Shown here: in pieces, positions 1 through 64,000 of the stretch
Layout: each line of letters begins with the position of its first letter
How positions within the stretch are numbered: the first letter of the stretch is position 1
From: Promethearchaeota archaeon
Lineage (GTDB): Archaea > Asgardarchaeota > Lokiarchaeia > Sigyniarchaeales > SOKP01
Direction: 5' to 3'
DNA length: 64,000 nucleotides
Assembly: GCA_016839555.1 (NCBI GenBank)
Contig: JAEOUA010000006.1
Span: forward strand, 64,001-128,000
Notes under the pieces: generated by a model
What the model was told of the DNA's origin: nothing
Seen by the model: only the letters and a program-made list of their open reading frames with translations
Databases searched by the model: none
Program-made: the position numbers and the translations under genes

Positions 1-1003
1 AATCAATGATATCAAACTTGCGAGAAGCTTCTCTTAGAGGAGTATCACTGGCAACTAAAGGGCGTGCTCCAGAATAGAATCTAATTATTCGATGTTTTCT
101 TACGGTTGGAATTAAATATTCGCCTTGATTTAAAATATATTCAATTTCATCTTTAGATGCCATTAACCTATCTAAATCTTCTAATTCCACGGGTTTTGAA
201 GTTGTTCCCAATATTATAGAGTTATGGCTTGGAACAATAATATCTGCATCTCCGGGTTTTCTCAAACGGTTAATTAAATGGCTTACTAAACGATCTTTGA
301 TGACAAGAAGAGTTCCCATAGTAGGAGCTATTCTAAGCGGGTGTGAAAGTTTTAAGTCCTTTTCCAGATATGAGGCCCATGGACCTGTTGCGTTAATTAC
401 TATATCTGCGTAATAGGACTTCTTTTTATTTTTTAAAAAATCAAAGCATTCTATTCCTATTATAGTCCCATCTTTAATGAGTAATTTTTCTGCTTTTGTA
501 TAGGTCTTAATTTTAGCTCCATGGAGTTGAGCATCATAAGCATTATAAAAGGTCAAAAGAAAGGGATCAATATATCCATCTTTTACTCGAAAAACACGTT
601 GAGTTTCAGGATTGCAGTTCGATTCATCTTTCAGAAAGGCTTCTGGCTCGATTTCCTCGCACCATACACCAGCTTTTTCACATTCTGTATTAAAGATATC
701 CCCGTAGTTTACATCTTCATCATTTACTGCCATAAAATAACCCCCACAAGCTTCGGTTATATGTGGTGCAATGTGCAGAAGTATTTTATTTTCTAGAGCA
801 CACTCGGTTGCAGCTTCTTTATCTTTATATACATATCTTGCTCCTGAGTGCAACATAGCATGACATCGGCCAGTCGTTCCCTCACTTAAATCATTTTTTT
901 CTACTAATAGGACTTTGAATCCTCTAAGACATAAGTCTCGGGCAATACCAACCCCTGTAATTCCTCCTCCAACTATAAGACAATTATATTTATCTTTACT
1001 CAT
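1..1003 (-). CDS. glpA: FAD-dependent glycerol-3-phosphate dehydrogenase subunit A (GlpA family), runs off the window start
   Basis: Absent from the ORF track. Manual translation from ATG at 1003 gives MSKDKYNCLIVGGGITGVGIARDLCLRG...LVEKNDLSEGTTGRCHAMLHSGARY...DGYIDPF...INATGPWA...GARPL, which are GlpA/GlpD motifs. Confidence 0.88.
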   Translation of the reverse strand, partial: MSKDKYNCLIVGGGITGVGIARDLCLRGFKVLLVEKNDLSEGTTGRCHAMLHSGARYVYKDKEAATECALENKILLHIAPHITEACGGYFMAVNDEDVNYGDIFNTECEKAGVWCEEIEPEAFLKDESNCNPETQRVFRVKDGYIDPFLLTFYNAYDAQLHGAKIKTYTKAEKLLIKDGTIIGIECFDFLKNKKKSYYADIVINATGPWASYLEKDLKLSHPLRIAPTMGTLLVIKDRLVSHLINRLRKPGDADIIVPSHNSIILGTTSKPVELEDLDRLMASKDEIEYILNQGEYLIPTVRKHRIIRFYSGARPLVASDTPLREASRKFDIID

Positions 1004-1078
1004 AATATATATCAATGCTCAATAATACTGTATTTTAAATATTAATTACAAAAAATTCATCTCAGAGTCTAAAATTTC

Positions 1079-1810
1079 TTAATTGTAGAAAATTAATATT
1101 CTCATTGCGATAAAAAAGACCAGTTGAATCACAACAAACCAAGGACTATGTGGACTTTCCCCGAGTTTAATTCGCTCTTTTTCAGGTATCATTAGAAATG
1201 TTAGGGCAAATATAAACGAAATCGAAAACCATGCAATATAATTCTGAATAGGTACATTGAATGGATCACTCGTTAATTTCCATGTCCAATAGTTCAATCC
1301 TATTGCGACAGGTTCCATGATATAATCAAAAAAAGTTGCCAGAAGCCCTACAATGAACGAAGAAAGCAATACTTTAGGGAAATTTTTTATTGGTGATTTG
1401 AATAGCTTTTCTATAAGCCATTCAGAAAACAACACTAATGAAAAGATAATAATTACCCAATTCAATCCTATTATCACTGGTACATCGAACAGCATAGGCC
1501 CAAGGACATTGCCATAATAATACGGTCCAAATACTAATGAATATGCAACACCAAGTACTTCCAGAGTAAAAGTAATTAAATACGCAATGAGAATCCAGAG
1601 GATTACATATTTTTTGTTATAACACTTGTGAATAGCCCAAATACCGGAAATTAATAATACATATGGAGTCAATACAATCATAAGCGGATAACTGGACTCT
1701 GAAAAATGACTGATAATTCCTACCGTAAAAAAAATCGATAATATTATTACTTGGAATCTCCAATCCAACAATATTGATTTAAGTTTAATTTTAGTTTTAA
1801 TTTCATTCAC
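1079..1810 (-). CDS. cruF: Carotenoid 1,2-hydratase, CruF family membrane protein
   Basis: Multi-TM protein with E-x-LGV...FGPYYYG..LGP..FDVP..IGLNW, D-x-x-MEP and P..NY..WF motifs; 2 bp downstream of crtD. Confidence 0.85.
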   Translation of the reverse strand: MNEIKTKIKLKSILLDWRFQVIILSIFFTVGIISHFSESSYPLMIVLTPYVLLISGIWAIHKCYNKKYVILWILIAYLITFTLEVLGVAYSLVFGPYYYGNVLGPMLFDVPVIIGLNWVIIIFSLVLFSEWLIEKLFKSPIKNFPKVLLSSFIVGLLATFFDYIMEPVAIGLNYWTWKLTSDPFNVPIQNYIAWFSISFIFALTFLMIPEKERIKLGESPHSPWFVVIQLVFFIAMRILIFYN

Positions 1811-1812
1811 AT

Positions 1813-3294
1813 TTAATCACCCGAAAATTTTTCGATAAGGTTCGCACATATTTTCCCCGATGAGATCACCAGCGGCATCCCCCCTCCTGGGTGAGCAGAG
1901 CTACTGCAGAAGTATAATCCTTTTATATTTTTACTTCTATTCCTATGCCGCATAAATGCAGACATTTTTGTATTCGAACTAATGCCATAAAGACTTCCAT
2001 AGGTGGATCCCGTTCTTTTCTCAATATGGGGTGGGGTAAGGATTCCTTCCGTTTCGATATGAGATTCTATATTAGTGCCTAACCGTTTTGACAGGAGATT
2101 AATGGTAGCTTTTCTTGCATTAGAAACTATTTCGTTCCAATTTTGATTACAATCTGCCGGTGCATTAAGAAGAACAAACCAGTTTTCACACCCTTCAGGA
2201 GCATCAGAAGGAGTTAATTTTGAAGTTATATTAACATATACCGTTGGTTCTTCTGGCATTGTTTTCTCTTCGAACATCGCTTTAAATTCGGCAGGATAAT
2301 TAGATGAAAAGAAAATATTATTGACCGAGAGCTCCTCAAAAGTTCTATTAATACCCCAATAGAACACTATACCGCTCGAACTAGGTTCCAATTTTTTGTA
2401 TCTTTTGGCTTGTTTCAGATCTGGTAAATCAAGAAGTTTATCGTATGTAGAGAGCACATCAGCATCAGATACAACTGCATCATAGTCTTTATCAGCGTAT
2501 TTCGTTGATATTCCACGTAACTTCTTATTCTGAAGATTTATTTTTTCGACTCGCTGATTAAAATAAAATTTAACACCTAAATCTACTGCAGCTTTATGAA
2601 TTTTTTTAGGGATTTCATAAATACCTTCTCCAATTCCATAACCACCACCAATATATTCTATAAATGGGATGATAATCATAGTTGCGGGTGTAAGAAAAGG
2701 ACTTGAACCATTGTAAGTAGCATATCTGTTAAAAAGTTGAACTATACGAGGGTCTTTAAAATATTTTTTATTAATTTTATTTAAAGTGCTAAAGGGATGG
2801 ATGCCTGCGAATCGAACCAACTTTAAAAGGGTAGAAGGCTTCAATAAAGTTCTTATTTCATGAATTGGCTGCGTGAGAAAAAGATTTCCACCTAATCGAT
2901 GCGCTTTTTCAGCTTCTTTTAAATATCTTTTTAGGGATTTTTGACTTCCTGGCGCTATTTTTTCCAGGTCTCGACCAAAATTATCGAGATCAGACCATGC
3001 TTTTAGATAGGTCCCGTCTGAGAGAAAATAGGTACAAATCTCTTTCAGCTTGACTAAGGTGAGTTCCTTATTGATATCTTTTCCTGCAGTTTTGAATACA
3101 TCCTCAAAAACCCAAGGCATTGTCACCAGTGAGGGACCAATATCAAATCTATATCCATCAAACGTTTCTTCGGCTGCTTTACCTCCAGGAAAGGATTGAG
3201 CTTCATATACATCTACATTCCATCCTTTAGATTTTAGATAGATTGATGCGGATAATCCACCTAGCCCTGCACCAATAATCGCAGCCGTTTTCAT
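1813..3294 (-). CDS. crtD: Phytoene desaturase family protein, most likely 1-hydroxycarotenoid 3,4-desaturase
   Basis: Likely start is ATG 3294 (MKTAAIIGAGLGGL, Rossmann fold); the longer track ORF overlaps the cyclase. Motifs FDIGPS, FNRYATYNGSSP, GSLYGISSN, HPGGGMPL; second CrtI paralog, adjacent to cruF. Confidence 0.75.
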   Translation of the reverse strand: MKTAAIIGAGLGGLSASIYLKSKGWNVDVYEAQSFPGGKAAEETFDGYRFDIGPSLVTMPWVFEDVFKTAGKDINKELTLVKLKEICTYFLSDGTYLKAWSDLDNFGRDLEKIAPGSQKSLKRYLKEAEKAHRLGGNLFLTQPIHEIRTLLKPSTLLKLVRFAGIHPFSTLNKINKKYFKDPRIVQLFNRYATYNGSSPFLTPATMIIIPFIEYIGGGYGIGEGIYEIPKKIHKAAVDLGVKFYFNQRVEKINLQNKKLRGISTKYADKDYDAVVSDADVLSTYDKLLDLPDLKQAKRYKKLEPSSSGIVFYWGINRTFEELSVNNIFFSSNYPAEFKAMFEEKTMPEEPTVYVNITSKLTPSDAPEGCENWFVLLNAPADCNQNWNEIVSNARKATINLLSKRLGTNIESHIETEGILTPPHIEKRTGSTYGSLYGISSNTKMSAFMRHRNRSKNIKGLYFCSSSAHPGGGMPLVISSGKICANLIEKFSGD

Positions 3295-3295
3295 T

Positions 3296-3982
3296 TTATT
3301 CGTCTCTTTTAAAGCTGAATTTATCCCTGAAGAGGAAATAGAAAATAAGATAAAGACTAATAAGAGTAAAACTATAAAAAAAATCTTCAATCGGTATGGA
3401 AATGACTCTCAGACCTATTATTGCATCACTATTGTAGGATACAATAGGCAAATAAGTAAAAATCCCATTAAAAATTAAAAATGGAATATAAGTCAAAATT
3501 AATCCAATTAAAGTCCAGCTGGATTGAAATTTTTCGTATGCTACCAAGCCTATTAATAGCATCGTAATAAAAAAAACTATTCCAATAAGCACTGTATAAC
3601 CTTTATCTAAAAACAAGATTAAAGGTAAAATCCCAATTGAACTAATAATAATAAATACATATCTCGGAATATGAAGGATCCTCTCTTTTGTATAGGCTCG
3701 CACACACTCATATATAAAAACAGTAGCATATGGAACCGCAATAAAAAAAATCCACTCACCTATAGGAAGATTAAATATTTTTAAAGTTCCTGCATAAGTT
3801 TCTGAGAAGGACCAATGCCCAATCTCGGTTACGATAATATCCCAAATAATATAACTGCTACTAACCACCAGCATACTCAAAAGCAAAGGGGGCCATCTAC
3901 GCCAAAATCCCACCTTTTTATCAAAAGATAAAAGAAAGGGAAATATAATTACTAAGAAATTCAACCAAAAATATAGTGCCAT
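3296..3982 (-). CDS. crtY: Lycopene cyclase, membrane-bound fused CrtYc/Yd type (two lycopene-cyclase repeats)
   Basis: Two repeats with WD...W.F...LPIGEWIFF and NG......YN...IG.R...IPIEDFFY; GAGG upstream of the ATG; crt context. Confidence 0.85.
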   Translation of the reverse strand: MALYFWLNFLVIIFPFLLSFDKKVGFWRRWPPLLLSMLVVSSSYIIWDIIVTEIGHWSFSETYAGTLKIFNLPIGEWIFFIAVPYATVFIYECVRAYTKERILHIPRYVFIIISSIGILPLILFLDKGYTVLIGIVFFITMLLIGLVAYEKFQSSWTLIGLILTYIPFLIFNGIFTYLPIVSYNSDAIIGLRVISIPIEDFFYSFTLISLYLIFYFLFRDKFSFKRDE

Positions 3983-4032
3983 ATACTTTTAACCTCATTA
4001 TCTTATAATTCTATATAAAATAATACTCACTT

Positions 4033-4079
4033 TTGCAGCTTCTTTAGCTTTATATACATATATCGAAGCTGTGTGGCAT
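4033..4079 (-). pseudogene. Decayed fragment of glpA (direct repeat of 808-836)
   Basis: 4033-4061 matches 808-836 at 28/29 nt; reads M-P-H-S...YVYKAKEAA vs glpA MLHSGARYVYKDKEAA. Confidence 0.7.
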
Positions 4080-4270
4080 CATATTTAAAATATTATTTAC
4101 AAAGAATTACACCCCATTTAAAAGCATTCGTTTTGTAAAATATAGATAAATACTTAAAAACCGATTTATTTAAAGCTCTTCTGAAAATAGTTCTATTTGA
4201 ACTGAATTTGAAACTAAGATTTAGTATTGTATACTTTCTTTCGTATTATCATTCCCTTTTTATTTTAATC

Positions 4271-5362
4271 CTAAAATAAATGCTCATCTACTATTTTAGA
4301 GCCATATTCTGCCTGGTGTACTCTTACTATATTATTTTCTGGAATGCCGATATTTTGGATCATATTTTGTACAGCATCTAGATCTTCAGTTCTACACAAA
4401 CAATGAATATTTGGGCCTGCATCAACGGTGAAATAACATTCAATCCCTTCTTTCTCTTTTTGCTTAACACCCTCTTCAACCATCTTATAAGTTTGGAAAA
4501 AATTATTTCGAGTATTTACTACCGCCTTTATTACCTTCAATGTATTTGGTTTCCAATAGAACAACGGGGGTTCCGAGGTCATCATAACACTATGCATATA
4601 CAAACAACTTTTCTCGGAGATCTCTCCCACAGTAGTAAAATCATCATTTTGAATTGCTTTTTTAATTTCTACGGCTTGTTTCTGGGATTCATTTATTTTA
4701 ATCTGATTGAAAACACTGGAGTGTGCCGCTTCTTGTCCTATATCAGAACTCACCTCTTTTTCTCCTCTATCGATTACTGCAATTACCGCAGCTATATTGA
4801 ATTCATTACATGGACATATTTGTTCTGCATAAGAAGTATCGTGAGAATATCCTTTATTCCAACATACGAATCCTCCATGAAGAGAGCGAGATGCGGAACC
4901 AGAACCTAATCTTGCATATTTTGAGAGTTCTATATTGTCTAAATTAAGGTTTAACGCATCAGCAGCACTAGTAGCGAGCGCAGCGAATGCAGATGATGAT
5001 GACGCTAACCCTGCAGCTGTCGGAAATTTATTTTGACTGACCATTTTAAAATTTAAAGTTGTACTCGCTAATTTTCTTAACGCATCAACCACTTTTAATA
5101 TTCTTTTCATCTGAATCTCATTAAAGGGAACTATAATCTCATCAGTTTTCAAAAAGCCCGTATCTTCATCATAATGTTCAGAAAATTCAATGGTGGTATG
5201 AGTAATCAATTCGATTCCTGATTTGGCAGTATTGATTGATTCCTTCGTCATGCTAACGCTGTCATTTGTAGGAATATTAAGGTGTGGTGGATGATCTCGA
5301 GATTTACCCCAATATTTTATCAGAGCAATATTTGGGTGTGCGAATGCTGAAGACTTTCCCAT
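4271..5362 (-). CDS. mvaD: Diphosphomevalonate/phosphomevalonate decarboxylase (GHMP, MVD family)
   Basis: AHPNIALIKYWGK, PTAAGLASSSSAFAA, RLGSGSASRS, DAGPNIH. Confidence 0.9.
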   Translation of the reverse strand: MGKSSAFAHPNIALIKYWGKSRDHPPHLNIPTNDSVSMTKESINTAKSGIELITHTTIEFSEHYDEDTGFLKTDEIIVPFNEIQMKRILKVVDALRKLASTTLNFKMVSQNKFPTAAGLASSSSAFAALATSAADALNLNLDNIELSKYARLGSGSASRSLHGGFVCWNKGYSHDTSYAEQICPCNEFNIAAVIAVIDRGEKEVSSDIGQEAAHSSVFNQIKINESQKQAVEIKKAIQNDDFTTVGEISEKSCLYMHSVMMTSEPPLFYWKPNTLKVIKAVVNTRNNFFQTYKMVEEGVKQKEKEGIECYFTVDAGPNIHCLCRTEDLDAVQNMIQNIGIPENNIVRVHQAEYGSKIVDEHLF

Positions 5363-5532
5363 TTTCTTATTTTATCCTCTTTTTATAATAAGCTATAAAT
5401 ATTATTCAAATATTATTGCGATTGTATTAATAACTTATGTTAATAATTAATATATTCATCTATAAATAAAGGTATTAAGTAAAAGAGGTTCTAATCTTAA
5501 GATTTTTTTAGAAAAGCTCTTCCAAGAATTAC

Positions 5533-5554
5533 GAACCCCTTATACAAAGGGTTC
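5533..5554. promoter_or_regulatory. Imperfect palindrome GAACCCCTT-ATAC-AAAGGGTTC in the divergent mvaD/HMGR intergenic region
   Basis: 9-bp arms with 8/9 complementarity, GC-rich in an otherwise very AT-rich spacer. Confidence 0.4.
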
Positions 5555-5640
5555 CATTTTCAACCCAATTATATTTAGGAAAAATCAATTAATAAATTAT
5601 AACCGAAGAAACTTTTTAGATATGAAGAACATTTTTACAT

Positions 5641-6804
5641 ATGAGTATGTATTCTTCAGAAATATCTGGTTTTTACAAGCTTTCTATAGAGGAAAGACTC
5701 AAACTTATTAAGGAAAAAGTTGGTTTAAGCGATGAAGAGACCAAGATTCTTAAGAATTTTGGTTATTTCCAACCAGAACAGATGGATATATTAATTGAAA
5801 ATGTAATAGCTAGTTATCAATTACCTTATTCAATAGCATGTAATTTTAAAGTGAATGGAAAAGATTATTTGGTTCCGATGGTCATAGAAGAGCCTTCAGT
5901 TGTAGCTGCCGCATCCAATGTGGCAAGAATGGCAAGGAAATTAGGAGGATTTCATAGTAAGAAAATTACACAGGTGATGATAGGACAAGTTCAGATTGTT
6001 AATGTGAAAAATATGGATGATGCTGTGAAAAATATTGAGATCCATAAGGAGGAAATTATTCGCCTCGCAAATGAAAAGGATCCTATTCTCATTAAACTGG
6101 GAGGAGGGGTTGAGGATTTAGAGATTCGACCTATTGATACTATAAAAGGTCCAATGATTATAGTTCATTTGCTTGTGAATGTCTTGGATGCAATGGGAGC
6201 AAACGCCGTAAATACAATGGCAGAAACAGTCGCTCCTTACTTGGAAGAATTAACTGATGGGAAAGTATATCTTCGGATCATCTCTAATTTAGCCACCCAT
6301 AGGATGGCAAAATGTAAAGCAACTTTTGATAAGGATATGTTAGGGGGTGCTGAAGTGGTTGAAGGGATAATGAATGCGTACGCTTTCGCCAAAGCAGATA
6401 TTTTTCGAGCATCTACCCACAATAAAGGGATTATGAATGGAATTATAGCCCTCACTTTAGCAACCGGTAATGATACTCGAGCAATAGAAGCCGGTGCTCA
6501 TACTTATGCCGCTTTAAACGGATATTCCCCACTAAGTACTTTTGATGTTGATTCAAATGGGAATTTAGTTGGTGAATTGGAGCTTCCCCTTGCGTTGGGG
6601 ATTATAGGTGGACTCACAAAGACACATCCATTAGCAAGAGTGTCTTTGAAAATTCTTGGAATTGATAACGCAGAAGAGCTAGCTCAAGTTGCTGTAGCTC
6701 TTGGACTCTGTCAAAATGTAGCGGCTTTACGTGCGCTAGCCTCAGAAGGGATACAAGCAGGACACATGAGGTTGCATAAAAGAAAGGAACAAAAAAAGAA
6801 TTAA
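5641..6804 (+). CDS. mvaA: Class II HMG-CoA reductase
   Basis: ENVI, PMVIEEPSVVAAAS, DAMGANAVNT, THNKGIMNGI, GNDTRA, GIQAGHMRLH. Confidence 0.93.
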   Translation: MSMYSSEISGFYKLSIEERLKLIKEKVGLSDEETKILKNFGYFQPEQMDILIENVIASYQLPYSIACNFKVNGKDYLVPMVIEEPSVVAAASNVARMARKLGGFHSKKITQVMIGQVQIVNVKNMDDAVKNIEIHKEEIIRLANEKDPILIKLGGGVEDLEIRPIDTIKGPMIIVHLLVNVLDAMGANAVNTMAETVAPYLEELTDGKVYLRIISNLATHRMAKCKATFDKDMLGGAEVVEGIMNAYAFAKADIFRASTHNKGIMNGIIALTLATGNDTRAIEAGAHTYAALNGYSPLSTFDVDSNGNLVGELELPLALGIIGGLTKTHPLARVSLKILGIDNAEELAQVAVALGLCQNVAALRALASEGIQAGHMRLHKRKEQKKN

Positions 6805-6849
6805 AGCTAAAATTTAAATGTATTTTATTTATTATCTATTTTTTACTGC

Positions 6850-8346
6850 TTAAACTAAATCTTTTTTAACATCATCTACAATCTTCTCACAAGCCAGTTG
6901 AGCAGAGATGATTGTAACGGGAACTCCAACTCCAGGATGGGTGTAATGCCCCGCATAATAGAGATTATTAACTTTATCACTTTTATGATGTGGTCTAAAT
7001 AATGCAGTTTGAAATAAAGTATGTGCCAACCCTAAGGCAGTTCCCTTATAGGCATTGAATGTTTTATTAAAATGTTCATGTGCAACAATTCTTTTTACTT
7101 CGATAGAGTCCCTAAATGATTCTCCAGTTATATTTTCAACTTTTTGAAGTATTTTATCAAAATATGGTTCACGATGGGATTCCATATCTTCAAGATCGGG
7201 AGATACTAACACGAGAATAGTCATGAGTTCCTTTCCTGGTGGAGCAAGTGATGGATCGGATTTAGAAGGAACAGTTATATAAATAGAGGGATCATCTGGC
7301 CATTCGGGATTTTCAAAAAGTTGATCGAAATATTTATCCCAATCTGAATTGAAATAGAAATTATGATGTAAAAAATTATTAAGCTTCTTGTTTAGACCAA
7401 GATAAACTAGGAATGCGGAAGGAGCGATCATCTTCTTTTTCCAGTATTTTTCGGTATATGACCTATATTTTTTATCCAATAATTCCATCTCTCCATGATG
7501 ATAATCTCCAGTACTTAAAATGATATCTGCTTCAAACTCTCCTTTATTTGTAATGATTTTTTTAGCTTTTTTGTCTTCTACCACGATCTTGGATACTTCT
7601 GTGCTGAATTCAATTTTTGCTCCTTGCTCTTGGGCAAGCTTCATTATCCCATCAACGATGGTTCCAAAACCTCCCATAGGATACCAAATTCCAAGGTTCA
7701 TATCAACATGGGCAAGCATAGAATAGACTGCAGGACTAGTTGGCGGAGAAGCGCCCACAAATGCCACATGATATTGAACTATTTTACGTGCTTTATCGCT
7801 GGTAAAAAATTTTTTTGCGTATTTATTCAGTTTCTTAAAAATATGTAGCTTTAATCCGTCTATAATGAGTGTTTTATCCAATAAGTCCCGAACACTCCAA
7901 TAATCCCTGTATAGAAACTTGTTTACCGCAATATCATACATTTTTTGGGAGGATTCTATAAAGTTCTTTAGCTTTTTACCTCCATCTTTTTCAAAGGTGT
8001 CGAATAGCTCGTAATTTTTATTCATATCGTCCATAATGTCTAATGATTCACTCTCACTGAAGAACACTCGATAATGGGGATTTAAACGTATTGTTTCATA
8101 ATAATCTTCAGGTTTTTTACCGAATTGGGCAAAAAGATTATCAAACGCTTCTAACATCATATACCATGACGGCCCCATATCAAAAGTATATCCATCTTTT
8201 TTCCACACCATAGCGCGTCCTCCTGGTCTGTCATTTTTTTCAAGAACGGTCACATCAAAACCTTCTTTAGCTAAAAGCGCAGCAGATGAGAGCCCGCAAA
8301 ATCCGGCGCCTATAACAAATACTTTTCTTCCTTTTATTTCATTCAT
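6850..8346 (-). CDS. crtI: Phytoene desaturase
   Basis: VIGAGFCGL, FDMGPSWY, GTALGLAHTLFQTALFRP, YTHPGVGVP; directly downstream of crtB (likely start ATG 8346; track start 8358). Confidence 0.92.
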   Translation of the reverse strand: MNEIKGRKVFVIGAGFCGLSSAALLAKEGFDVTVLEKNDRPGGRAMVWKKDGYTFDMGPSWYMMLEAFDNLFAQFGKKPEDYYETIRLNPHYRVFFSESESLDIMDDMNKNYELFDTFEKDGGKKLKNFIESSQKMYDIAVNKFLYRDYWSVRDLLDKTLIIDGLKLHIFKKLNKYAKKFFTSDKARKIVQYHVAFVGASPPTSPAVYSMLAHVDMNLGIWYPMGGFGTIVDGIMKLAQEQGAKIEFSTEVSKIVVEDKKAKKIITNKGEFEADIILSTGDYHHGEMELLDKKYRSYTEKYWKKKMIAPSAFLVYLGLNKKLNNFLHHNFYFNSDWDKYFDQLFENPEWPDDPSIYITVPSKSDPSLAPPGKELMTILVLVSPDLEDMESHREPYFDKILQKVENITGESFRDSIEVKRIVAHEHFNKTFNAYKGTALGLAHTLFQTALFRPHHKSDKVNNLYYAGHYTHPGVGVPVTIISAQLACEKIVDDVKKDLV

Positions 8347-8354
8347 TGTTATTT

Positions 8355-9194
8355 TCACTTCTTTCTAATCTTAAATATGTTTTTTAAAACAGTTCTAATT
8401 ATCTTTCCTTTAGAAGGCTTCACTTTTTCTTCATATACAATAAATGGGTTTTCTTTGATTTTTAACGCAGTCCATTTATACATATCTGAAGCTGTTTGAA
8501 TAGGGATCCAATATCTTCTTGGGATATATTTAAATCCATTTTCTGCTTCTTCTTGCCACTTAAGATATAGTTCGATTTGATCCCTAAAGAATCTCTCAAA
8601 TTCCTCTTTATTGTTCATCGCTTCTTCTTTCGTTAAGTTTTTTAGATCATAATCCCCTAAAGGAAAATACCGTCTTCCTAACTTAATATCTTCCTTAATA
8701 TCTCTAATAAAATTAATATACTGCATTGCTCTCCCAAGTCTCTCCGCAGCAAAATATGCATTTTCTGATAAATCAAGAATTTTAGCCATAAATAGCCCAA
8801 TAACTTCCGCAGACCCATAGATATATTCAAGTGTTTCATCTAATGAATTATAAACTTTTTTTGTAAGATCTAATTCCATTGAATGCAGAAATGCATCAAC
8901 CCACTCAGGTTTAAACTCTTTTCTTCGCATTAGATCAACGAAATATTCAATAACAAAATTATCAATTTTTTTACCTGAGAGTGCTTCTTCATACAAACGA
9001 CGAAAATTCAAAAATTCCTCCCGTTGTTGGGGTATTGTATCAACATAATTGTCAGCAACCCTCACAAATCCATATAAGATAAATACATCTTCTCTTACTG
9101 ATTTTGGAAAGAATATACTACTATTAAAGTAAGTAGTGCTGCCTTTTCGAAATATTTCTTCGAATTTCTTTTGAATATCTCTTGATAATACCAT
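8355..9194 (-). CDS. crtB: Phytoene synthase
   Basis: YGFVRVADNYVD, YIYGSAEVIG, LGRAMQYINFIRDIKED..LGRRYFP. Confidence 0.93.
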   Translation of the reverse strand: MVLSRDIQKKFEEIFRKGSTTYFNSSIFFPKSVREDVFILYGFVRVADNYVDTIPQQREEFLNFRRLYEEALSGKKIDNFVIEYFVDLMRRKEFKPEWVDAFLHSMELDLTKKVYNSLDETLEYIYGSAEVIGLFMAKILDLSENAYFAAERLGRAMQYINFIRDIKEDIKLGRRYFPLGDYDLKNLTKEEAMNNKEEFERFFRDQIELYLKWQEEAENGFKYIPRRYWIPIQTASDMYKWTALKIKENPFIVYEEKVKPSKGKIIRTVLKNIFKIRKK

Positions 9195-9665
9195 TATGTT
9201 AATTTTTTAAAACTAATTTTTATAATTTGTTTTTATTAAATATTAATTTTCAAATAAGATCAGAATAGAGAAAGAAAGTTAAAATATAGTGAGAACATAG
9301 AAAAATTGAAAAAAAGGCTTTAAATGATATTTTTTAAACTCTAATATCTCATATAGGTTCATAATGCTATAAAACTATTGATTTAGATAGGAGAATCAAA
9401 TTTTTGAGAACTTAATAAATAATTATGATAAAAATTTATATGCAGTCACCTTAAGATTTAATTATCTGAGAAGATAAACATAAAGCAAAAATGAAGAGAT
9501 CACCTTCAAAATTTAAAATATATACATTAGATTTTGACATCTCGAAAAATTTATAGTTTAATGATGGATATAGCAAATTCTATTTTACAAATTATTGAAA
9601 CAGAACACGTAAATATAATATAAAACAAAGTTTTAAATTTATCCTTATTTTATAATAAAAATAAT

Positions 9666-10181
9666 ATGGTAAATCTTTTTGATTATTTGCCTTATCCATA
9701 CGGAATAATAATTTCTATAGGTGCTATTATCTTTGCTACAGTATCAATGGAAGGTGTAGCATGGTTTCTTCACAGGTACGTGATGCACCAATTTGGTTGG
9801 TATCTTCATGAGGACCATCATCGATATACAAAAGGAAGATTCCAAAAGAACGATATTTTTGCCTTGATTTTTGCGATATTATCAATAATATTAATTATTC
9901 TTGGATTAAGAGTATACAATCTTCTCTTCTGGTTGGGAATGGGTGTTTCTATATATGGTTTGGGTTATTTTCTCTTTCACGATGTATTATTTCACAAGAG
10001 GATAAAAAATCACTATCGACCAAAAAAAGAGTATATGAAGAGAATATTCGATGCTCACTCATATCATCATCAAACTACTAATTCAAAGGGATCGGGGGGA
10101 TATTCATATGGTTTCCTCTATGCTTCTAAGAAATATAGCACTTTAATAAAAGATTTACAAATAAAAAAGAAGAATGTATAA
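9666..10181 (+). CDS. crtZ: Beta-carotene 3-hydroxylase (non-heme di-iron, fatty-acid-hydroxylase superfamily)
   Basis: ME..AW..HRYVMH..GW..HEDHH, F..ND.FA, YFLFHD...H.R, AH..HH, YGFL. Confidence 0.9.
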   Translation: MVNLFDYLPYPYGIIISIGAIIFATVSMEGVAWFLHRYVMHQFGWYLHEDHHRYTKGRFQKNDIFALIFAILSIILIILGLRVYNLLFWLGMGVSIYGLGYFLFHDVLFHKRIKNHYRPKKEYMKRIFDAHSYHHQTTNSKGSGGYSYGFLYASKKYSTLIKDLQIKKKNV

Positions 10182-10187
10182 TAAAAG

Positions 10188-11810
10188 ATGACCGAATCAA
10201 AAAATGATGATTTTTTCTTTAATGTAGGTATTGATTCAATGGGTTTCTACACATCAAAGTATTACGTGGATCTGAGAGATTTAGCTGAAGTTAGAAATGT
10301 CGATCCAAACAAGTATTTAAAGGGTCTTCTGACAAAAGAAATGCGTATTCCAGGACCCGGAGAAGATATTGTAAGTATGGCGTTAAAAGCCGGCCAAAAT
10401 GCTTTGATGAGAGGAAATATTGATCCAAGTGAGATCGATGCCATATTCCTGGGTACAGAAACGATGACATACGCTGTGAAGTCTGTATCTAATATTCTTG
10501 CAGAAATCTTGAACACTTCACTAAATTGTATAACACAAGATGTCTATAATGCATGTGCGGGTGAAACTCTAGCAGTTTTAAACGCTATAGGACTCATTAA
10601 TAACGGAATAATCAATAAAGCACTCATTATCGGAGCAGATATTTGTAGTTATGAGTTGGAAAGCCCTGGAGAGCCTACTCAAGGAGCGGCAGCGGCAGCT
10701 GTAGTCATTACCAAAAATCCTCGAATAGCAAAATTTGGCAAAAGATTTGGAAAATTTACTGCTAACATAAATGACTTTTACAGATTGCCTTATGAGGATC
10801 ATCCTGTTGTGTTTGGGCAGTACTCTATAAATTCATATATTAGATTTCAGCAGGGAGCATTTGATGATTTCTTCAAAGAAGTGGATTCTATTATACCCGA
10901 TTATTTAGCTTTCCATTCTCCTTTTGCAAAATTACCCTTAAAAAATATCCAGAACTTACTCCTCACTAGATGGGACATATTGAAAAAAATATTACTCGAG
11001 AAACCTATTAATACTGCATCTTCGGTAAAAGTCCAAGAAGAGGCTGTCGAAAATGTGATTAAACTACTTGATAATGTTTTAGAGCCCCTAAATGAAAAGG
11101 AAAAGTTTGTCAACGTCAATGAGATAAAAGAAAAATTACTTAAGAGTATCACACATAAACTCCTGCCAAGTCTCAACGTCCCAATGTCTATCGGAAATAT
11201 GTATTCTGCATCTATATGGTCTCAATTAATTTATCTATTGGAAAGTGTGGTAGACAAAGATGATTTAATATATTTTGGATCTTACGGCTCAGGAGCAACT
11301 TGTATTTCTGGTATGCTGAAAGTTATGCCAGAAGTTTCAGAATTCCGCAAAAAATATCCAACAGTGAACAATTTTATCCAAAATAAAGAGCGTAAATCTA
11401 TTGAAGAATATGAAAAATTAAGAGACAAAAATGATGCTCAAGAAGTTATTTATGCCCAAATTGAACCACACCCTACCGAAGAGAATCATTTTATCGTATT
11501 AAATATGTGTGAAGGAGCTTGTATATCATCAAAATTGAATGGATTAGAGTTTTGTCCAAAAGGGAGACACGAAACTTATCAAAGAAAGCTTCCTTTATAC
11601 GCGGTGGTAAAAGAAATTCCTCTCCAGAATATTGTTGATGAGGATCTATTCAGTTCCTCAATAGTGAGAGTATCTGAAGATGTTAAAAAAGGTGATACAG
11701 TTGAATATAACCTTCTTCGAGCCGGAAAAAATGAATCTATGGTTTGCATAGAGAGTGGTTATATTAATTGGATTCCTACCTACAAACCGATCACTCATCC
11801 ACTCACATAA
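10188..11810 (+). CDS. mvaS: HMG-CoA synthase with C-terminal Zn-ribbon/OB-fold (DUF35-like) extension
   Basis: GTET, catalytic NACAG, GEPTQGAAAAA, FHSPF, GNMYSAS, SYGSGA; extra ~120-aa C-terminal domain. Confidence 0.88.
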   Translation: MTESKNDDFFFNVGIDSMGFYTSKYYVDLRDLAEVRNVDPNKYLKGLLTKEMRIPGPGEDIVSMALKAGQNALMRGNIDPSEIDAIFLGTETMTYAVKSVSNILAEILNTSLNCITQDVYNACAGETLAVLNAIGLINNGIINKALIIGADICSYELESPGEPTQGAAAAAVVITKNPRIAKFGKRFGKFTANINDFYRLPYEDHPVVFGQYSINSYIRFQQGAFDDFFKEVDSIIPDYLAFHSPFAKLPLKNIQNLLLTRWDILKKILLEKPINTASSVKVQEEAVENVIKLLDNVLEPLNEKEKFVNVNEIKEKLLKSITHKLLPSLNVPMSIGNMYSASIWSQLIYLLESVVDKDDLIYFGSYGSGATCISGMLKVMPEVSEFRKKYPTVNNFIQNKERKSIEEYEKLRDKNDAQEVIYAQIEPHPTEENHFIVLNMCEGACISSKLNGLEFCPKGRHETYQRKLPLYAVVKEIPLQNIVDEDLFSSSIVRVSEDVKKGDTVEYNLLRAGKNESMVCIESGYINWIPTYKPITHPLT

Positions 11811-11889
11811 TTTTAAAGATTATTTAAGCTTATTTGCTACAACTCGAGGATCAAAACCGAAAAAATCGCAGAAAAAAATAAAAAAAAGT

Positions 11890-12993
11890 TTATATTCGTT
11901 TAAATTCTATTTTCCTTTCTTCTATCCATTCTTTTAGAGAAGAACTAATTACAACAGGGGCTTTTTTTAATTCATCAATATTTTTACTCCCAGTTAATAG
12001 CATTGTAATTTTTAATTCTCTAAAGGTTTGTTCAATAAACGTTTCTATGGAATCCTGTCCTTCTAACGCAACCATAAGAAATGGTCTAGCTAAGGCTGCA
12101 AAATTTGCTCCAAGCCTTAGTGCTTTGGCGATATCAATTCCACTTCTAATTCCTCCGCTGCCAATTATTTGAATGGATGAAGGTCTATTTACCACTGACT
12201 TCACCTCAAGGATACTAGCTGCCGTTGGAATCCCCCAATCCCAAAATAGTTTGCCTAATTCCCTTTTAGATACTTCCCCATATTTTTTTGCTCTATAAAA
12301 TTCCACAGCCACCCAACTAGTTCCTCCTACCCCAGACACATCAATAATATTAATTCCGATATCAAACAATTGTTGAGCAATCTCCTTAGAAATTCCGCAA
12401 CCCGTTTCCTTAATCACTATGGGAACATCTAACTGATCCTTGAGCATTTGTATTTTTTCAATTGCTCCAGAAAACATATTATCACCTTCAGGTTGAATGA
12501 CTTCTTGAATCACATTGAGATGTATCGCTACAGCGTCCGCATCGATATTATCTATAATTTCTTGGACATACTTAAAACTTTCGGAGGTTGTAATTTGAGC
12601 GATTCCAATATTTCCAACGATAGGTATGTCTGGAGCGCATTCTCTTACCACAGAAAAAGAACTTTTTGTTTCTGGATGCTTAAGGATAACTCTTTGACTT
12701 CCCACCATCATTGGGATTTTATATTTTTGAGCCGCTTTTGCAAGTGAAACATTAATTTTTTTTGTCAATTCTGTTCCACCAGTCATTGCTCCAACGAAAA
12801 CTGGTGCTGTTATTGATTTTCCTAAAAATTCACAAGAAAAAGTAAGATCATCTAAATTTAATTCTGGTAGGGTATTATGCACGAATGTGACATGCTCAAG
12901 CCAAGTTGTTTGGTTGCTTTCAACTTTCTCTTGACTTACGAGTAAAATATGTTCATCCTTTCTATTTGTAATTGGAATTTTTCTTATTTCCAT
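11890..12993 (-). CDS. fni: Type 2 (FMN-dependent) isopentenyl-diphosphate isomerase
   Basis: RKDEH, AMTGG, VGSQR, HLN..QE..QPEGD, KETGCG, GGTSW, WGIPT, SGGIR.G.D. Confidence 0.95.
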   Translation of the reverse strand: MEIRKIPITNRKDEHILLVSQEKVESNQTTWLEHVTFVHNTLPELNLDDLTFSCEFLGKSITAPVFVGAMTGGTELTKKINVSLAKAAQKYKIPMMVGSQRVILKHPETKSSFSVVRECAPDIPIVGNIGIAQITTSESFKYVQEIIDNIDADAVAIHLNVIQEVIQPEGDNMFSGAIEKIQMLKDQLDVPIVIKETGCGISKEIAQQLFDIGINIIDVSGVGGTSWVAVEFYRAKKYGEVSKRELGKLFWDWGIPTAASILEVKSVVNRPSSIQIIGSGGIRSGIDIAKALRLGANFAALARPFLMVALEGQDSIETFIEQTFRELKITMLLTGSKNIDELKKAPVVISSSLKEWIEERKIEFKRI

Positions 12994-13230
12994 ATATATA
13001 CACTTTATAAATAAAGGTGGTATTTAGTATTAAATTTAAAATTTCTAAATCACTTTATCTTTTTTAATTTTATGTAAATATTTTAGTAATAAATCAATTA
13101 TTTCTAAGCGTTTATTTATTTAGGAATTATATTCTTAATTTTATAGAAGAGGAATATAAAAGAGAGAATGGGAAGTAATATTCCTTTTATAAAAAATTTT
13201 GAGAAGGTAGGATTTACTAGGAAAGTTTTT

Positions 13231-13341
13231 TTACTTTACTAAAGAATAGTAAGGTTCCTTAATCATATTTTCTTCAAGGAAAAAATCCAAAATTTCTTTG
13301 AATTTTGTCCCGCTAATTCCCGTTTCTAAACTGATATCTCG
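13231..13341 (-). pseudogene. Remnant of a winged-helix DNA-binding protein
   Basis: Start-less reading frame RDISLETGISGTKFKEILDFFLEENMIKEPYYSLVK*, HTH-like; in-frame stop two codons upstream. Confidence 0.4.
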
Positions 13342-13560
13342 CTTTTAATACAGTACTATGCTTAAATAACTTCTAATAAACGCTTTTAAGATTCAGAATA
13401 TTTTATTTTTTTCTATTATTATATATCAAAATTAAAAATTTGCCAATAAAATTAAAATTAAGGTTTATATTTTAAAATTATGAATAGATTGTATTATCTT
13501 ACTAGATAAAATGTTAGAATATTATCTTAAAAAATCCTTAAAAAAAATAATGTGATAAAA

Positions 13561-14310
13561 ATGAAAAGATTGGTGCTTTTAAGACACGGAGAGAGCCTCT
13601 GGAATAAGGAAAATAGATTCACCGGTTGGACGGATATTGATTTAACTCAAAAAGGATATGAGCAAGCAAAAGAAGCAGCGAGAAAATTAAAGGAAAAAGG
13701 ATTCACTTTTGATATTGCTTACACTTCATTTCTTAAAAGAAGCATTAGAACATTATGGATTGTTTTGGATGAAATGGATTTGATGTGGATTCCAGTCTAT
13801 CGCTCTTGGAAGTTAAATGAACGCCATTATGGGGCACTTCAAGGATTATATAAAACAGAAATCGCGAAAGAATTTGGGGAAAAACAAGTACTCATATGGA
13901 GAAGGAGTTTTGATATTCCTCCTCCTGCTCTTAAAACTACAGATCCACGATTTCCCCAATATGAAGAAAAATATAGAAATCTGGATTTGGAGGATATTCC
14001 TTTAACAGAATCTCTTAAAGACACTATTGCTCGTGTTCTTCCATATTGGAATGATATTATTGTCCCAAGTATCAAATCGGGTCTTAAAGTTTTAATATCT
14101 GCTCATGGGAATAGTCTAAGAGCAATTGTTAAAATTTTAGATAATATCCCAGATGATGAAATTATCAAATTAAATATCCCGATAGGGATTCCTCTCGTGT
14201 ATGAATTAAAAGATACCTTAGAACCAATAAAGAGTTATTATTTAGCTGAAGAGGAGGATTTAGAAAAAGCTATTAAAGAGGTAGAAGATCAAGGAAAAAT
14301 AAAGAAATAA
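13561..14310 (+). CDS. gpmA: 2,3-bisphosphoglycerate-dependent phosphoglycerate mutase
   Basis: [41 protein letters not shown]. Confidence 0.96.
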
Positions 14311-14462
14311 CACAAAATAATGGAGCTTTATAAAGGTTAATTTTTACATTCCTTTTTCCCTAAAAATTTATTTTTGCATTATGTTTTTTATTTTATATCA
14401 ATTTTTCATATCTTTTATATAGAAAGAATTAGCGTATGAAATATTTTTGTTCTTTTGATCAT

Positions 14463-15098
14463 TCAGCCCTTTGATGCGACCCATTTATCTTGAAAAATAA
14501 TTAGATATAAAGTGATGATGATAGTCATTATCATGAAAAATATAGTATCAATTAACCATGAAAGAGTCGCAATTAAAAAAAACAAGCCTCTATTTCCAAA
14601 CATCCAATGATTTTGAGCCGATATGAAAGCTTTTTCTGCAATATCAATTGCTTTAAATTCTCCTTTAGAGTATTTTATCGCATCTCCGCTCAAGAGGATG
14701 CTTACTCGGACAATATAACGTATGGAAAGAATGAAATTGAACAATGAAAAAAATGCAATTATACTATTTACTCCCATCTGGACAAATCTTAGAGGTAAGA
14801 ATTCTATGCCAAAAAAGGGTGTTTTGGTAAAAATTGCGGCGTTGTACACCCCAACCAATATTCCAATAAGAACTAATAATCCAGAAATAAATGTAGCATT
14901 GCCCATGATAAAATTTCGCAAGGATTGAGTAGCGTATAATAAATTTTCATCATTAGCCCTATTTTTCACCCAATTTTTATATACTAAATTCAATGTAGTT
15001 CTCTGAGAGGGTTTGCCTCGCCTGGATATTATTATTAAAAGGATTAAATATCCTACTAAACAGAATAAAAATAAGATAAGAGCGATTTCATCAAACAT
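14463..15098 (-). CDS. DUF599-family membrane protein
   Basis: W.....Q.LRN.IM...F pattern, ~4 TM segments, G.R..FF near the C-terminus. Confidence 0.65.
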   Translation of the reverse strand: MFDEIALILFLFCLVGYLILLIIISRRGKPSQRTTLNLVYKNWVKNRANDENLLYATQSLRNFIMGNATFISGLLVLIGILVGVYNAAIFTKTPFFGIEFLPLRFVQMGVNSIIAFFSLFNFILSIRYIVRVSILLSGDAIKYSKGEFKAIDIAEKAFISAQNHWMFGNRGLFFLIATLSWLIDTIFFMIMTIIITLYLIIFQDKWVASKG

Positions 15099-15287
15099 TT
15101 TTTCAAAAAACTATAATTTTAATTTTTTTATTTTTTATCACTTATTATATGTTTTATTTAAGGAAGGTTTAAAAATCTTAATGAATTCAAAACTAATTAT
15201 CTATCAATTTAGAATTTAAAGTGATTAAATATTTTAATTAGCACCATTTTAATAGTAATTACTTTTATTTCTGTAATTCTTTTAATT

Positions 15288-16673
15288 GTGACAGGAAGGC
15301 TTAATCGAGCAGTGGCATCTTTAGGTGGAGCTCTCATCTGTTTTTTTGTCTTAATTTTTTTAGAGCAATATAAATTTAGTAAAATTTTCGATTTGTTATT
15401 TGGGACCGTAAGAGATGGATTTGCCAATTTCCATAGTATTAGTTTAATTTTAGCAATGATGTTTATCGTTCAGATTACCCATGAATCAGGATTATTTCAA
15501 TTCATTTCAATAAGTCTTATAAAATTATCAAAAGCTAAACCTATTTTGCTTATGACTTTTTTCTGCTTAATTACCCTATTAATTTCGGCTATATTAAATA
15601 ATATTCTAGCTGTTATTATCTTAATACCGCTCACCATAACGGTTTCTCGGATTCTAAATATAAATCCCTCTCCATATATTCTTACTCAAGCAATATTAGT
15701 TAATATTGGAGGAACTTTGTTTTCTATCTCTTCTATTCCAAACATATTAATAACTACCTATGCAAAAATAAGTTTTATCGAGTTTTTTCTAAACGTTGGG
15801 ACACTTTCTTTAGTCGTGTTTGTATTTACTTTAATATTTTTTATCATGCTCTACCGAAGAGACCTAGTCATTCCAAGAGAAAATTTAGATATTTTAATTG
15901 AGTATAATGTATGGAATTTTGTTCAAAATCGAAATCTGTTATATAAATCAATGATCTCATTTATAGTATTATTTTCCCTCTTCATTATTATTCCCCCAGA
16001 ACTTTTAGCTCCAGATATCATCGCATGGATTATTGCAATCAGTTTAATACTAATAAGTAGATTAAATCCAAAGGAAATCTTTTCTAAGGTTGACCTGGAA
16101 TTGATCCTTTATCTATTAGGTATTTTTATCATAGCGGGAGCTTTAGAATTAAGTGGAATTCTAAAATTATTTGGAACCTTAATTTCAAACTTGGGTGAAG
16201 GCGATTCCTACATTTTATTAATTTTAATCTTATGGATTTCTGCCTTATTAAGTAGTAGTATAGATAACATCCCTATAACAAAGGTCTTAATACCTGTGGT
16301 TGGGAATATACAAAATCTTAATTCTGAAGCATTGAGAACGCAATTATTTTATAGCTTAGCTATAGGAGCTAATTGGGGCGATAATTTAACACCTCTTGGG
16401 GATAATATTTTAGTAATGAATATTTGTGAGCAAAATAAACGACCCATATCTTTTAGCCAATTCTTTCGATTAGGATTTTTCACCACAATTTACCAATTAT
16501 TAATCATAACAGTCTATTTTACAGTAGTATTTAAACCAATCCTAGGAATTGTTTTAATTTTTATAATATCGTTCTTAATCATCATATGTTATGTATTTTT
16601 TAAAATTAGTAGAGATAAGTATAAATCGATTGAAAATTTATTTATTAAAGTAAGAAAATTTATCGTGGGGTGA
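15288..16673 (+). CDS. ArsB/NhaD/SLC13 (CitMHS, P-protein-like) ion transporter
   Basis: SAILNN, NIGGTL..I.S.PN, SS.IDNIP, GANWGDNLTPLGDN; frame open upstream to 15225, encoding another hydrophobic helix. Confidence 0.85.
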   Translation: MTGRLNRAVASLGGALICFFVLIFLEQYKFSKIFDLLFGTVRDGFANFHSISLILAMMFIVQITHESGLFQFISISLIKLSKAKPILLMTFFCLITLLISAILNNILAVIILIPLTITVSRILNINPSPYILTQAILVNIGGTLFSISSIPNILITTYAKISFIEFFLNVGTLSLVVFVFTLIFFIMLYRRDLVIPRENLDILIEYNVWNFVQNRNLLYKSMISFIVLFSLFIIIPPELLAPDIIAWIIAISLILISRLNPKEIFSKVDLELILYLLGIFIIAGALELSGILKLFGTLISNLGEGDSYILLILILWISALLSSSIDNIPITKVLIPVVGNIQNLNSEALRTQLFYSLAIGANWGDNLTPLGDNILVMNICEQNKRPISFSQFFRLGFFTTIYQLLIITVYFTVVFKPILGIVLIFIISFLIIICYVFFKISRDKYKSIENLFIKVRKFIVG

Positions 16674-17317
16674 TAATAATGGTTTTTAAAAGCATTGAAA
16701 GAATTAAAAAAGCTATTCCAGAAATAGTACATGTTGCTATGTTTTATAATAATGGAACCATTTTTAACACAACCTTTGAACAAGAGATTAACATTCCAAA
16801 AGTGGGGGAAAATCTCGCTAGGATGTTAGACCGCTTTAGAAGATTGTATGAACTATTAAATTTTGAACATAAGGATTATAAAAAAGTAATTTTAGAAACA
16901 GAAGATGTTTTCACTATCGTATTAAAATTAGGAGAAGAGAGTAATATTGCATTATTCTTTAAAGCTGGGGATGTTAAAGATATCAATATCAGTTCGATAC
17001 AGAGATATTTAAAGAGAATAGAAGAATTAATCGATATGGATAAGAAAGAGCTTTTATTACAAGATGTACTTTCTTTGGAAAGTGAAATCAAGAATTTGGA
17101 ATCTGAATTAACCAATAAAAAGGAAAGAATTGGAGATTTAAGATTTCAATTAAAAGCGTTAACAGAGGAGGAGAGAGAAAAGAGAGAAAAAGAAAGTGAT
17201 ATCATCAAGAAAATTGAGTCTATCGAAAAGGAATCTAATAGTATCGAACAAGAAATTTCGCAGAAAATAAGTAAAAGGGATAGCTTAAGAAGTGAAATAG
17301 AACATCATTCAATTTAA
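16670..17317 (+). CDS. Roadblock/longin-like N-terminal domain plus C-terminal coiled coil
   Basis: Helix-beta-beta-helix-beta-beta-beta-helix pattern (IVHVAMFYNNGTIF...KVILETEDVFTIVLKL...IALFF), then heptad-rich E/K region; overlaps the transporter stop. Confidence 0.5.
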   Translation: MIIMVFKSIERIKKAIPEIVHVAMFYNNGTIFNTTFEQEINIPKVGENLARMLDRFRRLYELLNFEHKDYKKVILETEDVFTIVLKLGEESNIALFFKAGDVKDINISSIQRYLKRIEELIDMDKKELLLQDVLSLESEIKNLESELTNKKERIGDLRFQLKALTEEEREKREKESDIIKKIESIEKESNSIEQEISQKISKRDSLRSEIEHHSI

Positions 17318-17387
17318 ATGTTATATTTGTAAGGAATTGAAGGTTTTAATATATCATAAAAAGAAAAAAAATAGAATATGATTAATT

Positions 17388-18629
17388 TTATAAATATTTT
17401 TCAAATCTTTTAGTAAGCCAATTAATAGTTTCTAAACTTTTCTTATGATCGGGGCCTTCTATATTCATTAATCGTAGAAAAGGCATTACCATATCAAAAA
17501 AGATATATTTTTTTTGGGAATCCTCATCATTCTCAAGAATTCGATCAAATTTTTCAGTGAAATCCTTTCTTAACGATTGCAATTGCTTATATTGCTTTTC
17601 TGTTATGAAATATAGACTCATAGAGGTCTCTAAAATCGTGTTGATTATATTAGAATACATTTCTGAGGATTTTGACTGCTTTAATGATAAAAATGTTAAG
17701 GCAGTAAGTCCTTGCTTACCCTTTGGAAAATCTTCTATGAAGGTTTGCAAAAGTTTATTTAGCTCTTCATATATTGATAAAAGAAATACTTTTTTTCTAA
17801 GTTTCATCCTTAATTTCATAATATCCTTTCCTGAACTTGTATCAAAAGATTCATATGTGAAAATCTCTGGATTATATAGAGATTCTTTATTTAAGGCATA
17901 ATATTGTTTATCAATAGAACCCGGCGTTATCTCATATTCTTTTGTATATGATTGTATAATACCCAAATATATTAACCTTCTTGTATACCGAGACATAGTT
18001 GCCTTACTTTTCTTAAGATAATTTGAGATTTCTGCTAAGCTTAATTCTTTATAAGTAGATAAGAGCATGATTATCTTCAGGTTTAAGTCGTTCTTAAATA
18101 ATTCTAAAGCTTTCAAATCGATAAGAACATCTAACATCTTATTGATTGCTTCTTTAAATTCTTTAGTCTTGTTCTCTGAAAGTTCTACATAACTAGTAGC
18201 ACCCTCATTCTTAGCAAATTCTATATAATCCCTTCTGTTTGTAGTTTCTTTGCTTTCTGATTTATTTTTCTTATTGGCAATCAGAATAAAAGGACAAATG
18301 TTATCAATATTTTCCCTAATGTTTATTAATTCTTTTTTGCAATACTCAAATGTTTTAGGATCTGAAGGATCAAATATCAAAATAGCTGCATTTGTTCCTT
18401 CGAAATATTTACTGTGTAAAAATTCAAATTTTTTATCTGCTTTAAAGTCCCAAAATTGAAGGAAGTAATCATTACCATATCTATTAATTTTATGTTTATA
18501 AAACTCAACTCCAATCTTATCTTTTTGATTAATAAATGATTCTAAGAATTCATTAAGTAATGAAGTTTTTCCAGCATTCTCTTTACCTATAATGATAATT
18601 TTAAATGGGATTGCGTCCATTTCTTTCAA
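17388..18629 (-). CDS. Rab-like small GTPase domain (degenerate) fused to a winged-HTH regulator domain
   Basis: GKENAGKTS, IGVEF, LQFWD, YFEG, LIFD, ANK; then LKIIMLL...LSLAEISNYLKKSKATMSRYTRRLIYLGII. Confidence 0.8.
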   Translation of the reverse strand: MKEMDAIPFKIIIIGKENAGKTSLLNEFLESFINQKDKIGVEFYKHKINRYGNDYFLQFWDFKADKKFEFLHSKYFEGTNAAILIFDPSDPKTFEYCKKELINIRENIDNICPFILIANKKNKSESKETTNRRDYIEFAKNEGATSYVELSENKTKEFKEAINKMLDVLIDLKALELFKNDLNLKIIMLLSTYKELSLAEISNYLKKSKATMSRYTRRLIYLGIIQSYTKEYEITPGSIDKQYYALNKESLYNPEIFTYESFDTSSGKDIMKLRMKLRKKVFLLSIYEELNKLLQTFIEDFPKGKQGLTALTFLSLKQSKSSEMYSNIINTILETSMSLYFITEKQYKQLQSLRKDFTEKFDRILENDEDSQKKYIFFDMVMPFLRLMNIEGPDHKKSLETINWLTKRFEKYL

Positions 18630-18865
18630 CTCTTTTATGTGTTAAAATTTTTATTGTTAATCTCATTTTTTTTATTAAAATATTATTTCAAAATGATCAT
18701 ATAAAATAAGGTTACTTTCATATTTAAGTATTTGCAACATTTCATAGATTACCTTTTATGGAACAAAGTAATTATTTTAAATTTATACATTCAATTAAAA
18801 ATATAGAATAAAATAGATCAAGATGTTTTATTTCTTAGAATCGACTTTCTAAATTCCGAATAATA

Positions 18866-20317
18866 ATGTATAAACCAATAAACAAATCTGTAAAGAAACA
18901 CCAGGTTCCAGAGTGGTTTCATGATGCAAAATTAGGGATTTTTGTTCACTGGGGATTATATTCCGTTCCAGCATTTGCAGTCACTGGTATGAATTTAATT
19001 GAAGTAATAAAACAAGAAGGTTTTGGGGGGCAATTCAAAAAAAATCCTTATGCTGAATGGTATTTGAATTCCCTTCGGATTTCCGATAGTCCTACCTACC
19101 ACTATCATAAAGAAACATTTGGAAAGGATTTTGCATATGAAGACTTTATTCCGATATTTAATGACGCAATAAAAAAGTGGAATCCAGAGGAGATGGCAGA
19201 AATTTTTAAAAAAGCGGGAGCTCAATACGTTGTCTTAGTTACAAAACATCACGATGGATTCTTGCTATGGCCTAGTAGATATCCTCATCCAAGAAAAGAA
19301 AGATACTACGCAAGCAGAGATATCGTAGGAGAACTTACTCACGCTGTAAAAGAATGCAATATGAAGATGGGATTTTATTATTCCGGCTCATTAGATTGGT
19401 CTTTTAATCCTAACCCTATAAAGGATGTAATTGACTTATTAACGAGCGGTTTAACGGATCAAGAATATATAGACTACGCAAATAATCATTGGTACGAATT
19501 AATCGACATTTATGAGCCGTTAATCCTTTGGAATGATATTGGATATCCCCCAGATACGGATGTATATGAAATCTTCGCATATTTCTATAATTCACATCCA
19601 AATGGAGTTATAAACGATCGTTGGAGTCAAATCAGTAAAAGATTGCGTAAAATCATAAAATTCAAACCATTTGCTACTATAATAAGAGAGGTTGCTAAGA
19701 GAAAATTTATGAAAGGGATTTCTGGAATGACTACAAAAATGCATTGTGATTTCAGAACACCAGAATATACGCATTTTAAAGAAATTAAACCATATAAATG
19801 GGAAAGCACTCGGGGTATTGGCAATTCTTTTGGATATAATAAATTCGAGAAAGAAGAGGATTATTTAACTTCTGAGGAGTTGATTCGAATGTTTGTGGAT
19901 ATTGTAAGTAAAAATGGTAATCTTCTCATTAATGTGGGTCCGAAAGCTGATGGAACTATTCCGGAATTGCAAAAAAAATGCTTATTAGACCTTGGTAAAT
20001 GGCTCGAAATAAATGGAGAAGCAATTTTCGGCACGCGTCCTTGGGATCATGCTGAATCAATTACAACGGAAGGAATATCAATTCGATATACCCAAAAAGA
20101 AGAATCTCTCTATGTCTTTATTTTAGAGAAACCGAAATCCAAGGAGATAATTATTATATCCTTACACATTCATTCAAATGCTAAGATTACATTGCTTGGA
20201 AATGATGAAACCCTTACATGGACTCAAAAAGGAAAAAATCTAGAAATTATATTACCTGAACACCTATCAGATTCTCCAGTATACACTTTAGCAATAAGTC
20301 CTCAATCGGAAAAATAG
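18866..20317 (+). CDS. Alpha-L-fucosidase (GH29)
   Basis: PEWFHDAKLGIFVHWG.YSVP, YAEWY, TKHHDGF.LW, LWND, VINDRW, WE..RG.G.SFGY, VSKNGNLLIN.GP. Confidence 0.93.
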   Translation: MYKPINKSVKKHQVPEWFHDAKLGIFVHWGLYSVPAFAVTGMNLIEVIKQEGFGGQFKKNPYAEWYLNSLRISDSPTYHYHKETFGKDFAYEDFIPIFNDAIKKWNPEEMAEIFKKAGAQYVVLVTKHHDGFLLWPSRYPHPRKERYYASRDIVGELTHAVKECNMKMGFYYSGSLDWSFNPNPIKDVIDLLTSGLTDQEYIDYANNHWYELIDIYEPLILWNDIGYPPDTDVYEIFAYFYNSHPNGVINDRWSQISKRLRKIIKFKPFATIIREVAKRKFMKGISGMTTKMHCDFRTPEYTHFKEIKPYKWESTRGIGNSFGYNKFEKEEDYLTSEELIRMFVDIVSKNGNLLINVGPKADGTIPELQKKCLLDLGKWLEINGEAIFGTRPWDHAESITTEGISIRYTQKEESLYVFILEKPKSKEIIIISLHIHSNAKITLLGNDETLTWTQKGKNLEIILPEHLSDSPVYTLAISPQSEK

Positions 20318-20399
20318 TATTATAAACATTGTTGAAGTTTACTGAAGAAACCATTATTTGTAATTAAAAGGATTTATCCGCTATTCCTTAAAATAAGAA

Positions 20400-20888
20400 T
20401 TATTCTTTAAAATTTATAGGTAATTCTTTCCAAAACTTACAACCCATACACTGAAGAATTTGCTTTCTTTCTCCTTTTTCATTAATCATGATTGTTTTTA
20501 CCATTTTTTCATTACATTTAGTACAAACGCCCATTATTTTTCTTGAAGTTAATGATTCTTTTTCTAAGCGGCGCAATTTTCTTATTCGTTCTATTCTTTT
20601 CTGAGCACTGGCAAGGTCATCATATAGCTCTACATAACTCACTTTAAAATTTCCATCAAAGCGTTTGGTATATCTATCTCTCTTTTCAATATGATCCTTA
20701 AGTCGTTTGGCGGGATTCTTTGCAGAATCGGTATAATAGAGAAAATCATTGCTTTCCTTTGTGAGAGCTTTTTTGTTCTTATAGCATTTTAATACATACA
20801 CGCAAGAATCATAAAGCTTAGAGAAGTTGGAATCAATTGAGATATTTTTAATTTTTTCCATATTATGTGTGAAACATATTCTATCCAA
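20400..20888 (-). CDS. GIY-YIG nuclease-like protein (UPF0213-like) with C-terminal Zn ribbon
   Basis: VYVLKC...YYT....P.KRL..H...YTK...Y.E; CTKC...CMGC. The Gly of YxG appears replaced (YYTD). Confidence 0.65.
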   Translation of the reverse strand: MDRICFTHNMEKIKNISIDSNFSKLYDSCVYVLKCYKNKKALTKESNDFLYYTDSAKNPAKRLKDHIEKRDRYTKRFDGNFKVSYVELYDDLASAQKRIERIRKLRRLEKESLTSRKIMGVCTKCNEKMVKTIMINEKGERKQILQCMGCKFWKELPINFKE

Positions 20889-20954
20889 AAATCAGTATAA
20901 TATGAAGATATTATGGGCTACATTATTATAATGAGAACACTTTAAATTCATTAT

Positions 20955-21083
20955 ATGACGACTGTAAAAAGTATTATTGATGATATAGGGATAAAAGCTT
21001 TTGAAAATAGCGTAAACATTGCTAGTTTGGCAGTTATCTCCGATTCAGGAGAATTAGTATACCAAACAACTAATATGGATTTA
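20955..21083 (+). pseudogene. N-terminal fragment of an Asgard profilin-like protein
   Basis: IIDD...IASLAVISDSGELVYQTTNMDL resembles the Loki-profilin N-terminal pattern (AII..DG..I.QT.NW.I); the rest of the ORF is low-complexity and overlaps the next gene. Confidence 0.45.
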
Positions 21084-21227
21084 ATTCATCTTTCAAGTTA
21101 TCTCAAGTTAAAGGCGATATTTTTCTTCAATTTTAGCAAAAAAATCATTAATTTAAACTTTTCCCATTTTCAAATTAAAATTTTTTTTCCTTTTTCAATA
21201 ATATCTAAGAATAAATGTTTCAAGTTT

Positions 21228-22295
21228 TTAATCATAAGCATTCACATCTCTCTGGGCAATAAAAAACCATCCGACCGTCTTCTCTAAGGTTTTAAAATCG
21301 ATACTCAATTTTAGTGGAATTTCTTCATCAAGATGGAGCGTTATTATGGAATTGTCTTCAAATAAAAAGGAGGAGACCTTTTTAAGATTGTCAATAGAGA
21401 TATAGACTTTAATTCTTTCTTTTATATCTTGAGAATTAAATTGTATCTTATGAATATCTTTATTTTCCCACCTAATATTTGTATTTCCTTCCTCATTATT
21501 ATCATAAAAATGTATGAAACTATTTGTTAGTTGAATTCCGATACCTTCAGAAAACCTACCCGCTTGAGATGTAATATGAAAGAATTTGTCCTTATCGAGA
21601 GAACAACACCCTTTATATTTCAGTTCGATTAATTCATCTAATATAATCTTATTTTCATAGTTGATTTTTACATCATTTATGTTTCTAGATATTTTAGACT
21701 TGAGAATGGGAGAAGATTGAATAATTTCAATTTTTTCTTCATTAAACCCAAAATTTGTGGTGATTTTCTCAGATTTATCACATTCCAGGCACTTTAATAA
21801 GGAGTCTAAATTAACGAGAAGATCTAATTGCTTGTTTAAGAAAAATTGACTATTATCACTTTTTAAAATAATATCAAATAGGTAAGTCTTAGCTTCGTTT
21901 GTTGTATAGGCGTGGATTTCATTATAAAGAATCCTAAAAACTATTTTATCATTAGATTCCCTTAGGGCTTTAAACACTTTAAATAACGAGTATCCATCTC
22001 TAAATTCTATTTCGCATAAATAAGTATGTTTCTTCCTTTCCTGTAGATAATTAAAAAGTTCTACTTTAAATCTGGCGATAGCTTCGCTTAAAATCTCGCT
22101 ACTGGTTGAAATATTTTTGAGTTTGATAAGTTCAGATATTCGATGGAACAAAAAATCCAAAATTTCTGAAGAAATTTGTGAATCTTCATCATTTAGAAGA
22201 ATGGGACTTATTTTTTCATAATCCTTTATCCAATCTGTTCTATTTATATTTAATAGATTTACGATCTTTTTTATCTGTTCATCGTGCCTACCCAA
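21228..22295 (-). CDS. Divergent PCNA-like sliding clamp with ~90-aa N-terminal extension
   Basis: C-terminal ~260 aa follow the PCNA pattern (F...F.AL, VNLDSL.K.L, Y.SIDNLKKV, L.L.EEIPLKL, WFFIAQR, equivalent to the YLAPR ending). Confidence 0.6.
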   Translation of the reverse strand: MGRHDEQIKKIVNLLNINRTDWIKDYEKISPILLNDEDSQISSEILDFLFHRISELIKLKNISTSSEILSEAIARFKVELFNYLQERKKHTYLCEIEFRDGYSLFKVFKALRESNDKIVFRILYNEIHAYTTNEAKTYLFDIILKSDNSQFFLNKQLDLLVNLDSLLKCLECDKSEKITTNFGFNEEKIEIIQSSPILKSKISRNINDVKINYENKIILDELIELKYKGCCSLDKDKFFHITSQAGRFSEGIGIQLTNSFIHFYDNNEEGNTNIRWENKDIHKIQFNSQDIKERIKVYISIDNLKKVSSFLFEDNSIITLHLDEEIPLKLSIDFKTLEKTVGWFFIAQRDVNAYD

Positions 22296-22556
22296 TTCGG
22301 CAAATCTTTCCCAGAGATCGACAGAATGATTATTAGGTTTTGTGATAGTATCATCTCTAAACTATATATTCTTAAAATTATCTACAACCAAGTTTAAATA
22401 CTAATAAGAAATTGTTAATTCGGCGATAAAAATAATAAATATTTAAGGTAGTATATAGATATATTAAAGTGATGATTAAATTAGATTCAGGGATTTATCC
22501 TTTCGATATTCTTAGATCCGACAATTATCTATTTAGCATCTACATCTAATCGAAGA

Positions 22557-25500
22557 GTGATTATAATGGAAGTAAGTAAAGAAACTAGGATGAGAATTAG
22601 TGAATATCTTAGCAAGATTAAATCAGCTAAGGATTTATTTGAACTTTTTAGGACTCTCAACTACCCAGAAGATATAGTTTTTGATATATCTGCTAAAAGA
22701 AAGAAGGAAACATTTGAATTTAGGAAAGATGACGATGAAAAAATTAAAGAGATATATTCAATACTAAGTATAGAAAATAAAACACATATTTTTCTCCTTG
22801 AGACTACCTCTATTGCGCCTTCCTTTATTAGAAGTGTGACAGCAACTTTCGATCGACAATATCTTAACTTTTTACTAATAATAACTCTTGATTATTCAGA
22901 AATAGTGTTTGTTTTTCCTAATCGTGAAAAGATTAATGGAGATCAGCATAAATTAAAATTAACGAAACTAATTATCAATACTACTGAAATTTATTATACG
23001 GATATTCAAACCATATCAACACTATTATATGAAGAAGGGATAAAGCGACGCCAGTTGTGGCGTCAATGGAAATCAGCATTTAGTGTGGAAAGAGTTACGA
23101 AGAACTTCTTTGATGATTATAAAAAAATTTTTTTCTTACTCAAAAATGAATTTTCTAATCAAGGAATTCCAAAAAAAGAATCACACGAATTTACGCTACA
23201 ATTACTCAATAGAATAATGTTTGTCTATTTTATATCAAAAAAACAGGGTTGGCTTAACACTAAGAGATTTATGAAATGGTTTTGGGAATCTTATAAAAAG
23301 CAAGAAAAATATGATAGTGATGAATTTTACGAAATTTGGTCAAAACAGTTATTCTTTAAGGCATTTAATAATCAATCGAATCTTTTATCTGACCTTCCAA
23401 GTGAAATAAAAAAGGAAATATCTAATTTCCCATTCCTTAATGGTGGATTATTTACTTCAAATGATCTAGATGCTTTAGAAATAAAAATTTCTGATAGATT
23501 ATATGAGAAAATCCATAAATTCTATGAGAAATACAACTTCACCATTAAAGAAGATATGCCTCTTGAAGAAGAAGTTGCTGTTGATCCCCAAATGATCGGA
23601 TATGTCTACGAATCCTTAGCTAATGTAGCCGAAGAGATCTATGACCGTCACGATTTAGGAATTTTTTATACTCCTCGAGTAGAAGTAGATTTTATGGCAA
23701 GAAGAGTATTAATTGAATATCTCTCAAAAAATCTTGAGAATATTCCAAAAGAAAAATTATACCATCTTATTTTTGATCCCCCTGAAGATAAAAAGAAAAT
23801 TATTAATGATTTTGATGAGAAAATCTGGCGTAGGATTGAAGAAATATTAGACAACTTATCCGCCGTCGATCCTGCTTGTGGTTCGGGTGCATTTCTTGTT
23901 GGATTACTTAATGTATTAACAGAATTGTACCATTTAATATATCAACAACTTAATCGAAAATCTACAGATTTTGAATTGAAGAAAAGAATTATTCAATATT
24001 CCCTTTATGGTGTTGATATAATGCCTTGGGCAATTCACGCTGCTGAATTGAGATTATGGTTACAGCTTATGGTCGAAACAGAATTAAAAAAAGAAGAGCT
24101 TAGAAAATACCCTCTATTGCCAAATCTAGATTTAAATTTAAGAATTGGTGATTCTTTAGTACAAGAAATTGGGGGACAATATTTTAATCTTAGAACTAGT
24201 GATTTAGAAGCTTCAATAAAAAAGAAATTATTAATTCTAAAGGATGAAAAACGAAATTATTTTGATAATTTGCCTAGAGCTAAATTTAAAACCCCATTAG
24301 AAATTAAGGAAGAAGAATTAAGATTGTTTGAAGAAATTATTGAAAGTCGCCTAAATATTTTAAAGAGAGAAATAACTAATTTAAAAAATAACATAAAAAG
24401 AGCAAAATCACAAAAAGATTTATATGGAAAAGTAATAGTTGATGAAAAGAAAGTAAAAGCATTACAAAAACAAATTGATGAAAAAGAAAGGTTTATTCTC
24501 GACTTAAATGAAATCAAGAGACTAATTGATATACCAGGGAAAAAACCATTTATTTGGGATATTGACTTTGCTGAAATATTTGGAGAAAAAAATGGTTTTG
24601 ATATTGTTATTGGTAATCCTCCATATGTTAAGCAAGATGATATTGCTCCATTTAATAAAATGAAATCTGAAATTACTTCAAAAGAAAAACAATTATATAA
24701 AGATAAACTTATAAAGTCTGTTATTAATCAATTTCCAGTGATAACCTCAATAGCAAAAAAATGTGATTATTTTATCTATTTCTATTTTCACGGATTAAGT
24801 TTGCTGAATGAAAAGGGAGCTTTTTGTTTCATTACATCTAATTCCTGGTTGGATGCTAAATATAGTAAAAGTCTTCAAGAATTTCTAATAAAATATGTCC
24901 CTATTATTGCAATTTATGATAATGCTAAAAGAACATTCAAACACGCTCTTGTAAATACTATAATTTCTGTTTTTGGATCACCATTAATCGTAGAAAGAAG
25001 AATTGCAGGTCTTAAAGTAATAAAAAAAAGGGACTGGAAGATGTTGGATTATACAGCTAAATTTGTGATGTTTAAAAAACCATTTGAAGAAGTTATAAAT
25101 ACAAAAAATCTACTATATATTGAAAAAATAGAATTAAAAGTTCAAGGCTCCGAAATCGTAGATATTATAGAAAATATCATCCGAACCGAAGATTATCGGG
25201 TATTTCCAATTACTCAAAAGAATCTTTTAGAAGAAGGATGGGTTTACCCTGATAATTATAAGAAAAGTGAAGGATTTTTCAAAAAAGGTTCTTACAATGG
25301 GGAAAAATGGGGAAAATACTTACGGGCTCCAGATATTTATTTTAATATTATAGAGAAGGGGAAAGAAAATCTTGTTCTACTCGATAAAATTGCTGTGGTT
25401 AATGAAGGAAGACCCACTGGAGCGAATAATTATTTTTTTATGCCTATTCAAATTGCTAAGAAATTTAATATAGAAAATGAGTTTTTATTGAACGGAATTA

Positions 25501-26201
25501 TGAAAACCAGAGGTAAGAGTTACTTTATAATAGATGAAGATATGATAGAGAGATATTTTCTACAGATTGACTCGGAAGAGAATGAAATTGAAGATAAAAA
25601 TGTAATGAAATATATTAAATATGGTGAGGAAAATGTATTACCAAAAAGCAAAACACTGAAATCTAAAAATATATGGTGGAAATTTACAAATAGAGATGCT
25701 GCAGATTTATTAGCTCCGTGTGGTTATGGTAAAACAACCTTTTGTGCTATAAATAAAGCAAAAGCAGTAACAAGTAATAGTTATGTAGAAATAAGACTAG
25801 TTGATAAAGATTATTTAACCCCTCTATTTTATTTCTTGAATTCTGCTATTGGGTGGTTATTTTTGGAAATAATTGGAAGACATTCTCTTGGGGGTGGTAT
25901 GTTAAAAGTAGATCCAATAGAATATCGTCAATTATTGGTTTTAAAAAAAGAGCTATTTCAAGAACAAACTATCCCGCCAAATCGTAAAATAAAATCAGTT
26001 TTTATCGAATGTGGATTTAATCCTTCTAAACCAATAAGAGAGCAAATACCTAATCCAATTAATGAAAGGCATATTATAGATGATATTATTTTTGAAAAAC
26101 TTAAATTAAACGAAGAAGAAAGAAATGAAGTTTATTGGAGCGTTTGTGAACTAATAAAACAAAGAACTGATAAAGCTAAAAGTCTTAAAAAAAATAAATA
26201 A
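22557..26201 (+). CDS. Large N6-adenine DNA methyltransferase (Eco57I/Type IIG-like) with C-terminal target recognition region
   Basis: FLNGGLF, DP.MIG.VYE, G.FYTPR, DPACGSGAF, FDIVIGNPPYV, FITSNSWLD. Confidence 0.9.
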   Translation: MIIMEVSKETRMRISEYLSKIKSAKDLFELFRTLNYPEDIVFDISAKRKKETFEFRKDDDEKIKEIYSILSIENKTHIFLLETTSIAPSFIRSVTATFDRQYLNFLLIITLDYSEIVFVFPNREKINGDQHKLKLTKLIINTTEIYYTDIQTISTLLYEEGIKRRQLWRQWKSAFSVERVTKNFFDDYKKIFFLLKNEFSNQGIPKKESHEFTLQLLNRIMFVYFISKKQGWLNTKRFMKWFWESYKKQEKYDSDEFYEIWSKQLFFKAFNNQSNLLSDLPSEIKKEISNFPFLNGGLFTSNDLDALEIKISDRLYEKIHKFYEKYNFTIKEDMPLEEEVAVDPQMIGYVYESLANVAEEIYDRHDLGIFYTPRVEVDFMARRVLIEYLSKNLENIPKEKLYHLIFDPPEDKKKIINDFDEKIWRRIEEILDNLSAVDPACGSGAFLVGLLNVLTELYHLIYQQLNRKSTDFELKKRIIQYSLYGVDIMPWAIHAAELRLWLQLMVETELKKEELRKYPLLPNLDLNLRIGDSLVQEIGGQYFNLRTSDLEASIKKKLLILKDEKRNYFDNLPRAKFKTPLEIKEEELRLFEEIIESRLNILKREITNLKNNIKRAKSQKDLYGKVIVDEKKVKALQKQIDEKERFILDLNEIKRLIDIPGKKPFIWDIDFAEIFGEKNGFDIVIGNPPYVKQDDIAPFNKMKSEITSKEKQLYKDKLIKSVINQFPVITSIAKKCDYFIYFYFHGLSLLNEKGAFCFITSNSWLDAKYSKSLQEFLIKYVPIIAIYDNAKRTFKHALVNTIISVFGSPLIVERRIAGLKVIKKRDWKMLDYTAKFVMFKKPFEEVINTKNLLYIEKIELKVQGSEIVDIIENIIRTEDYRVFPITQKNLLEEGWVYPDNYKKSEGFFKKGSYNGEKWGKYLRAPDIYFNIIEKGKENLVLLDKIAVVNEGRPTGANNYFFMPIQIAKKFNIENEFLLNGIMKTRGKSYFIIDEDMIERYFLQIDSEENEIEDKNVMKYIKYGEENVLPKSKTLKSKNIWWKFTNRDAADLLAPCGYGKTTFCAINKAKAVTSNSYVEIRLVDKDYLTPLFYFLNSAIGWLFLEIIGRHSLGGGMLKVDPIEYRQLLVLKKELFQEQTIPPNRKIKSVFIECGFNPSKPIREQIPNPINERHIIDDIIFEKLKLNEEERNEVYWSVCELIKQRTDKAKSLKKNK

Positions 26202-26207
26202 TAATGG

Positions 26208-29200
26208 ATGAGAGATATGATACCAAAAGAGTTTATTGATAATAGCGATGGTAATAAATTACACGATTTTTTAAATGAAATTCTAAAGTATTGTCCTAAA
26301 ACTTCAGTAGATATTGCTACGGCATTCTTCAATATTGATGCCTATACGATGATACGGAAAAATCTTGAAGAAATTTCACGATTTAGATTATTATTAGGAA
26401 AACCACCTATGATAAACATTAAAACGACATTAGGCGATTTTCTTCTGAAACAAGTCAGAGAAGAGATTGAAGGATTCGATTTAACAAGAGAAATCGACGA
26501 AGATATGAAACATTTCAGAAATTTTTTGCAAAAGGACATAGTGGAAGTGAAATTATTTAAAAATTTTTTACACGGTAAAGCTTATATTTTTGACAATAGC
26601 GTAATTGTGGGGTCTTCCAATTTTACTTCAGCAGGGTTAACTCGTGAAGGCGAATTAAACACCGTCCGATTAGAAGCTCAAGCAGATGCAATTCGTTCGA
26701 AATGGTTTGAAAAATTCTGGAATTTGTCTGACGATTTTAAAAATGATTTAATAGAATTAATTGAAAATTCTAGGTTCGGGAGCCGTGAATATACTCCCTA
26801 TGAAATCTTCATTAAAACATTGTACGAATTCCAGAAAGAAGAGTTGATGGAAGAAGAGAAAGATGAAGAAACGGGGTTACCCAAAACTAAAGTTAATCTT
26901 GCCGAGTTTCAAGACGATGCGATCGCCAGAATATGGTCGAGATTGAAAAAATATAACGGATGCATCGTTGCCGATTCGGTCGGGTTAGGAAAGACTTGGA
27001 TTGCGAAAAAAATACTCGAAAAAATTGGTTATTACGAGAGGAAGAATATCTTAGTTATCTGCCCTGCTCAATTACGGCATATGTGGCGAAAGGAGCTGAA
27101 AAGCATCGATGTAAAGGAAAATATACTCTCTCAAGAGCAATTGGCGATGGATGATTTTTTGGAAAAAGCTTTGGATGTTCTAGGAGGCAGAACAGACGAT
27201 TTGGAATTGATTGTCATTGACGAAAGCCATAACTTCAGGAATCCATTATCAAATCGATGGGAAAATTTGTTTACCTTAATCAACGATCACATCGTAAAGG
27301 AAGATGTGCGCCCTAATATGCTGTTCCTTACAGCTACGCCCATTAATAATACCCCTTGGGACTTATTCTGGCAAGTTATGCTTATAACCTTGAGCGATAA
27401 TAGTGCATTCATCAAAGAAAATATCTTAGATTTGTTCTCTTTCTTCAAAAAAGCAACTTTAAATTCATCTATCCTAAATGATCTGCTCAATGAAATCTCA
27501 ATCAGAAGAACGAGAGATTATATCGTGAAAAACTACCCCGATGCGTATATAATGGTACCGAATTCTGAAGGTGTTTTGGAAGAAAAGAAAATAATCTTTC
27601 CAGACAGACTTTTGGAAAACATTAATTATAATTTAGATGTGGCTTACGAGGGGATGTATCGTCAAATAGCCGATACAATTTCGGACAAGCTAAAAATGGC
27701 ATATTATCAGCTATTAGAATATAAAAAAGAAGGTGTTCTTACCGACGCTGAAAAGCTGGCGTTAGGGCGGATGATCGGAATTGGGGGAATTTTTAAGACG
27801 ATTCTTCTCAAACGGTTGGAAAGCAGCGTTGAATCGTTTAGAATTAGTATTGATCGCCACATAACATTCTTGGAAAAGCTCAAGAAATATTTAGAAATGG
27901 GAAGGCTCCTAACCAAGAAATCTTTTCACAAATATGTCTTAAGTATAGATGAAGAATTAACCGTCGAAGAATTAAAGGAAGAACTGGAAAATTTCGATAA
28001 GGATAAATACAAAATAAAAGAACTTTTCGATGGTATAGATCTTGATATTCGATACTTATCGGACATTCTTGATAAAGTTAAAAACATAACCCCCGATAAA
28101 GATGCTAAATTCACGGTCCTGAAAGAAAAGCTACTTGAATTATCCAAAGAGGGACAAATTGTCGTTTTCACCTACTATGCAGACACATTAAATTATATTT
28201 ACAGAGAAATATTAAAAGATACCCGTTTTTCTCACTTAAATATAGAAGCAATATCCAGTACGGGTGAATCCAACAAAACGCCCAAGCAACGAACCAAAAT
28301 AATCGACGATTTTTTTGACAAGAAGATTGACATTATTTTAAGCACTGATGTATTATCTGAGGGGCAAAATCTTCAAACTGCAAAATATCTGATTAATTAC
28401 GACCTGCATTGGAACCCCACTCGTATGATTCAGAGAGCGGGAAGAATAGACCGAATCGGTTCCCCCTTCAATGAAATTTTCGTCTACAATTTCTTTCCAG
28501 AAGAAGAGCTGGAAGAACTTTTAAAGTTGGTCCAAATACTCCAAAATAAAATAGCAGACATCGATAAATCGGTTGGCTTAGATCAGACCGTTTTGGGGGA
28601 AGAAATACATCCCAAAGTGTTCGGAATAATTCGTCGGATTAGAGAAAAGGACGCCGATACATTGGACGAATTGGAAGCAGACACTTACGGCGGCGGAGAG
28701 AGTTTTTACCAACCTCTGAAAGATTTCTTAAAGACATCGGCGATTGAGAAATTAGAAGCGATTCCGAACGGTTTGTATAGTGGACTGGAAAAAACCAAGA
28801 GAATTAAAGGAATTTTCTTTTATTATAAGTATGCAAAGGATTTTCACTTTTGGTATTTATACGATATCGTGAGTAATACTATAATAACCAATAAAACGGA
28901 GATTCTCGAATATATCCAGTGCGACCAGACCGAACCCAGAGTAATTCCAGATTTTTTTGAAAAAGTATATGAAATTAACAAGGCGATATTAGAGAAAATA
29001 GAAAGAGATTATAGCGAGATTGAATTGAGCCAGACGCAAGATTCTAAACTTAAAGATATAAGCAGACAAAGATCTACCCGTTTCTTGAAAAAGTTAATGG
29101 ATGAAGTAGAATTGCAATTGGACGATTATTTAGATAAGTATCCCACGGATGACGATATCGAGAAAGAATGGGAAGAAGTAGAGGATCTTTTAGTATCCAC

Positions 29201-29390
29201 GCCTCAGACTAAAAAAAGATTGCAAGTCTTACGGAAAATTTGGAGAAAATACAAAAATAATCGAAATTGGAAAGTCTTAATAAGAGATTTAAAAGGGTTC
29301 CTTATCGGAAAAGGTGCTATTAAGAAGGAACCCTTAAAACCTTTTGATAAAACTAAATTAAAATTGATTACTTTAGATTTTATTTCCTAA
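26208..29390 (+). CDS. PLD-nuclease domain fused to SNF2-type helicase
   Basis: LHGKAYIFD...VGSSNFT (HKD), ADSVGLGKT, IDESHNFRN, TATP.NN, SEGQNLQ, NYDLHWNP...QRAGRIDRIG; 6 bp after the MTase. Confidence 0.9.
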   Translation: MRDMIPKEFIDNSDGNKLHDFLNEILKYCPKTSVDIATAFFNIDAYTMIRKNLEEISRFRLLLGKPPMINIKTTLGDFLLKQVREEIEGFDLTREIDEDMKHFRNFLQKDIVEVKLFKNFLHGKAYIFDNSVIVGSSNFTSAGLTREGELNTVRLEAQADAIRSKWFEKFWNLSDDFKNDLIELIENSRFGSREYTPYEIFIKTLYEFQKEELMEEEKDEETGLPKTKVNLAEFQDDAIARIWSRLKKYNGCIVADSVGLGKTWIAKKILEKIGYYERKNILVICPAQLRHMWRKELKSIDVKENILSQEQLAMDDFLEKALDVLGGRTDDLELIVIDESHNFRNPLSNRWENLFTLINDHIVKEDVRPNMLFLTATPINNTPWDLFWQVMLITLSDNSAFIKENILDLFSFFKKATLNSSILNDLLNEISIRRTRDYIVKNYPDAYIMVPNSEGVLEEKKIIFPDRLLENINYNLDVAYEGMYRQIADTISDKLKMAYYQLLEYKKEGVLTDAEKLALGRMIGIGGIFKTILLKRLESSVESFRISIDRHITFLEKLKKYLEMGRLLTKKSFHKYVLSIDEELTVEELKEELENFDKDKYKIKELFDGIDLDIRYLSDILDKVKNITPDKDAKFTVLKEKLLELSKEGQIVVFTYYADTLNYIYREILKDTRFSHLNIEAISSTGESNKTPKQRTKIIDDFFDKKIDIILSTDVLSEGQNLQTAKYLINYDLHWNPTRMIQRAGRIDRIGSPFNEIFVYNFFPEEELEELLKLVQILQNKIADIDKSVGLDQTVLGEEIHPKVFGIIRRIREKDADTLDELEADTYGGGESFYQPLKDFLKTSAIEKLEAIPNGLYSGLEKTKRIKGIFFYYKYAKDFHFWYLYDIVSNTIITNKTEILEYIQCDQTEPRVIPDFFEKVYEINKAILEKIERDYSEIELSQTQDSKLKDISRQRSTRFLKKLMDEVELQLDDYLDKYPTDDDIEKEWEEVEDLLVSTPQTKKRLQVLRKIWRKYKNNRNWKVLIRDLKGFLIGKGAIKKEPLKPFDKTKLKLITLDFIS

Positions 29391-29405
29391 TTTTATTTAT
29401 ATTTT

Positions 29406-29534
29406 CTATTTTTTTCCTCTACTTTTATCGGCAACACTCTGAGCTCTACTCTTAAATCCTTGATTCTTACCAGTCTTATCTGCGTGAGATTCTATTCTGC
29501 GTGCTGCCTTAGATGTCATCTGTTTTTTACCCAT
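29406..29534 (-). CDS. 42-aa small basic protein, SMP/LEA-like
   Basis: Absent from the track: MGKKQMTSKAARRIESHADKTGKNQGFKSRAQSVADKSRGKK, preceded by a strong SD-like GGGGGTGA; MT..AA.RI.S...F..RAQS.A pattern. Confidence 0.65.
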   Translation of the reverse strand: MGKKQMTSKAARRIESHADKTGKNQGFKSRAQSVADKSRGKK

Positions 29535-29563
29535 ATATTTCACCCCCTTAAAGTGTAATTTTG

Positions 29564-30220
29564 TTATAAGTCTTCAATATCGGACCAAATTCCGACGAGT
29601 TTTCGCATTTTGTCAAATTTCTTTTTTAATTGTGATTTTGTATTCCTTTATGTTGATTCTTTCAACGGAATTCCTAATCTTGATTTTGCAATTACTTCAG
29701 CTTGCTTCTCAGTCAAGCCATTTTCGGCATAAAATTCTTTTAACGCTTCCCATTTTTCATAATTTAGAATATTTGAAACTTCAAAATATAGTATATTACT
29801 GTAATGCGAATTTTCCAAGTCTATTCTCTTAAGGAGGTAGAATTCTACCCAACAATCTTGACATTGGACTTTTTCGATAATGAATTTTGGATAGTAATTC
29901 GATGTATAACTGTATCCAAATTCCGTGTTAATGTTATCAACAACGGTCTCAGATTCCCACGCGATTTTTAGGAAGGTCGTGTTGTGAATTTTTTCATTTA
30001 GACATTTATCTAAGCCATTCTTATTATAGAGCGTTGATTCTGGAAATTGGTGGCGAATTTCGTTTAATATTTCTCTTATTTGCTCGATTAATAAGATTTT
30101 ATGATAAGGCAAGCTGTCGTGTCTATAACCATATTCTATATTTCTTAGATGATAATCGTTCAGTTCTTCCCATTGTTCAATTTCTTCGGGGGCATAAACA
30201 TAATATACATATTCCCACAT
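29564..30220 (-). pseudogene. Hypothetical protein with disrupted C-terminal HTH (sigma70 r4/LuxR-like)
   Basis: Track ORF 29648-30220 ends LTEKQAEVIAKSRLGIPLKEST*, and the frame continues RNTKSQLKKKFDKMRKLVGIWSDIEDL* to 29564. Confidence 0.5.
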
Positions 30221-30527
30221 AAGCTGAAATAACCGATCTTTGAAAAAAAGATAAATCCATTGCTTCTAGATACTGGCGTAAAATCAAATAATAACTTTAA
30301 TACAATTACTTTTATAATAAGTATTATAAGTGGAGTGGGTGTGTTAATAGCTATTTCAAGTATTACATTCTATCGTAGAAGATTACAAAATTAATAATTC
30401 TTCTTCTATAGAGAATTAATAGAAAAATTTTATAATTTTTTAATTTCTTTTTCTTTTATATTTTGAATATTTTTTTAAACCATAAATTATTCCAAAATTT
30501 TAATTTTATTGCCTTTTCAAACCTTTA

Positions 30528-30884
30528 ATAAAGATTGCGATTGATGTAGTGGGCGTTTTATTAGATAATTTAGTAACTTTCCTTGAAATTTATAATAAAA
30601 AGTTTAAAACTGAGCATATTAAAGAAGATATTAAATACTGGGAATATTTTGAAGAATTAAAAATGACCACAGAACAATTCTTTAAATTATTCTATAAAAC
30701 ATTTGATTATTTAGAGGATGTTCCATTTATTGATGAGGAAGCTCCTACCTATATGAAAAAACTGAATAAAGTTAATGACTTGTTTATTCTAACTGCGCTC
30801 GATCCAAATTATAGAAATCTTTTAGTTAAACAGTTAGAATCGTGTCAGATCAAACAACCAGTTCATTATAAGGAGATGATATGA
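30528..30884 (+). pseudogene. Truncated HAD-family 5'(3')-deoxyribonucleotidase-like gene
   Basis: ATA-K-I-A-I-D-V-V-G-V-L (DxDG motif mutated), ILTA motif II; ends before motifs III/IV. Confidence 0.55.
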
Positions 30885-30971
30885 TATTACTAGTATAGGG
30901 GATAATGTCAGAAACAAATACTAAATTTTACTGGAATACTGAATAATCACAACTAATCTATGAAGTAAAAA

Positions 30972-31466
30972 TTATTTTAGGGATGACTTTTCTCTCAATC
31001 TAAGCAAATCTTGATATTGCCACTCTCGCTCTTTAATAACAGCATTATTGGCATCAGAGGAGTTAGTGGCTCTATGAATAGCTTGTAAGGCATAGATTGC
31101 AGCACCAATAGAGTGGGTTTTAACATGTGCTGTTGCAACAGCCTGACCTGTGGCGCGTGCGGCAGAGCGGGCAGCATTATCATCCCAGACTTCACGGGCA
31201 GCCTCATGAGCATCAAGTGATGCTTTGCGAATCACTGCCATTTTAAATATCCCCGTATCTATCCACATTTGGAGTGTTCTGATAGCATTTCTAGGACGAT
31301 GGTCTTTCGGAAATTGTTTCTCAAAAAATGGTAGAACACGTTCGGCACAGTGAATCGCCCAGATAGCTAAAGTTTTTTTATCAGTCTTATTCATAAGCTC
31401 TAAAATTCTCTCGTCTTTTCTGTATTGTATTAGAGAAAATTTAGATTTTTCTTTTTTAATTTTCAT
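30972..31466 (-). CDS. Imm5-like putative immunity protein
   Basis: LAIWA..CAERVLP.FE...P.D.RPR.AI, AH.AAR, AARA.GQAVATAHV..H, E..WQ. Confidence 0.75.
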   Translation of the reverse strand: MKIKKEKSKFSLIQYRKDERILELMNKTDKKTLAIWAIHCAERVLPFFEKQFPKDHRPRNAIRTLQMWIDTGIFKMAVIRKASLDAHEAAREVWDDNAARSAARATGQAVATAHVKTHSIGAAIYALQAIHRATNSSDANNAVIKEREWQYQDLLRLREKSSLK

Positions 31467-31539
31467 ATACTCAAATGAACTTTATATTAGTAATCTAAAA
31501 CTCCTTTAACTATGTTTGATCGAAAGACTGAATACTTTT

Positions 31540-31869
31540 TCAATCCACAGTATTTATTTTTATACCCAAAGCTTCTAGAAAATCTTTCGCAAATTCAGTT
31601 AATACATAATAAGAATATTGATTTGAATTATCTGATTTTTGGTAAAAATTATCTATTAAACTTGCTTTTTTTAGTTCTTTTAAATGAAATGTGAGTGTAC
31701 TAGAACTTAAATTTAAATCATTCATTAGATCTGAGAAAGTGACTCTTTTTTTATTAAGAAATACTTCTATGAGTTTTTTTCTATTTTTATTTCCCAAAGC
31801 TTTAATTGCACGCTCTATTTCAGGAGGAATTTTAATTTTTTTCACTTTTTCTAACATTTTTATTTTCAC
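31540..31869 (-). CDS. ArsR-family winged-helix regulator
   Basis: KALGNKNR..I, TFSDL...L.LSSSTLTFHLKEL, Y.LT. Confidence 0.85.
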   Translation of the reverse strand: MKIKMLEKVKKIKIPPEIERAIKALGNKNRKKLIEVFLNKKRVTFSDLMNDLNLSSSTLTFHLKELKKASLIDNFYQKSDNSNQYSYYVLTEFAKDFLEALGIKINTVD

Positions 31870-32023
31870 TATTTTTAATGTTTTTTTTTTATGTTCAATA
31901 CATTTAATATATATTTATTTTTATATATAAATGTTGATAATATTATATATAAGTTTAATTTAGTCTACAATTATTTAATATTAAACAACTTTTTTTATAA
32001 CATATTAAATTTTAAGCTAAATT

Positions 32024-32569
32024 ATGGATCCATTCTCTTACTTTAAAGAATTTATAAATGAAAAAATAAAAAGATTACTACAGAAAAAAGAACTTTGTAA
32101 GATACTTTTATTTGGAGCATATTATCCTCCATCAGAAAAAGAATTTCTAATAAAAATTCGAGATGATATTAGAAATGAAGGATATATTAATACTTTTTTA
32201 GTAGAAGACTTTCCAAAATATCCTAATTTAAATATTAGAGAAAAGAGTTTTGCGTGTTTAGAATTTTCTGATATTAATGTATTTGTTATTACGTTTAGTG
32301 GAAAACAAGCGGGATCTTCAGCGGAGCTAGAACATATTATAAAAAATGCATCCTCTCTATCATTTAAGACTATCGTAACATATGAATATAAACTTGAAAT
32401 AGATGATAAAATAAATTCATTATCTCCATTGCAAGAAGATGGATTAAAATTCTCTAACATAAAACTAATTCCTTTCTTGAAAGAGGAATATAGTGATTTT
32501 TTTGAATTATTAAGAGCCCAAATATGGAATAAACATTATCATTATGTTATACATGAAAATAGATATTAA
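32024..32569 (+). CDS. Nucleoside 2-deoxyribosyltransferase/TIR-like fold protein
   Basis: ILLFG.Y, FLVEDF, SD..VF, G.SAEL pattern; extremely AT-rich; divergent from the ArsR gene. Confidence 0.45.
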   Translation: MDPFSYFKEFINEKIKRLLQKKELCKILLFGAYYPPSEKEFLIKIRDDIRNEGYINTFLVEDFPKYPNLNIREKSFACLEFSDINVFVITFSGKQAGSSAELEHIIKNASSLSFKTIVTYEYKLEIDDKINSLSPLQEDGLKFSNIKLIPFLKEEYSDFFELLRAQIWNKHYHYVIHENRY

Positions 32570-32888
32570 ATTTTTCTAATAATAAGATTCCTTATTGAAT
32601 AAGATATGTAGGTATAAATATAACTTTTCAGGAAGTAGTAAAATTTTATTTTTTCCTTTTTAAACCCTTGCATATCTCAATAAATTCATCAAATAAATCC
32701 AATTGCCATTGATTTCCCGATAGGAAAAGCGTTTACATGAAACAGGTTTTATTTCATTAATGGAACTTTCATTATCAATAAAAATATAATTATAGTAAAA
32801 AAAACAGATCAAGGCAATAGATTTTAAAAAAAAATTAAGGATTAAAAGAAAATTAAAAATAATTTTAATGAATAGGAATAAACTAATC

Positions 32889-33296
32889 CTATCTATTTTG
32901 CTTTTTAATGGAAATAAAACATTCTACAAAAAGTATGGCGAATACGACATCGATTATTGCGGGAACAACTGCGGTAAAGCTTATGTCTCCTAAAAGAAAA
33001 TAAATGAATATCACTGGAAATATAAGAAATTTATCGATAATTCCAAATTTTAAAACTGCAATATTGTTCTTGACATCAAAACTGGCAAAGAAAAAGGCAA
33101 ATCCGATTACAAAAATCAGGAAGAAAAATCCATGCATCCACACCAGGCTTGGAGGCATTTCCGCGCCAAATGTAGAAAGAGCAAAAGGTCGGAAAAAAAT
33201 GGTAAGTAAGGTAAACACTACACCCATGCCCCAATTCCAAACGGCAGTAATTAAAAATAAAATTTTATAATATTTTTCTCTATTCATAATTATCAT
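32889..33296 (-). CDS. Hypothetical 4-TM membrane protein
   Basis: Four hydrophobic segments, intact ORF. Confidence 0.7.
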   Translation of the reverse strand: MIIMNREKYYKILFLITAVWNWGMGVVFTLLTIFFRPFALSTFGAEMPPSLVWMHGFFFLIFVIGFAFFFASFDVKNNIAVLKFGIIDKFLIFPVIFIYFLLGDISFTAVVPAIIDVVFAILFVECFISIKKQNR

Positions 33297-33364
33297 ATAA
33301 ATGGAATTCGATTAAATTTGCGTAAAACATATAATTCGAAATCCAATATAAATCTTATTTTTAC

Positions 33365-33517
33365 CTATTTACCGTACTTTTTTTCCCATTCTGCCTGTTT
33401 TTTTGCTGGATCCTCTCTTATTTGGCATTTATGATGGATTTCATCCTGCTTGGCAAATGTTTGATCTAGTAATTTATCTAAATCTTCTTCAGAAAGATCT
33501 TTTTTCTTTTTCGCCAT
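33365..33517 (-). CDS. 50-aa small charged protein
   Basis: Absent from the track: MAKKKKDLSEEDLDKLLDQTFAKQDEIHHKCQIREDPAKKQAEWEKKYGK; ATG start, codirectional between two genes. Confidence 0.6.
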   Translation of the reverse strand: MAKKKKDLSEEDLDKLLDQTFAKQDEIHHKCQIREDPAKKQAEWEKKYGK

Positions 33518-33581
33518 AATCTTCACATAAGGATATAATAAAATAAAAAATAAAAAAGGAATAATAATAAAAAATAAGATT

Positions 33582-34613
33582 TTATTTGATATAGCTTGTA
33601 GCAGTTTTTAGGTGTTTTTCAGCACTTGTTATGATTTCATTTATCACATCTGAAACGGTTTCTATTTGATCAATAAGACCCATCGTTTGCCCTACAAGAA
33701 CTGCTCCATCCTCTATATTTCCTTCATAAGCAAGCTCATATTTTCTATTTATTACCGCTAATTCATTTATGTCAAGTTCTGCTTCCATTGCCTTTTTTTC
33801 TTCTTTACTTCCTACGAGTGCTTGACTTAGTGCATATTTATTGGTCCACAATCGTATAGGTCCAAAAACACCTGTCGTGAGTACGGTATCTCGAGCAGTC
33901 GCCGGTGGGATAATATTTTTATACGTGTCATGAAACTCACAATCCTTAGTCGCAATAAATCTGGTTCCCATGGCAATCGCATCGGCCCCCAATGTTAAGG
34001 CTGCCGCAAGTCCTTCTCCAGTAGCAAATCCTCCACAAGCTACCACAGGAATATCAGGATATTTTTCTTCTACTTGCTGAAGTAATACTAAGGTGCTAAC
34101 TTTCTCATATGATTGATGACCGCCTCCCTCAGATCCTGTAAGTACTAATCCATCTACTTTGGCATCTACACATTTGTCTGCAAGCCATAAAGCTGGTGCA
34201 ACATGAAAATGTTTAATATTTGACTGCTCCCTTAATTTCTGCCAGGAACCACTCGATGGAAGCATCTTTGCAGACCCTGCGCTTGTCAAAGCGTATAAAG
34301 CTTGTTCTCTTACTCTTTGGTTTTTTCGTATAAAATCAGGGATTTTACGGCATAATGTACGTGCGTCCATCTGCATTCTTGAAGTTCTAATATTGAACCC
34401 AAAGGGTTTATCGGTATGTTCCACCACCGCTTCCATGTTTTTCATCATTTCATCAATAGAAGATTTCCCATATAGGTTGGTATGAGAAAGAACTCCCATC
34501 CCTCCAGCTTCAGATACTGCTATAGTCAATTCAGTAGTGTAAAAAGGGCCCATAGGAGCGCTGATAATGGGATGTTTAATCCCAAATAACTTGGTAATTT
34601 TAGTTTCTATCAT
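33582..34613 (-). CDS. Nitronate monooxygenase/FabK-like flavin oxidoreductase
   Basis: TKLFGIKHPI..APM, VSEAGG.G, G.EGGGH, ACGG, GADA..MGTRFIAT.E, GQ..GLI. Confidence 0.88.
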   Translation of the reverse strand: MIETKITKLFGIKHPIISAPMGPFYTTELTIAVSEAGGMGVLSHTNLYGKSSIDEMMKNMEAVVEHTDKPFGFNIRTSRMQMDARTLCRKIPDFIRKNQRVREQALYALTSAGSAKMLPSSGSWQKLREQSNIKHFHVAPALWLADKCVDAKVDGLVLTGSEGGGHQSYEKVSTLVLLQQVEEKYPDIPVVACGGFATGEGLAAALTLGADAIAMGTRFIATKDCEFHDTYKNIIPPATARDTVLTTGVFGPIRLWTNKYALSQALVGSKEEKKAMEAELDINELAVINRKYELAYEGNIEDGAVLVGQTMGLIDQIETVSDVINEIITSAEKHLKTATSYIK

Positions 34614-34909
34614 TTTTTAAACTGGTCTTTTTAAATTAAACTTTAAATATTTTATAATGATTTAATAAATGAAATTATTTTAAAATTATTTATTTTCCTA
34701 TTATGAAAATTAGGATTTTTCAAAATTCCAATTTTCAAATAGATATGTTAGTCGAAAAGCAAAATCCTTTTGATGGTAAACTAAATAATCGATATAAAGC
34801 TATTTATTAAAATTGATTTAAGGATCCTATTTATTGAAATATAAATATCCAGTTTATTAAGTAGGAAAATCGGAAATTATTAAATAAAAAGCAAGGTATA
34901 CTTATAATT

Positions 34910-36412
34910 ATGAATAGGAAACAAATACAAATTCAAGTAGTATTTATTGGAAAGCCTCAATGGGAAGCAGGCTGGCCTTATATTGGATATGATAATGAGG
35001 AATTAATTAATAACATTATGGAACATCTTACTATAACTTTTCCGGATATAATTTTTCACCAAAAAGATATTATCACTACTTATAATGCTCCATTAGTAAA
35101 TAATATAAAAAATAGCTTAGAGGATGCTGACGGGTTAATATTGTTTACTATCGGTCATTACGGTGATCCTGGAATAATTAACGCGGGAATAGAAATCATC
35201 GAATCAAAAGATATTCCTTGCTTATTAGCTAATCTTGTGTACGCAGGAGATCATACCTTTATTAAAATTTATACCTTAATTAAACACAAAAAAAATCAAG
35301 TATATCCCATTTCTTCACAACACTTTAAAGATTTTGATAAATATATTAAAATTTTATATAATATTTTGCGCTTGAAAGGAGAAAAGGTTTTTTTACTTGC
35401 TACAGAATCAAGAGAGATGGATTGGGATAAAATTTTAGAACTTTTTAAACCAGAACGAAAAAAGATTTTACAGACACACCCTGAATTTATAAATCAGATA
35501 GGAACTATGAGAAACGATGAATATGAATTTTTTACGGACTTAGAAGGAGCGGATCAAGCTCATCCATGGAGAGTAAATCCAGAAATTTATAAAAAACAAT
35601 TGTTAGAAACGTTTGGAGTTGAATTAGTACATGGAAATCCTGATGAGATCGCAAAACACTATGATGCGGTTGAAAAAGAAGAGGCGGAACAAATCGCCGA
35701 AAAATGGATTAATGAAGCCGGTGAAGTACTCCCTACTAAAGATACGATAATAAACTCAGCTAAAGTATATTTAGCATTAAAGGAATTATTAAAGGAACAA
35801 GATTATAAATATAGTGTATTTACGCCCGATTGTGGTACATTATTATTACTTGGAAAGTTTCCTGCATATCCGTGCATGGCATTTTTTGAATTAAGCAAAG
35901 AAAATATTTATGGCATTTGCGAGTCAGATACAAATTCAGCAATAAGCTTTTTATTAGGATTATATTTAACAGGCAGGCCTGGGTATGTTTCTAATCATAC
36001 GCTCGATTTAGTGAATGATCGTGTTACCTATATGCACTGTGTTGCTCCATGCAATTATTATGGAGAGGAAGGAAAGTTTCTGAACTATGATATCGTATAT
36101 CATGGAGAATCAAATTTCTTGGGTGCATCGCCCCGGGTCAAGTTCCCAAAAGGTGAGCTGGTTACAACCGTGAAAATAAGCGTTGCCCAGAGAAAAATTG
36201 CCTTACGTCAAGGTATAATCATTGAAAATGTACAAGAACCAGGAGGCTGCGTAGCAAAAGTATGGGTAAAAGATAATGTGAAAAAAATACTGGAGAACTA
36301 TGATTGGGAGACCTTTGGATGGCATCGTGTAACCTTTTTAGGTGATTGGAAGGAAAATTTTGAGGTTGCCGCCAAATTCTTGGGACTAGAATTCATTCAA
36401 GAAGATCAATAA
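34910..36412 (+). CDS. L-fucose/L-arabinose isomerase-like protein
   Basis: A..YLALK, C......YPC.A, CESD, HCVAP, WH.V...GD at the C-terminus. Confidence 0.6.
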   Translation: MNRKQIQIQVVFIGKPQWEAGWPYIGYDNEELINNIMEHLTITFPDIIFHQKDIITTYNAPLVNNIKNSLEDADGLILFTIGHYGDPGIINAGIEIIESKDIPCLLANLVYAGDHTFIKIYTLIKHKKNQVYPISSQHFKDFDKYIKILYNILRLKGEKVFLLATESREMDWDKILELFKPERKKILQTHPEFINQIGTMRNDEYEFFTDLEGADQAHPWRVNPEIYKKQLLETFGVELVHGNPDEIAKHYDAVEKEEAEQIAEKWINEAGEVLPTKDTIINSAKVYLALKELLKEQDYKYSVFTPDCGTLLLLGKFPAYPCMAFFELSKENIYGICESDTNSAISFLLGLYLTGRPGYVSNHTLDLVNDRVTYMHCVAPCNYYGEEGKFLNYDIVYHGESNFLGASPRVKFPKGELVTTVKISVAQRKIALRQGIIIENVQEPGGCVAKVWVKDNVKKILENYDWETFGWHRVTFLGDWKENFEVAAKFLGLEFIQEDQ

Positions 36413-36520
36413 AAAAAGCTTTATTAATATGATGCTCATATAATAACTCTTAAATATGAAGAAAAGAAATATTAACATATTGTTATTTAATCTATTTAAA
36501 ACTAAAAATAAATATCATAT

Positions 36521-37921
36521 GTGAAAATCATGAAAGAACGTAAATTTTTAGTATTTCCTTTACCTAAGTTCGGGACCTCCGTTGTTATGGGAATCGCAGA
36601 CTTTGCCTTGGCAACATTATACATTGTAGGATATCAAATCACACCCTTCCTTGTAGGACTTGCATTAGCATTAGGGAAAATTACGATTGCTGCATCTCAA
36701 TTCTTTTTTGGGTGGGTTAGTGATCAAACCCATTCATCTAATTGGGGAAGAAGAAAGCCGTATTTCCTTATCTTAAGCCCCATTTTAGCGGTAGCTACCA
36801 TATTTTTATTAATCCCTAGTTTGATCATACCACTTGATAATCCATTTACCCTCTTTATTTGGTTATTAGTATGGTATCAAATATTCAATATTAGTTATGG
36901 TGTCACCACACCCTATGAATCTTGGATGGCGGAGCAATTTACCGTGAATGAGCGTCCTAAAGCTGCCCAGTATCTTAATATCTTAAGTATGGCGGGAACC
37001 GGAGTAATGGCTATATTTTCAATGCTTGTATTAACTCAGTTTACCGATAAAGTGAAATTAAACCCCGAAGTGATTCCGGGAGAATTTTTATATAGTGTAC
37101 TCGCTTTTAGTATCATTTTAATCGTATTATTTTACCTTGTGGTATTTTTAATGCCGACAGAACCTTATCAGGAGATTAAAACCACGATGGTGGAGCGATT
37201 AAAGATTGTTTTAAAGAACAGAAATTATCTACTAGTTAATGTGATGATAGGAATTGCCAGTTTGGCGTGGTCTATGATTGGCTCGTTAATTTTACTTTTT
37301 CTGGAAAAAGTTTTACAATTTGAATTGATATTTTATATCATCACTGCCGCGGCATATCTTTTGGGAATTCTTGTATTTTTGTATATTTGGAGAAAATTGA
37401 TCGTTAATAAAGGAAAGAAAACAACTCTGCTGTATGTGTTTTTATTAGCAATTATCACTCTTCCTTTTTCACTTTTAGGGGTTATTCGAGGAGGTTTTTC
37501 AATTATTTATGGAATCTTATTTATCCTCTCTATTGCAGCAGCGATGGGCGGCTGGTTTTTATTCCCAAGCATTTTATTGGCTGACCTTGCAGAAGATGAT
37601 CAGAAAAAAACGGGAGAATTAAAAGCGGGCATTTATAAGGGCTTCCCCAGCATAATATTAAATGCTTTTCAAGCAATGGGACTTCTTCTCATGGGATTTA
37701 TCTTAGAACTCCCTCAAATATCAGTAGGTCCGACAACCTATTCTTTTGGATGGAATGTATTTAGATTTGGGGATTTTGCTATTCGTTTTTTTACTATTTT
37801 TGTAGAAACTTCTAATATATCCCTGGGATACGTGCTCTGGGGTCCAATTTGCTCCATCATATTAATTGGTGCATATTTCTTTTCGAAAAAATTTATCATC
37901 GTTGATTTTGATTGGGAATAA
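36521..37921 (+). CDS. MFS transporter, GPH/MelB-like
   Basis: GWVSD.T.S.WGRRKPY, ~12 TM, AD..E.D..KTG..KAG.Y.G. Confidence 0.88.
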   Translation: MKIMKERKFLVFPLPKFGTSVVMGIADFALATLYIVGYQITPFLVGLALALGKITIAASQFFFGWVSDQTHSSNWGRRKPYFLILSPILAVATIFLLIPSLIIPLDNPFTLFIWLLVWYQIFNISYGVTTPYESWMAEQFTVNERPKAAQYLNILSMAGTGVMAIFSMLVLTQFTDKVKLNPEVIPGEFLYSVLAFSIILIVLFYLVVFLMPTEPYQEIKTTMVERLKIVLKNRNYLLVNVMIGIASLAWSMIGSLILLFLEKVLQFELIFYIITAAAYLLGILVFLYIWRKLIVNKGKKTTLLYVFLLAIITLPFSLLGVIRGGFSIIYGILFILSIAAAMGGWFLFPSILLADLAEDDQKKTGELKAGIYKGFPSIILNAFQAMGLLLMGFILELPQISVGPTTYSFGWNVFRFGDFAIRFFTIFVETSNISLGYVLWGPICSIILIGAYFFSKKFIIVDFDWE

Positions 37922-37967
37922 TTAAATAATAAACTTAAAATATTTTTTTTTCATTTATTCATTATTT

Positions 37968-39044
37968 ATGAACTCAAAAGAGCGTATTCTTGCAGTCTAT
38001 AATCGGGAAAAAAGAAACACTTTAGACCGAGTTCCCAGCCACGTACAATATGTAGCTCCTGAGTTTATATCAAAATATGCGGATTATTTTTCAAACACTT
38101 ATGATCAGAATTTATTCAATCAATATTTTGGCGCTCCCTTTGCTTTAGGATTTGATTCCATTTTTGCGCCTATTCCTTCGAGTATAAAATTTCGTAGTCT
38201 ACAAATTGAACTGAAAGGGGGAGAAACAATAAGAATTGGAGTGAATGGTCAATCAATTAGGGCAAAAACCACGTATTATGAAGGAGGTTACGTAAATTCT
38301 TTAGAGATTTTAAATCAAATGAAGGACAAGTTAAAATTTGTTGATAAAAAAAGGGAGATTCAATATGTATTAAATAATTATGAGAAAATTGAAAAACACA
38401 TTTATCCGATAGTAATGGTTGGTGGAATTTTCGATAGAACATGGCAAGCAATGGGAATGACGGAATTTAGTAAACATTTTCGGAAAAAAACCGAACTATA
38501 TAAGAAATTAATTAGCTTTTATGCGGAAATTATGAATAATGATATTAGGGGATTGATTGAAGCAACTGATTACTCAGAAAGAATCATCAATATTTTAGAT
38601 GATGTAGCCTATAGAGGGAGAACTATGATTTCACCAACTCAATGGGAGCAAGATTTTATGCCTTATTATAAGGATGTAACTGATATAATTAGCTCAGCAG
38701 GTATGATTCCACAAGTTCACACTGATGGAGATCCTACCGATTTAATCCCTTATTTTCAAAAGGCGGGATTTAGAGGCCTTCAAGGATGGGAAGGAGGCGC
38801 CGATCCTTTTTTTATTAATGAACATTTTCCTGAGTTTGTAGTGCTGGGATTTGGAGATGTTAGTCATATCCTTCCTTATGGAACAGAAGCTCAAATAAAG
38901 GCTCATGCTCAGCAGTTAATGGATGCTCTTAAAGAGAATAGGCATTTTATTATTGGTCCTAGTACCATTATATATGAAAAAATTCCTTTAAAGAATATCC
39001 AAATATTCATGAAAACAATAAAGAATTTTGGAAAATATTATTAA
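37968..39044 (+). CDS. Uroporphyrinogen decarboxylase (URO-D/MtaA-like) family protein
   Basis: MNSKERILA...DRVP, DDVAY, MISP..W, HTDG, G..D....LP.GT, FI.GPS. Confidence 0.8.
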   Translation: MNSKERILAVYNREKRNTLDRVPSHVQYVAPEFISKYADYFSNTYDQNLFNQYFGAPFALGFDSIFAPIPSSIKFRSLQIELKGGETIRIGVNGQSIRAKTTYYEGGYVNSLEILNQMKDKLKFVDKKREIQYVLNNYEKIEKHIYPIVMVGGIFDRTWQAMGMTEFSKHFRKKTELYKKLISFYAEIMNNDIRGLIEATDYSERIINILDDVAYRGRTMISPTQWEQDFMPYYKDVTDIISSAGMIPQVHTDGDPTDLIPYFQKAGFRGLQGWEGGADPFFINEHFPEFVVLGFGDVSHILPYGTEAQIKAHAQQLMDALKENRHFIIGPSTIIYEKIPLKNIQIFMKTIKNFGKYY

Positions 39045-39114
39045 TCTTAAAAATTCAATTAAAATATAAGTGTCTATAAAATAATTATTTAAATAGCTTG
39101 TTATTAAAAATTAT

Positions 39115-39480
39115 TTAATCTTTATTAACGCATTTTTCAATCGAAATTATTAAGTCTTTTATCGTAAATGGCTTAGCTAAAAAATCAGCTATCCCTAAGG
39201 TTAATGTTTCTTCTTTAATAGTTTGATCAGCACTGATAAAAATAATTTTAACATTTGGATCTAATTTTAGTATTTCGCTTGATGCTTCGAGACCATTTTT
39301 GAGCGGCATACGATGATCCATTAGAATAACATCTGGTTTTTTTGTAAAACTTTTAAACATATCTACTGCTTGCATCCCATTAGATGCAATCCCTACTAAT
39401 TCAAAACCATTTAATATGAGAACTTTTTTAAAAAAGAGGAGTATTGAGGGTTCATCATCAACAACAAATACTCTAACTAT
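39115..39480 (-). CDS. Single-domain response regulator (receiver)
   Basis: Frame extends upstream of the track ORF to ATA at 39480: (I/M)VRVFVVDDE...PDVILMDHRMP..NG...ISAD...FLAKPF. Confidence 0.85.
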   Translation of the reverse strand: MVRVFVVDDEPSILLFFKKVLILNGFELVGIASNGMQAVDMFKSFTKKPDVILMDHRMPLKNGLEASSEILKLDPNVKIIFISADQTIKEETLTLGIADFLAKPFTIKDLIISIEKCVNKD

Positions 39481-41550
39481 TTATGACACCTCTGGAATTA
39501 ATAATATGAATTTACTTCCCTTAGAAAAATCATCCTTTACTCTATTTTCCACCCAAATAAACCCATTATAAGACTCTATAATTTTTTTTGTTAAAGATAA
39601 TCCTAAACCGCGTCCGTAATAAGTTCTATTTTCTTCAGCAGCTCTTAAAAATATCATTTCTTTTTTTTCATCTAAAATCCCTATTCCATTATCTATAAAT
39701 TCAAATTTAATAAAGGATTTATTATTTCTTTCTTCTTTAGATATTCTTATTAAGATTTCAATTATTTTAGAATCATTATGTTTTATAGCATTTATTAATA
39801 GATTTTCGAAAACATCTTCAAGAAATTCATTTGCCTGAATATAAATCTGGTTTGAGATAGTTTCTATTTCTATTTCAAGAGGTTTAATATGAGGGCTCTT
39901 TTTAATCCTTTTAATTATTGTATTCAGAATATTATAGGCATTTATTTTTTCTAATTCAAATTTTTCTTTTTCGAGTAATGAAAATTTATGTATATTTAAA
40001 ACTAATCTTGATCCTCTTTCTATTTGAATTTCAATAGTATTTAAATCCTCCAAAATATTGATTTCTTTTTCTAAGTCTTTAATATTGATCTTAATTAATT
40101 CCAAACCCGTTAAGATGGATTGCAGTATATTATTAATATCATGGGCAAAAAGATCTTTATAGAATTCCACTCGATTATATGCTTTTTTATATTTAATTTT
40201 TGATTTTTTTAATTTTTTCTCTGCTTGCTTTCTCCTTTTTTCGGACCTTATTTTTTGGACTCCAAAAGCTAAATTTTCCGCCAACTTTTCTAACAATTTT
40301 GACTCCTCAGCATAAAACGCATTTTCGAGTTTAGAGTATATGTTCAATGCCCCTATTGCTTCGTTATCTATGATTAAAGGGAGTGCAATTGATGATTTAT
40401 AACCACGTTTAATAGCATCTTCTCTCCAAGGTTCAAAAGAAGGATCCTCTAAAATATTCCTACAAATTATAGGTTTGGCTGTACGGATGGCTTTGCCTGT
40501 AGGACCTTTACCCTTGTCTGTTTCAGCCCAAGAAATATTGATAGCCTCTAAATAACCATCTTCAAATCCAGCCTTGGCAATGGGTACTACTGATTTAGAA
40601 ATATCTTCTTTTTTTAATCCAATCCAAGCTAAACAATACCCTCCTATTTCAATTATAATATCGCATATCTTTTGAAATAAGGCTGATTCATTATTAAATT
40701 GAATTAATTGAGAATTACATTCACTAAGCATCTTATATGCCCTATTGAGTCTATTTAATTCCCTTTTAACTTTAATTTTTTCAGTAAAATCTTCAATAGA
40801 AGCAACCATTCCATTAAAATTCTTATTCTTATCAAAAAGAGGGGCACCATTTACATTAAGAAATACCTTTTCTTTATTTGGTAATTCAATTGAGTATTTT
40901 ATATTATAAACAGTTTTTTTAGTTCGTTTTACAATAGAGAAAGGTAAATTTTCATCTGGAACAGTATTTCCTTCATAATCGGTGGGTCTCCATTCTGGTG
41001 AATTATAAGTCATATTAACAATTTCTTCCATTTTTAATCCTAAAATATCTTCGGCTTTTTTATTTGCAAAAATAATGTTGCCCTTCTTATTATAAACCGT
41101 AATACCTATCGGACTCGTATCAACAATTTTTGATTTGAGTTCTCTTTCAATTTTCAAATCCTGTATAAGTTGCTCACGATCTGTTATATCATCTCCAATA
41201 CTTAATATTGCATTAATCTCATTATTTTGATCCGTTATTATAGAATTCTTCCATAATATTATTCTTTCTAACCCTCCTCTCAAAAGTATTGGATAACTAT
41301 AGGTTTTAATTACTTGGGATTCACCTTGAATTATTTTCTCAAAAACCTTAATTAATTCCTCTCTTTTTCGCTTTGGAACAAAAGTTTCAAACCAGTTCTT
41401 TCCAATTACTTCTTTTATTTTATATCCAATTAATTCACATCCAAAGCTATTTAAAAAAACGATCTTTTTGTTATTGTCTATGATTACAATAATAGATTCA
41501 GAATTATCGAAATAATCTTTAAGAAGAGATGGTTCAATGTTGTCAGACAT
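39481..41550 (-). CDS. PAS-PAS-GAF sensor histidine kinase
   Basis: Two PAS/PAC units, GAF (GPTGKAIRT...SSIALPL), H-box FAHDINN, ENLLINAIKH, DNGIGI, GLGLSL. Confidence 0.93.
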   Translation of the reverse strand: MSDNIEPSLLKDYFDNSESIIVIIDNNKKIVFLNSFGCELIGYKIKEVIGKNWFETFVPKRKREELIKVFEKIIQGESQVIKTYSYPILLRGGLERIILWKNSIITDQNNEINAILSIGDDITDREQLIQDLKIERELKSKIVDTSPIGITVYNKKGNIIFANKKAEDILGLKMEEIVNMTYNSPEWRPTDYEGNTVPDENLPFSIVKRTKKTVYNIKYSIELPNKEKVFLNVNGAPLFDKNKNFNGMVASIEDFTEKIKVKRELNRLNRAYKMLSECNSQLIQFNNESALFQKICDIIIEIGGYCLAWIGLKKEDISKSVVPIAKAGFEDGYLEAINISWAETDKGKGPTGKAIRTAKPIICRNILEDPSFEPWREDAIKRGYKSSIALPLIIDNEAIGALNIYSKLENAFYAEESKLLEKLAENLAFGVQKIRSEKRRKQAEKKLKKSKIKYKKAYNRVEFYKDLFAHDINNILQSILTGLELIKINIKDLEKEINILEDLNTIEIQIERGSRLVLNIHKFSLLEKEKFELEKINAYNILNTIIKRIKKSPHIKPLEIEIETISNQIYIQANEFLEDVFENLLINAIKHNDSKIIEILIRISKEERNNKSFIKFEFIDNGIGILDEKKEMIFLRAAEENRTYYGRGLGLSLTKKIIESYNGFIWVENRVKDDFSKGSKFILLIPEVS

Positions 41551-41749
41551 TTAAGATCAACTATTTATTTTTTAGAATGTCCTTTGAAATTTTTCAATAA
41601 AATCAATGAAGATTAAATTATTTAAATTTGTTGTATAAGAATTGAGAAAAATATTATAGAAAAATGAAATAATTAAGATTTCTAAAAATAATTATTAAAT
41701 TTAAGATTAATAATTTTATATAAATATATTAATTGCTCACTTATTCAAA

Positions 41750-43279
41750 ATGTTAGACATCAAAAAGCTTTATGGTAAAATTGAACAAATTGTTGGTGCA
41801 GATTATCTTACGGATAAAGATTTTATGAAAGCGGCTTATTCTAGAAATGTGGACCCTGCCTTCCCCGATAGATGGCCAGATCTAATCATTCGCCCAGGTT
41901 CATCAGAGGAAGTATCAGAGATCGTAAAAATTGCTAATAAATATAAAATTAAAATGGTTCCCAGAGGAGGGGGAGCAGATTTAGTTGGGGGAGCTACCAC
42001 GGATGAAGGATTATTAATAGATCTAACACGAATGAACAATATATTAGAAATCAATGAAGATGATTTCTATTGTGTTGTAGAATGTGGAGTTACATGGGGT
42101 GGATTAATTTCAGAATTGTATAAAAAGGATCTGACTACAGGAGTGCTTGGTCCCGGAAGTGGATATTCTGCCACCGTAGGAGGCGCCCTTTCTAATAGTA
42201 CAGCCGGATTTGGATCCACTAAATATGGTTTGGTTCCAGATAATTGTCTTGGGGTGGAAGTGGTATTACCCAACGAAAAAGGAGATATTATTAAAACGGG
42301 TGCGGCATCAAATAAATATGCGGAACCAATATGTAGATATGGGGAATCGCCCGACTTCACAGGGTTATTTATGGGAGATGCGGGCATTTTAGGAATAAAA
42401 ACTAAAGCATACCTAAGAATATTTCCCAATTCTCCTTATAAGGTTCAGAGAAATTATATGCTGAAAAAGGACGATTATGATATCGTATTTAAATTGATGC
42501 ATCAACTGCAGCGTGAGGTCAGAGAAGGTATACACGATTTATATGTTAATCCCAGAGTCGTGGTACAAGTTCTCGCTGGTCAAGCAAAGAGAAAGCCAGA
42601 TAAAAGGGTACGGATTCGGGCTCCAGTCTTTATGTTTATTTTAGAGGCGTTTGACAAGCGCATTTTGGATGTCTATATTGAACAAGTGGATGAAATTATG
42701 GAACCTTATAGTCGTCCCTTCGAATGGCATGAAATTGATTTAGATGAACCGCTGGAGGAAGATTGGAAATTAACGTTAAAATTTCCTTATTCTTATTTTA
42801 ATAAATTTATAGCACTCGCCCCTCCGAAGATTTCTTGTACCACCTGTCATAAGCTTCCCATATCAAAAATGCAAGAAAAAAAGAAGCTTAGTGAGGAGTT
42901 TGATCAACAACACCGTCAAGAGTTTCCCACAGATAGTTTTTCTTTATTTGCTCGTTCTATTCATTTATTACCAAATGGACATTGTGTATTTGCGGGAGGA
43001 TTTAATGCCGAAAATGTAGATGAGGAGCGTGAACAAGCGATGCAGATTTGGCATAAAAAAGTGCGCTCCCAGGTTCGATATGGAGGAGTTCATTATTGGT
43101 TGGGGGAGTCTATTTCACAATCAATAGTAGAAGCAGATGCCTATAGTCCGGAATTCATCACATTTTTTAAAAATATAAAAAAAACGGTTGATCCACATTT
43201 TCTGTTGAGCCCTAATAAATTTCATATGCATAGCTATGAAGATGATATTACACAATATATTGAAAGGGATGAAGAATAG
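41750..43279 (+). CDS. FAD-binding oxidoreductase (GlcD/D-lactate dehydrogenase-like, VAO family)
   Basis: P...EEVSEIVK.A, PRGGG, IDL.RMN, ATVGG, G.LGI.T, K..VDP...L.P. Confidence 0.88.
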   Translation: MLDIKKLYGKIEQIVGADYLTDKDFMKAAYSRNVDPAFPDRWPDLIIRPGSSEEVSEIVKIANKYKIKMVPRGGGADLVGGATTDEGLLIDLTRMNNILEINEDDFYCVVECGVTWGGLISELYKKDLTTGVLGPGSGYSATVGGALSNSTAGFGSTKYGLVPDNCLGVEVVLPNEKGDIIKTGAASNKYAEPICRYGESPDFTGLFMGDAGILGIKTKAYLRIFPNSPYKVQRNYMLKKDDYDIVFKLMHQLQREVREGIHDLYVNPRVVVQVLAGQAKRKPDKRVRIRAPVFMFILEAFDKRILDVYIEQVDEIMEPYSRPFEWHEIDLDEPLEEDWKLTLKFPYSYFNKFIALAPPKISCTTCHKLPISKMQEKKKLSEEFDQQHRQEFPTDSFSLFARSIHLLPNGHCVFAGGFNAENVDEEREQAMQIWHKKVRSQVRYGGVHYWLGESISQSIVEADAYSPEFITFFKNIKKTVDPHFLLSPNKFHMHSYEDDITQYIERDEE

Positions 43280-44491
43280 GTGAAAAATATGACAGAAGCT
43301 AACACAAAAAAGGAATATAAATATTTAAGCGAATATGATAAAATGCTTATGATTTGTATAAGTTGTGGAGATTGTAGAGAAGCTACCGATATTACCTTAA
43401 ATCCTCCAAGAGTAGGTGTGTGCCCTGTTAAAGATCATACTTCTGGGTTTGAACCATATTTTGGAAGAGGGAAAATGCAAATTATCAGATCTGTATGGCA
43501 AGGTAAACTACAATTAAGTAAGGAGTTATCTGAGGTGTTTTTACAATGTCCTACCTGTAATGCATGCGCGGAAGCGTGTGTATATGATATGGATAATACC
43601 TCTATTTATGAAGCTCTACGAGCAGAATTGTGGGCTGAAGGTTATGCTTTGGAATCTCACGATGAGATGAATGAAGCGATGATTACATTGCTTAATCCTT
43701 ACCAAAGAGATAATAAACTTAAGAAAGATTGGATGGACATGATTGACTTTTCCATTAAAGATGCCAGTAGTCAGCCAGCAGAGGTACTTTTCTATGTGGG
43801 ATGTACTGCAGCCCTTACTCCAGAAATCCGTAATGTTGCAGTTCATACTGCCCAAATCTTAAAAAAATTGGATATTGATTTTTCCGTTTTTGGTGAAAAT
43901 GAAGTGTGCTGTGGGAGTGTAGCAATGAGAACGGGAAATCGCGAGGCATTTAATATAGTAGCGAAAAAAAATTATGAACTTTTCAAACAGAGCGGAGTAA
44001 AAACTATCATTACCAGTTGCGCGGGATGTTATCGAACTCTCAAACTTGATTATCAAGAGATACTTAAAGATTTGAATATAGAGATATTACATACAATCGA
44101 ATTTCTATATCGTATTATCAAGGAAAAACATATAAAATTAAAAAATCTTGGACTCAAGACAACTTATCACGACCCATGCCATACTGGAAGACACGTAGGA
44201 ATTTATGAAGAGCCTAGATTTCTATTACAACAAATGGCAAATTTGACCGAAATGGATACAATTAAGGAAAATGCAAAATGTTGCGGAGCGGGAGGAGGCG
44301 TTAAAAAAGCATTTCCCGAATTGGCATTAGAAATAGCAAAAAGTAGAGTGAAAGAGGCAGAAGAAACAGGAGCAGACTATTTAGTAAGTATCTGTCCATT
44401 TTGTTATAGAAACCTAAATGATGCTATAACGGCATTAAGTTCTAAATTAAAAATGATAGATCTTACCGAATTATTAGATCAAGCATTATAA
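43280..44491 (+). CDS. Fe-S oxidoreductase, GlcF/HdrD-like (CCG domains)
   Basis: CISCGDC, CPTCNACAEAC, CCG, SCAGC, YHDPCH, CCGAGGG, CPFC. Confidence 0.9.
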   Translation: MKNMTEANTKKEYKYLSEYDKMLMICISCGDCREATDITLNPPRVGVCPVKDHTSGFEPYFGRGKMQIIRSVWQGKLQLSKELSEVFLQCPTCNACAEACVYDMDNTSIYEALRAELWAEGYALESHDEMNEAMITLLNPYQRDNKLKKDWMDMIDFSIKDASSQPAEVLFYVGCTAALTPEIRNVAVHTAQILKKLDIDFSVFGENEVCCGSVAMRTGNREAFNIVAKKNYELFKQSGVKTIITSCAGCYRTLKLDYQEILKDLNIEILHTIEFLYRIIKEKHIKLKNLGLKTTYHDPCHTGRHVGIYEEPRFLLQQMANLTEMDTIKENAKCCGAGGGVKKAFPELALEIAKSRVKEAEETGADYLVSICPFCYRNLNDAITALSSKLKMIDLTELLDQAL

Positions 44492-44566
44492 AATGTGGTA
44501 TTTAATCCAATAAAAAATTAAAATTATTTAACTTCAAACATTAAATTATAAATAAAGAATTTGTAG

Positions 44567-45376
44567 GTGAAGAATATTTCTTTTAAAAGAGACCGTGAAG
44601 AGATTGCACTAAAGAAAAAAAAATTAAGAACAACAGAATTTCATGATGCTGAAATGCTGACAGTTCTGTGGGAAACTAAAACCGAGATTGTTAAGAGAGT
44701 TTTACCTCCCCCACTTAACCCCCTTAAAAGACCCATCGCTCTTGCATTTATAGCTCATTATCCTAATACTAATCAAGGATTACCGTATAATGAAGGAGCA
44801 CTTATGATAAGATGTGAATATAATGGCGAATTTGGGAATTATTATCTAGCAATGCCCGTTACAGATGATAGAGCTTTATTAGGAGGGAGAGAAATCTTTG
44901 GATTTCCCAAAAAAATGGCAAAGGTGCATTTAGAACGTAACAATGATGAAGTTTATGGATATGCTGAACGATTAGGGGTAAAAAATATTGAAATTAGGGC
45001 ACATTTAGGGGTACCATTCAATGAGCCAGAAACTCCCCAATTAATTAAAGTCCTTGGATTACTTCCTGGTAGAAATAAAAATACCATAAATTATAATTTT
45101 AAATATTTTCCCGCACCCAATAAAGAAGGATTTGATTATAATCCGTGGTTAGTGAAACAAGAAACAGCCGTCCGTCCTAAATCAATGGAAACAGGAAGAG
45201 CGGAAATCACTTTAAGGTCAAGTGTTCACGATCCGTGGGGTGAAATTGAAATTGAAACTGTTTTTGGGGCATTATATCTTAAAACCGATAATACGATGTA
45301 TCCAGGTCAAAAAATCAGCGAAGTTGATACAGAGGAGTTTTTACCATATAGTTTTATAAACTGGGACTGGTATTAG
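44567..45376 (+). CDS. Acetoacetate decarboxylase family protein
   Basis: LPPPL, Y.E.A, GREIFGFPKK (Schiff-base Lys motif), S..DPW. Confidence 0.85.
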   Translation: MKNISFKRDREEIALKKKKLRTTEFHDAEMLTVLWETKTEIVKRVLPPPLNPLKRPIALAFIAHYPNTNQGLPYNEGALMIRCEYNGEFGNYYLAMPVTDDRALLGGREIFGFPKKMAKVHLERNNDEVYGYAERLGVKNIEIRAHLGVPFNEPETPQLIKVLGLLPGRNKNTINYNFKYFPAPNKEGFDYNPWLVKQETAVRPKSMETGRAEITLRSSVHDPWGEIEIETVFGALYLKTDNTMYPGQKISEVDTEEFLPYSFINWDWY

Positions 45377-45548
45377 TCTCACTTCCTCGTCTTGAAAATA
45401 AAGCAAACCATATTCTATTAGTGAAAGGGTTTGATTTTGAAGGAAAGGTGTATTAATAGTTTTATCATTGTGTATAAAATCCTTCTAAAAACTATTAAGA
45501 TTCAATAAAAATAGGAAAATAAAAATAAATAGAAAAAAAAACTTTTGA

Positions 45549-45833
45549 TTAACCTATAAGTTTTAGTGATGCTTTACGGATATCTCCAGCCATTACACGC
45601 TTTCTTTTATCAGCATTACAGATCTTAATTGCTTTTTTTGTTGTCGCAACCGCTGTTTTTTCTAAAAAGTTGATTAATTGATCAAGTGCCTCAGCAGCTA
45701 CTAGATCTGCCCCCACTTTCTTCATTAATCTTCTAATGGGTGCTTTTGCCATATAAGATTCTCCCTTTTTCTTAGCTGGTGCTTTCTTTTTAGCTGGTGC
45801 TGCCTTCTTTGCTGGAGCTTTTTTTTTAGCCAT
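45549..45833 (-). CDS. Archaeal histone with Lys/Ala/Pro-rich N-terminal tail
   Basis: Histone fold APIRRLMKKVGA..V...A...KRKRV.A.DI; tail MAKKKAPAKKAAPAKKKAPAKKKG; GGAGG SD upstream. Confidence 0.9.
   Translation of the reverse strand: MAKKKAPAKKAAPAKKKAPAKKKGESYMAKAPIRRLMKKVGADLVAAEALDQLINFLEKTAVATTKKAIKICNADKRKRVMAGDIRKASLKLIG
45762..45830 (-). repeat. Tandem imperfect repeat encoding (A)PAKK(K/A) in the histone tail
   Basis: Three APAKK units, with a matching nucleotide repeat (gctggtgc/gctggagc on the + strand). Confidence 0.75.
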
Positions 45834-46267
45834 AATATTAATCCTCCATTATTTTTTTAATTTTCATTAAGAAAATATTACGTTATGGTTTGAATATAAC
45901 TAACACATTACTACTATTTAAACGTTCTGTTTTTCAATTAAAAAATTCAGCTATTATCTTCTAAGATTAAAAAATAGAAAATTTTCTCTTAAAACTATTT
46001 TGCCGATAAAAAAAATATATCTAATTTTTCTAAGCTATAATATAAACTAATCAAATATGTTTTCTAGGAAGGGTTTTGAACAAAATTCAAACTTACTCAG
46101 AGGATGGAGAAAATTTGCCCATTCATATAAATAACTCTATAAATAAGCCAGTTCAACAAAATAATTAGAAAATTAATCAATAAATTTGCTTTAAAAAATA
46201 ATAAATGAAGGAAATCAACCTTCCTTCTTGTAAATGGGTATTATTTTTCTATAAAAAAAAATATCAA

Positions 46268-46690
46268 TCATTTAATAACATCTGTTATAAAACAAGTTTC
46301 TACTATTTTGACCCCTTCAATTTGTGAGACTTTTTGCTCTATTAATGGATTAAATTGCTCTATGGCAGGTATTTCTACAATTATAAACAAACCACAATCA
46401 CCTGAAAGCCTCCAAATATCTGTAATCTCTTCTATATTCCTTAATTCCTTCATAATGCCTTTTATTTCCTTGTAATCGGGTTCTATTTTGATGGTGGCCC
46501 TTATTTTAGCCTTTTGGTCAATCTCATAATTAATGGTAAATTTTTTGATAATATTTTTTTTTAACAATCTCTTAACCCTTCGTCTCACAGTAGCTTCAGT
46601 ACGACCAACAATTTCTCCAATATCTCTAAAAGACTGTCTTCCATCCTTATTTAATTCCTCTAAGATCCGTTTATCGATGGCGTCTATCAT
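46268..46690 (-). CDS. Lrp/AsnC family transcriptional regulator
   Basis: D.ID..IL.EL.KDGR.SF..I...VG.TEATVRRRV..L; C-terminal RAM domain. Confidence 0.92.
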   Translation of the reverse strand: MIDAIDKRILEELNKDGRQSFRDIGEIVGRTEATVRRRVKRLLKKNIIKKFTINYEIDQKAKIRATIKIEPDYKEIKGIMKELRNIEEITDIWRLSGDCGLFIIVEIPAIEQFNPLIEQKVSQIEGVKIVETCFITDVIK

Positions 46691-47094
46691 TTTAAGCTCC
46701 CTTTTTTCTAATTACCCGATCTATTTTGATCATTATATTTAATAAATAAGAAATATCATTAATTAATTTTTTCGGTTTTTTATAGATTTTAATAATTTAT
46801 GTATTAAAGTTACGACTTTTAATAGAAAAATCGAAATGAAATGTTAAGATTATATAATTTAAAATGGTTTTTAAATAAAAATAATAATTCATAGTATCAT
46901 AGTTCTTTCATGGAGTATAGTTATTAAATCAATTTGTCGGAAAAATTAAAGTGAAGTAGTTATTTTCAAAAAGAAATTACTATATTCTTTTATTTTTTAT
47001 CACTACAATTATGAATTGGATTAATGTAGATCACAAAAAAGATAATTTAATTATTTATATAGCAATTTTGTTTATGTCATTGATGATATATTTA

Positions 47095-47811
47095 CTAAAT
47101 TGTTTTGTTTTTCCACCAAAAAGGAGCTTCTACTAATTTTAAATGATCAAAATCAAATAATAGGATATCATTTCCCTGTAGGGTAAATACAAACCCGCTG
47201 AGATAAGACGGCCACTTATCTATGGGCAACCCAAACCAGCCTAATCTTAAAATTGATAAAATAAGGTCGTGGGTAACATGAATATCAATACATTTTTTCG
47301 ATCCTTTCTCTACTTCATTCCAAATAATATCTGCTGATTTTTTAGCATACTCTTGGATAGGTGGGATCATATCAGAAGGATATAAGCCGGCCACCCATCG
47401 ATGTACCAATTGTTCTAATGGATATTTAGTTGCTTCTCTATAAAAATCTTCTGGAGAAATATCAATATCATATAAAATATTTAAAGGTCCTATTATCTCT
47501 GCGGAGTTTGGACTATGATTATATCCGTTGAAGATGCTTACGGCTGTTTGCTTACATCTTTCTATTTTACTATAATATAATCGAATAGGTCGATCTTTAG
47601 GAAGATGCTCTCCAAAAAATTCTGCAAACTTATGTCCAATTGGAGTGAGCAAGTCTTTCGGATGATCCCGTATATTTTTTGAATCATATCGGTGTGAATG
47701 TCTAATGACCATAATCAATTTATTTTCTTTAGGAAGTTGATTGATTCCCTTTAATAATTGATAAGCTAGTTTAGTCCATTCACTTTGTTCCCAGATGTTT
47801 TTTTCCAACAT
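47095..47811 (-). CDS. Histidine phosphatase superfamily protein
   Basis: IRHS, LT..G, S...RC.QTA, VTHD. Confidence 0.8.
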   Translation of the reverse strand: MLEKNIWEQSEWTKLAYQLLKGINQLPKENKLIMVIRHSHRYDSKNIRDHPKDLLTPIGHKFAEFFGEHLPKDRPIRLYYSKIERCKQTAVSIFNGYNHSPNSAEIIGPLNILYDIDISPEDFYREATKYPLEQLVHRWVAGLYPSDMIPPIQEYAKKSADIIWNEVEKGSKKCIDIHVTHDLILSILRLGWFGLPIDKWPSYLSGFVFTLQGNDILLFDFDHLKLVEAPFWWKNKTI

Positions 47812-47987
47812 AATTATATACTTTTTTTTCTAAATAAATTAAAAGGTTTCTTCTATTTTCATATTCCTATATCTTACTATTCAAAATTAAAATTCTTTAA
47901 AAAAGAACATCATTAGAAAATATATAGAATTATTTTTAGAAATATGATGATTAAGAATCTAAAATTTTTATTTAAAACGATGTAAAT

Positions 47988-48098
47988 TTATATTTGTAAA
48001 TTATAATTATAGAACTGAAATGGGCAATAAAATATATCTGAGATAAAAATCTTTCCTTTTTTTCCGCATGAAGGACAAATAATTTGAACCTCCACCAA
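47988..48098 (-). pseudogene. Short CxxC-containing ORF, probable 5' remnant of a larger gene
   Basis: TTG/GTG start 3 nt after the upstream stop; VEVQIICPSCGKKGKIFIS, then loses coding character. Confidence 0.3.
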
Positions 48099-48101
48099 CC
48101 G

Positions 48102-48872
48102 TTAAATTGCCAGCTCCTTATTTATTTTTTTTTTTATTAAAATCTTTTCTAACCAGCTGGGTAGAAAGAAACCAAAATAATATTCAATAGCCGCAATAAT
48201 AAGAACAATTCTCAAGATCGCTTGAAGAATTTTATTTCCAAAGCTAAAAACATCAATGGCGGCAGCAACCACAAAAGTGATAAATCCTATTAATAGAAAC
48301 CTCCCTTTCCAGCGAATGGTTAAATTATCTGAGTTTAATGATTCTTTACTGAATAATATAGCAAATACAAAAGCTGTTGCTATGAAAAATACTAAAGCTA
48401 TAATTGTAAATAAGCTTCTACTATAAGAAAATCCATCAAAAGGTATTCCCTTAGCAGCAATGAATTCATAATTAATAAAGAGTAACACTAATAAAACTAC
48501 TTCATATCCCCCGCAAATCACTCCAAAAAGTATTGTCAATTTCTTCTTTAAATGAGGAAAATTAAGCTCACCTATGGAATAGATCCAGCAAAATAAACCA
48601 ACAGCATTAAACGCAGTCATAAAAAAAACATACAATAAAGGATCTAATATATAATTAAACAGCAGAATTGTGATAAAACTTATTGCTAATGGCCACCAAG
48701 AGGAGCTTATAAAAATCCAAGTTAGACCAACCGTGATTAATTCTTTTCGTTTTAATTGAAAATATTTAAATAGAATTCGAAAGCCCACAATGAATGAAAT
48801 TATTATAAACACTAAGGTACAACTGGCTCTTATAATATCTAAACTTGTCAAATCATTAATAGTTTTATACAT
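48102..48872 (-). CDS. Uncharacterised 7-TM membrane protein
   Basis: About seven hydrophobic helices; ends Y.GF.LP; no retinal-binding Lys in helix 7. Confidence 0.7.
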   Translation of the reverse strand: MYKTINDLTSLDIIRASCTLVFIIISFIVGFRILFKYFQLKRKELITVGLTWIFISSSWWPLAISFITILLFNYILDPLLYVFFMTAFNAVGLFCWIYSIGELNFPHLKKKLTILFGVICGGYEVVLLVLLFINYEFIAAKGIPFDGFSYSRSLFTIIALVFFIATAFVFAILFSKESLNSDNLTIRWKGRFLLIGFITFVVAAAIDVFSFGNKILQAILRIVLIIAAIEYYFGFFLPSWLEKILIKKKINKELAI

Positions 48873-49030
48873 AAATATCCCTTATAATATAATTATATAT
48901 AACATAGACCTAATCTATTTAAAGTTTTTCAAAACGTATTCCAGTTAGAGGACTAAGATTAATCTAACAGAAAATTAAATTTATATTTATGAAAATAACT
49001 TAGATTTAATTAGCGTAGGATTTATAGATC

Positions 49031-49975
49031 TTATTCTATTATATTTTTAATCTTTTCTGCTAAACTTGGTATATATTCATAGGCGCGATCTCTTATTTTT
49101 TCATTCAGGCATAATGTCATTAAATAGACGCTCCCATAATCCTCGATATTTATTCTTTTCATGAAAATGATGCCTCTTTTCCTTTTTTTGGCTTTTCCAT
49201 CCTTAATAAGCACATTCATAATACTATCTTCTGTTTTTACATCCCATCTATTTAATCGATCCATCACTTTAGACAAGTCTGGAACTATATCTGTGCAGAA
49301 ATTTAAATATTGTTCCTCAGTAGCTCTACTCGCTAGGAATAAGTAACTCTCACTTAACAATACGGCAGCACTACTCCACGTTTGTTTGGTATAGTCCTTG
49401 AGAATTTTTTCCAATAACTCTCCCTTGCCAGTCTTTCGAATAATTGAAAAGGAAAAAGCTTTAATAAGATTCGAACCATCATAGATAGAGCTAGGATAAA
49501 ATGTAATAGTGAAATCTAATGTTAAAGATTTTATTTTATCTTTAAGGTATTCTATATTGTTTAAGTATTTTTCAGAATCTTGGATCTCTGGATCATATTT
49601 ATGTAAAAAAATTACTAAATCTTTTAATTCAGGATTATATTCTCGGACCAATTTCGCTAAATTGGCTAAATAATTAATAGAAATCTCATATCTTTGTTCA
49701 TCTTGAATATCAATCACATAAAAAAATCCACTTAAATTGGAAAAATAAATCTCTTTATTTTCTAAATATTCACTTCTATATTGTTTTTGACCACCTAAGT
49801 CCCAAATTGAGAATTTAAGCCCAAGGATATCTACTGATTGAGTAATTATATTAGCAGATTTAGTCGGTCTTAATTTTCTAATAAGGTTAAATTTCCGATC
49901 TAAATAGAGTACTATCGAACTTTTTCCTGCATTATCTAAACCAAGAATAGATATCTTTTTTTGCTCCTCGCTCAT
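49031..49975 (-). CDS. Arf/Rag-like small GTPase with C-terminal roadblock/longin-like domain
   Basis: GLDNAGKSS, PT, WDLGGQ, YVID, HKYD, SSIYD; ~130-aa C-terminal alpha/beta domain. Confidence 0.85.
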   Translation of the reverse strand: MSEEQKKISILGLDNAGKSSIVLYLDRKFNLIRKLRPTKSANIITQSVDILGLKFSIWDLGGQKQYRSEYLENKEIYFSNLSGFFYVIDIQDEQRYEISINYLANLAKLVREYNPELKDLVIFLHKYDPEIQDSEKYLNNIEYLKDKIKSLTLDFTITFYPSSIYDGSNLIKAFSFSIIRKTGKGELLEKILKDYTKQTWSSAAVLLSESYLFLASRATEEQYLNFCTDIVPDLSKVMDRLNRWDVKTEDSIMNVLIKDGKAKKRKRGIIFMKRINIEDYGSVYLMTLCLNEKIRDRAYEYIPSLAEKIKNIIE

Positions 49976-50230
49976 TTTTATTCACTGCTTGTATATAATT
50001 TAAATAGTTAATAAAATAATGGCATTATCTATTATTAAATAATAAGAATTTACCAATTATTAGATAAATAAAACACTTAATAGTTCTTTTCATATTAACA
50101 AAAGCTACTATTAATAAGAATGTTATATATTATTTTTATTAATTCAGATCTCTTATTTATGGAATAAGTAAGATAAAAAATGCTTTTCTTTCTTTTCAAT
50201 AAGAGTTTCATTATTTCTATTATTTACAAT

Positions 50231-52456
50231 TTAGGATGTTGCTAATGGAAGTGAAAAATAGAATGTAGAACCTTTATTTCTTCCCTCAGATTCCATCCAA
50301 ATTTTCCCTCCGTGTAATTCAATAATATATTTTGAGATATATAAGCCTAACCCAGAACCTCCTGGAATAATGTCTAAATTTTTACCGAATCGCTCCACTT
50401 TCCCAAACTCCGAAAATAAAAATTCTTTTTCATGTGGTTCAAATCCAATTCCATTATCTTTTATAGAGATGATGACTTCTTTATCACTTTTTTGCGCTTT
50501 TAGTTCTATTAATCCATTCGGAGGAGTAAATTTTATGGCATTACTAATCACATTTCTTAATACTTGATTAATAGCATTCCAATCAAATTCAAGGATTAAA
50601 TCTTCCTCAATAGTTGTTTGGAGGATATGCTTTCGGAGCTTCAGCAAACCCTCTAGATCTTTGAATGAGGCATGAATTAAGATTGATAAATTGTGTAATT
50701 CTTTTTGTATTTCTAACTTTTTTGATTTTACTTTAGAAGCATTTAGAATCTTTTCTATCAGATCTTCAAGGTGATTTACCCCATTATTAATCATCTCAAC
50801 CATTTCTAATGCCTCTCTATTTAGATTTAAGCGCTCCAAGCTCTTTAATAGTTCTGTGTATCCTTTAATTACAGTCAAAGGAGTCTTTAACTCATGAGAA
50901 GTTCTACTTAATAATTCTGAACGGAGTTGATTTAATTTAACTAATTCCTGCTGTACTTTAATACTTTCAGTGATATCTATAAAGGTAATAAAATCAGCTA
51001 ATTTTCCATTATATATGAGCGGTTTAGAATAATTATCCACCCAAATGATTGATCCATCTTTATTTATCAATCTAAATTTATAGTTTGTTTTAATATCTGT
51101 GTCCCCTCTCTGCTTTTTCGATAGTTGTTCAAAAACCATCGAACGGTCCTCTTCATAGATAACACTTTGAAGTTCTTTAAATGTCCAATTTTTTATTTCC
51201 TCTTCGCTATATCCACTTATTTCGCAAATTGTATTATTAAGATATTTTATTTGATTATCTTGAATAATTAGAATACCCAAAATTGATTGTTCGGCCAGTC
51301 TTCTAAAAAGTTCTTCAGATTCTTTTAATTTCTGTTGAGCTAATTTTCGTTCAGTAATATCCTTTGCTACCCCCAGAATTCCCGTAACTTTTCCCTCATC
51401 ATCAATTATAGGAATCCTACTACAAAGTACCCATCTTTTTCCCAAGTTAGTCTCCCATTCTTCTTCAATATCTAATTTCGGTTGTTTATTGTTGATCACT
51501 TCTAAATCATATTCCCAATAGCGTTGAGCACGGTCGTTGGGATATATATCAAAAGCATTTTTATTTTCTAGCTCACTTTTTTTATATCCGGATATTTGGG
51601 CATAAAAATCGTTGACCTTTATAAAATTATTTTCCGTATCTTTATAATAAATGGGGTCCGGAATATTATTGAAAATAAGTTCTAATTCTTTGCTTAAACT
51701 TCTATATTTTTCTTCCGATTTTTGAATCCTTTCTTTAGCCCTTTCTTTTTCCGATATATCTCTTAATATTGACAATTTTAGAATGTTTCCATTAATATCT
51801 CGAAATGGTGTTGAGAGAATATCATAAATTTTTTGATTTTTAGCATTATAATACGTTCGTTTTACCGATTCACCACTCTTTACTTTTGCAAAGTAACAAT
51901 GAGGGCAAGGGGAGGTTCTATCTAAGAAATATTCATAACATTTCATATTCGCACATTTTCCAAAAGTTCTTTCAATTATCGGATTGCAATAAAAAAGATC
52001 ATAATTTTCTTCAACAATATAAGCCCCATCTTCTAAAGTATCTAATATTTTCTCTAGATTTTTTTTCTGTATTTCTCTTTGTGATTCAATATGTTTTACA
52101 TCAGTTCTATCTCGAGCAAAAACAATAATAGTCTCATTATTATATAAGACATAGGTCTGCTCAAAATATTTTAGTTCCCCTTGTACCTTTAATGTCACCT
52201 CTGCTTTTTGAATTGTTTTTGTGTTAAATACTCTTTTTATATTTCTCATAAATTTTTCTGCAAGATATTCAGGAAAAACTTCATCGACGGTTTTACCTAG
52301 AAATTCTTCTGGGGGGGCAGCAAGATATTTCTGATTACCGATAAAATCTAGAAATTTACCCTCCTTGGTAAGAAGGAAGATTAAATCTCCATAAATATCA
52401 AAAGATTTCTTTAGAATCTTTTTTAGTTTAAATTTATCAGAACGTCTTATCTTCAA
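50231..52456 (-). CDS. Multi-PAS sensor histidine kinase
   Basis: About 4 PAS domains (one with C..C...PC..C), SHELKTPL, NAIKFT, DNGIG, GSGLGL, GSTFYF. Confidence 0.93.
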   Translation of the reverse strand: MKIRRSDKFKLKKILKKSFDIYGDLIFLLTKEGKFLDFIGNQKYLAAPPEEFLGKTVDEVFPEYLAEKFMRNIKRVFNTKTIQKAEVTLKVQGELKYFEQTYVLYNNETIIVFARDRTDVKHIESQREIQKKNLEKILDTLEDGAYIVEENYDLFYCNPIIERTFGKCANMKCYEYFLDRTSPCPHCYFAKVKSGESVKRTYYNAKNQKIYDILSTPFRDINGNILKLSILRDISEKERAKERIQKSEEKYRSLSKELELIFNNIPDPIYYKDTENNFIKVNDFYAQISGYKKSELENKNAFDIYPNDRAQRYWEYDLEVINNKQPKLDIEEEWETNLGKRWVLCSRIPIIDDEGKVTGILGVAKDITERKLAQQKLKESEELFRRLAEQSILGILIIQDNQIKYLNNTICEISGYSEEEIKNWTFKELQSVIYEEDRSMVFEQLSKKQRGDTDIKTNYKFRLINKDGSIIWVDNYSKPLIYNGKLADFITFIDITESIKVQQELVKLNQLRSELLSRTSHELKTPLTVIKGYTELLKSLERLNLNREALEMVEMINNGVNHLEDLIEKILNASKVKSKKLEIQKELHNLSILIHASFKDLEGLLKLRKHILQTTIEEDLILEFDWNAINQVLRNVISNAIKFTPPNGLIELKAQKSDKEVIISIKDNGIGFEPHEKEFLFSEFGKVERFGKNLDIIPGGSGLGLYISKYIIELHGGKIWMESEGRNKGSTFYFSLPLATS

Positions 52457-52933
52457 AAAGTTAGTACCTCAATATAATTAAATCGTAATAAAAAACTAAG
52501 AACGTGCTAAAATAAATATGAATTTATATTTATTTAAATTTATTTTAATATTTTAAAGAAAAACTATAATATATCTATAGACGATGTCTAACTAATAGAT
52601 TTTAAGAGAACTCATCATTATTTATCATTTTTAGGATATACACTTAGCTAATATATCATTTTATTTTTTTCTGGGAATATGTAGTGAAAATATTACATTT
52701 TTTTAACATCATTTTCATTTAGATGAATGATAGGTATAGATCTATAACGTATATTAACTTTTGGTTGAGAATTTGATTATAAATTTAATATAACTGGCTA
52801 ACCTATTTAAGGGCTTAAAAACGCACCACAATTAACTCTCAATATTTGAACTCCTTCAGAATCATAGGATAATTACTCATATAACCAAATATTTCATATA
52901 TACATTTTTATAGAAAGAAGGATAATATCCTAT

Positions 52934-53827
52934 ATGGCAAAAATTATTACCCATTCCGGAAGTGCCCATCTTGATGATTTTCTTTCCGCATGCTTAATTT
53001 TATCTAAATATGATGAAGTAAATGAAATTTATAGAAAAGCAGAAGTGTCTGAGGAAGAATTAAAGGATAAAACTATCTGGAAAGTTGATGTGGGAATGAT
53101 TCATGACCCAACCATTAAGGCATTTGACCATCATCAAGAAGGCATCGAAGATTGTGCATTCTCTTTGTTATTGAAATATTGGGATCTCTGGGAACAGGCG
53201 AAAGAAATTTATTCATGGATTCCAGCGATGGTTAAAATAGATACTTCCGGCTTAGATTCTGTATTAAACTACCATCGAATTTCGTATGATACCTATTTCC
53301 GTTTAATGAACTCGTTTGTCGAAGAGTCTATAATGAATTGGTTTCAAAAATGCGAGATAATAAGTAAAAAAAAAAATAAATTGCTCTTCTACACTATGAA
53401 AGGTATTGGAAAGCAATTTTTTGCGGGAATAAATAATTACCAACAATTATTAGAAGATTTTGAATCTAATCTTGATGTGAAAGTGGTAAGTTCCCAAGGT
53501 ATTGAAGAAGATATTCAAAAAGGGATCCCTATTTTCTTCTATTTAACAAAAAAACCTAATTATACCTCCAACCTAGATAGGGTATTTTATTTGTATAAAA
53601 ATAAGTATTTCCCCAATTATCATGGCACCTGGATTACCGCATTTACCTATGATCGTCCTGAAAAAACTATTTGCTTACGACGCCATGGAAATCCGAGTAA
53701 AGTAGATTTATCGAAATTAGAAAGCCTTGAAAACACGGAATTTGCTCATCCAAAAGGCTATGTAGCTGTGGTAAAGAAAATGTCGGAGGTTGAATTAACT
53801 AATTATATTCAACATTCTATCCTTTAA
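52934..53827 (+). CDS. MYG1/DHH-like phosphoesterase
   Basis: IITHSG.AH.DD, VDVG, FDHHQ, F.H..G.V. Confidence 0.7.
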   Translation: MAKIITHSGSAHLDDFLSACLILSKYDEVNEIYRKAEVSEEELKDKTIWKVDVGMIHDPTIKAFDHHQEGIEDCAFSLLLKYWDLWEQAKEIYSWIPAMVKIDTSGLDSVLNYHRISYDTYFRLMNSFVEESIMNWFQKCEIISKKKNKLLFYTMKGIGKQFFAGINNYQQLLEDFESNLDVKVVSSQGIEEDIQKGIPIFFYLTKKPNYTSNLDRVFYLYKNKYFPNYHGTWITAFTYDRPEKTICLRRHGNPSKVDLSKLESLENTEFAHPKGYVAVVKKMSEVELTNYIQHSIL

Positions 53828-53841
53828 TGCAGCATTAAAGA

Positions 53842-54747
53842 TTATTTTAGCATATACCCATCATTCTTCTTTTCTATCTTTTTTTCCACTAGAAGCTTGT
53901 CAAAATGCTTTTGAATCATGGTTTTTTCGATTGCCAGCAAGAATGGTTTGAGAAAGTCATATCGCTTGTAGATTATATTTTTTTCTAACAAGTCTTCTGG
54001 TGTTCTGGGTTTGGTTTCGGATAATAAAGCCTTGATCATTTCTTCTCTTCTTATAAAAATCGATTTATATTTTTCTAATTCGTGCCTTATTAGCTTTTTT
54101 CCTTTATAAAGACCGCTATGGCCGGTCACAACAGTTTCCAAGTCTAGGTTTAGGACCTTATCAATGGATTCTATAAATTCTATAACATCCGAATCTGTAC
54201 CACCGTACCACGGACCAAACGTAGAGAGATCGATATCTCCTAGAAATGCGAACTTTAATTCAGGAATATGAAATATACAATGACCAATAGAATGCCCCGG
54301 AGCATATATTATTTTTACTTGGATATCATTTCCAATGGTTATCATGTCATTATGTTCAAATGTTCCCTCAATTTTGATTCCATAGGCATCAATTATATCT
54401 GATAAATATAACTTAAATTGCGGCTCAGCAGGGGTGTTTCGAATTTCGTATAAATCAAGCAACTTATCTATATCTTCGATTATGGGTTTGGATTCTGGAT
54501 GGCAATAAAAAGGGATATCCGAGAAAATATTGCACTCCCTTATATGGTCATCATGCCAATGGCTAAAAAGGAGCTTTTTTATCTCAAAGGTTTTTTTTAC
54601 TTTTTTAAGCCGTGTGGCGGAGACTCCAGTATCGATTAAATAATCACCCAGCACCATCGAATTCGAATAAGGAACTCTTCCTTTTCTCTGCCCTTGAATA
54701 AAGAAAATATTCGCATCTTTGAAGAGGGGTACAATGTAATCAATCAT
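53842..54747 (-). CDS. MBL-fold metallo-hydrolase
   Basis: IDTG, SHWHDDH, PGHS.GH, GDIDL, TGH. Confidence 0.88.
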   Translation of the reverse strand: MIDYIVPLFKDANIFFIQGQRKGRVPYSNSMVLGDYLIDTGVSATRLKKVKKTFEIKKLLFSHWHDDHIRECNIFSDIPFYCHPESKPIIEDIDKLLDLYEIRNTPAEPQFKLYLSDIIDAYGIKIEGTFEHNDMITIGNDIQVKIIYAPGHSIGHCIFHIPELKFAFLGDIDLSTFGPWYGGTDSDVIEFIESIDKVLNLDLETVVTGHSGLYKGKKLIRHELEKYKSIFIRREEMIKALLSETKPRTPEDLLEKNIIYKRYDFLKPFLLAIEKTMIQKHFDKLLVEKKIEKKNDGYMLK

Positions 54748-54918
54748 TTGCAGTTTTCATACCTAAACCTTTTAACTATATTTTAAATAATAATGGATTT
54801 TATAAGAAATTAGTGCCAGTTAATTTAAAGTTGAAAGGTATAAGAAAAGATATTATTTAAATTTCAAATAGTGCTTTTGATTTCTGCATTTGCTGTCCCT
54901 AGTACCAAACATATAAAT

Positions 54919-56178
54919 TCACTTTTGAATTGTTTTTTCTTCTTTTTCTCTTGGAACGGGCAAATGCATTATATTTTTTATACGATGTCTTTTTCTTTTT
55001 AAATAATTGAACAAGATTTTTTTTATCATGGTTCTAATAATCTTTTTACCTCTTCTTTTGGTCTTGTGAAGAATTTTTTCCCCTATTGCCATTTCTACTA
55101 ATTCAAATAAGTGATAAATGGGCATCCATTTTCGCGAATAACTTTGTACAGTGCTAAAATACCAATTGCAGCCTCCACAGTAATTTATGATAAGATCAGC
55201 TTCAGTTTTTTTGAATTCTTTTATCCTCTTTTTTGCAGATTTAAAAGCATAAATTATGCTATAATTTGCCGCTGCCGCTCCAATACCACAACATAGGGCA
55301 TTTTCACGAGTATGTTCCGGCTCAATAATGTCAATTCCGATCTTTTTTAAAATCTCTCTTACTTTATTGAAAAAAATATCTCCACTTGCTTTTGGCCAAC
55401 AGTTATCATGGATTACAGCTTTTAAATCAAGCTTAGTAATCTTGTATTTGCCCGTATTTAATTCTTCCTCTAACCAATCAATAAACGAGATTACTTCAAA
55501 GTCAAACTTAATATCGTAAACTTTTTCATAGACTTCTTTAAGTAAATGATAGCCCGCAAGACAACCCATAATTAACTTCTTAAACCCAATTTTATTAAAC
55601 TGTTTTTGTAGATAATATCCTACTTGTTCAGCGGCATCTAAGCAACCCATTCGATAAAGAGGCTCTCCGCAACATAATTCTGGAGATCCAAATATTGGAA
55701 TTTCGTTAAACAACTTGGAATTAAGAAGATATGGTTGAAGAAGCAGGTTACAACCCGTGTAAAACATAATTAGATTGTTTTTAGGAGGATTTTTCCAATT
55801 GTTTTCCCATTTCTCAATAAAATTTTTCTCATCCTCAGGAAGTTTCTTTTTATATATCGTGTATAAGTTTGGAAAATGATAAGGTAGCACTAATTTAGAA
55901 CGAGCAGGAAGACCTTTATCAAGATATCTCTCGTTCCAACAATTTAGTATTAAGGTATGAGGATTGCAGTTATTTGGACAATAATGATTACATGCCATAC
56001 AGCTCGTACATTTTCTTAAAACGGTCTTGGATTTCCCTTGTTCTACGAGTGATTTAATTTCTTCTTTCGCTTCTTCAAGTGGTAATTCCAATACAGGACA
56101 TTTATGAAAACATATTCCACAATAATCACAATTATGTTCGTTAAAATTTTTAGAAAATTGGAATCTTTGTAGAGTCAT
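54919..56178 (-). CDS. Fe-S binding oxidoreductase (HdrD/GlpC-like, CCG domains)
   Basis: CDYCGICFHKCP, CTSCMACNHYCP, CCGEP, HDNC, CCG, CGGC. Confidence 0.88.
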   Translation of the reverse strand: MTLQRFQFSKNFNEHNCDYCGICFHKCPVLELPLEEAKEEIKSLVEQGKSKTVLRKCTSCMACNHYCPNNCNPHTLILNCWNERYLDKGLPARSKLVLPYHFPNLYTIYKKKLPEDEKNFIEKWENNWKNPPKNNLIMFYTGCNLLLQPYLLNSKLFNEIPIFGSPELCCGEPLYRMGCLDAAEQVGYYLQKQFNKIGFKKLIMGCLAGYHLLKEVYEKVYDIKFDFEVISFIDWLEEELNTGKYKITKLDLKAVIHDNCWPKASGDIFFNKVREILKKIGIDIIEPEHTRENALCCGIGAAAANYSIIYAFKSAKKRIKEFKKTEADLIINYCGGCNWYFSTVQSYSRKWMPIYHLFELVEMAIGEKILHKTKRRGKKIIRTMIKKILFNYLKRKRHRIKNIMHLPVPREKEEKTIQK

Positions 56179-56293
56179 TATATTAATTATTTTTTTAGCA
56201 GTAATAAAATTTTAAAATGTTTTCCAAAGGGTAAGGAACCTCTGATATTTTAGAGAGCTTGAAGATATCTTTAAAATGAAATCAAATATCTTA

Positions 56294-56410
56294 TGATAAA
56301 ATCGGGAGATTGTTTCATACACTCTCGTGTGCCTTTCTTTTCAAGCAGTTTTTTCCCATTTAAGCGATATTATTGGCGGGATGAGTCCCAGCAAATTCCA
56401 CTTCAATTGA
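56294..56410 (-). pseudogene. Frameshifted fragment of a paralog of the ArsC/LMW-PTP gene at 57262-57657
   Basis: SIEVEFAGTHPANNIA/NGKKLLEKKGTRECMKQSPDFI vs intact SFEVESAGTHPATHIAHNGKELLEREGSREYVKPSPDKI, with one 1-nt deletion. Confidence 0.8.
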
Positions 56411-56470
56411 AGAAAGTGTTTATACAAAGATCTAAAAAATATAAGGTAATATATCTCATACTAAGCCCCC

Positions 56471-56812
56471 TTATATCTTTTTATTCTTCAATTTATTAAT
56501 CTTATCTTTAAATTCGGGTAAATCTTTTATTATTGTTTCCCAGGTTAGATCTAAATCAATTCCAAAATATTGATGAATTAAGATATCTCGCATCCCTGCT
56601 ATTTCTTTCCAAGGGATATTATTATTTTTCTTCTTAATTGATTCATTTAAGTTTTTGACAGCTTCACCAATGATTTCAATCCTTCTAATTATTGAATCTT
56701 GTAATTGTTTTGAATTCAAAAAATCATTTTTATTTTTGTCTTTAATATATTCTTCAATTAAATTTATTGATTCTAAAATATGTTCTATAAAGATTCTATT
56801 ATCTTTATTCAT
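56471..56812 (-). CDS. HEPN (DUF86) ribonuclease toxin, HepT-like
   Basis: EIIGEA.K, IPWK.IAGMRDILIHQYFG (RxxxxH plus Tyr). Confidence 0.92.
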   Translation of the reverse strand: MNKDNRIFIEHILESINLIEEYIKDKNKNDFLNSKQLQDSIIRRIEIIGEAVKNLNESIKKKNNNIPWKEIAGMRDILIHQYFGIDLDLTWETIIKDLPEFKDKINKLKNKKI

Positions 56813-57096
56813 AATATCTCAACTTGTTCATTTAAAATTTGTTCTTTCAATAATGGATTTATTGAATTATATGTAAGAAGATCAACCTCACATTGTAATA
56901 CTTCTTGAAGTTCTAATTTTAATCGAGATAAATCCAATAAACTTTTTTTACCTTCAAACTGTATTAATAAATCAATATCACTATCCTCGCTTCTTTTACC
57001 TCTAACAATAGAGCCAAAAAGAGAAGCATGGGTTACATCATGCTTTTTCAAAATATCAACAATTATAGCTTTAACATCATCTATTTGATTTGACAT
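56809..57096 (-). CDS. Minimal nucleotidyltransferase antitoxin, MntA-like
   Basis: LFGS.VRG....DSDIDL, VDL; 4-nt overlap with the HEPN gene. Confidence 0.92.
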   Translation of the reverse strand: MSNQIDDVKAIIVDILKKHDVTHASLFGSIVRGKRSEDSDIDLLIQFEGKKSLLDLSRLKLELQEVLQCEVDLLTYNSINPLLKEQILNEQVEIL

Positions 57097-57261
57097 TATT
57101 TCATGAACTCTTCTTCTATTTTTTTATCATTAGTTTATATGATCCAATTTAAAAGTTTTCTAAAAATTTTTTCTCTTTCTTGGAGTTAAATATTTTCTTT
57201 TTTTAATGAATATCAATTAATCAGAAGTTTTTTAAAATTTTATAATTTTTCTCTATCTTTT

Positions 57262-57657
57262 CTATAATTTAGAAGATAATCCTTTAACATTTTCATTAAT
57301 TTGTCTAAATGCCTCCTCTGGCTCAATAGTGGGATTGATAGGGTCATCAATATCCCAATTGATTATTTTTTCTTCCGAGACCTTGAAATTCTCAAGGATA
57401 TAATTTTTATGCCATTGTTTGAATACCACAATCAGATTTGCCTCATCAATCGCTCTCTGGGTGATTTTATCGGGAGATGGTTTCACATACTCTCGTGAGC
57501 CTTCCCTTTCAAGAAGTTCTTTACCATTATGAGCAATATGGGTGGCGGGATGGGTTCCAGCAGATTCCACTTCAAAAGATGGATGAAATCGTCTAGTAAG
57601 CGCTTCCGCTATGGGACTTCGAAAACTGTTTCCAGTACATACGTACAGCACTCTCAT
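57262..57657 (-). CDS. Low-molecular-weight phosphatase/arsenate reductase family protein
   Basis: VLYVCTGNSFRS..AE, SAGT.P, W.IDDP; only one Cys, so it lacks the resolving cysteines of Trx-type ArsC. Confidence 0.85.
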   Translation of the reverse strand: MRVLYVCTGNSFRSPIAEALTRRFHPSFEVESAGTHPATHIAHNGKELLEREGSREYVKPSPDKITQRAIDEANLIVVFKQWHKNYILENFKVSEEKIINWDIDDPINPTIEPEEAFRQINENVKGLSSKL

Positions 57658-57785
57658 TTTATTTGATAATCTTTTTCGCTTTATTTTTTTTATGATTTAG
57701 GTTGAAAAATTTTAAAAATATTCAAGATCAACAAAAATATATAGCTAATAGTGAATATCAAACACTATTATTTCCAAAATTTATG

Positions 57786-58610
57786 CTAAATTCTTTTTAA
57801 GAAGAAATTTTTTAAATGCTTCGCAATAACTTGAGGAATTTCTTGATTAATATTATGATGTACCTCTGGAAAACTATAGAATTCACTATTCGGAATTAAT
57901 TGTGATAATCTTTTCCCATTATCGACTTTCATTAATTCATCTTTTTCTCCATGTAAAATTATAACTGGGATGGTTAATTTTTGTAAATTTTTTTCCAGAT
58001 TAAATGAACTAAAAATATTTTCGGGTAACACGAGAAGTGTATCATCTAAAATTAAGAAATTTTCTTTAATCTTTTTTTTAAAAATATCTGGATGGTTCTC
58101 TAACATTTTTTTTGTAAGTGTTAAGCTAACTTTCATTTTAGATCCTTTTTTTGATAATGGAATTTTTCCTGTCATTTGATTTGTTGATTTGGGAAGATTA
58201 AAACTTGAAGTGGTCGCTCCTAATCCTATAGCATTTAGTGTATATTCATGCTTTATCGCATACATCTGAGCAATCAAACCCCCCATACTTACGCCATATA
58301 TAAAGAATTTCTCTGGTTTTGGATTATTTACAATATTTAACCCTAATAATAATTCATGACAATCTTCAACAAATTGTGGAAGTGAATATATTTTTGCTGT
58401 TTCTTCAAAGGTTTCTTTAATAGGTTTATCAGACTTACCATGCCCTCTATTATCCCAGCTCAAGCAAGTAAAATCATTCTTTAAGTAGGATATGAGATAG
58501 GCAAAACTTGCATGACTTGAGGTATATCCGTGATTTAAAACTAAGAAAGGGCCATTACCTTTAATTCTATACCATATTTTTGTTCCATCCCTTAACTTAA
58601 ATCTTGACAT
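57786..58610 (-). CDS. Alpha/beta hydrolase
   Basis: HG, D.RGHGKS, GVSMGG nucleophile elbow, HGEKD, HH. Confidence 0.9.
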   Translation of the reverse strand: MSRFKLRDGTKIWYRIKGNGPFLVLNHGYTSSHASFAYLISYLKNDFTCLSWDNRGHGKSDKPIKETFEETAKIYSLPQFVEDCHELLLGLNIVNNPKPEKFFIYGVSMGGLIAQMYAIKHEYTLNAIGLGATTSSFNLPKSTNQMTGKIPLSKKGSKMKVSLTLTKKMLENHPDIFKKKIKENFLILDDTLLVLPENIFSSFNLEKNLQKLTIPVIILHGEKDELMKVDNGKRLSQLIPNSEFYSFPEVHHNINQEIPQVIAKHLKNFFLKRI

Positions 58611-58868
58611 TTTTTTCTCTCTTTATAATTAACAATAATATAAATTGTGGGGATTTAATTATATATGAAATTTTTCTACGTGATTATTAATATAATATAA
58701 AGGAGAATTTGAATTTATAAATGGTATTTATTTATAGAAAGAAATTTATGGAATCTTTGCAAAACTAGAAATACGATAAAAATATAAACGTTGACGACCA
58801 ACTCGAAATATTTTCTCAAGGGTTTTATATTTATTAAATATGAAAACAAAAAAAACAAATCTTGTGGA

Positions 58869-59567
58869 TTAGTAAAAATAAATTAGATTTAGATATAAAT
58901 TTCTTCTTGAAACATAAAAAGGAATATAAAATAGATATGCTCCAATTAGTGCCCCTGCTATGTTTAAAATAATGCCAAATATAGCTAAAATACCTCCAAT
59001 TTTTACAAGCTTATTATCTGATTCATTATATATTGCTTTCCTTCTTATTCTTCTTGCACCCTGTCCTAAAATAAAACCCGCAATCCCGAATAGGATCAAT
59101 ACTACTCCAGATACATGTGCCACAAGTCTTAATCCGTCTTCCAAAACCATTTCAGGTGCAGGATAAAACCATAAATCAATAGAAAAATAATTAAAATAAT
59201 ACAAAAGAGATATTATATCATATTTTAAATAAACAGATGAATTCATTATAAAAATAAGATATAGCCCAATAATAATAGAATGTAATGCCAATAAAAAAGA
59301 AACAATTGCGAGTATGAAACACCTTATTGAATATTTTCCAATTGTTCCTTTCTTTTTAATTGGAACTTGCTGATAAGGAGTTAACCCTCGAGTAGAATAA
59401 ATCGATCTAGAAGTATATTCTGGAGAGGAGGCAGTTGCTGATTTAGTAGGAGATACCTCCTTCTTAGGTTGAACTCTTTCAATATTTAATTTTAGGGCTG
59501 TTCCACAATGAATGCAGTAATTCTGAGCTGATGTTCTTAATTTTTCGCCACAATTAGGACAATACAA
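58869..59567 (-). CDS. Zinc-ribbon domain membrane protein
   Basis: YCPNCG...YCIHCG, followed by about 3 TM helices. Confidence 0.75.
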   Translation of the reverse strand: MYCPNCGEKLRTSAQNYCIHCGTALKLNIERVQPKKEVSPTKSATASSPEYTSRSIYSTRGLTPYQQVPIKKKGTIGKYSIRCFILAIVSFLLALHSIIIGLYLIFIMNSSVYLKYDIISLLYYFNYFSIDLWFYPAPEMVLEDGLRLVAHVSGVVLILFGIAGFILGQGARRIRRKAIYNESDNKLVKIGGILAIFGIILNIAGALIGAYLFYIPFYVSRRNLYLNLIYFY

Positions 59568-59893
59568 GGTCCTTACTCATAATAATTATTTTAATCTATA
59601 TAAAAACTATATCTAATTCTTTTAATTTAATAAATTATTATAGACACATACCAAATGGAAAGTCGTATATAAAAATTTTATATAGTCCAGTTTTTTTTTT
59701 GAGTTCTTAATTCTAAATTAAAAAATATATCATTTTAAAGAGGAATGAAAGGAGCCCAAGAAATAAAAATACAAGTGATTTAGAAATCCAAACATTCCAA
59801 GAGTAAATAATTTTAAAGAAAGAAGTCTTTTCTATAAAATTAAAGAAAAATTAAAATTAAAAAAAAAGTAAATTTTCTTTTACTAGAATTTTT

Positions 59894-61573
59894 TTAAGCT
59901 GCATCCCATTTACCTTCAGCACGAGCTTTTCCTATATCCTCCTCGATTCTTTGCGTTAGAGTCACATAATCGGTTTTTGCCACGCGATTGAGTGGAAACT
60001 CATCGATAAAGACCACCAACGAGGGTCGCTTATAGGAGGCCATCCCTTTGCAATGTTCCAATACTTCCTCCTCTGTAAGCGTCTTACCTTCCTTCACCTT
60101 GATGTAAGCTATGATGCCTTCCGTGAATACTTCATGTTTCGCTCCTACAACCCCCACCGATTCGACTTCCGGAAGTTCTGCGATATAAGCCTCCACTTCT
60201 GGGGGAAATACTTGATAGCCTTTTGGTTTTATAAGGAATTTCCTCCTTCCTTCCAGATGTAAGCCATCATCACCAATATATCCCATATCACCCGTATATA
60301 AGTAACCATCATTTGTGAGCGTTTTATTGGTAGCTTCTTCATTGCTAAAATAGCCCACAAATGTCTGCAGTCCTTTATAGCAAATTTCCCCAATCTCTCC
60401 TTTAGGTAATTCTTCACCCGCCGTTCCATCAGCATTCATAGGATTCCGAATTGACATTGGATAAATGGGAAAATCATGCCCTAATGCCGTCATAAAATCC
60501 TCCCAATTCTCTTTCACTTGAATATAGGAACAAAATCCAGATGTTTCTGTTAAGCCTAATCCGCCCCCTATCGTCGGCGCCATTTTTCTCAATTTCTCTA
60601 AGAAGGGGCGATCCACCGATTGTCCCGCACAAATTACAAATCTGAGGGAACTTAAATCATAATCGGAATAGTTTGGGAGTCGCCATTGCATCGCAAACAA
60701 GGCAGGAATCTGCCCCAACACCGTAGCCTTGTATTTTTGAATCGCATCCAAAGTTTTTTCCGCATCAAATATATGTAAAACGATGTCCGTTCCGTTCCCA
60801 AATAAGGTCGTCATAAATTGTTCTGTGGTGCCACCTACATGTGAAGGGGGCAAGTTTACAATCATTTTATCTGATGATTCTAACCCGAAGGCTTGTGCTA
60901 AGCACATGTTTTGACAGGTGATGCCTTCATTTTTTAACATGGCAGGCTTCGGAAATCCCGTACTCCCGGTTGTAAACACAATCATCACCGGGTCTTTCTC
61001 TCCCACCTTCGCACATTCTTCCCGGAAGTTTTTCATTGATGCGGGGTTTTGTATGGCTTCCTTATATTCTTGTTCCGCCTCTTGAGAAATCTCGTATGCT
61101 GGTGTAATACCTTTCCGATATCTGTCGTCTGGGGTGCTGAATTGGACTACATACTCTAACCACGGATTATTTTTCATCACTGCAGCTCCAATCATTCCGA
61201 AATTCGCAACCGCGGTTTTTCCAAGATGGCAATACATTTTAGCTTTCTCTTTGACGATTTCCAAACAGCGCATAATTTCGGGCGGCTTTAATCTCAAGTC
61301 TAACGGCGTCCACATCACTCCCAGCTTCGCACAAGCATAGCCCAGAATGATATGGGTATCTAAATAGGGAAGCGAGGTGACAACGATATCACCTTTCCTA
61401 AATCCCATATTGTATAACTTAAACGCCATCACATCAATGTGCGTTTGAAATTCTTTATATGTATATTTTTTTCCCGTATCATAAATAATAAATGCTTCTT
61501 TATCCGACGTTTGCTCAGCCCATTTATCTATAACGCCGCATATAGTATGCGGATATTGCTCAAACTCTTCCAA
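59894..61573 (-). CDS. Acyl-CoA synthetase / class I adenylate-forming enzyme
   Basis: FTTGSTGFPK, GLTET, GEI, YTGDMG, GR.K..IK..G..V.P.EVE, YKRP. Confidence 0.92.
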   Translation of the reverse strand: MEEFEQYPHTICGVIDKWAEQTSDKEAFIIYDTGKKYTYKEFQTHIDVMAFKLYNMGFRKGDIVVTSLPYLDTHIILGYACAKLGVMWTPLDLRLKPPEIMRCLEIVKEKAKMYCHLGKTAVANFGMIGAAVMKNNPWLEYVVQFSTPDDRYRKGITPAYEISQEAEQEYKEAIQNPASMKNFREECAKVGEKDPVMIVFTTGSTGFPKPAMLKNEGITCQNMCLAQAFGLESSDKMIVNLPPSHVGGTTEQFMTTLFGNGTDIVLHIFDAEKTLDAIQKYKATVLGQIPALFAMQWRLPNYSDYDLSSLRFVICAGQSVDRPFLEKLRKMAPTIGGGLGLTETSGFCSYIQVKENWEDFMTALGHDFPIYPMSIRNPMNADGTAGEELPKGEIGEICYKGLQTFVGYFSNEEATNKTLTNDGYLYTGDMGYIGDDGLHLEGRRKFLIKPKGYQVFPPEVEAYIAELPEVESVGVVGAKHEVFTEGIIAYIKVKEGKTLTEEEVLEHCKGMASYKRPSLVVFIDEFPLNRVAKTDYVTLTQRIEEDIGKARAEGKWDAA

Positions 61574-61804
61574 CGAAATTTTCTCTTCTCACCTTTCATA
61601 TGGTTTTGAATACCACAGAATAATAAGGTTGGTGGGTAAAAAAATATTTGGTTTGATTTGGTAAATATGATGTGCGTTTCCATATAGTATTAAAACATTT
61701 TTATAGAAGATTCTCTAATATTGATCTATGTGTAGAAATATTGATATTAGCAAGATTAGCTTATTTGTTAGAAAGTTCTTAGAATCGTCGAGGGGGATTT
61801 AACA

Positions 61805-63157
61805 ATGGCAGACACAGTTTTTGAAGAAGCACGAGAAACAAAAGTGTTCGATAGCGTTGATGTGCTGGTCTGTGGAGGCGGGTCATCTGGTATTTTCGCG
61901 GCGCTTGCTTCGGCACATCACGGTGCTGATACTTTTTTAATTGAGAAAGAGGGCTTTCTCGGAGGTACTGCGACCAACTATCTGGTGAATCCTATTCCCG
62001 AGATGATGGGAAAAGGCGGATTCATTCAGAACTTTATGGACCGAATGGCCGAGATGGGAGGGTATATCAAACATGAGCCCTCAGAGGTCAAATACGACTT
62101 TTCCCTTGCCAACACCTATGATGTGGAGATCTTCAAGTTTGTTGCGTTGGAAATGATAGATGAAGCTGGGGTGAAACTGCTGCTGCACACGCCCGCTGTA
62201 AAACCGGTGGTGGAAAATGATATCATACGGGGAGTTATAGTTGAAAATAAATCGGGGCGACAGGCAATCCTTGCGAAGCGTGTGATCGATTGTACAGGTG
62301 ACGGGGACGTTGCCGCTCGAGCGGGTGTTCCCTATGAGAAAGGGCGAGAGAAAGACGATCTTATGCCCTCCGTTTCATTGCTTTTTCATCTTCATAATGA
62401 TAAGGACTTGGAAGATCTGCCCGCAACGCCATTCGGTGGTATCTTTCTAATTAGTCCGCTCTTGAAAAAAACAGCAAGGAAAGAGAAGATCAAATACAAA
62501 ACGCCATATGATGTGGCGTTTATGGTGCCTATGCCGGTAAGTCCCGGGAAACTTTTGGTAAACCTCGCCCATGTAAAGAATATCGATGGGACAAAATCCG
62601 AAGATCTCACTCGCGCCCATATCATCTCGCGAAGGCAGATTATGGAAGCGACAGATTTGTTGCGGCATCATCCATATTTCAGTTCGGCGTATGTTGCGAG
62701 CACAGGAACGAGCATTTATGTTCGAGAAACGAGGCGAATTATAGGAGAATATATTATTACTGAGGAGGATGCTGTAAAAGGAGCTCACTTTGATGACGCA
62801 ATTACTTCATGCCGATACATGATAGATGTTCACCCCATTGATTCAAGCGAAACCGGGAGATACGAAAAGCATCCGCCCTTTGACATTCCCTATCGGAGCC
62901 TTATTCCGCTTAAGATTAATAATTTGCTGATCGCGGGGCGATGCGTTTCATCCGACCGCGTTGCGCAATCTGCCCTTCGGATTGGTGGTACTTGCATGAG
63001 CACCGGGGAAGCGGCAGGGACGGCAGCTGCACTCTCAATACAGAAAGGAGTTAAACCACGTGAAATGGATGGCACACTTGTTCAGAAGGCGTTAGAAACA
63101 CACGGAGTTAATATCAGACCAGAAAAAGGCACTGTCCCAGAAGAATGTATGTTTTAA
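61805..63157 (+). CDS. FAD-dependent oxidoreductase (FAD_oxidored family)
   Basis: DVLVCGGG..G, IE....LGG, IDCTGDGDVA, RETRRI.G, IPYRSL.P, LL.AGRC.S, GEAAG.AAA. Confidence 0.9.
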   Translation: MADTVFEEARETKVFDSVDVLVCGGGSSGIFAALASAHHGADTFLIEKEGFLGGTATNYLVNPIPEMMGKGGFIQNFMDRMAEMGGYIKHEPSEVKYDFSLANTYDVEIFKFVALEMIDEAGVKLLLHTPAVKPVVENDIIRGVIVENKSGRQAILAKRVIDCTGDGDVAARAGVPYEKGREKDDLMPSVSLLFHLHNDKDLEDLPATPFGGIFLISPLLKKTARKEKIKYKTPYDVAFMVPMPVSPGKLLVNLAHVKNIDGTKSEDLTRAHIISRRQIMEATDLLRHHPYFSSAYVASTGTSIYVRETRRIIGEYIITEEDAVKGAHFDDAITSCRYMIDVHPIDSSETGRYEKHPPFDIPYRSLIPLKINNLLIAGRCVSSDRVAQSALRIGGTCMSTGEAAGTAAALSIQKGVKPREMDGTLVQKALETHGVNIRPEKGTVPEECMF

Positions 63158-63263
63158 TATAAAGTATATTTCTTTCTTTTTTAACAGTGTATTACTTTAT
63201 ATTATCTAGAATTTACCTTTAATTTAATAAATCAATGCGTTTTGTAACTAATTATATAATGAT

Positions 63264-63529
63264 TTAATCAAAAGAAAATTTTTCTTCACTTAAGACTTTA
63301 CTAAATTTACAAATATTAACATCTAAAATCTTACAAACCTTTCCAATTGTATTGAGGATTGTTCCAGTTTCATATGTTACTACTTTCAAATCGCGAGCTT
63401 TTGCTAAGGCAACTACATAATGATCAGAAAATCTTTTGTACTACTACCTTTTCCCCATTTTGAAAAAGCTTTATTATTAACTAATTTCCTAACATAAGTT
63501 TGTTCTTTCTGGTTTGGCTCAATAAAATG
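63264..63529 (-). pseudogene. Frameshifted remnant of a DUF4411-like PIN-fold gene
   Basis: HFIEPNQKEQTYVRKLVN...KDF, frameshift, then SDHYVVALAKARDLKVVTYE...IGKVCKILDV...EEKFSFD* (D..V.ALA...VVT.E...I..VC pattern). Confidence 0.55.
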
Positions 63530-63600
63530 AGTAGTAAAAGATCTAAAAAATTTACATAGCTTATGTCTTTGTCTTTCTATTTTGATTTTAAAAACAGTAT

Positions 63601-64000
63601 TTATTTAAATTTATCAGGAATTTTTGGTAAACATATTATTTTTGGTAAATTTTCAAAATGGCGGTCAAATTTATAGATTTCTTTAATATTTTTTTCTTTC
63701 ATTAAAAGATAAGCAGAAATATCATTTGAATCCATATTATAATCTAAGATTTTATTTACTGACATGATATATAATGGTATTGAAATCTCCATGATTTCTA
63801 CAGACTTATTTGAGATTAATCCAATAATAAATTTTTGTAAATCTTCCCAAGACATTACATTTTTCAAGAGATTAACAACTTCAGATAATTGAATAATAGA
63901 GATGCAAAAGGAATTATTTTCATTATCAATTTTTTTTACTATCTCTTTTGCTTGACTTTTATACCACTTTAGTTTTTCTGATAAAGGCTTTCCTTTTTTC
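63601..64000 (-). CDS. PIN-domain (VapC-like) protein, 5' end outside the window
   Basis: Frame open to the window end (...SIIQLSEVVNLL...); ND..A..LM...I.EIY.FDRHF. Confidence 0.8.
   Translation of the reverse strand, partial: KKGKPLSEKLKWYKSQAKEIVKKIDNENNSFCISIIQLSEVVNLLKNVMSWEDLQKFIIGLISNKSVEIMEISIPLYIMSVNKILDYNMDSNDISAYLLMKEKNIKEIYKFDRHFENLPKIICLPKIPDKFK

Follow-up and report, generated by a model that had tools for sequence, protein, structure and literature searches.

Carotenoid gene sets that resemble the one described here have been reported from bacteria and from Asgard archaea. The flexixanthin system of Algoriphagus draws on the fusion-type CrtYcd, CruF, CrtD and CrtZ families and yields a pigment of the monocyclic class (PMC10784355). 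Every gene of the myxol cluster of Nonlabens spongiae (crtB, crtI, crtY, cruF, crtD, crtA-OH and crtZ) has been assayed in E. coli (PMC11855829), which backs the CruF, CrtD and CrtZ steps with functional data; the product of that cluster, as in the present study, was predicted from the gene set. Among Asgards, the Heimdall-type 'Ca. Kariarchaeum pelagium' carries crtB, crtI, a putative lyeJ, crtD and a glycosyltransferase (PMC12137139). In this set and in the haloarchaeal C50 bacterioruberin route, as in ours, enzymes of the CruF and CrtD families act on the acyclic end. Metagenome-assembled genomes (MAGs) of Spirochaetota and Verrucomicrobiota also contain crtI-crtB-crtYcd-crtD-cruF operons, for which we found no determined product in the literature. 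The enzymology, NCBI labels on the proteins of relatives, and crt genes in Heimdall-type Asgards are already known; for Loki-type Asgards, we came across no earlier report of a pigment pathway of this kind.

The locus described here has an archaeal host, unlike that of Algoriphagus, and its crt genes are interleaved with mevalonate (MVA) genes, which the Nonlabens cluster lacks. It has neither the crtW ketolase of Algoriphagus nor the 2'-hydroxylase CrtA-OH of Nonlabens, whose cyclase is of the CrtY type (FAD). The Heimdall-type and haloarchaeal sets contain a lycopene elongase gene (lyeJ) and lack a cyclase and crtZ, giving acyclic, elongated products, whereas the Loki-type cassette has a cyclase, crtZ and MVA genes, and no lyeJ.

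Gene content and organisation

The window is the whole stretch of DNA analysed, 64,000 nucleotides of a Promethearchaeota genome (G000; assembly GCA_016839555.1, contig JAEOUA010000006.1, positions 64,001 to 128,000). Positions 1079-12993 hold ten intact genes, each an open reading frame with zero internal stops and a match to its expected family, as a preliminary description had listed them. That description gave four alternating blocks; we count five strand blocks (-,+,-,+,-):

1079-1810, minus: cruF-like carotenoid 1',2'-hydratase, last gene of module B; 243 aa, GTG start; PF04240 Caroten_synth 90.8 bits
1813-3294, minus: crtD, 1-hydroxycarotenoid 3,4-desaturase; 493 aa from ATG 3294; NF042421 497.2 bits (3 bits under the cut-off of 500), TIGR02734 335 bits
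3296-3982, minus: crtYcd, fused heterodimer-type lycopene beta-cyclase; 228 aa; two PF18916 domains; TIGR03462 91 bits
4271-5362, minus: MDD-family (diphospho- or phospho-)mevalonate decarboxylase; 363 aa; TIGR01240 249.5 bits (cut-off 171); PF22700 and PF18376
5641-6804, plus: class II HMG-CoA reductase (HMGR); 387 aa; TIGR00532 480.7 bits
6850-8358, minus: crtI phytoene desaturase; 502 aa; NF058655 642.3 bits (cut-off 640), TIGR02734 474 bits
8355-9194, minus: crtB phytoene synthase; 279 aa; PF00494 161.6 bits
9195-9665, no strand: inferred divergent promoter region of crtB and crtZ-HMGS; TATA-like box conserved about 35-45 nt upstream of crtZ
9666-10181, plus: crtZ-type carotene beta-ring 3-hydroxylase; 171 aa; PF04116 39.7 bits; four His motifs
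10188-11810, plus: HMG-CoA synthase (HMGS), Loki long form, cassette copy; 540 aa; PF01154 and PF08540
11890-12993, minus: type 2 IPP isomerase (IDI-2); 367 aa; TIGR02151 419 bits

The crtI and crtB genes overlap by 4 nt, crtZ lies 6 nt upstream of HMGS, and the crtYcd stop codon is one base from the crtD start. A longer, TTG-started crtD frame extends to 3390; the start is most likely the ATG at 3294, as in the public gene call. The putative promoter region contains a block, ATAT..TATAA...AAA.TTTTA, that is conserved ahead of crtZ in an alignment of seven cassette genomes. The cassette falls into two modules, A (MDD, HMGR, crtI, crtB, crtZ, HMGS and IDI-2) and B (crtYcd, crtD and cruF), whose arrangement varies among genomes.

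CruF equivalog models gave the cruF-like gene only 35-51 bits, under their cut-offs, and CrtB did not reach that of its equivalog model. The CrtZ histidine motifs (HRYVMH, HEDHH, HDVLFH and HSYHH) align with those of Bacteroidota CrtZ, and the nearest CrtZ relatives sit in other crt clusters. In line with the preliminary description, no UbiA/lyeJ-type gene occurs within positions 1-16000, and GGPP synthase and mevalonate kinase are encoded outside the window: candidates for the former are at C4:126794 and C4:179899 on another contig, C4, which also carries the latter (137682-138653).

Host and distribution

The cassette belongs to a true Loki-type (Promethearchaeota) Asgard archaeon that lives in sediment. 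An archaeal 16S gene lies on the cassette's own 604-kb contig, the genome encodes actins scoring up to 447 bits, and the records of its relatives are named Promethearchaeota or Lokiarchaeota. GC content is 0.29-0.30 across all contigs, and the cluster genes fall inside the genome's own range for GC and GC3, being compositionally ameliorated. Contigs from another sample bridge the glpA/cruF, crtYcd/MDD/HMGR, crtI/crtB and crtB/crtZ/HMGS junctions with zero mismatches. These results bear out the host assignment made earlier and rule out the chimeric or bacterial contig that had been named as a risk.

A search of 400 Asgard genomes placed the cassette in at least eight Loki genomes from three genera of a single family, f1. 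The fused cyclase occurs in eight of the 400, all in this family: G000 itself, four of the six others in its genus g1, 2/42 in g2 and 1/6 in g6. CrtD orthologues in five relatives (G002, G004, G005, G006 and G022) are 74-81% identical, and the cassette tree agrees with the three genus groupings. G022 retains module B, although crtZ has no match there.

Ancestry of the carotenoid genes

Module B is nearer to the Spirochaetota/Verrucomicrobiota version than to that of Bacteroidota. In a concatenated CrtYcd, CrtD and CruF tree, the Loki sequences fall together with Spirochaetota/Verrucomicrobiota, separate from Ignavibacteriota and Bacteroidota (split support 100/99); this tree is unrooted, and the direction of transfer is read from distribution alone. 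The two groups also share the operon order crtYcd-crtD-cruF. CrtD falls in the CrtD half of its tree, beside Spirochaetota/Verrucomicrobiota (46-50% identity), and the cruF-like protein shares 33-42% identity with the CruF encoded next after crtD in operons of Spirochaetota, Verrucomicrobiota and Ignavibacteria. By comparison, an Algoriphagus marincola locus contains a crtD 41% identical to ours and no other detected cluster genes.

Spirochaetaceae UBA5200 is a notable bacterial parallel: IDI-2/HMGS and HMGR/MDD likewise border its operon, and its genome has, at a separate site, a CrtZ-like gene with 46% identity. However, the MVA genes of the spirochaete operons are of bacterial type and share no more than 28-38% identity with those of the cassette. 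Further, the Spirochaetota/Verrucomicrobiota operons have far higher GC, and place crtI before crtB, whereas crtB precedes crtI in Loki.

The remaining crt genes are less easily placed. crtB is 50-58% identical to its counterparts in the Spirochaetota/Verrucomicrobiota operons. The crtI tree is a polytomy of the Loki clade, Asgard family f31, a low-GC metagenomic contig and Spirochaetota/Verrucomicrobiota, and its clade takes in other Asgard lineages. Given this polytomy, we assign crtI and crtB no donor. A bacterial type is clear only for crtYcd-crtD-cruF.

Foreign mevalonate genes beside a native pathway

The four MVA genes of the cassette (HMGS, HMGR, MDD and IDI-2) are archaeal, yet foreign to the family's native set. 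Trees separate the cassette clades from native copies of the same genera. Cassette HMGR forms its own clade (support 98), 61-70% identical to the family's native copies, and cassette HMGS does likewise (support 100; 44-49%, a range that includes G000's own second HMGS). The nearest relatives outside the cassette are archaeal for MDD (50-57%), and other Promethearchaeota and Njordarchaeia for IDI-2 (49-55%).

The archaeal mevalonate pathway consists of MVK, phosphomevalonate dehydratase, a UbiD-type decarboxylase with UbiX, and IPK, while decarboxylase-type routes run through MVK, PMD and IPK or through MVK, PMK and MDD. On contig C4, the native locus codes for the archaeal pathway, retaining HMGS (138851-140464), mevalonate kinase, IPK and the dehydratase/decarboxylase steps. 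The cassette decarboxylase is a member of the MDD/PMD family, and the two routes seem to occur side by side in this genome. Among 41 relatives, the MDD-type enzyme occurs only in cassette genomes and in G016. Since no phosphomevalonate kinase (PMK) was recognised, the cassette enzyme, previously called mvaD, may take phosphomevalonate rather than the diphosphate. Together with native mevalonate kinase and IPK, it would probably provide an ATP-driven decarboxylation branch parallel to the native route through dehydratase and UbiD.

Predicted pigment pathway

CrtB and CrtI would convert GGPP, the product of a synthase whose gene lies outside the cassette, to lycopene, on which fused CrtYcd would close a beta-ring. 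CruF would hydrate the open end at C-1',2', CrtD would desaturate C-3',4', and the di-iron enzyme CrtZ would hydroxylate ring C-3. The crt set equals that of Algoriphagus minus the ketolase, and the predicted main product, an orange hydroxylated pigment, is therefore saproxanthin rather than flexixanthin, or 1'-hydroxytorulene in the absence of CrtZ or of oxygen. A cyclase acting on both ends could give zeaxanthin. The preliminary description, which proposed a bacterial monocyclic-xanthophyll set making saproxanthin- or zeaxanthin-type pigments, was sensible in this respect; the roles it suggested for them, as membrane rigidifiers or antioxidants, are hypothetical.

CrtZ requires O2, and CrtI and CrtD require O2 or a quinone-type acceptor. 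No cytochrome bd oxidase was seen in G000, and relatives of the host are known as anaerobes; we counted these demands against the pathway reading.

Alternative explanations

Our best explanation, which we hold as a whole to be likely, is that the cassette is a mosaic of bacterial-style crt genes and foreign archaeal MVA genes that its host has domesticated. That bacterial DNA was instead fused to an archaeal contig during assembly or binning might be suspected from the bacterial nearest relatives of the crt genes and from the MAG's contamination estimate of 6.4%. We regard such an artefact as wildly improbable, given the 16S gene, composition and bridged junctions described above, the Asgard-type genes flanking the cluster, the Loki-type MVA genes interleaved with crt, and independent assembly in at least eight MAGs. 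It is also quite improbable that crt is an ancient Asgard inheritance, passed down vertically with many losses, and the cassette ancestral to the Loki family. CrtI is indeed 46-50% identical in several other Asgard families, Heimdall-type included, within the polytomous clade; crtI of G031, from another Loki family, falls inside the Loki clade (support 100); and the cassette tree fits the genus groupings. Yet the fused cyclase is confined to one family among the 400 Asgard genomes, module B sides strongly with Spirochaetota/Verrucomicrobiota in both tree and operon order, other Asgard lineages have a different second oxidase and a lyeJ-type set (PMC12137139), and the cassette MVA genes are xenologues that stand beside native copies, both sets occurring together in G005 and G253.

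Two further alternatives concern the product of the mosaic cassette. CrtYcd might act on both ends and CrtZ follow, making bicyclic zeaxanthin the main product and leaving CruF and CrtD to minor intermediates. Fused CrtYcd enzymes can be bicyclases, CrtZ is present, and for this enzyme set in Nonlabens the prediction was 'myxol and/or zeaxanthin' (PMC11855829). We nevertheless think this unlikely: the tight crtYcd-crtD-cruF operon is kept in every cassette genome and in bacterial relatives, which argues that the three enzymes share one substrate stream; analysed bacteria with the set make monocyclic pigments, namely flexixanthin in Algoriphagus (PMC10784355) and myxol in Nonlabens (PMC11855829); and module B persists in G022, where crtZ has no match. 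Alternatively, the pathway might mainly serve rhodopsins, with CrtB, CrtI and CrtYcd supplying beta-carotene for retinal and a hydroxylated carotenoid perhaps acting as an antenna, as hydroxylated carotenoids do in Asgard (Heimdall) rhodopsins (PMC12137139). Of the 41 relatives, only crt-bearing ones have type-1 rhodopsin genes (G002, G004, G006, G031 and, as a fragment, G005), with products of about 202 aa that carry the schizorhodopsin F-S-E motif; photolyase is found in 5/7 crt-bearing relatives against 5/34 others, and the nearest CrtZ relative adjoins photolyase and UvdE. These links to light, however, lie in relatives and not in G000, which has no type-1 rhodopsin, heliorhodopsin or photolyase. 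Schizorhodopsin is likewise missing from G022, G253 and G276, a search run without a positive control found a Blh/Brp-type cleavage enzyme in none of 41 genomes, retinal needs neither CruF nor CrtD, heliorhodopsin is widespread among relatives that lack crt genes, and the co-occurrence represents only about two independent lineages. A mainly rhodopsin-serving role consequently seems rather doubtful to us.

Replacement of native genes and its consequences

Deletions have removed from G000 its native HMGR and, in the native IPK-IDI2 fusion, the IDI-2 domain. The locus concerned is syntenic with its counterpart in G005, a genome with both HMGRs; in G000, HMGR is gone, about 195 bp stand in its place, and IPK is unfused. 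Only the cassette HMGR is present in seven of the eight cassette genomes. G000 has a single PF00368 match, the cassette copy, and no second IDI-2 or second MDD was found in it, statements that apply to a genome 92% complete. A clean deletion at a syntenic locus argues against the HMGR loss being an artefact of incompleteness.

The preliminary description regarded the MVA genes as co-located precursor supply. They do lie in the cluster, but they are archaeal xenologues that have replaced native HMGR and IDI-2, rather than a merely local supply. With the native genes lost, cassette HMGR and IDI-2 are the genome's only copies and are housekeeping genes here. All isoprenoid flux, for membrane lipids as well as pigment, would run through them.

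Gene content and layout of the cassette

Ten consecutive open reading frames at window 1079-12993, all without internal stops, make up a cassette of cruF, crtD, crtYcd, MDD, HMGR, crtI, crtB, crtZ, HMGS and IDI-2 in a genome of 3.74 Mb and 12 contigs, whose contig C5 contributes the window at 64001-128000. They fall into five strand blocks, not the four alternating blocks counted in the preliminary description. Among the carotenoid genes, CrtI scores above the cut-offs of two models (NF058655, 642.3 bits against 640; TIGR02734, 474.1 bits against 238.1). CrtD reaches 497.2 bits with NF042421, whose cut-off is 500, and is placed in the CrtD half rather than the CrtI half of a joint tree (100), with the CrtD proteins of Spirochaetota and Verrucomicrobiota operons as its neighbours. 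CrtYcd carries the two lycopene-cyclase domains (PF18916 / TIGR03462) on a single polypeptide of about 230 aa by which the fused cyclase was recognised; over two stretches it scores 81.6 bits with PF18916 and 91.1 bits with TIGR03462, and both domains were recovered in a second search.

The CruF-family protein exceeds the family cut-off (PF04240, 90.8 bits against 25) and lies below those of all three equivalog models (TIGR03460, 51.4 against 154.7; NF041333, 49.5 against 300; NF045693, 35.5 against 400); its gene's placement 3′ of crtD is conserved. CrtB likewise belongs to its family (PF00494, SQS_PSY, 161.6 bits) and scores 72-91 bits against equivalog cut-offs of 480-550, with HpnD and HpnC models giving similar scores. 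Its assignment as a phytoene synthase is supported by a 4-nt overlap with crtI and by the 50-58% identity it shows to CrtB encoded in crt operons. The small FA_hydroxylase protein (PF04116, 39.7 bits against 31) has the four histidine boxes HX4H, HX2HH, HX4H and HX2HH that, with this fold, define CrtZ: HRYVMH(36), HEDHH(48), HDVLFH(105) and HSYHH(131) match Bacteroidota CrtZ column for column. It is, by predicted activity, a CrtZ-type carotene beta-ring hydroxylase.

Of the mevalonate (MVA) genes, the class II HMGR (TIGR00532, 480.7 bits against 259.95) and IDI-2 (TIGR02151, 419.2 bits against 281.3) are above their cut-offs. The decarboxylase is of the MDD family (TIGR01240, 249.5 bits against 171), with 169.8 bits against a cut-off of 475 in the PMD model NF040704. 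HMGS (window 10188-11810) has both family domains (PF01154, 68.7 bits; PF08540, 56.3 bits) and scores 248.7 bits against the 360 of TIGR01835. A 540-aa long form of HMGS is common to the cassette copy and the native Loki copy (L115:8848-10473), and both fall under all NCBIfam HMGS equivalog cut-offs.

The genes are tightly packed. The crtYcd stop lies one base ahead of the ATG of crtD (493 aa), and crtZ ends 6 nt before HMGS, so that these two, one for pigment and one for mevalonate synthesis, are probably co-transcribed. The divergent intergenic regions 9195-9665 and 5363-5640 hold TATA-like boxes some 30-45 nt upstream of crtZ and HMGR, and a TTC.AA.AA element lies about 100 nt upstream of HMGR; these elements are kept across seven cassette genomes. 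Neither Rfam nor tRNA scanning of the window gave a match.

Integrity of the assembly

A chimera or bacterial contaminant, which would have undone the archaeal attribution, is excluded by several kinds of evidence. The 604-kb contig bearing the cluster has an archaeal 16S gene at its end, and the genome encodes several actin homologues (best, 447 bits). GC content is 0.29-0.30 across all contigs, and the GC and GC3 of the ten cluster genes lie inside the genome's own distribution. Public proteins 76-88% identical to those of the cluster carry Promethearchaeota or Lokiarchaeota labels. The source study has another sample in whose contigs the crt/MVA junctions are spanned with zero mismatches; near-identical pieces also occur in a marsh sample of another study, and contigs from the marsh samples cover parts of the region and leave the gene junctions unbridged. 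The Loki-type host named in the preliminary description, whose order also includes Promethearchaeum syntrophicum, is thereby borne out. A Ras-like GTPase-HTH fusion is encoded 4 kb downstream of the cluster, and further features of the window are as follows.

17388-18629 (-): the fusion, 413 aa, with a Ras/Roc/Arf-like small GTPase domain and an ArsR/IclR-type helix-turn-helix domain
21228-22295 (-): 355 aa, extended at the N terminus by about 90 aa, with a weak PCNA-like region at residues 95-335 (34 bits, under the cut-off)
22557-29390 (+): two genes, probably a pair for restriction or defence, that encode a 1214-aa Eco57I/MmeI-type methyltransferase and, after it, a 1060-aa SNF2/helicase protein that also has a PLD-like nuclease domain
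30972-31466: an Imm5-like immunity protein

Distribution among Asgard archaea

The cassette is rare. The two-domain fused cyclase occurs in eight of 400 sampled Asgard genomes, all in one family (f1): the source genome and four of the six others in its genus (g1), one of six in a second genus (g6) and two of 42 in a third (g2). CrtD orthologues with 74-81% identity are found in four congeners and one genome of another genus, and a homologue at 45% in another family. Synteny across Asgard genomes, which the preliminary description had marked for survey, turns out to consist of the same genes in varied arrangements. They form two modules, A (MDD, HMGR, crtI, crtB, crtZ, HMGS, IDI2) and B (crtYcd, crtD, cruF). 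Module B is upstream of A in the source genome (G000) and G005 and downstream in G022, G253 and G276, while G002, G004 and G006 have it at a locus of its own. A search for crtZ in G022 gave no match. At 2772-7400 of L023, a locus on contig C257 of G004, an extra HMGS adjoins the cassette HMGS and is seemingly split into two ORFs, whose halves have 58% and 81% identity.

Ancestry of the carotenoid genes

Outside the Loki clade, CrtD identity falls to about 50%, the named matches at that level being Spirochaetota first, then Ignavibacteria, Verrucomicrobiota and Bacteroidota. Spirochaetota and Verrucomicrobiota possess an operon crtI-crtB-crtYcd-crtD-cruF whose proteins share 44-58% (CrtI, CrtB, CrtD) or 33-41% (CrtYcd, CruF) identity with their counterparts in the window. 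A bootstrapped, unrooted tree of concatenated CrtYcd, CrtD and CruF (974 columns) separates the eight Loki genomes plus Spirochaetota/Verrucomicrobiota from Ignavibacteriota plus Bacteroidota, with a 100/99 split. Because the cassette is rare in Asgards and the operon widespread in bacteria, we infer from this distribution, the tree being unrooted, that CrtYcd-CrtD-CruF moved from bacteria into Loki.

The ancestry of crtI is less clear. Its tree gives one polytomous clade (SH-aLRT 91) of the Loki clade with G031, the Asgard family f31, a metagenomic contig (L147) and the Spirochaetota/Verrucomicrobiota group. In other Asgard families CrtI is 46-50% identical and a second oxidase is encoded nearby, which fits the Heimdall set of crtB, crtI, lyeJ and crtD (PMC12137139). 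The nearest CrtZ relative, at 63-65% identity, is also on L147, and a CrtZ homologue at 46% occurs in Spirochaetaceae UBA5200. L147 itself is an ENA metagenomic contig with a GC content of 0.276, and its island at 1759-13085 runs lycopene cyclase, crtI (53%), PAS/DUF835 sensor, crtB (53%), crtZ (65%), UbiA prenyltransferase, UvdE and DNA photolyase. This stretch has the appearance of a light/UV island akin to module A.

One bacterial locus resembles the Loki cassette as a whole. At 4405-15700 of L037, from Spirochaetaceae bacterium UBA5200, crtI-crtB-crtYcd-crtD-cruF is flanked by IDI-2/HMGS and HMGR/MDD, so that nine gene families are in common, and import of the entire nine-gene cluster from a UBA5200-like spirochaete was considered. 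Its mevalonate genes, however, are bacterial and only 28-38% identical to those of the cassette, which are 50-70% identical to archaeal genes. This rules out wholesale import and indicates that the mevalonate genes did not arrive together with the crt genes. The co-clustering of crt and mevalonate genes in the spirochaete and in Loki would then be convergent, as these identities suggest.

Displacement of the native mevalonate genes

Throughout the order the single HMGR is of class II. In relatives that lack crt genes, native HMGS and HMGR form a pair and IDI-2 lies a few kb off. Even within one genus, cassette and native copies share only 61-70% (HMGR), 44-49% (HMGS) and 36-40% (IDI-2) identity, a divergence too large for orthologues, while the cassette copies are 64-89% identical among themselves. 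Gene trees place the cassette copies in their own clades (98-100), and in the HMGS tree the native copies of G000, G001 and G005 cluster together. The HMGR tree rooted on a spirochaete sequence is poorly resolved owing to the long outgroup branch. The nearest IDI-2 and MDD outside the cassette are archaeal (other Promethearchaeota, Njordarchaeia, Bathyarchaeota, Hodarchaeota), at 49-57%.

In the source genome HMGR, IDI-2 and MDD are each present once, within the cassette, and a second, native-type HMGS is on another contig, in the following locus.

C4:132065-141703 (L115:2065-11703): native archaeal-type mevalonate locus

This locus encodes UbiX, a UbiD-family decarboxylase, the large and small subunits of an AcnX-type dehydratase, IPK, MVK, HMGS and UPP synthase. 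The preliminary description had placed GGPP synthase and mevalonate kinase outside the window, and GGPP-synthase-type genes and mevalonate kinase are indeed both on C4. In the syntenic locus of G005 the native HMGR lies between HMGS and MVK; in G000 it is missing, and about 195 bp take up its place. IPK is fused to IDI-2 in G001, G008 and G016 and unfused in G000 and G005. The G008 fusion is a 636-aa protein (L026:17456-19366) within the native mevalonate locus.

The cassette HMGR is the only one in seven of the eight cassette genomes; G005 has both copies. The single cassette copies of HMGR and IDI-2, the absence of HMGR from the native locus and the presence of both HMGR copies in G005 together argue that native housekeeping genes were displaced stepwise, and G005 seems to represent a stage partway through their loss.

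Among 41 relatives, an MDD-type decarboxylase was found in cassette genomes and G016 only. No phosphomevalonate kinase was recognisable among the five GHMP-family proteins of G000, which makes phosphomevalonate the likelier substrate, and the cassette decarboxylase more likely acts on it, ahead of IPK. Similarity to PDB entries does not separate the alternatives, the top matches being near-equal in score; PDB 6N0X-6N0Z are an Anaerolinea phosphomevalonate decarboxylase. Two mevalonate routes, dehydratase/UbiD and MDD-type, may operate in parallel in one archaeon.

Predicted pigment and physiology

A monocyclic xanthophyll of the saproxanthin/flexixanthin type calls for crtB, crtI, a cyclase, cruF, crtD, crtZ and a source of GGPP. 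This set is complete, with polyprenyl synthases elsewhere in the genome, and each enzyme type has been functionally tested in Nonlabens (PMC11855829). As in the preliminary description, no lyeJ was seen: a search of window 1-16000 found no UbiA-family ORF, and hence no LyeJ adjoining cruF/crtD as in the C50 bacterioruberin pathway. Gene content predicts saproxanthin as the product; without CrtZ activity it would predict 1′-hydroxytorulene, and zeaxanthin is a possible product. Spirochaeta aurantia makes pigments of the 1′-hydroxytorulene type; our literature search found nothing on hydroxytorulene in Spirochaeta.

The CrtZ reaction requires O2, and a search of the source genome for cytochrome bd oxidase found none. 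Retinal supply, which would need a Blh/Brp 15,15′-dioxygenase (PF15461) and a rhodopsin in one genome, is another conceivable role. PF15461 had zero matches in 41 genomes, and likewise zero in the control genomes. No rhodopsin was found in G000 by Pfam profiles (the control set held no positive control) or by tblastn with the schizorhodopsins of relatives, and no photolyase was found there. Among the 41 relatives, schizorhodopsin-like type-1 rhodopsins (about 202 aa, F-S-E motif) are confined to crt-bearing genomes, and photolyase occurs in five of seven crt-bearing genomes against five of 34 others; these genomes are kin and amount to about two independent lineages. The type-1 rhodopsin loci (L129:9867-10478 in G006; L130; L131; L132:8248-8856 in G031) have a different neighbourhood each time. 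Heliorhodopsin is common with or without crt genes. With no rhodopsin in G000, no Blh found and heliorhodopsin independent of crt, retinal supply would be no more than a side function. Candidate roles are photoprotection, antioxidant activity and modulation of the membrane.

As the sole source of HMGR and IDI-2, the cassette would be hard to lose, which may explain its intact state in a genome that otherwise lacks light-related genes. We further speculate, though we consider it rather unlikely, that the cassette is a self-stabilising adaptive island marking a Loki lineage of the lit, intermittently oxic sediment surface. Such an island would supply a photoprotective or antenna xanthophyll that needs O2 at its last step, together with an ATP-driven decarboxylase branch around the oxygen-sensitive Fe-S dehydratase and prFMN decarboxylase of the archaeal route. 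Its HMGR and IDI-2, having replaced the native copies, would leave the host unable to lose it. Schizorhodopsin and photolyase would have been added in relatives and shed by G000, which would still be 'addicted' to the cassette.

Significance

The enzymology is already known, and the proteins are in public databases under generic names. In the searchable papers we found a single mention of Lokiarchaeia in this context, in a survey that includes a few of their CrtI-family sequences (PMC9907078), and a different, lyeJ-type gene set has been described in Heimdallarchaeia (PMC12137139). Neither the cassette nor a cyclase/CrtZ pathway of Lokiarchaeia nor displaced native mevalonate genes turned up in our searches, which also found no account of a Lokiarchaeota mevalonate pathway with phosphomevalonate.

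Lokiarchaeia are studied as anaerobic sediment kin of the eukaryotic host lineage. If they have an intact pathway to a cyclised, hydroxylated carotenoid with one O2-dependent step, some Lokiarchaeia would meet light or oxygen, or put carotenoids in their membranes; either outcome would matter for how the ecology and membrane biology of Asgards are viewed. The cassette further offers a clear example from nature of xenologues, brought in a secondary-metabolite cluster, taking the place of housekeeping genes, and the stepwise deletion of native HMGR and IDI-2 suggests a route by which an accessory pathway becomes fixed in a genome.

Follow-up and report, generated by a model that had tools for sequence, protein, structure and literature searches.

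The gene at positions 17388-18629 on the reverse strand of the window, as the whole stretch of 64,000 nucleotides analysed here is called, encodes a real and conserved protein in which a catalytically dead Rab-like GTPase domain is joined to a dimeric DNA-binding regulator. Taken as a whole, and with somewhat more belief than doubt, this protein is best read as a self-repressing Phr-like homodimer, in which the hydrolysis-dead Rab-like domain serves as an interaction or input module. The initial annotation of this DNA had already proposed a one-component regulator composed of such a domain and a winged helix-turn-helix (wHTH), and its domain composition, motif tallies and folds support this proposal. 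Each part has been described before, namely the Rab-like domains of Asgard archaea (PMC4915359, PMC10933270), regulators of the Phr type (PMC6316755) and pseudoGTPases that act as interaction modules (PMC12490416), while the combination represents a new variant of the one-component regulator. The literature searched, which included few subscription papers, yielded no report of a wHTH regulator with a fused Ras-type domain.

Gene and domain organisation

The ORF comprises 413 codons without a stop when counted from the TTG at 18629. The ATG at 18620 is the likelier start, since the database protein is 410 aa long, the relatives start at this position and a ribosome-binding site precedes it in the related locus L001. 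The source assembly (3.74 Mb, ∼30% GC) contains 63 ORFs with a small-GTPase domain, and the nearest named relatives of the fusion protein belong to Lokiarchaeota/Promethearchaeota, which identifies the source as an Asgard archaeon of the Lokiarchaeial lineage. A Pfam search with the whole ORF revealed a Ras domain at residues 10-167 (E 1.5e-22, above the cut-off) and HTH_5 at residues 184-227 (24.2 bits versus a cut-off of 22). Structure prediction, suggested earlier as a check, yielded an AF2 model of the full fusion protein (mean pLDDT 71.5) with a small-GTPase fold, a linking helix and then a wHTH, the elements of which follow the order helix-strand-helix-helix-wing; one continuous helix connects the G domain to the wHTH in this model. 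Searches of the ESM Atlas retrieved the G domain alone.

Degenerate motifs of the Rab-like domain

The G domain (18120-18611, reverse strand; residues 7-170 counted from the TTG) matches Pfam Ras, and its closest solved relatives in both sequence and fold are Rab35 (E 1e-17) and Rab11 (Foldseek match to Rab11a, TMt 0.81). Alignment of the window copy with Rab35 and 47 standalone GTPases of the same genome placed the RabF1-5-like motifs in register, as had been recognised before, and these motifs together with a small-GTPase fold nearest to Rabs mark an Asgard Rab-like G domain. Such motifs are, however, normally carried by Lokiarchaeial small GTPases (PMC4915359), and it is the fusion that is surprising. 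The prenylatable C-terminal cysteines of a eukaryotic Rab are absent, there being no Cys after the G domain.

The same alignment bore out every motif change listed in the initial annotation. In the window copy, the G1 P-loop (18564-18587, reverse strand, as are all motifs below) is intact and conforms to GxxxxGK[ST], the G2 Thr is replaced by Lys38, and G3/switch II (18435-18452) carries Ala64 and Asp65 in place of Gly and the catalytic Gln, departing from the canonical DxxG with its Gln. In G4 (18264-18275) the Asp of [NT]KxD is Asn122, and the degenerate G5 (18171-18179) lacks Ala-Lys. The window copy shares a GTPase fold with degenerate G motifs with the class I pseudoGTPases; these also bind no nucleotide, whereas the intact P-loop of the window copy may still permit binding.

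Some of these losses are family-wide. The catalytic Gln is found in none of the 31 fused G domains versus 37 of the 47 standalone GTPases of this genome, DxxG in 2/31 versus 37/47 and the G2 Thr in 11/31 versus 37/47; the G3 Gly by itself is kept in 14 of the 31. G1 is intact in 26 and G4 in 25 of the 31 fused domains. The G4 Asp is present in 27 of the fused domains and in all 47 standalone ones, and its loss is specific to the clade of the window copy, to which all four exceptions belong (Asn in three members, Glu in one). Judging by these tallies, meaningful GTP hydrolysis by the G domain is very improbable. As a separate observation, a near-identical pair of 334-aa proteins (G000 C10:309481-310485 and C4:220369-221373) combines a degenerate G domain, devoid of the G2 Thr and DxxG, with a C-terminal extension. 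In the phylogenetic tree the fused G domains nest among the Rab-like GTPases of this genome; the free tree separates them into two groups (starred), and the AU test does not reject a single clade (p 0.35).

Role of the G domain

The aromatic residues of the Rab effector face (Phe43, Trp60 and Tyr75) are retained in the fused G domain. Together with the purifying selection described below, this suggests that the fold is maintained because of the contacts it makes and not as an enzyme. For the window copy, a nucleotide-free interaction module is the reading we hold to be reasonably probable from its motifs.

Alternatively, and more tentatively, the G domain may be a sensor that binds a purine nucleotide without hydrolysing it, with occupancy controlling DNA binding; the ligand would be GTP/GDP in most members and possibly XTP/ITP in the window copy. 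Consistent with this, most members retain G1 and G4 and have lost switch II alone, and the modelled continuous helix joins the G domain to the wHTH. Besides its intact P-loop, the window copy carries the exact Asp to Asn change in G4 that abolishes GTP/GDP binding and gives a preference for XTP in Ypt1 (PMC2120555) and likewise shifts the preference of Ras to xanthine nucleotides (PMC7952092). The earlier suggestion of a non-guanine nucleotide or none at all agrees with this change and may thus be right. Within its clade, however, there is no common pocket, because the G4 Lys, too, is missing from the relative with 89% identity, and the other two nearest relatives (P0004 and P0005, both with a broken G1) are devoid of the P-loop Ser/Thr, one of these having Glu at G4. 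Moreover, the loss of the switch II Gly makes coupling to the gamma-phosphate doubtful. Genes for inosine/xanthosine triphosphatase and Maf-like proteins lie near three members of the family (L035:10578-11147, L051:3596-4165, L086:6537-7684), and the triphosphatase would suit a sensor of this kind; these neighbours, however, accompany members that keep the G4 Asp and may reflect synteny only. Sensing without hydrolysis is more likely for the members with intact G1 and G4 than for the window copy.

It is improbable that the G domain is a vestigial passenger, kept for folding or spacing only, beside a wHTH and C-terminal domain (CTD) acting alone as in the unfused relatives. Unfused wHTH-CTD modules of ∼230 aa are indeed common across Asgard archaea, the gene is split by a stop in one genome and truncated in another, the G domain is the part least conserved from one subclade to another (50-54% identity versus 62-78%), and in the dimer model described below it lies outside the confident contacts. 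On the other hand, its dN/dS, determined for two independent pairs as 0.17 and, close to saturation, 0.13, is similar to that of the wHTH in close pairs, and, as judged by these ratios, the domain is under purifying selection. It is also retained across proteins that are only 25-38% identical, and is duplicated or extended in some.

DNA-binding and dimerisation modules

The wHTH was mapped to positions 17892-18089 (reverse strand), with the recognition helix at about 17967-18005, and is modelled with a pLDDT of ∼90. The middle domain had been described as an ArsR/MarR-like wHTH, and HTH_5 together with the AF2 fold upholds the wHTH, whereas membership in ArsR/SmtB or MarR has to be withdrawn in favour of a Phr/PH1932-like type. 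The ArsR/SmtB metalloregulator model NF033788 gave no match, generic HTH_5 alone among the ArsR-type models passes, residues 181-246 contain no Cys, and Pfam MarR remains below its cut-off (19.8 versus 24.6 bits). In the VIA comparison, the wHTH aligned to that of Phr with a Z of 12.5 and an rmsd of 1.9 over 76 residues.

The C-terminal domain (17391-17831, reverse strand) is Phr/PH1932/Kfla_6221-like. A profile built from 69 modules matches Phr and PH1932 over positions 4-158, with E values of 4.5e-7 and 1.3e-9; Phr, PH1932 and Kfla_6221 head the Foldseek list for the module, and 160 residues align to Kfla_6221 (4g6q) with a Z of 10.9. A deeper model of the C-terminal module reached a pLDDT of 82.6. 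Whole-module TM values are low (0.28-0.45), so that the likeness to Phr/PH1932 is one of architecture and not of rigid superposition; it nevertheless extends beyond the HTH and comprises a wHTH, a helical stalk and a C-terminal domain. The latter was previously taken to be helical. The helices are present, but the domain is not purely helical, as it contains two strands, which pair across the subunits in the dimer model.

Modelling of two copies gave an ipSAE of 0.71 versus 0.00 for the best control, with at least 62% contact agreement among the runs and a pLDDT of at least 72; in the calibration set, the ipSAE mark was attained by 20 of 30 solved dimers and by one of 23 monomers. The confident interface is limited to residues 267-402, the closest contacts being formed by the strands of the two chains. 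The protein is therefore modelled as a homodimer held together by its C-terminal domain, a prediction that may partly reflect likeness to the solved Phr-type dimers.

Candidate operator

The spacer between the regulator and its divergent neighbour (18630-18865), put forward earlier as the DNA on which binding could be assayed, contains a probable binding site. This main candidate is a 12-bp palindrome at 18733-18744, with two mismatches to the palindrome that is perfect in L001 (TGCAACGTTGCA). A second, partial site, which is a conserved half-site, is located 26 bp away at 18759-18770, an arrangement also seen in L035 and L051. The putative promoter region of the regulator (18709-18727, reverse strand) consists of a TATA-like box (18720-18727) and a degenerate third site just downstream, and the layout site-TATA-site recurs in relatives. 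The spacers of the four closest loci share the palindrome, the half-site 26 bp off and the TATA-like box.

Taken in isolation, the site of the window, with its two mismatches, is within chance expectation (13 matches in 64 kb versus 11.6 expected). The palindrome was, however, detected within two mismatches upstream of the gene or operon head at 15 of 20 evaluable distant loci, the proteins of which are 22-38% identical and which, being related by descent, amount to about six or seven independent lineages. Three-mismatch sites occupy the same position at two further distant loci, and no clear site was found at L036, L039 and L088. As to the background, only 2 of 2698 upstream regions of this genome reach the two-mismatch level, both being the regulator's own spacer. 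The sites are mostly paired, 25-28 bp apart, and flank a TATA-like box. Among the loci fetched after the motif had been defined, three of four evaluable cases contain the palindrome. A position-weight test is partly circular, as its training sites were chosen by a consensus first seen in this clade, whereas the mismatch counts in the distant loci are not. Unfused relatives with a different recognition helix have a different palindrome and lack the fusion-type one. Loci L025-L033, which encode unfused wHTH-CTD proteins, share a palindrome with the core GAATCGATTC about 160-210 bp upstream of the gene, a candidate operator of a widespread uncharacterised Asgard regulator.

The palindrome accompanies the regulator in unrelated contexts, namely next to pyrK/pyrD and elp3, to tungstate and Moco genes, and to dehydrogenases with roadblock genes, and it is absent upstream of 14 orthologues of the Mo enzyme that have no adjacent regulator. 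A wider regulon was considered and rejected, as exact matches in five fusion-bearing genomes are mostly intragenic and near control counts. In the source genome the regulator's own spacer is the only strong intergenic site, the second-best matrix match falling in coding sequence. A scan with a sigma-70 model, which is ill-suited to archaea, gave nothing above chance. Since the site moves with the regulator and no wider regulon was found, autoregulation appears to be its conserved function. The palindrome is probably an autoregulatory operator and, on the strength of its conservation, we are rather confident that the protein is a sequence-specific autoregulator. At three related loci, ORFs of 73-79 aa lie between the operator candidate and the fusion gene (L002:4781-5020, L003:737-958, L051:8637-8858); none is present in the window, and the two that were scanned had no match in NCBIfam.

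Genomic neighbourhood

The divergent fucosidase reported before is a genuine gene (18866-20317, forward strand; alpha-L-fucosidase of the GH29 family, Pfam E 1.7e-87), but it is a secondary rather than a conserved neighbour, and the link implied with it does not hold, since the adjacency results from a deletion. In the three nearest relatives, the divergent gene encodes a DMSO-reductase-family molybdoenzyme accompanied by a 4Fe-4S subunit, and the window corresponds to L001 minus these two genes. Blastn against L001 and comparison of the assemblies placed the approximate junction of this ∼2.9 kb deletion, with a 5-bp microhomology, at 18829-18833. No orthologue of the molybdoenzyme or the 4Fe-4S protein was found elsewhere in the source genome (92% complete), and the enzyme is present in 31 of 134 members of the source family. 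Because the deletion removed the two intervening genes, the fucosidase inherited the molybdoenzyme promoter region, including a conserved promoter-like element (18793-18821, forward strand) that presumably served the lost operon. In G277, a genome where the regulator was not found, the Mo enzyme is likewise preceded by an element of this kind. Control of the fucosidase by the regulator, if any, would be incidental, and co-regulation of the divergent operon is possible, proximity being the sole argument for it. The Mo enzyme was also considered as a target in trans and rejected, because no site occurs upstream of it where the fusion gene lies elsewhere.

A sugar-responsive regulator of the divergent fucosidase is accordingly very unlikely. 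The two genes are divergent in the window. In L001/L108, only ∼45 bp separate the fucosidase from the Fe-S gene that precedes it, so that both may share an operon, and the gene that converges from the opposite side is beta-galactosidase-like; yet L002/L052 have no fucosidase in this position, L003 has the Mo enzyme first, the fucosidase occurs at no other family locus examined, and no sugar-binding domain was detected.

In some relatives, roadblock genes are located directly upstream of the fusion, and no partner gene adjoins the window copy. The convergent ORF at 16670-17317 (forward strand), which overlaps the stop of a CitMHS/ArsB transporter gene, encodes a C-terminal coiled coil after an N-terminal alpha/beta part that on visual inspection resembles roadblock or longin domains; it was rejected as a roadblock partner, having neither similarity to the L035 roadblock protein nor a Pfam match. 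Downstream of the family member at L038:1-5965, and in the same orientation, lie genes for a tungstate ABC transporter and apparent molybdenum-cofactor genes, with no operator in the gap before tupA. In another genome of the genus, in which no fusion was found, the Mo enzyme is immediately preceded by a fragment of a small GTPase (L095:3929-4186). Elsewhere in the window, a 355-aa protein (21228-22295, reverse strand) with a weak PCNA_N match (E 0.007) apparently has two clamp-like segments. A 1214-aa protein with adenine-methyltransferase motifs (22557-26201, forward strand) resembles a type IIG restriction-modification enzyme, a GIY-YIG gene being located at 20400-20888, and a carotene-hydroxylase-like gene, a long HMG-CoA synthase (540 aa) and a type 2 IPP isomerase-like gene lie in series at 9666-12993 (forward strand).

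Distribution and architecture of the family

Full-length relatives at 89, 62 and 57% identity each come from a separate assembly, and about fifteen further 50% clusters have the same architecture. With the fusion present in JGI, NCBI, ENA and Logan assemblies, the assembly artefact feared earlier does not account for it. A chimeric assembly can be practically dismissed, and so can the idea that the supposed transcription factor is in fact a Roco (Roc-COR) protein, as the Pfam Roc match at its N-terminus (E 7.7e-18) might suggest, as these independent assemblies agree, Ras outscores Roc, COR has no Pfam match at E 0.01 and the C-terminal module is of the Phr/PH1932 type.

The search for the Ras/Rab-wHTH architecture advised at the outset, made with the full fusion profile, matched 20 of 400 Asgard genomes, all within the family of the source genome; among the genomes sampled, no other Asgard family yielded a match. 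The 20 genomes are patchily spread over eight genera, including that of the source genome, in whose six other genomes this search did not find the fusion, and in two of the 20 the gene is split or truncated. Split, truncated or remnant copies (L039:5996-7225, L024, L045:8124-8468) suggest frequent turnover at these loci.

In the tree of wHTH-CTD modules, the fused ones cluster together with good support (99/94) and fall into two subgroups that mirror the two groups of G domains; where G domains occur in tandem, each of the two types is represented once. In some members the Rab-like domain is preceded by a half-TBP repeat, for which the Pfam TBP match in L045 has an E of 1.6e-18 (L045:6397-7923, L049:6890-8422, L050:5276-6799, L053:1-1356), with the operator candidate abutting the TATA-like box, and one (P0018, L089:474-2150) extends the Rab-like, wHTH and C-terminal domains by a C-terminal receiver (REC, E 4.4e-16). 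At the L051:6091-10952 locus, a roadblock gene precedes a tandem-G-domain member; further upstream are a wHTH-roadblock fusion (9316-9876) and, in divergent orientation, an ORF of ∼299 aa whose G domain is MglA-like.

Proposed mechanism and significance

In the self-repressor that we propose, the C-terminal domains would dimerise, and the paired wHTH domains would bind the 12-bp palindrome, copies of which flank the TATA-like box of the fusion gene itself at a spacing of 25-28 bp. Occupancy of the sites may then block TBP/TFB and repress the gene, although the choice of repression over activation follows from the position of the sites only. The G domain would not cycle as a switch and, in the window copy, would most likely bind no guanine nucleotide; instead, it may either serve as a docking surface, with the basal machinery, a second GTPase or a protein of the roadblock/longin kind as possible partners, or pack on the wHTH, thereby tuning DNA binding. 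A bolder picture, which seems to us rather doubtful, is that a Ras-superfamily G domain directly sets the activity of the transcription factor, in which a nucleotide or a roadblock/longin partner would switch operator binding beside the TATA box, the pocket of the window clade having been re-tuned from guanine to xanthine/inosine and other members having added a half-TBP or a receiver.

Asgard small GTPases are mostly read as precursors of membrane trafficking. Here, a Rab-like domain that is enzymatically dead yet selected has been recruited into an archaeal DNA-binding regulator, and the fusion makes it possible to test whether a signalling fold of eukaryotic style acts directly on gene expression. 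A specific operator candidate makes the role of such a domain approachable with one protein and one oligonucleotide, and the family represents a natural series from intact to broken nucleotide pockets. The importance of the finding is limited by its range: the patchy occurrence within one Lokiarchaeial family indicates a side branch and not a step towards eukaryotes.

Comparison with known systems

The ArsR/SmtB and MarR regulators share the wHTH fold with the fusion, for which HTH_5 is just over the cut-off, but the fusion differs from them in having no Cys in its wHTH, no NCBIfam metalloregulator match, a sub-cut-off MarR score and a separate C-terminal dimerisation domain. With Phr (PF1790, PDB 2p4w), PH1932 (1uly/2cwe) and Kfla_6221 (4g6q), it has in common the wHTH, the long helices and the C-terminal dimerisation domain, while these proteins themselves lack a G domain. 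Phr is a repressor that binds over its promoters at a three-part site (PMC6316755), as opposed to the compact 12-bp palindrome of the fusion family, and controls a heat-shock regulon, whereas the fusion has a different conserved element and no regulon was found for it.

Asgard Rab-like small GTPases (PMC4915359; Thor-Rab, PMC10933270) resemble the fused domain in fold, RabF1-5 motifs and the absence of a prenylation signal, but the latter is degenerate in G2, G3 and G4 and has a DNA-binding module attached. Where PMC10933270 names the fusion partner of an Asgard GTPase, it is a roadblock or longin domain; the remaining partners are domains of unknown function that the paper does not name. In class I pseudoGTPases (AAGAB/Irc6, PMC12490416; p190RhoGAP, PMC5593906), a GTPase fold with lost G motifs acts as a protein-interaction module, much as we read the fusion; these proteins are eukaryotic, biochemically demonstrated and free of a DNA-binding domain, whereas the window copy has an intact P-loop. 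The nearest concept comes from the Group 3 MglA systems, in which a receiver-wHTH protein is encoded beside MglA and the small GTPase was proposed to act on transcription by way of the wHTH (PMC4316618). There, the components are separate proteins and the GTPase is of the MglA type, while the fusion unites a Rab-like domain and the wHTH in one chain with a predicted operator.
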